DNA of 55,020 bases, the filler included, from Circinaria calcarea (lineage: Eukaryota), in NCBI GenBank assembly GCA_051942165.1. It is 5 parts of 5 records of this genome, joined end to end, with 100 filler letters (N's around TTAATTAATTAA, not from the genome) between each part and the next. Parts side by side here need not be neighbours in the genome. Positions count along the whole stretch, not along the records: positions 22,069 to 32,996 come from JAVECS010000741.1; 4 more parts are not named here. One strand, given 5' to 3'. Below the pieces are notes generated by a model. That model searched no databases, had not been told where the DNA came from, and saw only the letters and a list, made by a program, of their open reading frames with translations. Below are positions 1-55,020 of this stretch, piece after piece. Made by a program: the position numbers and the translations under genes. How positions within the stretch are numbered: position 1 is the first letter of the stretch; each line of letters opens with the position of its first letter.

Positions 1-330
1 ATATTATTTTATTTAAAGAAATACGATTATTATTTTTTAAATAAAAAAAATCCGTTTATTATATAAAATCTTTATTATAAATATTTATATATTTTAATTA
101 ATTATTTTATTTTATTAATTTTTAGTATTTTTTTATATTATTTTTATCTATTTTAAAAACCGGAAGTTAAACGATTTTATTAATTTAAAATAATCACGTG
201 GCTGAGTTCTTTTTTAATTCTGGTTTAGGCAGCACGAGGAGATGCGGGCATTAATTTAAACCTTGATTCTGGCCAATAGGTAGAGATAAAATATTATTTA
301 TATAGTAAATCATATAGGGATATCATTGCA
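1..330. repeat. AT-rich, probably RIP-degraded repeat edge
   Basis: First ~200 nt are almost only A/T with many TpA steps, at a contig end; typical of RIP-mutated transposon DNA. Family not identifiable. Confidence 0.55.
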
Positions 331-573
331 TCTCCAAATTCTATCTAATTTCATGGTGTTTGATAACGAGGCTTTCGCAGGGCATTCGTACACGGTTAAT
401 GGCTTGTAGTAGATGATGGAGGAGGCACGGCACGTCGCCCTGGAGGTCCTCGAAAGTCCTCTTCTTCTTCTTTTTGGGTGGCACGTCGTCCACACCAGGA
501 ACCTCTTGTTCGGCGATATTTCGGGTCACAGCAGCAGTAATTGCACAGTAGGATGCAGCCAATCAATGCTCGC

Positions 574-649
574 AAGGCAATGCGATAGGCAGCACCAAGG
601 CAATGCGATAGGTAGCACGAAGGCAATGCGATAGGCAGCACGAAAGCAA
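574..649 (+). repeat. 23-bp tandem repeat, 3 copies plus partial
   Basis: AAGGCAATGCGATAGG(C/T)AGCAC(C/G) at 574-596, 597-619, 620-642, partial 643-649; a diverged similar unit at ~226-247. Confidence 0.9.
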
Positions 650-968
650 ACGTATGAATGGCTTCAATCATTGAGGAATAATAGCAAACATCCTACTGCG
701 GGTGCGACACTAAGGTAAACCCCCCCCCTTACTAGTATGCGTGCACGGTTCGTGCTGCCTGAGCCAGAACGAACTCAAGGGATGAACTCGGGCCGGTGGT
801 GTACCGAACCCATATGCTAAAAATCTACTCCGTGGGGTAAAAAGGCTTATTAATTCCTCGCAGATTTTTAATCCAAAAAAACGCATCTCCGAATAATAAG
901 CTTTTATAAAAATAATAAATAATATTTAGGTAAGAAATTGAAGGTAGAAAATTTGTGTTGTGACTTTC

Positions 969-1214
969 TGTTATGGCGTTAGGCCATACCCATGTAGGAC
1001 CTAGCTCCGGCACGGTCTTGGCATGGAAAGGCTTGAGCATGGCGATTATGCTCAAGGTGCTCAAGGTGCTCAAGGAAGAGAAGGCTTGAGCATGCTGAGC
1101 AAACCACACTATATAGGAAGGCTGATTCCCGTATGGAATCAGCATGCTTATCTCAACAGCGAAGTGCAATACAACCTATTAGCCTTCCGTATTGGTATTA
1201 CTTCTAGAGTGACA
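969..1214 (+). mobile_element. Putative solo LTR (246 bp)
   Basis: TGTTA...TGACA ends; TGCTCAAGG x3 (1049-1075); TATATAG at 1110-1116 followed by a perfect 9-bp hairpin (1121-1143); flanks CTTTC/CTATT match only 3/5. Confidence 0.45.
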
Positions 1215-1424
1215 CTATTCCCGCGCTAGCCCTATTCTACGCTAGTCATACCCTTACACTTTCTTGAAGTTGCGATATTCTAGTCTAAACTAGATTAGGA
1301 TGACCTGTCTATCCCGTGCAGGGTATTATCCCACGCCTGCCTAAAATCTAGCTGAAAGCCCCAAATATTTTATTTGCCGTTTCTACGAAGCTTACTGTAT
1401 TTCTGTGATCCATCTGTAGCCATC

Positions 1425-4400
1425 ATGTCTCCCGTCTCCAGGTCCATTATTTTCTTTGCGGATGGAGCTGAAGACGTTCAGACAGCTCTTTCACGTATTC
1501 TGCTCACGCAAAAAGAGAACTCCCTTTTATGGCAATTCCTTGTCCGAGTTCAATCGGCGCTTCAAGACGAATATGGATGCCTTCCTCATGTCGACCGTAA
1601 AGGGCTTCCGAATTTCCAAAATCTCTATCAGCTTGTGAGACAGCCAAATGAAGAGACTCCTCATCCGGCTCTACACCCTACCGAATTGGTTTTGGTGCAG
1701 CTAGCCCATTTCATCGCGTAAGAGACATGTCCTCCAGAATTATGGAAACAACTCGAAGATTTGTCCAGCCTAATTTCCTCACAGGGCCTACGAAGAGCGG
1801 CCTCACGAGCCATATCCTGATCCCAATCATAATCTTGTCGTCGGTATATGTATCGGCGAGCTCTCGGCAGCTGCAGTCAGTTTAGCCAAGAGTCTTTCGG
1901 AGCTCTTACCGCTGGCCGTAGAGGTAGTACGGATAGCCTTTAGAGCCGGAATTGCTGCTAGCGTACTTGGGAACGAGTTAGAGCAACGAACGACTCCGGG
2001 AAAGAGCTGGTCATTCACGATCTCGCGAGACAGTGGGTTGGCGAAAACTGATGTGCTAGAGTCCATCCGGCTCCAAACAGTAAGCAGCTGATGGAATTGA
2101 CAACTGTTGCCTTTTGAACATCTGGAGCATTCCCAACGTGCCGTCTCCGCCATAATAACAGGCGCTAAGTTGCGAACAGGGGATTATGAAACGCAATCGT
2201 CCATACATCACCTCGGTGAGCCGAAAGCTAGTCACTATTGGAGGACCGCCAGCAAGTTTACAAAAATTGCTCGACTATCTTAACAATGAGTCCAATGAAG
2301 GCTCGAAAAGCTCTCCACACCACGTCAATATCCACGCGCCATATCATGCCCAACATTTGTACTCTCATGAGAGTATTCGGGAAGTCCTCGATGGCCCTCC
2401 ATCGCTGTTGCAGATCTTTCACCAAAAGACGTTACCTGATCAGATGCGGACATGTATCGGAGGAGTTAGCGGGAAATTTTACTCGGTATCGAGCAGACGT
2501 GATCTGCTGGAAAAGGTTCTTTATGATGTTCTCGCACAGCCTATATTATGGGAGAATGTTGTTGATGGATGCAAGTCCTATGTTGATGGGTCGCACATCT
2601 CAAGCTGGGTTATTCGTCCTTTTGGACAAACGTCCACTGCAAAGAATCTCGCGTCAACTCTTAAGAAAACGACAAGCACAGGAATCGAAATCATCTTTGA
2701 TGCCTCATTCGGAACAAATGATAGTCAGATGTTTTCAGGGACAAAGAGTCCGATTGCCATCGTAGGGATGGCTGGTAGGTTTCCAAATGCTGATAGCATA
2801 GAAAAGCTCTGGGAAGTCCTTGAGAAGGGTCTAGATTGCTATAGAGAGGTAAGAGTGCTTGTGAGATGAAGTTGAAAAGGCTATAACTCGTACTAGATAC
2901 CTCTTGACCGCTTCGACGCTGGAACTCACCTGTCCCGGTCAGCGTATGGATGCTTTCTCGACAAACCAGGAATGTTTGATGCCCGATTCTTCAACATGTC
3001 TCCTCGTGAGGCTCTGCAAACAGATCCGGGCCAACGACTCGCTCTTGTTACTGCGTACGAAGCACTTGAAATGTCCGGTTTTGTACCGAACCGCACACCT
3101 TCAACCCAACTTGACCGAGTTGGCACGTTCTATGGACAAGTCTCTGACGAATATAAGGAACAGAATATGGCTCAGGATATTGATACTTATTTCATACCAG
3201 GCAGTATGCGTGCATTTGGTCCTGTAAGTAGATATATTTCATCGAGTTCCGATTCCCTAAACTGTTTCGTTGTCTTCAACTCGCCAATACTTCCATTCTA
3301 GGGTCGCATCAACCATTTCTTCAAGTTTGGTGGCCCAGCTTTCAGCCTTGACACAGCGTGCTCCTCAAGCTCAGTCGCGTTGCATGTAGCATGCAATTCG
3401 ATTTGGAGTAAAGACTGCGATACAGCGGTCGTAGGTGGCATGAATATTGCGTGCAGTTCAGATAACTACCTTGGCTTAAGCGCTGGCCATTTTCTATCAG
3501 ACACTGGTGGCTGCAAAACATTCGATGACGGCGCAGATGGTTATTGTCGAGGTGAAGCTGTTGCGTCCGTGGTCATCAAACGTCTTGATGCTGCACAAGC
3601 CGACAATGATAATATACTCGGTGTTATCTTATCAACGGCGACCAATTACTCCGCCGGATCCGTGTCAATCACTCGGCCCCTTGGTTCTGCGCAGGAAACT
3701 CTGTACCGAAAAGTCTTGAATAAAGCCGGCGTTCGTCCCTTTGATATCGACTATATAGAAGCTCATGGCACAGGAACCCAAGCGGGAGATAACTGTGAGA
3801 TGACCTCTATCTCCAACGTTTTTGCCCCAGAAACTCCCTGCCGACCCAAAGAAAATCCATTGTATGTGGGCGCTGTCAAAGCAAATATCGGGCATTCAGA
3901 GTCAGCATCTGGAGTGACCGCACTAATAAAGAGTCTTCTTGTGCTGCGTGAGACGAAGGTGCCTCCGCATGTTGGTGTTAAGAATGCCATCAACCATACC
4001 TTCCCTGATCTAGACAAGCGAAACCTTCGCATTCCCTTCGTTACGACAGATTTGCCCCCGCCTCTTTCTCGGACTGGGAAAAGGCGAGCCCTAGTTAACA
4101 ACTTTAGCGCTGCTGGAGGGAACACTGCATTGGTACTCGAGAGTTATCCAGATCGGCTCAAAACAAACAGTAACGTTGATCCGCGGCCTAGTCACATCAT
4201 CAGTGTCACGGGAAAGTCAATAAGTGGGCTTCGTAAGAACGCTCAGAATTTAATGGCTTACCTTGAGAAAGAACCTGAGGCCATTCTATCGGACCTCTCC
4301 TACACTACAACTTCTCGTCGCATACAACATTCTCTACGGACCTCCATTGTCGCTACATCAACCCAAGAATTGAGAGATAGTCTCGCTTCCTTTGCATCAA

Positions 4401-7400
4401 GTGAGGATTTCAAGCCGCCCGAGAAGGCATCTTCCGTTGGTTTTGTATTCACCGGCCAGGGATCACTATACTCATCGCTGGGTAAAGAGCTGTTCGAGAC
4501 ATCCAGCCAGTTTCGATCTGATTTGATTCGTTTTGACCATATTTCACAAAGTCACGGCTATCCATCATTTCTTACCCTCATTGACGGAACCACCCATGAC
4601 CTCGGCGGATTGACGCCTGCACAGACGCAACTCGGCATTGTTGCTGTTCAGATGGGACTCTGTCGTTTGTGGGCATCGTGGGGTGTCATCCCAGACCTTG
4701 TTGTCGGGCACAGTTTGGGTGAATACTCAGCTCTTTATGCGTGCGGAGTGCTAACTGTGAGCGATACCCTTTACCTTGTGGGCCGACGTGCTGTTCTTCT
4801 AGAGAGTACTTGTACAGCAAACACGCACGTTATGTTGAGCGTTCATGCCACAGTGGAATCCATAAAGTTCTGCCTCGGAGAAAGCTTGGCGAGCCTTGAG
4901 GTAGCATGCATCAACGGACCACAGGATACTGTTCTAAGTGGGCTCGTTGAAGTCGCGGAGAAAGTGGAACACAAGTTGAAGTCCCGGGGCTTCACTTGTA
5001 AAATACTAAGTGTACCATTTGCTTTCCACGCGTCTCAGATGGACCCAATTGTCGAGGCGTTCGAGAAGGCTGCTCGATCTGTCAACTTCATGAAACCGGG
5101 GATTCCTCTTATTTCACCGCTTCGTGGGTGCATCGTGAAAGATGCGGGTATAATTGATCCTATTTATCTACGACAGCATCTTCGTCAACGAGTTGATTTC
5201 TGCGGAGCACTTCAGCAGTGCGAATTAGAAGGGCTCATCAACGCAGCGACTGTATGGCTTGAGCTTGGACCTCACCCTTTGTGTTTGGCCATGATCACTG
5301 CTACTTTAGGGACTCATGTGCGAGGAACACCAGCTCTTAGAAGGGAAGAAAATGCCTGGACGACAGCCTGCAAATCCATATCCTTCTTCCACACCTTGGG
5401 CCATAACATTCTTTGGCGAGAGTACCATCGTGACTTTGAAAGCGGGCAGCAACTCTTGAATCTTCCTACTCATGCTTTTGACGAGAAGAATTACTGGATC
5501 GAATATAGGAATAATTGGCTCTTAAATAAGAAAGAAGTGTCTGCTTCTAATCACGTTATTAAAGCGGAGCCGAAGACTACTACAGTACAAAAACTCATAT
5601 CCGAGGAATTAATCGATGACATACTGTCGCTTGTCTTTGAAACAGATCTAGCAGACCCAGTAATACATGCTGTTATAATCGGACATCTAGTCAACGGATG
5701 TGGTTTTTGTCCCGCAGTAAGTAAATAAATCTTTTGTACAGAATTGAATTCGAACTGACTTTTTATTAATAGTCCGTGTACGCCGATATCGCTCTTACGG
5801 TTGCTGACTTCGTTCGGACGAATCATAAAATCCAAGTTTCGACCACAGGCATAAATGTTGTCGGAATGGAGATTCAGCAGCCGATCGTCGTGCCCATGAT
5901 ACGGCCTGAAAAATCCATGGTTCTCCGCATATCTGCCCTTGCCGATCTGCAAAAAGGAAATATCGAGTTGGAGTACAAACTTCACTCACAGGATTCAATT
6001 CTGAAGACGCAGAATGCTATGTGCTCAATATTATATGGGGATGCGAATATGTGGCTTGGCAAGTGGTCTAGAACGGCATACTTGGTGCAGAAAAGGATCA
6101 GAGATCTCGAGAATGGCCTAGTTTCGGGTACTACAAACAGAATCTTACGAGGGATGGCATATAAGCTGTTCTCGAACTTGGTACAATACGACCGTAAGTA
6201 CCAGGGCATGCACGAGGTGCTGCTGGATAGTGAAGATCTTGAATCTGTGGCATCACTCAAGCTATATGCAGAAAATGACGCAGGCATTTTCTTCTGCAGT
6301 CCATACTGGATCGACAGCCTTGTGCACTTGGCTGGTTTCATCATGAACGCTAGTGATGCTGTGGACTCACGAAACGCAGTTTACATATCTTATGGATGGG
6401 GTACGATGCGAATTGCCGAGACGATAGATCCTAAGAAACCATATCACGTCCATGTCAAGATGCAGCCCTTTGGCAAAACTATGTTTGCCGGCGATGCAAC
6501 AATCTTCCAAGGACAGAATATGATTGGATTGGTCGAGGACTTGAAGTTTCAACAAGTCCCTCGATCTTTGCTCAACACACTCTTACCTGCTCCAAGTCTG
6601 TCACATAGACAACCCAAGGCCCAGGATACGGTGAAAGTACCAAAGCCTCAAACCGCACCAAGTGTGCAGAAGACCCCATCTACACCGACACTTGTCCACA
6701 GTCAACTTGTTCTTGCTCGGACCAACACAACAAGCTATGTCCTCAATATAATCGCCGAAGAAATAGGCATCTCACCAAATGAGCTATTGGATGACACCGA
6801 TCTGTCTGAATTCGGAATGGATTCTTTAACGTTATTGATAATACTCTCCAGGCTCCGTGAAATGCTTCAGATGGATCTACCAATAATGTTGTTTCAAGAC
6901 TACCCAACTGTAGGAAGTTTATGTCAATATTTTCAGAAGCTCAAAGCTGGTGAAAGTGATTTAATAATGTCGACAGCATTGGCAACACCAACATCGGAAA
7001 ACAGAGCTCTAATGGGGCTTAGTATGAAACCTCAAGTGGGCGAGGACCTTATGCGCTCAGTTCTTCGCTCGACTATCGCTGAACAGATCGGTGTTGAAGT
7101 GGAGGAGCTCTTGGCTGCAGAAGATCTTTCTACTCTTGGCGTAGATTCGTTATTAAGTCTCAGCATTATCGACGCACTTCGCGATAGACTCGAGATTACT
7201 ATTCCGCAGAGTGCCATTACCGGAGAATTTTCTATGACCGGAATTGAGAAAGCGCTTAACCTTTCATCGGAAGCAATAGTAAAATCAAAGCCCCCGATCA
7301 ATCCCGTGTCTTCGAAAACCAGGCCAGCACCTACAAATAGGCTAGGGATCTCCTCTATACTTCAAGGCAGCTTAAAGACATCCGCGAAAAACATTTTTAT

Positions 7401-8204
7401 GTTCCCTGACGGGAGTGGGTCGGCAACCTCGTACGCCGGACTTCCTGAAATTTCGCCAAATATCTGCCTCATTGGTCTTAGCAGCCCATATCTGAGAGCC
7501 GGGCGGGACATTGAGTTTAGTATCGAAGAAATCACAGAATTCTGGCTTACCGAAATCCGGTCAAGACAATCCTGGGGTCCTTATATTCTAGCCGGATGGT
7601 CGGCTGGAGGCTACTACGCTTTCGAAGCCACCAAAAGACTTCTACAGGAAAGCGAGGAAGTCGAAAAGCTGATCCTGATTGATTCCCCGCCTCGAAACGT
7701 CTACGGCTCAATGCCTCCAGATGTTCTCGAATTTGTGTCGCAGAACAGCGTCATGGGTAGTGGAGGCGATGTACCACAGTGGCTCCTGGAACACTTCGAT
7801 ATCACGCTCAAAGCTGTTACGAGATATTCCGTTTCACCAATTGACAGATCATGTCTGCCGAAGGTCTATATCATCTGGGCCTCCGAGGGTGTGATGGAAG
7901 ACTCTCCTGCTGTGGACGCAGCGCTAAACCTTAGTATCCCTGTTACCCAGTTCTTGCTCAAGATGAAGCCCAATTTTGGACCGTTAGGCTGGGAAAAGTT
8001 GTTGCATGGAGCAGATATAATGATTGCGAAGACGCCTGGCAACCATTTTAGTATTGTTCATCCACCGAATGTAAGTCTTTGCTACCTATATTACTTCTGG
8101 CTTTTTTTTCACTGATCCGTTCTTTACAGGCGCAAATTTTGAGTCGCTTAATTGCGGAAGCCGTTGGTCTTAGTCCATTGCAAAAGTTTACGCTTTGGGA
8201 ATAA
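1425..8204 (+). CDS. Non-reducing iterative type I polyketide synthase, SAT-KS-AT-PT-ACP-ACP-TE, ~2123 aa
   Basis: Seven exons join in frame: 1425-1717, 1785-2079, 2180-2848, 2897-3223, 3302-5716, 5773-8070, 8130-8204. Motifs: SAT GICIG; KS DTACSSS, HGTGT, NIGHSE; AT GHSLGEY; PT GHLVNG and WIDSLVH; ACPs GMDSL and GVDSL; TE GWSAGG and GNHF. Confidence 0.97.
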
Positions 8205-9317
8205 GTTCATTCTACAATCTAAGAAGCTCGGAGATTGAAGTCGATTTGGATGCGTTAAAGGGCCTAATATAGGTGCTGTTAGAGCTGGTTTCCAGTAGCA
8301 ATAATGACAGATCAGCATCTACTCATACAGGGAATCAAATTGGTTAAAAGCCACTTGAAGAGAAGATCTCTATATGGACTCAAGAATATGGAGGCAAGTT
8401 GAACGCCGTATTGAGAGGTTCGGATGCTGCTTTCGATCAAGCCATAAACAGGTTCTTGGATCAGTTAGAAGACCATTTAAAAGCATGTATGACCAAGCTA
8501 TACAGTTTAGAGCAGACTACAAAAAGAAACGAGGAGATTAAGCGCCAGCTCTCCAAAGATATGGCGGGTCCTAAAGGATAGAAAAGGTTAAAAGGCTTTA
8601 GAATTTTCATGGCTTCTAGAATAGGAATCCAGCAGATCCAGATCTATATGTTTTCCCTTGAACAGCGTGGGAGCATTAATGATATTAGAACTAAGCGAGC
8701 CCGTATTGGAGGCGCTCTTGCTCTGCGCAACCATTCCCCTGTTTTACGCGCTATCACCTCTTGCTCCACTTGTCGACGTTCACCTTGGCCACGGCTCTCT
8801 ACGTGCCCACGCAGCCTACGTTCATCTTCATAGACTAGAGCTATCCTTGAATTTGCCACAGCTGCGCAGACATATCGGAAGACGTCGAGGAGGATCGCTG
8901 TTGTACAAGGTAGGTAGACAAAGACAGTGGCTTGGGCGTTGGAAATAACCACAATTGTGATTTACGGGACCGCCACGCCAAGGAACCAAAGTCTCTTTAT
9001 TATCAACAGCCCCTCTTTCTGAAAACGTTTGTGTCTGTGTCTGGAATTTTGATTGTCCTGATTCTCTTCAATATCATCAATTTTACACCGAAGATTGCCA
9101 AGCCTGGGAAAGGGGTATGTCGCATCTGTGTAATGGGTATTCTCCCGGACCTACTATTCCTCCGGGGCCCCAGGGGCATCTCCAAACCAGCTGCTGCCTT
9201 GACCCAGCCACCTCCTGTTCACATTCGCGGAAATCGCCTACACAGATTAATATCGCCATGCCGAAGCCCTTGCCATCAAACTGATGGTAACTAGCTAGAG
9301 GTCTTAAGTATATTTCT

Positions 9318-10744
9318 CTATGACTGGAGGCTGGCCCTCAGCTCTTGAATTATATTTCCCGAATGCATCATCATTTTTTGGACGTGGTCGATAGTATCTA
9401 GACTTGGCCTGTCGCTTGGAATTAAATCGTTAGAGCCAGGCATATATGTAGAGGCCGTAAAAGTCGTTGTTCTCTTCTTCGCCTGCTCAGCCTTCTCCAT
9501 CAGGCAACATAGTAACGTGTTAATCTTATCCACGGTACGTAAGACCAAGAGATTTGTCACCAGGGCACTTTCTTCTCCACTGATCTCATACACGCCAATC
9601 GTCGATCGCACATTGCTACCTCCTTTGCTCGTCTCCTGCTGCCTGCTCTCCTCCCCGCTCTTGGAACATAACCTCTGTAGAATCTGAAGGACGGTACGGA
9701 CATTCATAACCGACAAGTTCAGAACTTCGGACACATTACGGATTTCGTCCTGCTGACAAACCTGGCACTCGAGAAAATCCTTCCAGACCGCGAGGGCGCG
9801 CTGCGCACTAACAAGCGCCATGTCGATCTGCAACGAGCACTTTTGGGAGTTTAGGGACTTGAGGCGGCACAAGAGAGCTGCCTGATGTTCCAGACAGGCA
9901 CAGATGGACAACGCTGATGTTGGCCTTGATGGGGAGAAATCCATGCTGTTCGTGTGGTCCGGGATCTGGGGAAAATCTGATTTGACAATGACATTGAATA
10001 CGTCGAGATCGTTGTCTGCACTTCCATCCTCGCTTATGCTTTTGGGAGGAGATACGCCCGATGAAACGCTGTAGGTGTGCCGAGCAAAACTTCCGTCGGT
10101 GGAGGTCCTGGTTGAATGGCAACCCGAAGGCCACGGTTCTTTTAGTTCTAAAACATCGAATTGATCCTGTGTAGAAATCATACGTCAGAGACCTTCAGAT
10201 TGAGTGTAAGATCGTTATGCTAAGAGAGAGGACGATGTACCCTGAACTGTAGCATCCCCACTTGTCCAACAGAGCCATTCTGGTCTCCAAAGGTACCAGG
10301 AGGGGGCCAAAGACCTTCCACTGTCGTCGGAGTGGATAATGGCTCAGAGTAATCGGGGTTTGTTGATTGTGGAGATGAGATGTCTGTAGTACATTGATCG
10401 GTATTGTGATCCTGTTCGCGAATGGCCGAGAAAAGTTCCAAGCCAACCGGCTCTTACCACTGGTTTTCCCGGCCCCATGGCCGAACGTGGTCTTGCTGAC
10501 CACCATTGGATTCCTTGTTTGCTTGATATCGACTGATACGGCCCAGAGTAGCTCTATTCCTCGTCCCCTTTGGTCTACCAATCCGGTTCGAGGCACTGGA
10601 CGAGCATTCAATTCCTAAACTCTGGCAGCCATTACAAGGCTTCCCCCCCGAGCATTTGACCTTCGTCTCATGACACAAATCACACGCGGATCGAAGTTTC
10701 TTGCGAGGACGCGCGCTTGCCTCGTTACTGCTGGATGGAAACAT
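9318..10744 (-). CDS. AflR-like Zn(II)2Cys6 pathway regulator, possibly pseudogenised by an in-frame TAA at 10454-10456
   Basis: N-terminal CDLCHETKVKCSGGKPCNGCQSLGIEC followed by RIGRPK; C-terminal region with CAC, LECQVC and IGVYEISGEE resembles AflR-type regulators; one clear intron (GTACAT...CTGAC...ACAG) joins MLQFR to DQFDV. Confidence 0.85.
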
Positions 10745-10935
10745 ATTCCGTACTGGCTATGTGTTTACTTTGTTGGGAAGGTAATGTGATGGAAAGAGGA
10801 TGTCTGATGATGGACAGCAATGTAGGCATCAACTGCGACCAATGTTGGAGAAAGGCGAGACTACTTGATCAGCACAATCCTACGGGTCGGTATGTCAGGC
10901 TGATGGTTGCGCCACGGCTGGGCACAGCATGGTCT

Positions 10936-11035
10936 NNNNNNNNNNNNNNNNNNNNNNNNNNNNNNNNNNNNNNNNNNNNTTAATTAATTAANNNNNNNNN
11001 NNNNNNNNNNNNNNNNNNNNNNNNNNNNNNNNNNN
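10936..11035. other. Artificial contig linker
   Basis: N44-TTAATTAATTAA-N44; the core has stops in all six frames. Confidence 0.98.
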
Positions 11036-12510
11036 AAGTGGAGAAGTTTGCGGTTTTCATTGATGGTTTGGCAACAGATATTGCTACCGAAGGCCCCTAT
11101 GATTTGACACATGTCATTGACTTTGGTTCAGGTCAGAATTACCTTGGTCGAGTATTAGCAAGCCAACCGTATGAGAAGCAAGTAATCGCTGTCGAAAGCA
11201 AGCAACTTAACATCGAAGGAGCGAAGAGTATGGATATCAATGCCAGGCTGGCGAAAAAGGAGATCATCCGCAGAAACAAGAAAGCCTTCCGCATGGGGAC
11301 AACATCTGTACTGGAGCCAAACAAGCCCGTGGTCAAAACTTCCTTACCAGAAGAAACAGCCTTAGACCTGCAAGCAGAGAACGCATCCACCCTTGCTGAG
11401 AAATCACAGGATGCTTTAGATAACGATCAAGGTATAGTCAGGCAGGAGGCCAAAATTCAATACATTGAGCACACAATCAAAGATGGAGATCTCACAAGCG
11501 TGATTGACCAGCTTCGTCCAAGTTTGAAGGTACGCAAACAGAGTGTCAACGCTTCAGAGAGTCGTCCTTGCAGCGCAACACGGAAAGAAAGAAACATCTC
11601 CGAGCCTAAATCACAAGATGCAGCAGTGGAAAAGCCAACATTGTACCAGTCGTTGAACCGAGATATATCAGATAACCACTTTATGGTTGTGTCGCTGCAT
11701 TCCTGCGGGAATCTTGTTCATCATGGACTTCGCTCACTAGTCCTAAATCAATCGGTACGTGCTGTCGCCATGGTAGGTTGCTGTTATAACCTCGTTACGG
11801 AACGCCTCGGGCCCCCTACCTATAAGATACCAACTCTCCGGGCCCCAAACGCGCGTGTTGAGCAGAGTTCTTCGGCGTGTGATCCACATGGCTTCCCAAT
11901 GTCGGAGCGTATGGCTACCTATACACATGAAGGCGGGGAAGGAATAAGACTGAACATCACAGCTCGTATGATGGCGGTCCAAGCGCCACAGAACTGGACT
12001 GTGGTCACCTGTGAATCTTTCTTTACCCGTCACTTCTATCGGGCCTTGCTCCAACGTATCTTCCTCGATCGTGGCATTGTGAAGAGGCCCACAGCAGTAG
12101 CGGAAGTGGGAGGTGGCGGTATTGCAAGAGCATGGAGCGGTACCGGCCAGCCGATTACTATTGGGTCGTTGAGAAAAGCTTGCTATGACTCCTTTATTGC
12201 ATACGTCCGAGGAGCAGTAGCGAAGATTGGCGTCAACGAGGAGCAGGGCACATTGATAAGAGAAAGCATGGACAGTCTGACTGATGAGGAAATCATGTTA
12301 TATGAGAAGATGTACGAAAGTAAAAAGAAGGAGCTCAGCATCATATGGAGCTTGATGGCCTTCAGTGCTGGTGTCGTCGAATCGGTTGTTGTCGTCGACA
12401 GATGGCTTTACCTCAAAGAGCAAAAGATCGTGAAGGATTGTTGGGTACAAACCGTCTTTAATTACGCGCAAAGTCCGCGAAATCTTGTGGTCGTTGGCGT
12501 AAAGAGGTGA
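11036..12510 (+). CDS. SAM-dependent methyltransferase, METTL25/RRNAD1-like, 5' truncated
   Basis: Motif I VIDFGSGQNYL, SLHSCGNL, VGCCYN and C-terminal SPRNLVVVG; ORF open to the contig start. Confidence 0.85.
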
Positions 12511-13274
12511 GAGTCCAAGTTCTGTATTGGGATTTCGGCGGAGGAGTACAGTACTTTCGGATACACAGTCAGAATTGGGTATGAGGAAGATAGGGGGTAG
12601 TGAAGCTGGACGAGGGCAAGGCAATACTAACGACTGTTGCAAGGGAAGATCTTTACATGTAGCCTATGGGTAAGGGACATTTGCTTTTCAGACTTGGCTA
12701 GGAGTCAGATTCATATTCTGGGTAGAGCTGAGGGACTTGATAGATTCCAATTCTACTAAAGAGACGCAAGGTTCTGAAATGTATATACATAAGATGCCAA
12801 AAATGCAGGCTTGCTGATTACAGAATATAATGCTGTCGTGGTGGTATATATGAAGGCAGGTGTCACTTCTCAGAGTAAGCTTCCAAACACCTAGGGATAT
12901 CGGAGACATCCTTGCGTGTTAGGCAAGGTATCACATAGTGAATATCGGGGTGCATGTTGAATTTGCTGCCTGTGGGAAGATGTGTTAGACCATGAGTCAT
13001 TTTGTGACTATATAAACCTTGGCTTCTTCTCTGCAGACTCTCATTAACCAATTTGCCGAATTATTTTTCCAGCTACTGGTTTCCTTTACCAGTTCAGTCT
13101 CTATTGAAAATTGGCATACTCTGCTCTACATCGAAGCCTACCATAATTTTTAGCAGGGTCGACTCCAGAAAATTTTCGAAGAGACCCAACAAGACGACGG
13201 TTGAAACTCCTTCCCCAAGTCCTTCGACGTCCAATCCTCCGCCAGGCCCTTCCATCGCCAAACCTCAGCCTAAT

Positions 13275-14122
13275 ATGGGGAGTGCAGGAGAGAGAGATGA
13301 TACCAAGTAAGTTAAACCCAGTGCTGCCTTTTACCCCTACAAGTCCTTCAAATGCTTGTGGCCGCGGCTGTAGGCAACATTCGGTACAACACTAAATGCC
13401 CGAAAAGCTGATTATTATCGTATAGCCGTTTTAAATCAAGAATCTTTACCGTTACGGTCGGGACAAACAACCAGACTTTTAATGTCCACGAATCAGTTCT
13501 TTCAAAGTCTCCAGTACTGGCCCGCATGTGCAGTGGTGGCTTTCAAGAGAGCGTAAGCTGTGCAATTCAGTTACCAGAGGACCAGCCTGAAATATTTGGC
13601 TATGTCCTCGAGTTTCTCTATATGCGCAGCGATGGCCTATTCATGGAAGGATATGATGGATCCGAGCTAGCCAAGGAGCTAGCAGACATCTACGTAATGG
13701 CAGAGAAGTATCAAATCGACAGCCTCAAACAAACAGTGATAGAGATGCTAAGCTCTATTCCTGAGCTTCAGCAAAAGCCGATACTGTTCTTCAGACTTGC
13801 CCGAAAGATTTATCAATGGTTGCCGGACTCCGATCTTAATTTCCGCCGGTTTTACCGTCAACACGCTGCTTCCACGCTACGCATGATAGACCAGGATGGC
13901 CTAGACTATGTACGAGCGATGGTCAACGAGGGTGGGACTCTCGCTACGGATACCTTTGACGTCCAGCGCGCCGTATTTGACGTAGAAAAAAAGGAGAGCT
14001 CCGCCACCAAAGCAACCTTAGAGTCTGAGCGCAAAGCTGTAGAGCTGGAGCGCAAGACCTGGAAGGAAGAAAAGGACACGTTGGTGAAACTTGTGGATAA
14101 ATTCGTCCGTTCAAGCAAGTGA
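13275..14122 (+). CDS. BTB/POZ-domain protein, array copy 1
   Basis: Exons 13275-13306 and 13426-14122; RFKSRIFTVTVG...VHESVLSKSPVLARMC...FQES...LPEDQPEIF...LEFLY...IYVMAEKYQI; coiled-coil-like tail. Confidence 0.88.
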
Positions 14123-15594
14123 GACTTGGACCGCAGAAAAGCAGGGCTCGAATGAGTTGGCTCCAAAGTGTGCGACAATAATATTCCTATTTGGTATTTC
14201 TAATCTACCTCCGCTCATACAATGTATTCTGACTTACGAGACATCTAAAAGTAGCTATGGTATCTTTACGCAAATGGCCGACAACCTGGTATCACCCGGC
14301 CGCTACGATCCGAATGCTGGCGGAGTTTTTATTATATGCTGTACAATTAGGTTCAGAGCAAGGATACCGATAGAAGGTTTAGATTAAGCGGTTAGGCAGC
14401 CTGTGTTAGAACTTCGGAGTGGCAATTGGGAAGTAGTGGTCAGAGTAGAGGAGAGCCAAAGTGGTGATGAGTCAATCTATTTCCTTTAATCCTTGTGAAT
14501 TTTCTCATGTTGCTTATTCGTGACCCTCCGGCTATTCTAACCATGGAACACCCGACTAACTTTGACTAGAGCTCTCCTATGGTTATCCAAATGTATAATG
14601 TACTCGGTGGATATAATGTTGAAAATAGTCACAATAGTCTAAATCGGAATGACTCCGGTAGACGAACGATTTCACTTGACATACCCTCGTTTTAGTACAA
14701 CACTAACCGTTTGGCCCTCGGCTATCATTATCCAATATACAGCAATGTTAGACTCGACTGATACTTTTCTACCCCGAGACCTAATTATACCTACCTCGAT
14801 ACATTTTCTGAGCCTAGGAAACCTCATCCGTTCAACCATTCTACTCTGCATCTATATAAGTAATAGGTACGTCTATGGAGCTTCGCTTCGTGGAAAGTCT
14901 CCACCTGAGGAACCGTCAAATCATAATTCTGTAATGGAAGATCTTCCTCTGTAGTCAAGTCAATTGATTCTAATGCTCGCACAAGCTTCTAACCAAATAA
15001 ATAGGATGTCTGGTAACAGCTCGTGCATCTTGGTGGTCAGAAGCCAGAAAGTCAACTTTGTAGTAGGGCTACCTCAACTCTTAACGCAGATGCATCCGAT
15101 TTCCCCAAGCTCGTGCAAAGGATATATGCCAATACTGATCGGGATACAAACCAAATCCTACACAGCTTTCTCGTGATTGGGGTATTCTAGGAAATGCATG
15201 ATCTTAGGAGTAAAGGCAGAACCAGAGATGTCGCAAGTTACTCAGTCTAGGAAGAGGATTTGCCGTGGCCATATTCAGGACCCAATACAGAAACACTCGA
15301 TCCAAACGCTTCGAGAGATTGCCTTGTGCAATAAGAATTTATCAGAAAGACTTGGAGAGCGCATTGTTCGAGGTCACTACGACTCACAAGGACTTCAGAT
15401 CGCAAGAATGCAAAGCGATTAAGGCAATTTGGCTGCACAAACTACGGACGCCCAGATTATCTTTCAGATCAGAAGCAGAACATTTAAGGTTAACACAGTT
15501 CACACAACTTTCACTTGCTTGCTAACGCTGATGATCATCTACTATTACCTACGTATTTAACCCGATCCCTCAAACTCATCAAGACCCACAACCC

Positions 15595-16548
15595 ATGGCA
15601 GATTCCACAGGACATACAGACATCAACGACCAGAAGGAAATGTCAATGCAGGAGCCGACAAAGCTCTCATCTGGGGGGAACTCCTCTCAACAGCCTCTCA
15701 ACACGGTGAGGTTGTTTCTAATACCTATTACAAGTAAATCTTCGAACAATCTACGTAACTAGAGTGGTTGGGATCGACTGACCAGTTTACAGTCCATTTA
15801 ATTTCACAATTTTCACACTGCTTGTGGGAGAAGCCAAAGCCAGCTTCTCCGCTCATGCAGACATTTCGTCCGAGTCACCAGTCCTCGCGCGAATTTGCAG
15901 TGTGCCTTTCGCAGAAAACCTTCATGGAGTAATCCATCTTCCAGGCGACCTCGCTGTGGACATTAGACGACTGCTTGAGTATCTCTACTCCGGAACCTAC
16001 AGTGCCAAGGTGGACAATAATCCACAGAGCAGAGACCCGGAAATACTTCTTGAGCTGGCTCACATGTACATTTTGGCGGACAATACCAACTCAATCATTT
16101 CAAGGTGATCACGGTGGTGAAGACTATTGATATCATGGTGATATCGTCCCTTCCGAAGACATTTCTTCAGATAGCGCATGACATATACAAGAACACACCA
16201 GAGACGGACCGCACCTTCAGAAGGTTCTTCGCCGCCACCTTTCCGGTAATAGTCAGGAGGGTCAGTGAAGCAAGCAGCACATATCTCAAAGAGCTAGTTC
16301 ATGACGGGGGTATGCTAGAAAGTGATATCTGTACTGCCCAGATCAAGGCCTTTGACTAGAACGAAGCCACATTGGTGGCATGCCAAGTGGAGGTTGAGAA
16401 ATGGAAGGTCAAATATGGAGATGCAGAGGAGGGCAAGGCGATGACCGCCAACACGGCCAGAGCGATGCATGCGGGCAACCACGTTCGGTGTCAGCGCTGT
16501 ACTTTTCCAGTGCAATACCACAACCCTTGCCTTGAGCGGCAAATCTAA
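15595..16548 (+). pseudogene. BTB/POZ pseudogene, array copy 2
   Basis: BTB motifs (FTLLVG, SPVLARIC, LLEYLY); 1-nt deletion in ADKYQL at ~16080; in-frame TAG at 16357-16359 with the frame continuing to HAGNHVRCQRCTFP; exon 1 phase also mismatched. Confidence 0.85.
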
Positions 16549-17376
16549 CATTAGACAACTCAAGTAGTCCGCTTTGCTCGCTTTCCACTCGGGCTTCAAC
16601 TGTTACAGGTACGGAACCTGATCTGGACCCTATACGACGCATGAGACATCTTTCTAATCAGAACGGCATATCAGTCAGGAGTGTTAAATCTGGTCGCAGA
16701 CCTGCTCTCCGCTTGAATATTGAGATTGAGAAATGGCAGGGATGGACGCCGCCACCAGGCGAGCGTTGTATCTCTTTGAGCAAATTCTTTCATATTTTTC
16801 AAAACCCGGTACATTGTCGAACCGTCTTCTATCCGCACTAGTCGAGAAAGATCGATCGTCTATAGAAATTATAATCGTCTAAGCTGGATTCGGTATCTTA
16901 GAGTGCCCACAGCTACTTAGATCATGGCTTTCCTACTCCTGATATCGAATTAAGGAGAACGTATGCTAAAGTAAATTACTAACGTGGAGCACAACACCCC
17001 CGCTAGGTACGATCATCCATCTTCTTTCTTACACTTTGACCCTTCTAAAGCACGAGCCATCTCGCTGACCACTGGGATGAATGAATATTCATAGACGAGC
17101 AACGAGAGTAAGGTCCTTCACTCCAGTTTCAACACCAGCATCTCAAAACTCCCGTCAGCTAGTCTTGAGTTCTGGAATCACGCATCCATACCTGCAAGGC
17201 CGTCGGTGATACAACAATCCTCGATCCTAGGAGCGGTCGTGAAATCTAGACTCGTCCTCGAACACCATCAAGGGCACCTAGCTGTATACGCTAGGAACCC
17301 TGAACCGGAAGTCTCACTGCACATCCTTTTGGCTTCCCACCTAGCAGTTTCAGAGTATCCACTCAATTCTGACACG

Positions 17377-18445
17377 ATGGTTGGAAATGTAGTAGCTGGT
17401 AAGGAGGGCCCTAAGAGCAAAGAACCTGAGGGAGGACAAGCTGTTCCAACTACTTTTGGCAGGTAAAGATTCTACGTGACTTCCTCTTTTCGATCTACCT
17501 AACCACACATCTAGGCGTTTTGACTCAGAAATCTTCACGATCATCGTTGGAGATACAAAATCACGCTTCATGGCTCATGTCAGCGTCTTATCTCAATCTC
17601 CAGTCCTTGCATGTATGTGCAGTGGACCTTTCCAAGAGAGCTTGAGCAAGCTTATCAGTCTACCCGACGATGACGCCGCAAACTTTGGACTACTACTGGA
17701 ATTTCTCTACCAAGATAATCTTCCAGATTTGATAATCTCAGGGTCCAATGCGTATATCGAAACGCTCGCAGATATCTACATACTAGCGGACAAATACCAG
17801 CTACAAACTCTCAAGGAGGCCGTCATCTGGCAACTGCGCTCCTGGGATGGTCTCTACAATACTCCAATGGACTTCTTCAGAATGGCACACAGGATCTACC
17901 ATGATATCTCCCATTCGGTGTCTGACAAGAGTCTGCATGATTACTTCCACAAGCAAGCGAGACTTAAATTGCCTCTGCTGACTTCCTATGGAGTCGGCTA
18001 TTTAGAAGAGCTTCTAGATCATGGAGGAAGATTTGCTACGGATGTATTTAAAATACAACATGATTTGATGATAGATGTCAAGACTGTCAGAGACCAACTA
18101 GAGAAGAAACTCACACAAATTTGCCATGACGAGGAAATAGCGGCGGAACGCTATAGATTGCTGAGCGAACGTCTAGGGAATGCAGAGAAACAACATGCTC
18201 TAAGTTTGGAGGACATGCAAGGCCAGTTGGCAAAGACTCAAAAACACTTGGGAGCTGCGAGAGACAAATCTAATAAATTGTGTACTAAGTACGCGATAGC
18301 TAAAATAGACCACACGAACAACCATGATCCATGTGCTTCTTGCCGTTATCCTGAAGGTGGGTCTTTTCACTTTTCTGTCCTTTACCGGTTCAGACATTTA
18401 TCAGCTGACACATATTCAAGGCACATAGTGACTGATTATGGTTAG
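17377..18445 (+). CDS. BTB/POZ - coiled coil - HxxxHxxCxxC protein, array copy 3 (intact)
   Basis: Exons 17377-17462 and 17515 onward; RFDSEIFTIIVG...SPVLACMC...IYILADKYQL; tail HTNNHDPCASCRYP. A last intron after ~18356 is possible. Confidence 0.88.
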
Positions 18446-19116
18446 CTGTCAACAGACTGTATCCGTTAGAGAATTGGAATTACTTGGATTATTTAACCAG
18501 ATTGTGAACTGTCAGCACCACACTCTGACTGATCTATTCAATCTACACTGCTGATACAGTTGTTGAAGGTCGTGGATGTGTTCAAAAGGCGAGGTACTCC
18601 TTTCTTAGCACCTGCCTTATGCAATAGTTTCTTCAGGAGCTTTGACCACCCGCAAAATCATAAAATTGTTGTGCGGTGTGTCTGTGAAAATGCTGCAATT
18701 GCCGTGAACCTATTCATCGTACTCTCCGAGATTTCAATTTTGAAATTCAAGTAACACTTAAATCTAGAGTAGTAATATCCTCGTGACCATGTATGCCCTA
18801 CGGCTATACCTCATTGGGTATTAATCATTTGTCGCCACATACAACACGCAAGCGAGGAATTAGTCATAGGCCACAAACGACCCAGGCGTATAAGTTAATT
18901 CATCACCGCATAAAGTGTGGAGATCAGCATTCAATCTCTCCAAACACTACAGCAAAGACATTCTCCATCAAGTTCTAAGATCCTGAGTCTCATCTTACTC
19001 ATCTACCTTGAGTCTTCATCCAGCATCGAGTACCTACAGTCTCAATTAACCATCGTACGGCCTTGGTCATTCTAGCCGCCTTGAGCGGATCCGTCAGTTC
19101 CGAGAACAAGTCTGAG

Positions 19117-20147
19117 ATGGATACTACCAAGTACTCCAGAATGGAAGAAGTAGCTATACCTTCGGTTGAAACGTCGTCGTGCGTCAAGTTTCTAGTCGAC
19201 TCTGACCAGATGGGCTCGTAAGTCTCCCGATTAACGTCAAGCTACCCACGGGTGTACCTTTAACGCTTGGCAACAGGCGGTTCGCCTCAAAGGTGTTTAC
19301 TATTACGGTTGGAGACTCCAACTCGACATTCTCGGCTCATGCCAATATCTTATCCAAATCACCTGTGCTGGCTCGAATGTGCCAAGCCCCCTTTCAGGAG
19401 AGCCTTACTGGTCACATCGACCTCCCTGATGACAGCGCCGAGGACTTTGGATTTCTGCTGGAGTACCTGTACATTGAAAATCTGGCGGTCCCCCTTTTCG
19501 ACACCGAGGAAGCTGAAATTGCGTTTGCGAATAAACTCGCCGACATTTATATCATCGCCGATAAGTACCAAGTCATCTCCCTCAAGTTTCGCATCGTCAA
19601 GGAGTTCATCTCCATCACTCCTTTCTCCGATAATCCGTCGGCTTTTTTCCAGATGGCCCATCGAATGTACCATGACACGTCCGGTTCGAAATCCAATAGT
19701 CCGTTCCGCGATTATTTCGAGTACCGTGCCGCGCTCGTGATGCGTTACATGAATGATGACGTCCTCAAAGTTCTGGACGGCCTCCTCGAGGACGGAGGCA
19801 AGTTTGCGGTGGATATCGCCAAAGCCATGCGCCGTGAGCTCGACTACGAAGTGTGCGAGAGACTCAAGGACTAGCATACGCTTGCGGAAACTGAATCAAC
19901 GTTGATCGCTGTGACCTCCACCATGGAGGCGGTCAAAGAGGACCTAGCAGCCGCGGATGAACGAGAAAAGGTGGCGGCAAGAACCGGCAGGGACGTGAAA
20001 GTGCAGTTGCGATACCAGCAAGATAAATTTAATAAATCCAGAATCCAGCATGGGCACCACCATCCTTCTTGCACCTTGTGCACATTCTCGGATTCGGTGA
20101 GTCTGTATGATACGACGGAATCTGCAATGGAGAGGCGACGGTACTGA
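19117..20147 (+). CDS. BTB/POZ - coiled coil - HxxxHxxCxxC protein, array copy 4, with one in-frame TAG at 19872-19874
   Basis: Exons 19117-19217 and 19277 onward; ORFs 19293-19874 and 19902-20147 share a frame; tail HGHHHPSCTLCTFS. Confidence 0.85.
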
Positions 20148-21420
20148 TTCCCTGGTCTAGCAATACACCCCCAGGCCATAATCATAGGATCGTGCTTAGG
20201 AGACATTAGGGCCCAGCCAGTGTCACTTCCTTCAGCTACCAATTCACTTTCACAACATCTCACGCTACCACTCCATTTACCCTACCCCAGATAGCACAAC
20301 CGTTCGAGCAATCGATGTAGTCACATTTTCCCAAGACCGGTCGGCTAGAGCAGCACTGGTCGATGGCGCAATGGACAGGATTGTGTAAGCTGAATAGTCC
20401 GAGAGCTGCAGGTACGGGTGATGGGGGCCTAAGGCTTTTATCATAGGCAGCATGGACCATCTGTAATCGGCTAAGGGAAGCCCACCGTACCCAACCTCGA
20501 GAGATTAGTTGAAGTCCGGAGGTACTGCTGTGTTGAGAGTTTCGGATACATACAGCGGCTGAAAAGGTTTACTCCCACATATTCGTACCTCTTCTTCTTT
20601 ATTCTTCCCGGCTTTTTCAAATCCCCCCCTCACTCGAGTAACAGCTGCAAGTCATACTAAGCACTCACCCAGCACAGCCATAGAAGCTGGACTTTGAAAA
20701 ACCCGGTAATGCCAATCTTGAATCCCTCCTTTCACCCCCTACTCTCACCCCCAATCGCCCTTTGTCCAAATTCTGACCGCGTTGATTCTTGACCGTCGTG
20801 GAAAGGTATGCTTTATGGGATTCCTCTCTTCATGTCTTTGCGTAAATGTTGGATTACCTTCCAAATCTAGAAGGTCACAATCCACGCCTCACCGCTCATG
20901 GAGAACACCTAATAAAGTCCTAGGTCGAGGCCATGACCTCCGGTCAACTCTATGATAAGTCGAGTTTCTTGCGAGACAGTAAGAACAGTAGGCTTGGTTT
21001 TGCACATCAATGAATAGTTTACTCGTGAAACTATAGGTATGTACAAACCCCGAGAGGTAAGAAAAGAATATATCCATCTAAAGCAAGATTGAAACAGACT
21101 AGACAAGATGTTCATCGGAGCATGTTGTTCCTTTCGATTAATGCGCTTGAATATATTCAGGCACACATCTTAAGACTTTCTAATCTCTTGCCGTCAAGCT
21201 GACAGATATTACATAAGGATTGCGATGCGGGTTGATGTTACAAAGAACAAAATATGTAGGAAATATGTAACATTTACCGCACCCACCCCGCCCGAACAGT
21301 GTAGTTCCTTATCGCGCCGTATACTCCGATGCCGTATATGCAACATATCATACAGCCTTGTCGTAAAGTTGAATAGGCGGACGACAAGGATCAAGAAAAC
21401 ACCGTCGAATGCAAAGATAA

Positions 21421-21968
21421 TTACTTGTTCAGCCATTCCCCGGTTTTGAACCAACTAGGTCGACAGTCCTCCTTTAAGAGAAATCTCTCACCATCTGTGA
21501 ATTCCCCTTTCTTGCAGCCTGAGCATTTAGGCGAGTTGGGACAGTTGAAGTAGGGAATGTGTTGATAGCCAATATCACGAAACCTGGAGGCGTATCAAAA
21601 ATGTCAGCCCAGAGCCATGTGGTGTAGTGTTAAGGACTACTCACCAGTGAATCTTGCTTTTATCCTCAAACAAACCCAATGCAATTGAATGCACCGGCGC
21701 ATCTCCCCATCTCTCATAGAAGAATCCTCCTGCGCGGTCTAGATGGTTAAAATATTCCTCATAAACGGGGCTGCGCCAGAAGTCTAGGTCCGCAATTTCG
21801 AAGTTACTCCAGAAATGACAAGTTGAATACCCATTCGCCTTCCGATTATGTTCTGGTCTACTCGCGCTATCTGTTAACCAATCCATCGCGTTATTCTTGT
21901 GCAAATACTCGGGGTGTGCCGCCATGAATTTCAACGTCTCCGGCCATAGTGTTGGAATGGATTGGGGC
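21421..21968 (-). CDS. GT15 (Kre2/Ktr family) alpha-1,2-mannosyltransferase, 3' part
   Basis: YSTCHFWSNFEI, GGFFYERWGDAPVHSI, then after an intron WFRDIGYQH...EWLNK*; 5' end cut by the contig edge. Confidence 0.93.
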
Positions 21969-22068
21969 NNNNNNNNNNNNNNNNNNNNNNNNNNNNNNNN
22001 NNNNNNNNNNNNTTAATTAATTAANNNNNNNNNNNNNNNNNNNNNNNNNNNNNNNNNNNNNNNNNNNN
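21969..22068. other. Artificial contig linker
   Basis: N44-TTAATTAATTAA-N44. Confidence 0.98.
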
Positions 22069-22347
22069 TTTGAGAGTAGTGAGAGCAGGGAGGCAGTCAA
22101 TGCGGTAACCTGGGGCGCGTTTCCGGGCAAGGAAATCGTCACTCCAACCATTGTAGAGGAAGTTAGTTTCCGAGCCTGGGGAGAGGAGGCTTTTGGGATA
22201 TGGGCGGAGTGGGAGAGGTGCTATTTCGGAAACAGTGCTTCGAGTAATCTTCTGAGAGAGGTGAGAAAAGACACTTGGTTGGTCAATGTCATTTGTCATG
22301 ACTACAGGGAGCCCGGTACCTTATGGCAGATTCTGTTGGAAAGTTAA
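22069..22347 (+). CDS. MET12: Methylenetetrahydrofolate reductase C-terminus (Met12-type), partial
   Basis: Not in the ORF track; hand translation gives NAVTWGAFPGKEIVTPTIVEEVSFRAWGEEAF...WLVNVICHDY...LLES*. Confidence 0.85.
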   Translation, partial: FESSESREAVNAVTWGAFPGKEIVTPTIVEEVSFRAWGEEAFGIWAEWERCYFGNSASSNLLREVRKDTWLVNVICHDYREPGTLWQILLES

Positions 22348-23336
22348 AGGGCGGATTCTTACTATTCCTGCGGATTTAGCGTGGCGTTCAGGTGAGTGCA
22401 AGCATTTTCATGGCGATACCATAGCTTTAGAGTCAACGACATTAACGTGTATGGACGAAATGCGGCGCACGTTAGCTGTCCGTCTAAGCAGCCACGAAAA
22501 ACCGTAGAGCATGAGAAGTAAACGGTTTTGGTAACTGCTATAGAAGCTGGTTCCCTTTTCCAATCATTGTAAAACCGGCGACTTATGTCAGCTTGAGGTC
22601 GAAGCACCGAGAACATCCCAGTCAGTTTAGTAGTATTTAACAGCTTGCTGAACAGATAAACTCTAGCTTAGGTAACAAAGCATTTCGCTTCTCATTCGTA
22701 CTGCCAAAGTAGTTGGAGGATCGAAAAGGCCCATGAAACCAGGCCAGCTCCGGAGGTAAAGCTAACTTCTACACTAAGAGTGTAGACATAGATATCTAGA
22801 CAAGGAAGAGGAATAGAACAATAACTGTTCTACTATATCTTATAATCTGATAGGTAATAGGCACTCGCGGGCTGACCACGCCCTTCAGGGTTGGTTATCT
22901 GAGGAGAGACAACCGCTCCGCTGCGGGAGAGCAGCTGGTAGCTCCGGCTGTAAACCCCTGCGAAACATGCTAAGCGAGGAAGCTAGACAGCGGACCATTG
23001 TTTACCCAAAGATTGTGACCAGCAGCAAAAACAACAATCCCTTTGTATCGGTTGTAACTGTACTGGATAACATACGGCGGTGCCTGTTGCTGTCAGAGGT
23101 CAAAACTTCACACTCGCTTCATATCACATTCGTTTTCTGCTTATACAGAGTTCTTCGCGCTCTACGGAGTACACCATTCTCTTTGCGCGACAAACGGGGC
23201 ATTTCGCATTTGCACTGCAACTCGATACTGGCACAATCATCCAATTTATTCGTCCCAAGATCAATCTGGTCCAACCAGCGACCTTCGGTCCCACTACTCC
23301 CTCTGGAGGTAGCAATTTTCCACGGATTGATATAAC

Positions 23337-26300
23337 ATGGCAACTACGACGCCCAATCTACCTACCCGATTTCCATGCTGGTGCAGGGCGATATACTCAT
23401 GGGGAGGAGAAACCAAGAAAGACTTAGGATTCGTGGAAGGCGATCTCATTGAATGTCTCAATGCTGGCGATGGCTCATGGTGGATGGGTCGCCTGCGTCG
23501 CGACAAGCGCGCGATGGGACTTTTCCCATCGAATTTTGTGCAAGTCCTGGAGAGTAACTTTGTTCCTGTGAGCAGGGCTACTAGTCCAATGCCAGGACAA
23601 GGTGCAAATGGGAATTCCATACGTTCTGCAAGCCCAAATCCCCAGGCCAAGAAGAGCAAGACTCCTAGGCCATTTCAATCATACGGTAAAGGGCCATCGC
23701 CAGGTCCAACGATAAAGTCTCAAGGGGTAGAAGTAAGAGCGGCGGCGCCGTCGCCAAGTCCAATTAGAGGTCCTGGATACTCTCAACAGTTTCCACAGCC
23801 CTCTACCTTCGAGGGCAACTCTCCTTATAGTTCTCGAGCGCCCTCGCCAGCTCCCCCTGTCCACCGATACACTCCATCACGAGGCCCTTCTCCTAGCCCC
23901 TATGAGGACTTTGGCTCTCCTCCGCCTCCTGCACCACCACCACACAGAGTCGCCTACCATGCTCCTGCTCCCAGAGCGACCCCGTCTCCAACTCCGTCCA
24001 TGAACGATCGATACCCAACTTTTTCAAGAGCACAATCTCCGATACCCCCTTCTCCTGGCGTCCATGGGCATACACCTTCTCCTCTACGTGATGCAATGGA
24101 TGATGTCATGTCTTCCTTACACGATATGGCACTGCATCGCAACGCCCCATCACCCTCTCCAGAGAGATCTCTGTCACCCATCGACCCTTGGTCTCCAGAA
24201 GCCTTTGAGGAGCTCAGGACAAACCCAAGGAGAAGAAATAACGAAAGACCTAGAACTTCAATGGGCGTAGCTGAGCCGCATGGTAATGGATATCACACCG
24301 ATAGTGGTTATGAGAGCCAACCCGGTTCTGCCTTTTACAGCGAAGAGGAGAAACCGAATCTAAGTACCTATGTCTCGCGAATGGAAAGCCACCTACAAAA
24401 TGTACCTCACAATCCAGAGCCAGGAATCGGTTGTTTCGTGACCGGAAACGACATGGGTCCACCGCCTGCTCCGCCACGCAAAAATTCGCCCTTTGAGCCG
24501 AGCAGTTTCTCATCTCTCAGCAAACGAAGTAGCAAACCCGAGAGGGCTGACTCAGACCGCAGATTGAGAAATCGCAAATCTGCGTATGAGCTTGGAAGAG
24601 AAATGATAGGTCGAACGTTTACGACAAAGTCAACTGCTACGAATTCCTCGAGTGGAGTCCAGAGTACTACCACTAATAGTTCCGGAAGTACTCAAATGAC
24701 AAGCCAAAGTCTCATGAGTGGGTATTCTGCTGGTGGCTTCAGTGCTACAAGTGCCGGTAGCCTGGCCAGAAGGAAAGGTTGGGGTAGCATTAGCAGAGGG
24801 AAACCGTTTAACGGGAGAGGTGCTCAGGATGACATATTGGGCCAACTTAATGGTGGCTCAATGACAAGGCCGCAAACACCGCTCACGAGTATAAGTTATC
24901 ATTCCAGCCACAACTCTAGACCGGGGTCAGCTGTTCCAGTCGAGTGGGCAGGTAGTGTTGCAGATTCTGGTGGTATATTAGGAGGCTTGACAGCACCGAA
25001 GGCCAAGAAGAGTGGTTTCTTCAAGAAGCTTGTCGAATCGGCGAAGACAGGTGCTGCTAGTGCAAGAAGTAGTATTGCTGCAGGACAAGCGGAGTCCTCT
25101 CGTAGCCCGGTCAAGGGTCTACTTCCCAACGGAGTCAACGGTATTGCTGGCGGGAGCGCTGCAAGGAGCATGGGCCTGGGAGCTGGCGGCGGTGGTAGTG
25201 CTATAGACTGGGTTCAAGTTCGCCGAGACGTTAATCGATCCAACTCTCTAAGTCGGAACGAGAGGGTGGAAAGGGCAGAAAGGTGCCAGATGATGGACCA
25301 TCCTGTAATTCCTTCTGTCGATGCTTTACTTGAAGCAGCTGAAGGCGACGAAGGCCTTGATGGACTACCAATCTCAGAACCAACAAACTTCCAGGCAGCG
25401 AACCTCCAACTAGTCGACAAGAGTGCCCGATTTATTACCAGCGTCCCGCCACTAACAAATCCAACTAGCCTTACCCTAGGGTATGTTTGTCGGCCATATA
25501 GGAATGATGTGCAGAGGCTCCGAGCAATCTTTACCTGGGTTAGCGAGAAGGTGGCTTGGGAAGAAGATTACGAAGGGGAAGTTGATTCTCGACGGGTAAT
25601 TAACGCAAGAAGAGGTTGCGCAGAGGAAGTGGCTGTCCTCGTTGTGGAGATGTGTCTTGCAGTGGGCTTGCATGCCGAAGTGGTACGGGGGTATCTCAAG
25701 GGTCCTGGAGACATTATCGACGTGGACAGCATGCCAAGGCCAAACCACTGGTGGAATGCTGTTCTGGTAGATGGCGAATGGAGAATAATGGACTGTTCGC
25801 TGGCTAGCCCAACAAACCCAAAACGAAGTCTATACTCCAATGCTGGCTCTCAGGTTGCAGAAACATGGTGGTTCCTAGCTCGACCCATGGAGATTTGTTA
25901 TACACATATCCCACAACATCTAGAGCAACAGCATATTTGCCCTCCTATATCACCAGATATCCTTCTAGCTTTGCCTTGTGCTTGTCCGCCATATTTCAAG
26001 AACACCCTCCGCATCATAGACTTTGATACTAGTCTCCTACGCATCGAAGACCTTGAGCTCGTTCATATCCAGTTTACCGTCCCTCCAGATATCGAATGCT
26101 TTGCCGACGTCGAAGTCCGTGCCTACGCTCGAGATGCAGATGGTGATCTTTTCGAAAGCGGAGACACGGTGGCAAAACGTGCGCTTGCTCAGGCCGAGTG
26201 GATCAACGGTGAAAAGCGCTATACTGTCAAGGCGCTCCTCCCCGGCGACGAAGGTCACGGCATACTCAAAATTTACGCCGGTAAGCGAGGGCTCATGCAC

Positions 26301-26858
26301 TCCATCAAAGACAATCCACATCCACTTGCATTTGCACTTCCGATCATTCATACAGGGCAGAATCCTCCGTATGAGTTCCTCCTCCGGCATCCCACTCCAC
26401 ATGCCCAACGTCACGATCTCTACGTGGCACAGCCACAATGCGCAAGACTAGCCGTCAACAATACCTTTGTCTTCGCCGTGCGTCAGCATCCTTCTTCTGT
26501 TACCTGCAGCTCTCCATCTATCGGTTGTGCCTCTCCCCTACCGTTTGCCCGCCCAACGTCTGCCATGTCTATGACTTCTTCATCTGCCTCCATACCCACG
26601 AATAATTATTTTGCTCAGCAAGCGCCTACAACTGCTGCCCAAGGCCAGAAACCAGCCAAACTGGCCATCCAAGCCCCGAGTGGGAAGATACTACGGCTAG
26701 CGAGAAAAAGCGAGCATACGACTGCGCTCGCAGAGATGGGAGATGGCGGGGCCTGGGAAACAATTATCAAGATTGGGGAAAGAGGCACTTGGAGGGGTCT
26801 TGTGCTTGCGGATAGGAGCGCTCGCTGGTGCGTTTTCGGAGAGTGGGAGTGTGTCTAG
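23337..26858 (+). CDS. CYK3: Cytokinesis protein Cyk3 (SH3 plus transglutaminase-like domain)
   Basis: N-terminal SH3 (YSWGGETKKDLGFVEGD...WWMG...GLFPSNFV), proline-rich linker, transglutaminase-like region VRGYLK...NHWWNAVLVDGEWRIMD; 1173 aa, intronless. Confidence 0.93.
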   Translation: MATTTPNLPTRFPCWCRAIYSWGGETKKDLGFVEGDLIECLNAGDGSWWMGRLRRDKRAMGLFPSNFVQVLESNFVPVSRATSPMPGQGANGNSIRSASPNPQAKKSKTPRPFQSYGKGPSPGPTIKSQGVEVRAAAPSPSPIRGPGYSQQFPQPSTFEGNSPYSSRAPSPAPPVHRYTPSRGPSPSPYEDFGSPPPPAPPPHRVAYHAPAPRATPSPTPSMNDRYPTFSRAQSPIPPSPGVHGHTPSPLRDAMDDVMSSLHDMALHRNAPSPSPERSLSPIDPWSPEAFEELRTNPRRRNNERPRTSMGVAEPHGNGYHTDSGYESQPGSAFYSEEEKPNLSTYVSRMESHLQNVPHNPEPGIGCFVTGNDMGPPPAPPRKNSPFEPSSFSSLSKRSSKPERADSDRRLRNRKSAYELGREMIGRTFTTKSTATNSSSGVQSTTTNSSGSTQMTSQSLMSGYSAGGFSATSAGSLARRKGWGSISRGKPFNGRGAQDDILGQLNGGSMTRPQTPLTSISYHSSHNSRPGSAVPVEWAGSVADSGGILGGLTAPKAKKSGFFKKLVESAKTGAASARSSIAAGQAESSRSPVKGLLPNGVNGIAGGSAARSMGLGAGGGGSAIDWVQVRRDVNRSNSLSRNERVERAERCQMMDHPVIPSVDALLEAAEGDEGLDGLPISEPTNFQAANLQLVDKSARFITSVPPLTNPTSLTLGYVCRPYRNDVQRLRAIFTWVSEKVAWEEDYEGEVDSRRVINARRGCAEEVAVLVVEMCLAVGLHAEVVRGYLKGPGDIIDVDSMPRPNHWWNAVLVDGEWRIMDCSLASPTNPKRSLYSNAGSQVAETWWFLARPMEICYTHIPQHLEQQHICPPISPDILLALPCACPPYFKNTLRIIDFDTSLLRIEDLELVHIQFTVPPDIECFADVEVRAYARDADGDLFESGDTVAKRALAQAEWINGEKRYTVKALLPGDEGHGILKIYAGKRGLMHSIKDNPHPLAFALPIIHTGQNPPYEFLLRHPTPHAQRHDLYVAQPQCARLAVNNTFVFAVRQHPSSVTCSSPSIGCASPLPFARPTSAMSMTSSSASIPTNNYFAQQAPTTAAQGQKPAKLAIQAPSGKILRLARKSEHTTALAEMGDGGAWETIIKIGERGTWRGLVLADRSARWCVFGEWECV

Positions 26859-27484
26859 GTTTAGTTGTATGCGATAATTTGGGGGAAGTAATACCCAATG
26901 TACTTGAAGCTGATCTTGTATACTATGGTGGGGAATTCATATGGGGAGTAATTGGACCGGTGCTCATATTTCTCAGGCGGTCTCCCAATCTAGGGTGGAG
27001 ATATCTATATGAGCGAGGTGTCAGACAACAGGAAATCTGGTACTGGGAGGATGCCAGGATCTGTACATGGAGAGGCAACCGCCTTGGATTAAGGTGGTTT
27101 CAAAGTTCTTGTATACATGACTTTTTCAACGACTTAAAAGCACAGTTCTGATAATTCTTATACACAACAGGTGCAAGTCACAAATATTGTGCTCCAACAG
27201 TCTTGAGAGCTTTGGCCCGAAATTGGTCAAGCAACTCATCAGAATACGTTGCCTTGCAAAATAGATTTCGAGCGCTCAAATAGGTAATCACCGCGTTTAA
27301 GAAGGCTTTGCATCTCGCATGACGTAGAGCTTCTCTTAGATTCTCGCTTATGATAAGAAGAAAGATAAGGCCCTTTGGTTCTCCCCTCCGTCATCATTCC
27401 TTCAGATTGTTCGAGATATTTGAGCTACAAGAGCGAGCAAGCAATCACGATTACCCTCTCCACTTTCCCCACCAATCCCTAAAA

Positions 27485-28375
27485 ATGGGCGACCGCAGCG
27501 CCTTCTTCTACGGTACTGCCTCCCATCTATGCGTGCTATACCTCCAGCATCCCAATGGCTGAAATCTCAAACCATAGGCACATTAGTACGTCTCCTCCTT
27601 TCCCCGGCCATGGAAAACTACTCCAACTCACAGCGTCATGTAAGATGGCCCCCTCCGTCCTCCACCGCATTTGCCACGGCACCACCACCCCTACCCCCTT
27701 CCAAAAATCCTCCCTCAATGTGTTCCCTGCCCTCCTCCCTTCCTACCGCCGCCACCGCGTCCTCCGCTGCGACTACCCGGCCATGATCCCCTCTCCTAGC
27801 CCTACTTCCAGCGTTCGTGGGACTTTCGTTTCCGGGCTTACGGAGGGTGATCTATGGCGGCTGGACATTTTCGAGGGGGATGAGTACGAGAGGAAGAAAG
27901 TAATGGTGCGGCTGTTAGAGGAAGGAGAAGGGAAACAGGAAGGAGAAGGGAGGGAGATGGAAGCAGACACGTATGTCTGGATTGCGGGCGAGGAGAACTT
28001 GGAGGATGAGGAGTGGGATTTTGAGCACTTTTGCCAGGAGAAGATTGGGAAGTGGGTGGGGGGGAGCGGAAACGCGGATGTACAAGGTGAGTCTGATACT
28101 AGGGCGTCGATATTCGGTTTGTCCCACCTTCCCCACCGGAAGGAAAAAAGGGAACATTGGGGAGCGAAGAGGAGAGTGTGATAGAGCGATCGAATATGAT
28201 ATGGACGTCGAAGCTGATTAATTGGACAGATGTTGATAATGCCGTAAGGGCACAGCTCGAGGATCCGACAGGCGGGCGAGGGGAAGGCGGTAAGATCACG
28301 AAGAAGCTAGGGCTGGATAGTACGGATGGGGTGGAAGGGGAGAAGGAGAAGGAGATCTTGGAGAGTGCGGTGTAG
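27485..28375 (+). CDS. AIG2-like / gamma-glutamylcyclotransferase-fold protein
   Basis: FFYGTLMAP built across exon 1, microexon 27578-27585 and exon 27645-28086; DYPAM, LDIFEGDEYER, YVW; last exon ends 28375. Confidence 0.88.
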
Positions 28376-29566
28376 GAGATGTGGACGCGTAGGTGGTTCG
28401 TTATACTTTCTTCGCATTAATGGAGATAGAAATGGCTGCACCATAGATTAGGCTAAAACTAATACGGGGCTTATTTATACTAGTTTAAAAAAAAGTTAAA
28501 CCCCCACTCTCCCTTCCTTTTCCTCCCTCCCCATCTCTCTCTCACGCTCATCACCATATTCTACTCATTCTTCTGAATACTCTTCAAGACAAATAAATCC
28601 CACAAATCCTACAGACCCGACCCGGCAACCAAATAAATCCACTAATTTACTTTTACCCCGTAGTCCTACCCGCTCGAACCTATCCGAGGTAGTCAAAAAC
28701 GAATTCTACCTAATTAGAGCTCTACTTCAACATTCAAATGGCCATCTCCAAGCTTGGAAAAAGTCCGGAGAGTTAAGGAAAGGGTTATAAGGGAAAGTTT
28801 TGAGAGGGTGAAGAAAAAGGGGGTAAGTGCCCTCTTTGGAATAAGTTTGGAACGAATGGGGTTGGGAATGAGATTTGCTGTGTAGGTCCTATTGGGGGGG
28901 GAGAGGGAGGGGGACAACTATTCCATGTGTACGGGAATCTTACCTGCTTTTTTCTCAGTTCAGTGAATCCCGAAAGCAATCTATTATATGTATCCTACCA
29001 CTCAAACTTTGCTCGTTGCATAGCTTCTCTACTCACGAGTTTTAGAAAACATAGGAATCACGTGTACAGGTGTAAAATGATAGTGATTCAAGGATAGAAT
29101 TGCACATGACACCTTTCAATCCCCGTTGGGAGAAGGAGCATTGCATGAGGCAAATCTCCCCCACTCGGCTGAACCGAGTAAAAATGTCTCGTGTTGACTG
29201 CCATGACTTCTGTGTCGACCTCAACAGCCATTGGACGTTTGGTGGCCTGAACAGAGGGCAGATCCGCTTGTTGGAAGGATATATGGGCATATGGAAGGGA
29301 TGTGGGGTATTGGCCCCAATCACCTTTTTCTTCTTCCTTTAGAATTGACTTTGGATTTGCATGGGGGAGGTCGAGATCTTGTTTGCCCTTCGTAGTGATT
29401 ATAACCCTAAATGACATTGGCCTAGGAGAAATGATCTCAAACGCGTGGATCGCCTTATAATTAAGCGAAAGTGCTGTAGATCTAATTGGTCAGATCCTGC
29501 TGACACGAAACGCGAATGATAAAGAAATGAATTTTGTACTTCGTACATAGGCCAATCAATCAATGA

Positions 29567-29789
29567 TGTTAGGTAGGCCCGGAATAACAGTGCTCCCAGC
29601 CAATCAATACTCGTCTGCCAGGCAACCCCCGCCTGGCCTTATATAGCTCCATTGTGCATCCACAACGGAGCTATGTTATGCTAGTGGACCTAGTGTGGCC
29701 AATACGAATGCACAGTTTTTGCCAGCTTGCCCCCCCGTGCTTTACAGCATCGGGCTTAGCCCATCGGTGCCGTGCTCCCGAGCATAACA
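29567..29789 (+). mobile_element. Solo-LTR-like element, family A copy 1 (223 bp)
   Basis: Missing from the other palindrome arm; TGTTA...TAACA ends; TATATAG at 29640; colinear similarity to 40945-41164. Confidence 0.75.
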
Positions 29790-29957
29790 AATTTCTAGCA
29801 AAAAAAAACTGAACCCCCCGAATCTAGACACTGTTTGTGACTACAAATATGATGTGTCGTGCCCTCAAGCCCTTTTCTTGAATGGATGCTCTGTGGTCGA
29901 GTCAATTGACCGCTTGACTGTATAATAATTAAAACTTGGATCTGGGCCTGCCCCAAG

Positions 29958-30856
29958 ATGGGGATCCTCAATACCCTCATCTCCTCCTTTGCCCCAATTT
30001 TGTATGTCGTTTCCAATTAGCTCTCTCGTGCCTTCGCTAACTCTAGAGGTTGCAGCCTCATTCTCTCCCCTCTGACGTCTTATACGGACCAAATCGTCTC
30101 CATCCACCGCACTCGCACCTCCGCCGGTTTCTCCCTCGACATTCCCTTAATCATGCTGACCGCCTCGATCCTCAAGATCTTCTACTGGCCCGGCGCCCGT
30201 TACGATCTCAGCTTGCTGGTTCAGGCCGTCATAATGGTAGGAGTGCAGGTTGTGCTTCTCAAGGTTGCGCTGGACAATCGACCTGGATGGAGAGGGGACG
30301 GAGGTGTACCGTTTGTGGGAGGTCAGGCGAAAGGATGGAGACCCTGGGGTTTTTGGAGGTGGAGGACTCAGCGATTGTAAGATGTCCTGGAGTGAAGAGA
30401 GAGAGAGTGTGTGTGTGCCAGTTATCATAACGGGGGGTGGTCTGACATCGGTGCGATGGATCTAGATATTGGGAATTCCTCGCTCTTCTCACCCTCTCCC
30501 TCCTCGTCCTTCAAACCCTCCTCGCTCCTTCACCCATCTCGCAACAACTTTACACAACCTTGATCGGCTACCTCGGCCTAGCCATTGAAGCCACGCTCCC
30601 CCTCCCGCAAATATATTCCAACCAACAATCCCAGAGTTGTAAGGGCTTCCGGGTGTCCGTCTTGGGGAATTGGTTATTCGGCGATGCAATGAAGATGTTT
30701 TACTTCTTTGCCAGTGAGCCGGGCAGAGTACCCTGGGCGTTCAAGGCTTGCGGTTGTTTCCAAGCGGCGTGCGACGTAGGACTGGGAGTGCAGTATTGGC
30801 TGTACGGAGACGGAGAAAGTGACGACGGAAGGGGAAGGGATATTAGATTAGTGTAG
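29958..30856 (+). CDS. ANY1: PQ-loop membrane protein (Any1/PQLC1-like), copy A
   Basis: Three exons: MGILNTLISSFAPI..., SYTDQIVSIHRTRTSAGFSLDIPLIML..., EATLPLPQIYSNQQSQSCKGFR; ends GRDIRLV*. Confidence 0.85.
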
Positions 30857-30898
30857 AAATTTCGTCATGGGAAAATGTAGAATTTTTGAGATATTTCC

Positions 30899-31887
30899 TC
30901 ATGTATAAATCCTATCGAACCTTGACCATACCCCACCCGAAAAAACCATCAACCACCATGTCCCACACTGCATAACCACCCCAAACCCCCATGTACCGCC
31001 TCCTCCCCTTCCGTCGTCACTTTCTCCGTCTCCGTACAGCCAATACTGCACTCCCAGTCCCACGTCGCACGTCGCTTGGAAACACCCGCACGCCTTGAAC
31101 GCCCAGGGTACTCTGCCCGGCTCACTGGCAAAGAAGTAAAACATCTTCATCGCATCGCCGAATAACCAATTCCCCAAGACGGATACCCGGAAGCCCTTAC
31201 AGGACTGGGATTGTTGGTTGGAATATATCTGCGGGAGGGGGAGCGTGGCTTCGATGGCTAGGCCGAGGTAGCCGATCAAGGTTGTGTAAAGTTGTTGCGA
31301 GACGGGTGAAGGAGCGAGGAGGGTTTGAAGGACGAGGAGGGAAAGGGTGAGGAGAGCGAGGAATTCCCAATATCTAGATCCGTAGCACCCATGTCAGCCC
31401 CCTCCCTGTTATGATAACTGGCACACGCACACACACAATCTTTCTCTCTTCACTCCAGGACATCTTACAGTCGCTGAGTCCTCCACCTCCAAAAGCCCCA
31501 GGGTCTCCATCCTTTCGCCTGACCTCCCACAAACGGTACACCTCCGTCCCCTCTCCATCCAGGTCGATTGTCCAGCGCAACCTTGAGAAGTACAACCTGC
31601 ACTCCTACCATAATGACGGCCTGAACCAGCAGGCTGAGATCGTAACGGGCGCCGGGCCAGTAGAAGATCTTGAGGATCGAGGCGGTCAGCATGATCAAGG
31701 GAATGTCGAGGGAGAAACCGGCGGAGGTGCGAGTGCGGTGGATGGAGAGGATTTGGTCCGTATAAGACGTCAGAGGGGAGAGAATGAGGCTGCAGGCTCT
31801 GGAGTTAGCGAAGGCACGAGAGAGCTAATTGGAAACAACATACAAGATTGGGGCAAAGGAGGAGATGAGGGTATTGAGGATGCCCAT
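30899..31887 (-). CDS. ANY1: PQ-loop membrane protein (Any1/PQLC1-like), copy B with a different C-terminus
   Basis: Same exons as copy A on the opposite strand; diverges after DDGRG and reads through the spacer to a stop at 30899. Confidence 0.82.
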
Positions 31888-32663
31888 CTTGGGGCAGGCC
31901 CAGATCCAAGTTTTAATTATTATACAGTCAAAGGGTCAATTGACTCGACCACAGAGCATCCATTCAAGAGAAGGGCTTGAGGGCACGACACATCATATTT
32001 GTAGTCACAAACGGTGTCTAGATTAATCGGTTGATTGATTGGCCTATGTACGAAGTATAAAATTTATTTCTTTAGCATTCGCGTTTCGTGTCAGCCGGAT
32101 CTGACCAATTAGATCTATGGTACAGCACTTTCGCTTAATTACAAGGCGACTCCACGTGTTGAAACTAATTCTTCTAGGCCCAATGTCATTTAGGGTTATA
32201 AGCCACTACGAAGGGCAAACAAGATCTCGATCTTCCCCATGCAAATCAAAAGTCAGATCTAACGTAAGAAGAAAAAGGTGATTGGAGCCAATACCTTACA
32301 TCCCTTCCATATGCCATATATCCTTCCAACAAGTGGGATCTGCCCTCTGTTCAGGCCACCAAACGTCCGATGGCTGTTGAGGTCGACACGGAAGGCATGG
32401 CAGTTCTACACGAGACATTTTTACTCGGTTCAGCCGAGTGGGGGAGATTTGCCTCATGCAATGCTCCTTCTCCCAACGGGATTGAAAGGTGCCATGGGCA
32501 ATGGTTGTTAATGAATCACCATCATTTTACACCTGTACGGGCGATTCCTATGTCTTCTAAAACTCGTGAGTGGAGAAGCTATGCAACGAGCAAAGTTTGA
32601 GTGGCAAGAGATATACAATACATTGCTCTCGGGATTCACTGGACGGAAAAAAAAGCAGGTAAG

Positions 32664-32740
32664 TGTCAAAGGTATGTACGCCTATCAAGCCTGTCTAAGG
32701 GCGGGGTACCCCCTTTTGGTGCAGTGGCAAAAGCTTGACA
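32664..32740. mobile_element. 77-bp TG...CA element with perfect 5-bp target-site duplication
   Basis: GTAAG (32659-32663) - TGTCAA...TTGACA - GTAAG (32741-32745); the other arm has one CTTAC at 28939-28943 (empty site). Confidence 0.88.
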
Positions 32741-32996
32741 GTAAGATTCCCCTACACATGGAATAGGTGTCTCCCTAAACCCTCTAATGCCCTCGATAAC
32801 GACCCGGAATCTACCCATACTCATAAATTACACCTTTATACTCGTACCCGATTTCCCTTGAAACTTGATCTCCAACCCCTTTATCTCCCTACCATTATCC
32901 ATCCTTTTACTCTTTTCCCGTCTCCCTACTCATTCCCACAATCCCCATATACCATCCCCATATACCTTCACATTCATCCTCACCCCTATCCCTCCC

Positions 32997-33096
32997 NNNN
33001 NNNNNNNNNNNNNNNNNNNNNNNNNNNNNNNNNNNNNNNNTTAATTAATTAANNNNNNNNNNNNNNNNNNNNNNNNNNNNNNNNNNNNNNNNNNNN
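32997..33096. other. Artificial contig linker
   Basis: N44-TTAATTAATTAA-N44. Confidence 0.98.
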
Positions 33097-33216
33097 TGGG
33101 GAGGCGTGCGGGGTGGCGGTGATGAGGGAGGAGGGGAGCGGGTGCGTGTAGGAGAGCGTTTGGTCGTGAGGACCGCGGTGGCAGCTGAATTCGAAGAGAA
33201 CGGGGCGGGTGGACAT
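33097..33216 (-). CDS. Hypothetical protein, 5' fragment
   Basis: ATG in CAAAATG context, GC-rich codons, MSTRPVLFEFSCHRG... runs off the contig. Confidence 0.4.
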
Positions 33217-33891
33217 TTTGGTGTTGTAGTGGGTTTGTAGAATCGGGGGTAAATTAGAATGCTGGAGCGGAGGTTGTGAGAATGAAGCGGGGAAGCAGTA
33301 TTCTGCAGGGGTGGGATTTCCTGCCACCAACGCCAAATAGCCCTAGAATAATCTCAGCATCCTCGTACACTTTCTAGTGGATAGCTCATACCATTTCCAG
33401 ACAGCTTGCAGCAACTACTGAAAGTTATGAAATGCTTAAAAGTCTTCATTGCAGTAGACCTATTCTGACGTATGGTAGTATCTGCATGAAACCAAGGCCC
33501 ACGAAATAAAGCCGGTACGATAGGGTTTTGCTAAACACATTTCGGGAGAGGGAGAAGGTTGGAAACAGACTCACGACCGTTCCGACTGACGACTAGAACA
33601 CACATGTCTTGAAGCTTGCGTTCGCCGCCTTTCATGCAACCAGCTGGCAAAAGTGAAGCCAACAGGTCGGTAAAGTTTCGGATGACACCTCGTAAATGCT
33701 TTGCACATGTCTGGTAACATCCTCTTTGGGTTGTTACACTCACCCATAACTTCCAAATCTTACCCACCATTCTCTTTCCAGGATATACCTGGGAAGTGAG
33801 GGAGGCGTGATGAAGTACTACTCGTCGCATTACGTAGGTAGCTTCCTACTTCGATTCCTGCGTGAATATGGCTGTGCATAAGTCGCTTCGT

Positions 33892-34859
33892 TTATCGTCT
33901 CGTTGATCGTATACTCTGTCCGGGTAACTCGCTCATCGGATGCCCATCCAGTTCCCCTAACTGCGCCACCGAATCCATTTCGTGCATTCTCAATGGTTCC
34001 GCTGCCCCCTGGCCCTGGTCCAATTCCCATTGGTCTCCTTTCTCTGTTGATATTCCGGGTTCACCATATCCATGTCTTGCCTTCTGTCTCGTCTTACCGC
34101 GCATCCTCAAGATCAACAAAGATATGAGGATAAGTAATAGAACGCCCAGCGCAGCACCGATACCTATCCCAGCTTTTGCGCCAGCGGAAAGACCCGCAAA
34201 ATTGGAGGTTAAACTCGGTAGCGGTGATGCTAAGCTGGTTGCAATTGCTGAAGAAGCCGATGTAGCGCCTGGGAGAGCAGAGATTGCTCCTACCGAAGCT
34301 AAACTTGTCAAAGTGGCGGATGAAGTAGAAGTTGCACTGGCCGTAGATGTCACTGTAGCCAAGGAGGCCGAGTCGGAGCCCCAGGTAAATGCTGCTACTC
34401 CGGTGGTGTACCCCAAGACAATGTCCGGACCATACGTGCCGGCCGTGCATCCACCGCCGGGCGTGCAGCGGATACCAACATGGCAGGTGGAGCTGCGATA
34501 CTGAGACAGATTGAGAGTTTGCTTATTTGTGCCGTTTCCTTTTACTGGGAGGATTGAACTGGCTGTATTGAGGAAAGCTGGGTTAGAATTGCGCGTCTTG
34601 CAAACATGGAGCAGCACTGACCCTCAACCCATGCGTTTATGCTTTTTTGTATGCAATACATGTACAGACCTGGATCTGTGTAGTTCGATTGCCACGTGAA
34701 CCAGACTTCATCGAGGTAATTGTAAGTTACTTCGCCTACTCCGAGGGGAGGATATATCCAATTAACCCAGCCATCACAGGCCGGGAGATTGAGGGTGAAT
34801 AAAAGTAAAAGGCCCGATATCCTCGCTGCACTGATTCGAGCGCTGAATGTTGACAACAT
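33892..34859 (-). CDS. Single-pass membrane protein with signal peptide and Ser/Thr stalk (Mid2-like architecture)
   Basis: Two exons (GTCAGT...CTAAC.CAG intron); hydrophobic leader, WIYPP domain, S/T tract, LSAGAKAGIGIGAALGVLLLIL transmembrane helix, basic stop-transfer, ELDG tail. Confidence 0.8.
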
Positions 34860-36184
34860 GACTTTTGACACAAAAGCCAAAGACACTAGGAATAGGAAGA
34901 GACCTTTCTTTCGAGAGATGACAAGAATAACAGAATACGGTGAGCGTAAGTTACTTTGGAGACTAATTTGCTGCGCCGTCAACTGCAAGGCACGAGAAGA
35001 TCACAGCTGCACCATCAAGGATCACATCCCAGTCCTGCCATCCAGCCATATCCAATGAAAACGAACGCGCGAGGGCCGGGAAGGGGAACTTGGGTATGAG
35101 CCTCCACCAACTCATCCTCCACACCATCTTCTGCTCTGGATTGGACCATTGTGGGATGAGTAGGTATGAGTACGGACCGAAGACCTACCAATAAGCGTAC
35201 GAAGCCTAGAAAGCCGAATACAACGTCTGTGTATGGAACGATAAGTACCGGACAGCCAAGCCACCACGCTAGAAGCATGTGGTAAAGCCGATCTGACCCA
35301 GTCGGACAACCTCCGTTGGTGTCCGCCGCTCTCAACGAGGGCTTGACCAACAACCCAGCCTGAAGAAATGAAGATCAATCAAAGTCACAGAGAATAAATA
35401 TCGTCCATTCAAGAAGCGTATGGATTAGGTGGGAAATAATTAATATAACACCGCGTCGGGGAGCCCTACCGCAGTACTCCGTCGGATCATTAACAAGGGA
35501 AAGGGCAAACTGAGAATAGTGTATCGCGGCACATGGCGCGGTGAAACATTTTCCCGGTAGAATACTCAATGACGTAGGCGATACGCTTCGTCAATGAAGT
35601 TATTAACTTTGCTGAGCTTTAAAAGGGGTCCATAAAGGGAAGAGCTAGTTGTAGGAAAGTGGAAAGTAGAACAAGGTGACTTTGTATGGCGAAAAGGTTT
35701 TCAGCTAAAAGGCTACTTAGGACACAATTGCTCTACCTGGCAGAAAGGTTGGGAGTGGACAAGATACCGGAGGATAATTCCTTGCGAGGGATGGTGGTTG
35801 GCTTTTAGGGAGCCTAGATACTATATGGCGGGCACGGGGACATTTGATATCGCCCATGTACGCTAAACCGAGTGATGGAGCACTATGGAGTTGTGATTTT
35901 CCGGATCGTAAAGCAGCTTGTTTAACGAAATAGCTGCATATCTCTCTGCAGCATTGAAAGGGAAAAAATAAAGGGCGAAAGCCGCATCAGCTTCCCTCTC
36001 CCACCATTTGAGTACTCTTGCTTTTCCGGTTGCCGTTTGAATTCAGTCAGATTAATCCGTTACTCCAAATCTAGAGACCGGCCTCGATTTCAAAGATTTA
36101 AATTGTTACGCACAAGGCTAAGTTTCAGAAGAAGCACCGTAAATGAGTCGTGTACTCACGCACATCACCATCCGCTTTGTGTGT

Positions 36185-37222
36185 TTATAGAGGAATCTTT
36201 GAGAACATTGAAGGACCGCCATCGGATGGTTCGTATTCCACAGTAGCATAGAAGTTGTCGTCAGGGTCGGCGACACGGCTGGCCTCTGACATGTAACAAT
36301 TCGCGATTTTGTGGATCCGTGGCGATGCTTCGTTTAGCTTCATGTAAAAAATGATGTTGCGCATGTTCCCCCTCCAGTCCTGGAGGAAGTGAAGGTTACC
36401 CTCATATTCTGGTTCGTAACAGCAAACCTGCCTTTCTAGGTGCCCACTACCGACCCGATTCCAAAGATCAAAGATCCTGGCGCATTCTTCTGATATGCCT
36501 CTGTAACTGAAGCCCCTGGGGTATCGAATGTCATACGGCCATAATTTGTTTCTAGAATCTTCAACATTTTGGAAATCAGGATGACGAATCACAGTTCTGC
36601 CTTCGAGATCTTTTGTTAGGTGGTCTCTGTGTGTGATAACTAACCACACGTTTGCGATATTAGCATGGTCCGGATTTTTTTCTGGACCTTCATAGTCTGA
36701 GTCGGATGAGTCTGGATCTTCACGATCTGAGTCAGTCGAGTCTGGATCATCGTCTCCTGAGTCATAAAAATAAAGTTTTCTATAATTCGGTTCCTTTACA
36801 GAGCGAGAAGGACGTCCTCCACGTCTCGCTTTCATTCCAGACAGAGGAAGATAGGGACCTCCTCTGTATCGTATCAAGTCTCGGAGCTTATGCAAGCGCG
36901 TCGACACAAGGACAACGCTATAGCCTTCCTTCATGAGCTTTTCCAGGGCCGTTGTATCTTTGAATATCTGTCGATCGAGACGCATGAATCTGGTTCTCTC
37001 CGCGTCGGTCATAATATAGCCGATACCGGTTAGGAATACCGTGAGCTGAGCGGGAGTCAGCATAGACATCAAGGTTTCCTTGAAGTCCGGTATAGTGAAC
37101 CATGTGATGAGGAGCCGGCTTTGCTCAGGTTGAGATTCTTTGGTAGATTCCATGATATTTTTGAATGCGCTGGTAAGTGCAATAAGGAAACAGAATGCAG
37201 AACAAAGATGAGAGCCTTTCAA
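36185..37222 (-). CDS. Uncharacterised protein, intronless (start may be 37153)
   Basis: 345-codon ORF with an acidic internal repeat DPDSTDSD/DPDSSDSD; no domain recognised. Confidence 0.6.
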   Translation of the reverse strand: MKGSHLCSAFCFLIALTSAFKNIMESTKESQPEQSRLLITWFTIPDFKETLMSMLTPAQLTVFLTGIGYIMTDAERTRFMRLDRQIFKDTTALEKLMKEGYSVVLVSTRLHKLRDLIRYRGGPYLPLSGMKARRGGRPSRSVKEPNYRKLYFYDSGDDDPDSTDSDREDPDSSDSDYEGPEKNPDHANIANVWLVITHRDHLTKDLEGRTVIRHPDFQNVEDSRNKLWPYDIRYPRGFSYRGISEECARIFDLWNRVGSGHLERQVCCYEPEYEGNLHFLQDWRGNMRNIIFYMKLNEASPRIHKIANCYMSEASRVADPDDNFYATVEYEPSDGGPSMFSKIPL

Positions 37223-37984
37223 GGAGCTTGAAAGTAGGTTGAAAAATAAGTGTAGTGGTGAATCAACCTTGATATTGTCGTATGGGATGCAGAAGTGCTA
37301 AGTATACTCGACTTATTTAAAGCCCAGCAGCCTTGAGTGTCAACCGACTCGCAACGGTTGTTCTTCATAAAGGTGATCCCAAGCGTCGATGTTGTCTCTA
37401 GCTATCTCCGGCACTGGCCGGCATCAGATAAAGAATGAGAGCCATTTGCGGCTTGCCTACCTTCCCTTGACAGAGCACACGGTGGTGAGGCCTTTGTCTG
37501 CCCCAAGAGTTCCTACCGGCAAAATTATCTGTTTAGTAGAATTAAAGGAACTGCAAACAAAACGCAAGCGCTAGCCGATCGGCTACGCCTATCCAAGGGT
37601 CCCTCATTGAACCTCACTGTCAGCGCATTTAAATGCACCCCACCCGGGGATTGGACTTCTCATCAAAGCAGAGCAGGCCCGGCCGTGAATCGACGTTTGC
37701 ATCGAAGGATGGGCTCCAGATAATAATCTACATTTCCACTCAGTGTGGGGGGACTACAGACTGGAATGTTTGTCCGGCGCAGCCGTAGAGTATGCCTGTT
37801 GCTGCCTGGACATTGATAGGAACAATGCTTTTCTGTTTACAACTCAAACAAATAGTTTTGAAGGAGATTTTAAAAAACTATAGGTTTCTCTGCGGTATGT
37901 ATTGAATAACGATATATATATTGACCTTGGCTATTATATTTCAGGACAAGACCAGCGGCTGCTTACTACTAGAAAACTGCCGTG

Positions 37985-39995
37985 TTATATGCAAGCAAAG
38001 CATAGTGTCCAGAACAGTATTATAATGACAATCCTTGATATCGATTGCATAGGTACACCGTTCGCCGCCATACCTGAAAAGAGCTCTACCCCTGCCGTCG
38101 TAGATGTCGACTCAGCCCTTATCGTACTTCCGTTTATCTCGCCTAGTCCGGGTATCATGACTGCACTAAGTCGTTCGGGTGGCGGAGTTTCCTGCGGAGC
38201 AAAGTTCTCGGTCTTGCTCCCCACAACTAGATCTGAGTGACCGAGCGAAATAAAAACATCACCCACAGTGATACCGGGGCTACCAGGTGTTAATGTATAT
38301 CCCGCGATGGCAACGTTGGTGGGATTAACTGTGAAAGTGTCGCTTCCAATACTGGATCGTGTTGCGACAGGATCCATAGATGGCGTGATGGTAGAGATAC
38401 CAATCACGAGGACGCCACTTGGGTCCAAAGACACAGAAAGTCCTGATACGGTAATTGGCGGTCCTCCAGGTCGAAGTGTGCTTTGGGCTACGTCGAGGGT
38501 TCCCGAAGGACCTACCGTTGTGATGGGCTGTCCTGCAACGGTAGCGAACGCAGAGGCTCTCGTAAGGGGAGTCGTACTCCCTGCAACGACAATACCTGCA
38601 ACTCCCATAGATACCGGAGTCCCTGCAATTCTGATAACAGATTGGCCGAAATTGGCTGTCTGGCTGCCAATGACCACACCGGATAGGATTGAAGCTGTGG
38701 AGCGACCCAAGACAAGAGGCGAGATTGGCGAGTCGTTTGAGTTTGAACTCGACGATCCTGCCGGTGCTGATGTAGAAATCGAAGTGGGAGGACCAGAAGG
38801 ATCTATCAAACCTGCACGACTCGGTACGGTACTAAGTTGAGTCGATGTTATACTCGAAGGTGAGCTTGCAGCTATGCTTGAAGGTGCCGGTTCAGGAGTA
38901 GCGCTGGGCAACGCTGGAGTCATCGTTGTACTTTGTGGTAGCGTTATCGGAGTAAGCCCTCCGGCTATCGGTGTCAAGGCAGAGGGGGGATCTAGAGGTC
39001 CTGTGGCACCTACACCAGGAGTGCACGTAGACCAGGCGGGTTGCAGTTCTAGAACCTTCAATGGAAGAGCAAGTATTGGTGAGCAAGGACCCCACACACC
39101 CACGACACCATCGGAAGCAGTAGCGATTCCGGGAATCGCGGTACAATTTGTTCCCCAATCACGAAAGTCCATTTGATACGTTCCGATATTCTGGTCAAGA
39201 CTGTAGGCCTTCCTTATGGTTGACAGTTCTGTGGGCTGAAATGCCAAGGTCGTGAGGCTGATGAGTGTACCCACAGCGTTATGGCCGCAGAAGTTGTCTA
39301 CTTGGAGGCCACTGAATTTGACGTATGCGGAAGGTGAAGAACTGAAATCAAGCTTAGTATTTCCCCTGCGTTTTAAGAGAATCAAAGCATACTAAGTGAA
39401 GCCTGTAGAATCAACCATAGTAGTGATGCCAGGGTACGGATTTGGAGTAGGCCAATAAACAACCTGAGCAGCATAGGCCCAAGGAGTGCAAAACCCACAA
39501 CAGGGAGATGTATATGTGCCATAATAGGGAAAACTGAATGGACGTGTATAGGTTGTAAGGCTTGAGTTTAGAAATTGAATTGTTTGTGTAGTAGGCTGGG
39601 GCGTGGGGGTTAATTTCAGGAAGTGTGAGTATTGTGAGCTGTAGGCACTGTACTGTGCAGCCACACAATAGCTGGAAAGATTGGCATCGATTCCCGGCCC
39701 GCTAAAAGGCCGTGCAATTCGGGAGCTGAGATCTGAATCAATCCAAGGTAATGTCCTACTGAGGGAGGGCGCGGAGCTGGAAAGAGACGGAGGCGCTGTA
39801 ATGGCAGGAGTGGTAACTTGAGTGACTGCATGAAGTCGATGCGACACATGTCAGTTTTGGAACCTTTGACTTGGGGAAGGATCCTAAGTGATGGGGCTTC
39901 TGAGGCCACTCACCGGTGCTCGGTTTTGTAAGCACCAGAGAAAATGCGGGAGGCGCAATTGAGAGGGTTATAGTTGTCAGCAATGTATGCTTCAT
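37985..39995 (-). CDS. Secreted Ser/Thr/Pro-rich cell-surface protein, possibly GPI-anchored
   Basis: Three exons join in frame; signal peptide MKHTLLTT..., Cys-containing region (PCCGFC, VVYWP, SPSAYV, LQPAWSTC), TLxPGxPxITV repeats, hydrophobic C-terminus. Confidence 0.8.
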
Positions 39996-40944
39996 AATGT
40001 TTCTTCACCAGGAAAAGGAGTATCCAGCTCATCACGCAGCAGACGATGAAAGAAAGATAGAGGTGCAGATCTACAACAACCATGGAGAGTACCAGGAGAG
40101 CAATCAAGGCATTGGGGATGGTCGCCCGAAGTGGAGCTATGTGATTAACGCTCCTGTCCCTCATGGTTATTCCTGTCTCGCGCGTTCGCTTTATTATCCG
40201 GCTATTGGGGGGGAGAGGGGGGAAGTCCTCGTCATCCTATGCTGGCCAGCCAGACCGGACCAGATGAGAGATCCAGTAAGAACAATGCTTGTGTACCCTC
40301 TACTGACCTCCAGACTTCGAAACTTCCCAATTGCAATCGATTGTTTATCCGCCTTGAGGCCGTTGGTGCTGATATCAGGAGATGTTTAGCTCGCCGCTAA
40401 CCTTCGATTCGTGATGGAGATGAAACATGGACACCATCCACTGGCTCCCCCCCCAGATTTGAAGAACCGTAAGCCCTGAAGGGAGCATGGACTGAATCCC
40501 GCAACTCAGTAAGAGTAGGATCAGTACCAGGCGTCCAGTCTTGTTCGGGGCATCCATTGAGAACTGTCGTCGCATTCTTGGTAGGGCGATGAATAAAGCA
40601 GGGCGCGTACCTGACAACATAAGGGTTAGGTGAGGATCGGCATGGGGTTCGACCGAGCTGGCCCTAAAATGATCTGCATCCTCATTATTCCGCGTGTGCG
40701 GGTACCTTGGTATCGTGGCCGTCATGGTGGGCCGGATAAATTCAACCAATTGAGGAGCGATTTGAGCTCTTGCTTACTACTTTAGTACTAAGCTCAAACA
40801 TGGCTGAATCTCCATCAAACATGGAAGTCCGTCATACTAAAACTTTAATTGTTCTGCCGGGCGAGCTAGCTATGCACTTACTTACGTACAGTACATCCGT
40901 ACCACAGTATGAGCCGTGGTGATATTGGGGCTTTTGGCAAACTT

Positions 40945-41164
40945 TGTTATGCTCGGAGGATATTGCGCAAGCACTCCCAGCCAGTTGATACCCTGCGCCC
41001 TGCCTAGCTGTATATAGCTCTATATACACGGAGCTATGGTATGCTGGTGGACCTCTTCTGCCTCTTCTGACCAATACTGGGGCGTGGATTCTGCGCCAGT
41101 ATGGTGAGCCTGCGACCCGCACTTTAAGGCGTCGGGCATAGGGTGTTGGTGCCGGGCAGTGACA
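40945..41164 (+). mobile_element. Solo-LTR-like element, family A copy 2 (220 bp)
   Basis: TGTTATGCTCGG...TGACA; shares CTCCCAGCCA, TATATAGCTC, ACGGAGCTATG.TATGCT.GTGGACCT, CCAATAC and TCGGGC.TAG with 29567-29789 in the same order. Confidence 0.72.
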
Positions 41165-41238
41165 AACGCTTTACCAAAATATGGTAAAGCCTCGGGATGT
41201 GTCATCTATCAACACATTGAAATGTTCCCGGATTTGAG

Positions 41239-42362
41239 TCATGACGGCAGAGCCATTGAATTGTTCTGAAGCGCGGCAAGGAGCTCCTGGCTACGATGTT
41301 CTCCCTTCCACCCGACTTGAGGCCAGCCTTGGGGTAGAGTCGCGTACGGTGGGAACGGCCACCGTTCTCCGCATTTGTCGGTCGTGCAAGTCAAATTGCA
41401 CAAGCCAAACGTCCGGCAATAACAATCCGACGCGTCCGGGCAATGCACAGCTGGCCGTCCGAAGATCATGTGCCAGGAGTATTCCATGACCCGTCCGCTG
41501 GTGGCATCCTCCAGTTCCGTTTCAATAAGCCACTTCCTGTAGTGCTGATAGTCTGCTAGAGGTCTCTCGTGTACCTTTTCGCGTGTGAGCGCAAATTGAG
41601 CACAACAGGCTACGCCAACGATATCTGGTACGGGCCGACCCGGGAAGAGCTCTTGATAAGCTTTGGGATAGGCAGCTTCCGTGGGCCTATCGGTGCTGTC
41701 CCGGTTGAACTGTAGCTCGGCGGGGCAACCTAGAGTCCAGACGCAACGGAGGTTGATGTAGCCTTGAGAGGTAACATAAGGGAGTTGCAAGTTTCGAATC
41801 ATAGGTAGGGCATCTGATTAAGCTCGTCAGAAGGCAAGATATCGAAGCTTTGATGCTGAGAGGGACGCGTACCATATATCGGATCATCATTGTGCCATTG
41901 ATATCGAAGACTGTGTATGAAAACCATGATATTGGGAAGTCGGTCATAGTTGTCAATGAGGAAGCTATAAATGGGAACATTGGTCTCGTGAGTTAAACTA
42001 TGCTGGAGCAGGTAGGATATTGGAACAACCCACGTCAGATATACCATGGCCTCTCGCCCTTTGTTCTTAGGCACTGTCAGCTTGGCGACCTGGTCATTGA
42101 CGACGTAGATGTTCGCCTTCCAGTCCGGAAGATGTTCTTGCATCCATAAAATGTCATCACCCTTGAGACTCGCAATGACCAGCTCTTTTTGAAATGATGA
42201 TGTGGGGGCTTGCGAGGAAGGGGATATCGGGGGGGTCGAAGGTTGAGGAGGAGGCGAGCTGGGATATGTAGCGTGGCACGTGAAAATCAGAACAATCGAA
42301 AACACCGACAACAGGATCCACCGTAACAGATGCCGTCGTGATGTAAACATAGGACACGCCAT
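41239..42362 (-). CDS. DUF3431-family type II membrane protein
   Basis: Three exons; N-terminal TM, PKNKGREAMVYLTFLIDNYD, FIHSLRYQWHNDD, GYINLRC, CCAQFA, SGRVMEYSWHMIFG. Confidence 0.9.
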
Positions 42363-42726
42363 ACAGCGCTCATCAGATATAGATGGGATCTGGGAGCTGA
42401 GAAGAGATACCTATCGAGACTGATACCGACATGATATGATCAGTAAAAGGATGCCATTTCAGCGTGGCGTTGTTCCTGGCAAGGGCTTCAGCCACCAGTC
42501 CCAACTCCGTACCAATCGGTTCTTCATGAACGGCACATAATAGGGTTGATTGGGTTACTTCGAGATAAGTTTGGGAAGGATTGCGGCGTTGATCTAGTGA
42601 GATTGCACATCAAGCGCTGGGCCATGTCTCCTGGGTTAAAATTAAAATGGATCCTGGTGGTCGAAGGCGATCTTCTGCTGTGTGATTCCAGATGTTCTAC
42701 TTTTCCCCTTCTTTGTTCAATAAAAA

Positions 42727-43890
42727 ATGCTCCATCAACTCCAAAGTCGCTCTGTTATTGTCTTTCCCTTTACGGCCTTACTCTACTTAACGTCTGCTGC
42801 ATCGTTGGCACTAGAGAATGCCATATATGGCCTCTCCTCGTTCGATTTCCTGCAACAAATCCCGAGACCTGGTAGCTCAGCCTTGTTGAAGAGGGACGTC
42901 TGTACGGACGCGATTCCGGGAACAGTTTCACAAATATGTACTCCTGGAAATACGTTGTGCTGTGCGTACGTCCCTCTTGACACCGCCATCGTACTCATAT
43001 TAGCAAATCAGGCGTGCCGAGCAGAGTAAACATCGCTTTCCCGCAATGCCAGCAACTGTTCGGTCAAGGGTTCTGTTGCGTGGAAGAGGATGGCGCGTGC
43101 TATACAGACATGCAGTCGGATTGCTCGGCTGCAGGCGCTGTAAGATGCTGTGGGTAATGGTTGATTAAGGGAGCAATAGTAACGTGAGACTGATCCGTTG
43201 GAAATAGCTGTGCTCGCAGAGGGAACGACCGAAGCATGTTGTCCTCAGTTCACTGAATGCCCGAGCAACTTCAACCAAACCACACCTTTGGTCCGTTGTC
43301 AGTTTACCCCTCTCGCCGGTGGAAGTACATCTTCTACCTCTTCGAGTACGTTGACGTCCAGCACAACATCTATATCCACAAGCGCATCTGCCACTCCATC
43401 TACTTCGAGTACTTCCCAATCCGTATCTGCTTCAATTATATCGACACCCACTTCTTCGAATTCAGCACAAACATCTGCTATGCAAATATCGTCTGTCCTT
43501 TCATCAAGCGAGCCCGAAACTACAAATACATCTCCAAATGTTCCAGACTCCAAAGGTCTATCGGCTGGCGCAAATGCTGGAATCGGAATTGCCGCAGCTG
43601 TGGCTGTTTTGGCCTTTGCAGCATTAGGCTTCTGTTTGTACAGAAGAGGGAAAAGGAAAGGCGAGCTAGTCGCCCGGGGGATGAGTGCCGACAGGTTCCC
43701 GCCTGTATCATATCACGACGCAACTGACACAACCGGACAACCGCTGAGTCCCGACAATCAGCGCTTCCATAGGGATGTCAATTACGGCAAGCACGAACTT
43801 CCTAGTGAAAGACAGTTCAATGAACTTGCTACCGAAAGGGATTTTGAATTAAGCGAGCTGTCGGCGGGAGGTCGCCACTCCTATGGGTAG
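42727..43890 (+). CDS. Single-pass membrane protein with Cys-rich ectodomain and Ser/Thr stalk
   Basis: Signal-like N-terminus, KR site, Cys-rich exons (CTPGNTLCC, EACCPQFTEC), S/T tract, GLSAGANAGIGIAAAVAVLAFAALGFCLY TM; intron boundaries approximate. Confidence 0.78.
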
Positions 43891-44017
43891 ATTCTCCTTG
43901 AACAGCGTTGTATTGATACTCCTAACCTATGAATATCGTTCTTGCATTAGCTGTAAGTTGAGCGTTCTGGCAAAATACCACAAATGTCCTCTCGAGAAGT
44001 TTGCGAGCCATTCCCAC

Positions 44018-44117
44018 NNNNNNNNNNNNNNNNNNNNNNNNNNNNNNNNNNNNNNNNNNNNTTAATTAATTAANNNNNNNNNNNNNNNNNNNNNNNNNNN
44101 NNNNNNNNNNNNNNNNN
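44018..44117. other. Artificial contig linker
   Basis: N44-TTAATTAATTAA-N44. Confidence 0.98.
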
Positions 44118-45378
44118 GAATTAGATGAAGCATCACAAACAAAAGTATGCCCCTATTTAGCAGAATCAACAAGCCGTAGTAATACTATATGATTTGGACC
44201 CTACCTCGAGGAGAGACGCAGGACTGTGTCTACAATACATACTTTGACTTCTAGGAAGGTAATCGGTAGGTCGAGCAAGGCCGTCTCTAAAAAGTTTCTG
44301 TAGTCCTGCTACATCATGGTCTTTAATAGCCTTCGAGAGCAAAGGATTATCATTGATCGTGATAGGAGTCAAATTGACTGAGAACCCCGGCCAGCTGCTA
44401 TGGAGATCACGGCGAGTTTCCAGGGCAAATTGGAGCATAATCCTAGATAACCACCGTGGCGGAACAAAGGTTATCCTTACTTTTGATTCCGCGGATTCTT
44501 GGTCAGACGATCTATCCGATGAGTTGGACTGGCACATTCCAGAATTGTCTACCAGCAGTGACCCGATGGGCAGAGAATAGGATTTATAGCTCCAGTATAC
44601 AATAGCTGCCATGGCAGAGTTGAATCCGGACCGTCGTCGGCTGCGATTAGGTGAAGTCTTAGTGATTTGTTGGATTGACCCTATCTCAAGCTGGCTTTGT
44701 AATAGATGCTCTATTCGGGTCATCGAGGTTTGCTGTGACTGGTAGCTCTCGTGATTTAATAACTCTATGCTGGACAGTTTGGAGCAGACGGCATGGAACC
44801 CAGTGCTACTGATATCCACGAGCTTTGTCGTGTTCTGGGAAATTCCATCGAGTTTTCGACTTGTATCAGCACATTGCATTAGCACTAGATCACTTTGAAT
44901 TAAGACCCATTGGTACTTACTCGCTCATGAACAGCTGTATCAGTGTCAAAGTTTCAGTATGAGCAGATATCTTTCGCTGGAACTTGGCAATGGTATCTTC
45001 ATCGAAATAGCGGCGAATCCGTAATCGAACAAGTTTTGAGGAGACCTTGGGACCATTCAAATAACGATCAAGTTTTGTCACAACCGTTTGGAAGTCTTCC
45101 ATGTCCTCCTGCATCTGGGCAGCGGAGTCTGCCCATAGCTCTTGCAAGCATTGTGATAGGTCCGCATCTTTATGCTCAGCCAGCCGAGCTTGAATCTCTT
45201 CAAGCAATTTCTCCAAGACCTTGATGCTTTCTATGAGTTTTCTGACCTCTTCTGGGGCATCTCTCAGCTTATTCCGAAGGTTGTAAAGTGTCTTGCAGCT
45301 ATTCGCGACAACGGCGGCTAGGGTCGCAAGGCTGGCCGCGAAGCCTACAAGCGCGATCCCCGCAGAGGCAGGATCCAT
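44118..45378 (-). CDS. HeLo-like (fungal STAND N-terminal) domain protein, probably with ankyrin repeats; 3' truncated
   Basis: MDPASAGIALVGFAASLATLA...LRDAPEEVRKL helical N-terminus; second exon ends with ankyrin-like AIKDHDVAGLQKLFRDGLARPTD; runs off the contig. Confidence 0.75.
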
Positions 45379-46035
45379 ATCTCACAGACTTCCCCAAGAT
45401 GGAATACACTTCAGATCCTCTGTAAGATAGAGGAACCATGTAATGCAATGGCCTTCGGATCAAAAGGATTGCATCTCGTTGAGGGCAGAGGGCAGAGTAC
45501 TTGAAGGCATCACAGTACTGTACAGCCACGCAGCCTGCATGCTCCAGGTCACGTAAGAGCCATTTCTACAGCAAATGACAAAGAGCATAGGGTATTACAA
45601 GACTATCTCCCTGCCTCACACGCTGCATTTCGTCTTGTGACTGGAGGCCGTCAATGCAGCCTTAGTGGACAGAAATCTGCCTTGCGGATGTGGTTGGAGC
45701 CTTGGAGACGGAAACGACGACATGCCGACGAGGCTGAACAAGTCGCTGATAGGACATACAACCACCCTTCTGTTTGGAATAGCTGGCATCAATTTCTCGA
45801 GGATGTCAATCCCATATATTTTGGCTAACCCCGTGGTAACAGGTCTAGCAAGTTGGATCTCTGGGATGAACAACTCGTACTTATCGGAGCAAGCAAAGCG
45901 TTCCTCAAGAAAAGTGGTATTGTGAGTGGTATATTTACTTTGTACAAATCGAGTTCCCTTACTTCCTATGTATTTTGCAAAAACCCCGAGTAAAAATACA
46001 TCACCCAAAACCAAACACCATCCCAACCCAATTCC

Positions 46036-46557
46036 TCAACAAACCCCATTGCAGATTCCATGCAGCACATAATTAACCGTCAGAATCCCCAATTTCTTCG
46101 GATCATTATCCCCACTCAACGGCACACTCCCGCAGATAACGCACCGATGCATGAACAACTCATACAACCGCTGGATAACCGTTTGCCCACTGACCTCCTT
46201 CTGCAGCACTGTTGGAGTGGGATCGCCAGGGCCCTTGGCAACCTCGTAGGCCGGTATATCCTGCGGGAAGAGGCAGAACCCGCCGACACCGCGCGGGTTC
46301 TGGACGCAGGCGATTTTCCGGCCGGAGACGAAGCGAGCAAAAGGGGAGATGGGTCCACCGTGTATATTGTTTGAGTTCCCAAAGGCGATTGCCGTGTAGA
46401 AATCAGCAATTAGGTTGTAGTGCCAGTCGAAGTGGAAGGTTGAGGAGGCGTCGCATTGCGAGGAGCCGCGGCAGTTGATGCCTAAGGCTGAGGTGGTGGG
46501 GAGGAGGAGACTGATAAGGAAGAGGAGACGGTAGAGGACAGGGACGTGGCTGCGCAT
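46036..46557 (-). CDS. KP4 killer-toxin-like secreted protein
   Basis: Signal peptide then LGINCRGSSQC; KIAC, GGFCLF, HRCVICGSVP, GDND, ILTVNYV; 8 Cys in the mature part; intronless. Confidence 0.93.
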   Translation of the reverse strand: MRSHVPVLYRLLFLISLLLPTTSALGINCRGSSQCDASSTFHFDWHYNLIADFYTAIAFGNSNNIHGGPISPFARFVSGRKIACVQNPRGVGGFCLFPQDIPAYEVAKGPGDPTPTVLQKEVSGQTVIQRLYELFMHRCVICGSVPLSGDNDPKKLGILTVNYVLHGICNGVC

Positions 46558-47134
46558 TGCGGGAGAGAATTTTTTTTTTCCAGGGCGAGAGAGGTTGGAG
46601 AGGGACGGCAGGAGGGAAGAAGAGAACCAAGTAATTTGATATACAGTTAGAGAAATTAGAGCGAGAAAGAAAAGTTCCTTAACATCCTCGAACGATACCT
46701 ACCGAAAGCAAATATATAAGGACTACTTGTGATCATGATGCAATTCCGACGAAGCACCGCATGTTAGTGTTGTCTTTTTTTATTTACTCCCTCGACGTTA
46801 TGTATCATAGGCTCGCCTAATCTGAAACCCTAACCCGAAAGCATCGACCCTCGGGATGATATAGCCGAAGTTTGATACTACTAGATCCGAGAGCGCCATA
46901 CAAGGGAATCCATCAACCCACTAGGGCTGATCGTACATTGTTGACAAAGGGATTGAAGCAGTTACATTGAAACAATGGATATCCCTATGACGCTTTGAGC
47001 AAAGTCGATAGAGCTTACTATCCTCAGGGTTTACCGCAAGCACTAAAAAAACCCCAAAACGCCTCCGCTTATGCATTACCTCTCACATTATAAGAGACGC
47101 TCAGAAAGCGCTGCTCGATCCCCGATCCCACAAT

Positions 47135-50100
47135 TTACAAAAACCCTTTACTATTGCTCATCTGCCTGCTAACACCCACGCCCTCCCCGCCGCCCTTCCT
47201 CATACTCCCTGTCAAACTGACCCTTCTCCCATCCTCGCTCCCTCGAACGCTGCCGCCGGCAAAGAGTGCTCCCCTCTCGACCCTCAACCCCTTCCATCCC
47301 TCCAACTCCCTCTCCAACCGGAGTCCCTTTTCCCTTTCCTCTCTCAAATCTCGTTCCGCCCGCCTAGCGGCAAGTTGGTTCTTGGAATCGTCTGATTGTA
47401 ACTCATCAATCGTTTGCAAGAGCCGTTCGATTTTGTCCCGGGACTTGGTCAGATCTGCACTGAACTGGGCAACTTGTTTGTCTCGGCGGTCGATTTGGGA
47501 CTGGAGATCACGTACGGTACGGTCGATGTTGCGGGCTGAGCGCGCAGTGAGGTTTTGTTGAGATTCTTGGTCTTCGAGCTGTTTCTCAAGCTAGAGGTCA
47601 TTCATGTTAGCTATTGACTCTTGCTCCAATGGTAGGATATTAACTCACCTCCTTTACCCTCCCGTTCAAAAACCTCACATCTTGACTGGCACTCGAGTAC
47701 CCCTTGGTCTCCAGATCGACGACTCTACCTTGGAGGTCCTTGACCATTTTCTCCAATGAAGCCTTTTCACGGTGTAATGCTACCGTCGTTTCTCGCTCTG
47801 CCACTACGTCCTTTTGCATCTCCATGGCCAGGGCTTCTGCTCTCCTCATTTTGCCAACAGCTGCCTCCACAACATCTTCTTTCTGGGCCAGCTGGGATTT
47901 GAGCTCCAACAAATCACGATCCATACCTGCTGCGTTTCGCATCGATGGACTTTCTCCACGGGCAAGATCTTCGAGTCGGCCACCAGCTTCAGCGAGACGA
48001 GTCTCAACACCTCGCTTCTCTTTAACAAGCAGGTCACGCTCGGCAGACACGTCGTCCACAGAAGTACGAAGGTTCCGAACTTGAGAAAGTAGAGATACAA
48101 TCTTACTTTGCGCATCATTGTGCGCTTGAACAGCCTCTTCGCGTGATGTCGATATATCCTGCAGCGTCATCTCCAATCGCGACTTTTCCTTTGCCCAGGT
48201 GGAACTATTCAAGACTTCATCATCCCACTTGGACCTGAGCTCTTCTAGTTCGTCTCGCAGACGTGTATTTTCCGAACGTGCATGGATAACATTCTCACGC
48301 TCAATCTCAAGCTCATTTGTCAAAGTCGAGAACTCGTTCTGATACTTCTTCCTTGTTTGCTCCAATGACATCTCCTTGTCCTCGACATCCATCGCCCGCT
48401 GACTCCGGTAATCTTCGAGTTCGTGCTGTAGACGCTTCTTTGCCTGTACTGCACTGTCAAGATCAGCAGCCAAATCCTCGACCTTTTCTTCATAGCTTTG
48501 AGCTTGCCGCTGGAGTTCTTCGATTATGGCATCCATCTGCTTCCGTTCCGACATTATAGTAGCACAGGTATCTTCAGCTTCACGGGCTTGTGACTTGGCG
48601 AATTGTTCTGCCCGTGAGGCTTTCAATACGGCAATCTCAGCTTGCTCGAGCTTACTAAAGTACTCGTCCGCTCGGCTCTTGTAGAGACTAAGGCTCGATG
48701 TCACGTCCATGACCTTTGAAGTTTCGGCATCCAGGCGAATTTGTAGATCTGCGAATTCTTGGAGTAATTGATTGCGACTTGCTGCCTCGTGTTCGTTGGC
48801 GAGGGAAAGCTCCTGTAGCTCTGATTTGGCATCTCGCAACTCGACTTCCACAGTCGCCTTGGATTGCTTGAGATGCTCAAAGTGAGACTTTGCATCGGCA
48901 AGATCAGCGACGGTGTTGTTGTGCACCTGGAGCAGAGACTTTCGTGAATTTTCTTGAGAGTTAAGGAGGTCGTACAGCTCTTCATGGGACTTTGCTTCTA
49001 CATCTCGAAGCGAAAGTTCTCCGGAATGAAGACTTCTTTCTAGAGCAGACACCTTCTTCGCCGAGTCATCCAGTTTATCATGAAGACGATTGTTTTCCTT
49101 TTCGAGCTTCTGCACTCTTCTTACAGACGGACTCTCATCTTGCCACATCTCCTTGAGCGGACTTGACCGACCAAGCTGGCCCTTGAGATGCCGGTTTTGC
49201 ATCTCCGACATCTGCAACTGATTCTGGACCATCTCAAGCTCCGCCGCAAGGTCCATACGCTTGTTATAAGCGACTGTGTCTACGGTACGATCTGATCGCC
49301 CAGAGTCTTGGGTAGTATTACTGATATGGCGACGGTCCGGGGTAGAGACACCCGAGTAAGGCTTGAGATCAGATCCTTTTCTGATATGAGTTGGTGACCT
49401 GTTAGTATGGGCTGTGTTCTGGTTGATCTCTTCGAGTAGATGGCGCTTGGAGTTTGTATGCCGAGCGTCAATCTCAGTAATGTCATCCTCATGCCTACGT
49501 CGAAGTTCCTGTAGCTGGGTTTCCGCACGGGTCCATTTTTCTCCAGTCACTCTGAGCGCCTGTTGAGATGCTTCCAATTGCTGAGCTAGATCAACTGACT
49601 CTGAGAGACGAGGCTTAACAGTTTCCCAGGGTGGTAGAACGTCGCTCACGTCTGGATCAAACACCTTGTGTAGCTGTATCAACTGCCTATGGCAGTCTTC
49701 AATTTCCCTGTTGGCGTCATCGAGCGAAGCTTGGATCTTTCGTGAATTGGCTTGCGCTTGGGATTTGAGCTGTCGTTCTGTTTCTAGGTTCCGGTTTGCT
49801 TCTGCCAACTGGATAGTAAAAGTAGAAGAAGCCTTCTCGGCGTTTCGGCTTGTCTTGTGCTCGCGGGACACTTCGTGATTGAGGTCCTCTAGGCCGAGGG
49901 CAAGTTTCTCCTTTTGCTTTTCGAGGGATGTGATGGATAAATGTGCATCCCCTAGCTGTCGTGATAGTCTCTTGTTCTCATCTTCCAGCTTTGACTTGTC
50001 TGTTTGAAGCTGGACTAGACGTGACCGCTGCGTGTCTCCAGCCCTTGAATTCGTTCTAGCAATATCAAGGTTTTTCTGTTGGATTTTATTGAGTAGAGCA

Positions 50101-53100
50101 CGGTTATCATTCTCGGAAGCAGTCAGTCGCCCTTTTACCGTAACAAGCTCTCTTTCGATGCGCTCCTTGTGCTGATCATGTTGCATACGAAAGTTATCCG
50201 AATCAGCAATCAGTGCATTCAGACCTTGGACTTCCCTCGCTAGTCTTTCTTTCTCTGCACACACCTCATTGAGTTGGACGTTCTTTGCTTCCAGGTCTTT
50301 CCGAAGTACATTCTGCCTCTCGTTGGCTTGCCGAGATATGCTCCGTTCCATGGCCGCCTCTGCCTGTAGCCTCGAAGCTTCGACCTCGGTGAAGCGATCT
50401 CGTAACTTTTTGAGTTCTGATTGCAAGTCCTTGCGACCTTGTTCGGCGGTTGCACGAGCTTCCATTGCACGCCGCAACGTATCTTGTTGAACATACAATT
50501 CTTTTTCGATGGTGATTTTTGATTCGTTGAGGTTATCAAACTCCTCTTTTAAGCTAGAAAGCTTGTGATCCCCGAGCATCTGGACATCGTCTCTTGATTG
50601 ACGTTCTCTGCTGAGCTCCGCTTGAACTTGAAAGAGCTGGTCCTTGAGATCTTTGATCTGCCCATCGAGGACTCGACGACTGTTGCCTGCTTGAGCATCT
50701 TCAGATAGCTTGGCTTCAAGTAACTTTTTCGCGTCGGCAGCCTCCCGTTCAAGCTGCGTCTTCTGTGACTTGATAACATCGGCATTAGCCTGTATTTCTC
50801 GAAGGCGACCCTGTATATTGTCATGTCTTGACGATAGGCTATTCTTTTCGTTCTCCAGTGTTTTCCGCTCAGCTTCGTTCCTCCTTTGGTCGGCCTTCAA
50901 TACCGTAATTTCGCTTTCCTTTTTGCGCAGAATGTCTTCAAAACCGGTGGAAGTAGCTGAAAGCTCTGTCAGCTGCTGTCGAAGAAGTCGATTATCGTCG
51001 ACGAGATCTTTGATCTGTTTTCGCGAAACCTGCAAATCCTTGGTAGTATTCGCAAGCTTCACGTCAAGGTCCTGGTCGGTCTTGAGAAGTTTGCTTTCCA
51101 GGTCTGACACTTTTCGTTGCTGCAAGTGCAGCTGGCTCTCTAGCATCTTTTTATCCTGAATCAAAGCATCGGTCTTCTCAGCATTATTGTTCCGGGTACG
51201 GTCGATCTCCGCGATTTGGTCCTGAAGTTCGGACATTTGATTGAGTAGTTCGTTCTTTTCAATTTCCAATCTCGAAATAATAATGCCAGCTTGCTCCAGT
51301 TGCTCCCGTCTTCTGTCCGCTTGCTCCTCTGCTTTCTTCTTCGCATCAATTAAATCATCAAGCTGATCCTCCAGATGCTCCTGGTCTTCAAGGGCACCTG
51401 CGAGCTTTTCATTCAGTTCGGTCTCTCGCTGTTGTAGGCGTTTGAAGATTTCTTCTTTATCAAGAGCTAATGCCCGCTCGCTTTCCAAGGTTTGCTGAAT
51501 CCGCTGTACCTCTGTATCTGCTCGTCTCCGCTCGTCTTCCAGTTTTTGCCGGTCTGCGGTCTCCTGTTGCATCTTGTTCTGAAGTTTCTGTATCATTTCA
51601 TCCCGTTTCTTAACCTCCCCAGCCGTTCTCGTAGCCCCTAACAAGGGTCTCATGCGCACAAAGAGTCTCCACCAAGGATTTTCGTTGAGATCTAGATAGA
51701 CTTGGAAATTCCGTTGAATAATGCGAGTAGCCTCCGCTCGATAAAGACGCTTATGTGCAACTCTTCGCTGGTTGAAGCCACGTGCGACAGACTGAAATCT
51801 TGACATGATCTCTCGAATCAGAGCATCACGCTTCTCTTCGAGCTCTGCTAGCACCCCAGCTCTGAAGAAAACTTTGGTAAGGCCTACCCGGTATAGAGCC
51901 GTGTCTAGGTCCATCTTCTCCAGGATGAAATGAGTGGCAATTTGGCCTTCAAGGTACCCTCTAGGCATGTCTCGGCAGAGGACCTCGTATCGCTGACGGA
52001 ACTCTGAAAATGGTAATCTGTTGGGAAACCCGGTCCGTGCAATCCTGATACCTTCGAGTACGCCATTGCACCGAAGTTGATCGAGAACCAAAGGAGCATG
52101 AAATTGTTTGGGTCGCTTCTTATGATTTGGCAGTATGCATCGCACAAAATGAGGATGCATAGAATGAAGTTGGTTCATCAAACTTGACAATTGCTCCTTG
52201 TGCCGTTGTGCCACCGTTCTGAATAAACCTTTCTTGACCCGACTTCGGGTCGCACCGCTCTCATCATCATGATCTGCACAGTCTGCAAAGAGAGCTGCAA
52301 CGTGCTTATCACGAGACGATGCCAGTAGTCTTGTTATATTGTCATTTAGAGGATCTTTGTTTTTCTCTAGCCACCCATCGGTAGAGTATTCAACTTCTGC
52401 AGCGTAGTGGGTAAGGATGAAGCCTTGTGATAACCTAGAAGATCGATATTTAGGAGTCTTTCTATCCCATAGCGAATGCATCTTCTCAGTAAAAGATTTG
52501 TCTGTAGCTTTAGGCATGACGGAGTCTTCATCCAGGCAAGAGAAAATTCCTATAGGATTGGGCAATTCGATCAAGTCTATTGTTGGTTGAAGATCCTTCC
52601 CAAAGTCGATGAATTTCCACTCGATTTGTTCTCTGGCATACTCCTCTTGTTCCAGGACGAACATATGGTGATTGAAGAACTGTTGCAATTTCTCATTCGT
52701 GTAATTGATGCAGAGTTGTTCGAAGCTATTGTTCTCAAAGATTTCGAATCCAGCAATGTCGAGGACACCAATGAAATGGGAATCATCCAATCCCATACCA
52801 GTCCGGTCTAATTGGCGGTTGATCATGGTTACCAAGTTGCCGAACGCTCGCTCGTATATGCCTTTGGACAGGGCATCTATCGCGGCTCGAACCTGTTCAG
52901 GAGTTTGTACCTTTTCGACCCACTCTCTCCCAGCTTTCACCATCGGATGTAGAAGACCCTTGACAAATGTATCCAGTGGTATTCCCAATAAATGACACAC
53001 CTTTTCCGCTTGAGTTTGCGCTTCTTTGGTAAGGCTTGCTTGGTCGGCTCGGACACTCTCCTTCATCACGGTAACATTTCCAAGGTGAAGGACTGCAGAG

Positions 53101-54577
53101 ATTGTACGAAGGATCGATGTTTGCTCAAGTTCCGAAAAGCCCATGATATGGAAAGCTTCGATGAGCGAGTTCCATTCGTCTCTATCACACACCCCTGCGA
53201 TTATGTCATTCCCATCCCTTGTGTAAGCAAAGTCTTCCACATCGAGCCCTTGTAAGAGGAAATCAGCCTTCATCCGCAGTTCCGCTCCTTTCAGCAGTTG
53301 GTAGAATATGTGATAATTCCGTTCAGTAGCGTTGAGTTTGACGACTCTAGATTTCTCTAGTAGGTACCAATCGATAAAGGCTCCCGCTATCTGCCCTGAC
53401 CTTGTGAACTCGATACGTATAAACTTACCAAACCGGGAAGAGTTGTTGTTTCTGACGGTTTGAGCATTTCCAAAGGCTTCCAGGATGGGATTGGCCCTTA
53501 GAATCTGTTGAGAGAGGTTTGTGAGTTGCCGTACTCCTGACCTTGCCCCTGGTGTATCGGAGGTAGCTACAGCGGCTAGATATTGAATGACTTTTTTGGT
53601 ATTTTCTGTCTTTCCAGCCCCAGATTCTCCCCTATACTCTAATTAGTCTTTTCGACTCCGTAGCAGGCTATTCATGATTTCCTTACGTGACTAGAATACT
53701 CTGATTCTCGCCCTCCTCCACCAAGTTACGGAACGCGCCGTCCGCCATTGCATAAATGTGCGGTCTTGTATCTTCTCTACTGCGACCTTTGTACATTTTG
53801 ATGTAGTCATTTGTGTAGATTGGTAGAGGACAGTAGGGATTCACCGTGACAAGGAATAAGCCAGAGTATGTCTAAAAGGCCGTCAGTAATCAGCACCTAG
53901 AAAAGAATCGGGATAACCCACGTAAATAAGATCCGTTTGATATCGCATATTCAGATTATGCACCACGGAGGCCTCGTTGAGATGAGTAAGTTCAGCCATG
54001 TCGCCTGCCTTTTCAAACTTTGCCGGATTGACTTTATCTACCGCGTCCGAGTCAACCTCTCGTTGCTAGATTATACATCAGCCTTCAGTTCCTCACTATC
54101 CAGTCTGACCTTCCAATATTATACCGTCCCATCGTCACACTGTATAATCAACCGTTCTCCATCAAGTTCCTCCACGACCCAACCTTTAACAAATGCCACC
54201 TGCGCGTCTCTCACCCAGACATATCTTTTCCCCGAAAAGTCATTTTCGCCCTCGATACCCCGAACGAGCTCAGTCTCTCTTTGCGCTTCCTCGGTCTTGA
54301 TAAATTTAGGGGCGAATGTGTTTGATGTATGGCTGCCGCTTCGATTCGAGTTCGATTGTAGTAGGGTAGTCCGAGACGGCGCAAGGCTCGAACCTGATGG
54401 AGGAGAAAAGGACTGATTACGATTATGGCCAAAGGGGTTTGATGCGGCTGGGGGCGATATGAAAGCCATTGACTTGGGTCGACCGGTAGATATCAAAGGA
54501 CCAGGAGAAGGCGAAGGAGAGTCTCTAGAGAAAGGGTTGTTGCGCCATTTTGGGCCATTTGTAGTGGGTGCCGACAT
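47135..54577 (-). CDS. myoB: Myosin type II heavy chain (S. cerevisiae Myo1 / Aspergillus MyoB orthologue)
   Basis: P-loop GESGAGKT near 53610-53632, [31 protein letters not shown] region and long coiled-coil tail; multi-exon. Confidence 0.96.
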
Positions 54578-55020
54578 GTTCGCGCCTTTAGGGACAGACA
54601 AAAGGACGTTGGAATGCAATTAATTGTGCACAAATACTAAAACAAAACACACTGGCTCTCAATTAGCAATCATAATGAACACACACAACACCACATCTCG
54701 GAAAATAAACGTGGAATCGGGCGGGTTCCTCGAAATATTTCCTAGTCCTCCTGCCGTTGATGTTTTTTCTTAATCGGGACGTTTGTTTACATTGACCAAA
54801 ATCGACCTTTCCCGAACGGGAGTAATGCCATGATGCTAGACTCGACGTCTGTGGAAAAATGCGCCTGCCCTTCAAAATCCTTAGAGACTTTTCGCGTCAA
54901 CGTCCTCGACCGACAATGAAAAGATCGCGCAGTATCTGCCAGATCAGAATCCCCTGTTACTACTACTCTCCGTCCTGAGAGAGGCCATATCGCAAACCCG
55001 CGGATATTCCCAGCACCGTC

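Follow-up and report, generated by a model that had tools for sequence, protein, structure and literature searches.

A tail-to-tail Any1 gene pair and its probable fold-back origin

Any1/Cfs1 of yeast (YMR010W) and human PQLC1/SLC66A2 are PQ-loop phospholipid scramblases. Phospholipid scrambling by Any1 at the Golgi/endosome is known, and yeast Any1 remains functional with a C-terminal tag, according to the portion of PMC11893163 drawn on here. In a narrow search of the open-access literature, neither a duplication of a fungal Any1 nor a lichen palindrome was found.

Fold-back inverted duplication is a known kind of event. Plant MIR genes and fly hpRNAs are hairpin/small-RNA loci born from inverted gene duplication, and their arms decay as coding sequence. 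In yeast, inverted junctions arise at interrupted inverted repeats of 2-14 bp, and ODIRA produces triplications with a preferred spacing of 40-80 bp (PMC10766183, in the sections used). Hybrid, non-haploid lichen thalli with loss-of-heterozygosity (LOH) blocks are known from the relevant part of PMC10512270, and MEGAHIT can misjoin contigs via a repeat that is unsequenced at its start in one copy and at its end in another, as stated in the excerpt of PMC9528984 relied on here.

The palindrome and its two genes

The window analysed here is a stretch of 55,020 nucleotides of the Circinaria calcarea assembly (GCA_051942165.1), made up of five contigs joined by N-linkers. One of them, C741 (JAVECS010000741.1), carries a palindrome in which two convergent PQ-loop genes lie tail to tail, with copies that are 95% identical (Table 1). 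In self-BLAST, the arms match over an inner stretch (29821-30835 against 31004-32024; 95.5%, 1021 columns, E=0), an outer stretch (28939-29563 against 32031-32663; 89.8%, 636 columns, E=0) and an outermost one (28902-28943 against 32741-32785). The preliminary description gave arms of 1918 and 1763 bp around a 168-bp spacer and stops 42 bp apart; both were borne out (stops at 30854-30856 on the plus and 30901-30899 on the minus strand), with arms that extend about 16-19 bp farther outward. The right arm stops 211 bp short of the contig end, and both outer flanks are unique and mutually unrelated. The spacer has a single occurrence in the assembly and lies on no other contig. It is not itself palindromic (score 16, against a shuffled mean of 17), and a decayed arm was rejected as its origin.

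Table 1. Features of contig C741, in positions of the window
Feature	Position	Strand	Details
Rest of C741	22069..28901	+	MTHFR 3' end; CYK3 23331-26858; GGCT ~27480-28375; single in assembly
Left arm of inverted repeat	28902..30835	+	self-BLAST
Left-arm private insert	29564..29820	.	MITE-like repeat without left terminal inverted repeat
Left Any1/SLC66A2-type PQ-loop gene	29958..30856	+	exons 29958-30001, 30056-30376, 30466-30856; 251 aa; ancestral-type C-terminus
Spacer	30836..31003	.	168 bp, unique; left gene's last codons and AT-rich 3' flank, then C-rich stretch that is the right gene's new tail
Right Any1/SLC66A2-type PQ-loop gene	30899..31887	-	exons 31887-31844, 31789-31469, 31373-30899; 279 aa; codons 1-245 common to left, then 34-aa novel tail
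Candidate two-way 3'-end element	30902-30907	.	TGTATA/TATACA, in spacer
Right arm of inverted repeat	31004..32785	-	self-BLAST
Right-arm private insert	32664..32740	.	77-bp TG...CA element, 5-bp target-site duplication
C741 tail	32786..32996	.	unique, C/T-rich, 211 bp; reaches contig end

Both copies belong to the Any1/SLC66A2 PQ-loop family and are predicted from their sequences to be lipid scramblases. PF04193 is matched in both (E 1e-13 in exon 3 and 1e-4 in exon 2), and the PQ motif of the second repeat is kept in both in an alignment with 21 fungal homologues. An exon 3 query returned 85 homologues at E<=1e-20, some annotated as 'Scramblase ANY1-like' or 'SLC66 member 2'; the best (79%) comes from the lichen fungus Varicellaria rhodocarpa, and 21 of the 85 align with both copies over their full length. 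There are exactly two Any1 copies in the assembly and one in each of 37 related loci (37/37), 31 of them with 600 bp or more of downstream sequence. The possibility that the arms, in their upstream part, conceal another gene or what is left of GGCT was rejected: there was no Pfam match, the arms differ by 1-bp indels, and the upstream regions of relatives gave no translated match.

The two genes had been described as intact. This holds for the ATG, the two GT-AG introns and the frame, which is kept in both copies and translates without breaks, but not for the native tail of the right copy, which has been replaced. The junction cuts this copy at codon 246, so that its last six native codons and stop are gone, and its 34 new codons are read from the antisense of the spacer. 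The tail of the left copy is of the type seen in the closest homologue and in 17 of the 85, while that of the right copy is new; thus, the breakpoint lies inside the right copy. The new tail is mildly hydrophobic (peak 19-residue hydropathy 1.27). Over the 245 common codons, there are 18 synonymous and 5 non-synonymous differences (dS 0.109, dN/dS 0.083, Fisher p 4e-8), which agrees with the earlier proposal of an older duplication that has been retained, here an old duplicate pair under purifying selection. The single Ala/Thr change reported for the last exon was an undercount: the residue differences are V29L, I146V and A223T, and two of them are in that exon.

Each arm also holds a private insert, and both inserts are transposon relics. 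The MITE-like insert has 42 matches in the assembly including itself (40 of 111 candidates were scored) and no RNA family match in Rfam. Elsewhere in the assembly, the 77-bp element comes in pairs of direct copies spaced by about 400 bp, and this insert is thus likely the solo LTR of a miniature retroelement.

The pair had been thought to survive despite RIP-like damage elsewhere. Instead, neither the pair nor the window nor the sampled contigs showed a RIP signature: RIP-like 500-bp windows numbered 0 in the window and 1 of 902 in the sampled contigs, and TpA/ApT was 0.6-0.94 at 12 retroelement loci. The arms differ by 58 transitions and 32 transversions, with C-to-T contexts (CpA 15, CpC 12, CpG 14, CpT 17) that show no concentration at CpA. 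RIP was rejected as a cause of, or a threat to, the palindrome, and it appears inactive in this genome.

Doubled blocks elsewhere in the assembly

It had been overlooked that the Any1 pair is just as diverged as many other doubled blocks of the assembly. Multi-kb second copies were found in 4 of the 8 contigs tested (collinear, 1.6-8.9 kb, 89-96% identity), and several doubled blocks end at contig ends or pass into single-copy flanks. A single synonymous divergence (pooled 0.108; chi2 7.9, df 7, p=0.34 for homogeneity) is common to eight gene pairs, Any1 included, in a test that omits the STAND-type exon 2 pair (dS 0.32), with which p = 3e-6. One pair (C909/C374) is a real-looking dispersed duplicate of similar dS with unrelated flanks on both sides. 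An inverted retroelement pair on C547 was not counted as a sister event because its age is different (dS 0.37-0.39). Gene-sized inverted repeats were present in none of 46 unselected contigs (~499 kb), and fold-back is thus not the general source of the doubled blocks.

Contig C6 is a perfect 58-kb palindrome, with 0 mismatches in 58,124 bp and no spacer, and is likely an assembler fold-back. The Any1 palindrome is not of this type, given its arm identity of 90-96%, its spacer and its private inserts. The inserts had been taken to exclude a simple fold-back artefact, which is correct for one like C6; nevertheless, they are still compatible with an assembly join, since inserts of this kind would also distinguish one haplotype from another. 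Exact 141-bp overlaps between contigs indicate a unitig-type assembly, and we take them to reflect MEGAHIT with k=141.

The left end of C741 splits, exactly at its first 141 bp, into two MTHFR copies on contigs C1686 and C1467. These are 96.8% identical over 2042 bp (dS 0.120, dN/dS 0.06), and beyond MTHFR both contigs enter unrelated gene-bearing flanks of at least 3.8 kb each. In view of this fork, the duplication may span about 11 kb and be partly collapsed, with 22069..28901 as the possibly collapsed part. In a synteny comparison aimed at the ancestral flank downstream of Any1, the genes in the two MTHFR flanks occur in 0 of the 37 related Any1 loci. USP7 is downstream of Any1 in 5 of the 37; in the assembly it is on C1266, behind a p24 gene seen in 0 of the 37. 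The gene downstream of Any1 in related locus L051 was not found in the assembly with the query used. For the 211-bp tail, no homology above shuffles was found to the left flank, C1686, C1467 or C1266, the score being reached by 9, 13, 6 and 38 of 40 shuffles, respectively; four stretches of neighbouring contigs likewise showed none.

Origin of the palindrome

We lean towards a real fold-back (template-switch) inverted duplication, with a junction that cut the new copy at codon 246 and both proteins kept, likely an old and ordinary event whose age is shared by many doubled blocks. A nascent strand, or a broken end, lying 168 bp beyond the gene would have folded back at a short microhomology in a purine run, and the gene together with its promoter would have been copied in inverted orientation. 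The junction lies in a short purine run, with one base different after the run, and its ancestral partner repeat is inseparable from the arm. The copied block likely reached MTHFR (~11 kb), the CYK3-GGCT middle having been collapsed by the assembler, and each arm would later have received its own transposon. The palindrome would survive because RIP is apparently inactive, and the spacer and the divergence would stabilise it. One inverted block duplication explains the MTHFR fork, the unrelated flanks and the junction together; arms of 11 kb need a second rearrangement, since the right tail and the left flank share no homology. Regarding ODIRA proper, a triplication with a second, head-to-head junction was not found at the locus, which has two copies and a right tail without return to the left flank. 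The spacer likely serves both genes as a terminator, and the pair would thus act as a doubled scramblase dose in which one copy has an altered cytosolic tail. Both copies are likely still made as protein, and any hairpin RNA would be a read-through by-product.

Several observations speak against a fold-back. The 168-bp spacing is outside that preferred in yeast, and the pS of the pair is indistinguishable from that of seven other doubled genes, as for alleles or homeologues. Young duplicates are expected to show relaxed constraint, but the dN/dS of 0.06-0.08 resembles single-copy constraint. The arms of close palindromes usually homogenise, and no conversion tract between these arms was found (longest identical run 95 bp). 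Moreover, both MTHFR versions join C741, yet there are only two Any1 copies, which fits one per haplotype. An assembler misjoin of two haplotypes with one Any1 each, which we consider unlikely, would account for this. The sample would then hold two genomes with a synonymous divergence of about 11% (a mixed thallus, or a hybrid or diploid lichen with LOH blocks, for which PMC10512270 offers a precedent); one haplotype would carry a micro-inversion of the 168-bp segment, a gap in coverage would have removed the true downstream flank, and the assembler would have switched haplotypes within the spacer. The collinear second copies that stop at contig ends or single-copy flanks, the single age class, the exact count of two Any1 copies and the unitig-type assembly are all in its favour. 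Nevertheless, the spacer is on no other contig, and four coincidences are needed: a micro-inversion that breaks the CDS, a spacer with a long identical run in spite of the SNPs resolved in the arms, a downstream flank that was lost for either haplotype, and sequence specific to each haplotype in two places, upstream of MTHFR (at least 3.8 kb each) and in the right tail. Rather less probable is a real junction between subgenome copies, in which orthologues that had diverged as single copies in two parental lineages came to share a hybrid nucleus and a recent rearrangement placed homeologous segments tail to tail. It accounts for the common age class, the ortholog-level dN/dS of Any1 and MTHFR, the absent conversion and the unbroken contig across the junction, at the price of a rare inverted homeologue exchange and the loss or relocation of the distal flank.

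The palindrome could also have been kept because a read-through hairpin RNA or overlapping antisense UTRs tune Any1 by RNAi. The hairpin geometry that had been suggested was supported by predicted folding: a transcript running 63 nt beyond the right stop would fold on itself, and the folding energy predicted for its end is -103 kcal/mol with a right UTR of 63 nt and reaches -249 kcal/mol with one of 149 nt. A 3' UTR longer than 63 nt in the right copy or 147 nt in the left must enter the opposite arm, and the assembly holds three Dicer dimerisation-domain matches (PF03368, over cut-off) and two C5-methyltransferase genes. By contrast, both copies are strongly constrained as proteins, which indicates that selection acts on the protein rather than on an RNA; with the candidate two-way 3'-end element, both mRNAs would be able to end within the spacer, where AATAAA is absent on either strand; a second Any1 copy is present in 0 of the 37 related loci; and the join itself must be real. 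Regulation of this kind is thus improbable. The one Rfam match, to snR86 (41 bits; gathering score 120), was rejected as the hairpin itself. A combined scheme, in which parental Any1 genes were joined in a hybrid symbiont and the read-through hairpin of the tail-swapped copy feeds Dicer siRNAs against both as RNAi dosage control, seems extremely improbable.

Significance and comparison with known systems

If real, the locus is an uncommon gene-sized palindrome of a filamentous ascomycete in which both copies still code after about 10% of neutral divergence, a persistence that fits the apparent absence of RIP. It would also be a test case for siRNAs from such loci and for relocation of Any1 by a new cytosolic tail. 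For users of the assembly, a wider point outweighs the locus: a large share is doubled at one age (pS ~0.11), which points either to a lichen sample that was hybrid or mixed or to a single burst of duplication, and every paralogue call needs to be checked at the read level.

With Any1/Cfs1 and PQLC1/SLC66A2, both copies have in common PF04193 and the second-repeat PQ motif; they differ from these relatives in being two and in the 34-aa new tail of the right one, and their scramblase role is a predicted one. As in the hybrid or non-haploid thalli of the lichen Letharia, blocks present in two divergent versions, all of a single age, alternate with single-copy sequence; the hybrid state of Letharia was shown from read frequencies, in the part of PMC10512270 cited, while here it is inferred from contigs only. 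The palindrome geometry allows a self-complementary transcript that matches both mRNAs, as in plant MIR genes and fly hpRNAs. Unlike in those loci, both arms are protein-coding and under purifying selection. Finally, the convergent arms, the short unique spacer and the junction in a short purine run resemble yeast fold-back/ODIRA segmental duplications, whereas the two copies, the 168-bp spacer and the neutral divergence of about 10% set the locus apart from yeast ODIRA.

Geometry and surroundings of the inverted repeat

In the 31.5 Mb assembly of Circinaria calcarea (G000; 5512 contigs), contig C741 carries an inverted repeat whose two arms and 168-bp spacer, announced in a preliminary description, were confirmed by self-BLAST with corrections. 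C741 is one of the five contigs that, linked by runs of N, make up the window. The arms match at 95.5% over 1021 columns in the inner part and at 89.8% over 636 columns in the outer part, with a further short outermost piece. The spacer occurs once in the assembly and is not itself palindromic. The right arm is followed by 211 unique bases up to the contig end, and no homology of this tail to the left flank was found.

Positions of the features discussed, in the window unless a contig or locus is named
Feature	Position	Detail
Contig C741	22069-32996	
GGCT	27480-28375	
Left arm	28902-30835	self-BLAST
Right arm	31004-32785	self-BLAST
Doubled blocks	11036-20761, 42410-44017, 44118-46198	against C1462, C1178, C2931, C2062; collinear, multi-kb
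C740, second copy		8.9 kb, 91-92%
C742, second copy		at least 1.6 kb among the matches listed, 96%
C743, second copy		at least 2.1 kb among the matches listed, 89%
C909, second copy		3.5 kb, 91%
BTB/POZ cluster	13412-19874	
Tandem repeat	574-649	23-bp unit, three copies
Second MITE-like family	L134:2703-2923 (C1467)	about 220 bp, many copies (best 40 of 395 candidates scored)
Perfect palindrome	C6:1-58124 (L019-L024)	
Ty3-like pair	C547:1-9944 (L135)	

At the other end of C741, the first 141 bases are also the start of two further contigs, C1686 and C1467. The 5′ part of MTHFR on these is 96.8% identical over 2042 bp (dS 0.120, dN/dS 0.06); beyond it the flanks are unrelated, with patatin-type genes on the one and MITEs, RTA1 and a zinc-cluster gene on the other. 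The simplest path through these contigs would run from flank 1 through one MTHFR copy, CYK3 and GGCT, the left Any1 gene, the spacer, the inverted right Any1 gene, a gap and a second, inverted MTHFR copy to flank 2. It could be read as a single block of about 11 kb, duplicated in inverted orientation and merged in its middle, although the middle could be single. Near Any1 in related loci, MTHFR is found in 6 of 37 and CYK3 in 1 of 37, and GGCT, co-oriented with the left copy here, runs against the direction of Any1 in all 9 loci that hold it. Thus, the neighbourhood has been shuffled.

The Any1-type gene pair

Each arm holds a three-exon gene with PQ-loop matches within exons 2 and 3. Among 85 homologues, Varicellaria rhodocarpa has the best match (79% on exon 3), followed by other Lecanoromycetes, which makes a lichen-forming host likely. 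The family is placed by homologues named "Scramblase ANY1-like" and "SLC66 member 2". Yeast Any1 is described as a Golgi/endosome phospholipid scramblase, functional in C-terminally tagged forms (PMC11893163).

Coding differences compared in the last exon had been reported as mostly synonymous. Over 245 shared codons they number 18 synonymous and 5 non-synonymous (three residues), with dS 0.109, dN 0.009 and a ratio of 0.083 (p 4e-8), which supports an old duplicate pair under purifying selection. The introns differ at 4/54 and 9/89 sites, and the 137 bp upstream of the ATG at only 4. Judged by sequence, neither copy is in pseudogene drift. To this extent both genes are intact, as had been proposed, but the native end of the right copy has been replaced. 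After codon 245 the left copy has a six-residue end whose type is shared by the closest homologue and by 17 of 85 matches, whereas the right copy has 34 new codons read from the antisense of the spacer; therefore, the junction lies inside the right copy. The assembly holds two Any1-type copies only, while the gene is single in 37/37 related loci, of which 31 offered 600 bp or more of downstream sequence.

A hairpin RNA with a selected regulatory role, another part of the earlier interpretation, is very unlikely. Three matches to the Dicer dimerisation domain (C10, C5409, C995) and a read-through transcript predicted to be self-complementary speak for it; a candidate two-way 3′-end element inside the spacer, the conservation of both proteins and relatives without the tail-to-tail arrangement speak against it. 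Filamentous ascomycetes usually carry two Dicers, and the third match may be another doubled block. The right-copy mRNA is predicted to self-fold with a 3′ UTR of more than 63 nt and the left-copy mRNA once its UTR exceeds 147 nt, stability climbing steeply past these lengths. Provided that the join is real, a hairpin arising as a by-product is plausible.

Inserts and RIP

In the left arm the insert is MITE-like and has at least 42 matches in the assembly. The right one, a TG...CA element of 77 bp flanked by a target duplication of 5 bp, elsewhere occurs in direct pairs. The pair had been thought to survive despite RIP, a view that the data do not support: no CpA bias was found among the differences between arms, so the pair was rejected as a case of RIP damage, and RIP-like 500-bp intervals were absent from the window and made up 1/902 in sampled contigs. 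In addition, 12 of 17 reverse-transcriptase matches have no internal stop, dinucleotide ratios are ordinary and open frames long at the 12 retroelement loci examined (L118-L129), and three retroelement copies, 90-91% alike, are all intact. RIP thus appears, from sequence, inactive in this species despite two C5-methyltransferase genes, presumably DIM-2-like and RID-like by gene layout.

Doubled blocks across the assembly

Contigs of the assembly share exact overlaps of 141 bases, which we take to be MEGAHIT's largest k. A second copy on another contig exists for 4 of 8 contigs searched; none was found in the assembly for C739, C901, C906 or the CYK3-GGCT part of C741. For gene pairs in the C740, C742, C743 and C909 blocks, which are under purifying selection, dS is 0.065-0.147 and dN/dS 0.16-0.30; one exon stands apart at dS 0.32. 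Across eight gene pairs, Any1 among them, synonymous divergence is homogeneous (pooled pS 0.108, p 0.34) once the outlier exon is left out (p 3e-6 when included), which places the Any1 pair in an assembly-wide age class. Some blocks look allelic, as C2931 bridges the gap between C742 and C3754 and C1462 continues into single-copy sequence, while C909/C374, internal in both contigs, looks like a true dispersed duplicate. This age class may stem from a lichen sample that is hybrid or mixed, or from a burst of duplication. Three clustered BTB/POZ-domain genes (Pfam: one of three) beside a Methyltransf_32 gene are all doubled.

Contig C6 is, as a whole, a perfect palindrome of 58,124 bp with no spacer and zero mismatches, and no 141-bp neighbour was found at its ends; it is likely a fold-back made by the assembler, with 29 kb of genes counted twice as a result. 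An artefact of this type was rejected for the Any1 pair, which differs in these respects. On C547, two intact Ty3-like gag-pol elements, 88-91% identical (dS 0.37-0.39), stand head to head about 50 bp apart with hardly any LTR between; the pair is either real or an LTR-collapse join.

Origin of the pair

The earlier interpretation as a whole is partly supported. The weights given here to its possible origins are judgements rather than computed values. We lean towards a real fold-back duplication, which seems somewhat probable: one such event would explain the junction, the MTHFR fork and the unique flanks. The junction is located in a purine run; inverted junctions in yeast are described as using interrupted repeats of 2-14 bp, for the most part spaced by 40-80 bp (PMC10766183). 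Against a fold-back stand the age class shared with other blocks, ortholog-like constraint, the absence of conversion tracts between the arms, and a count of 0 gene-sized inverted repeats in 46 unselected contigs (~499 kb). All of these would be explained by an assembly misjoin of two haplotypes; misjoins of such kind are described for MEGAHIT (PMC9528984), as are non-haploid hybrid lichens (PMC10512270). Nevertheless, a misjoin is unlikely, as it requires a micro-inversion within the CDS and a shared run in the spacer, a downstream flank lost twice, and, in two places, flanks private to each haplotype. If copies from the subgenomes of a hybrid had really been joined, this would combine the strengths of both explanations, but such a join is a rare event, and we consider it less probable still.

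The Any1 pair lacks the defining feature of an ODIRA triplication. The locus would work like an inverted segmental duplication in which an Any1-family gene was copied; events of this kind are known.
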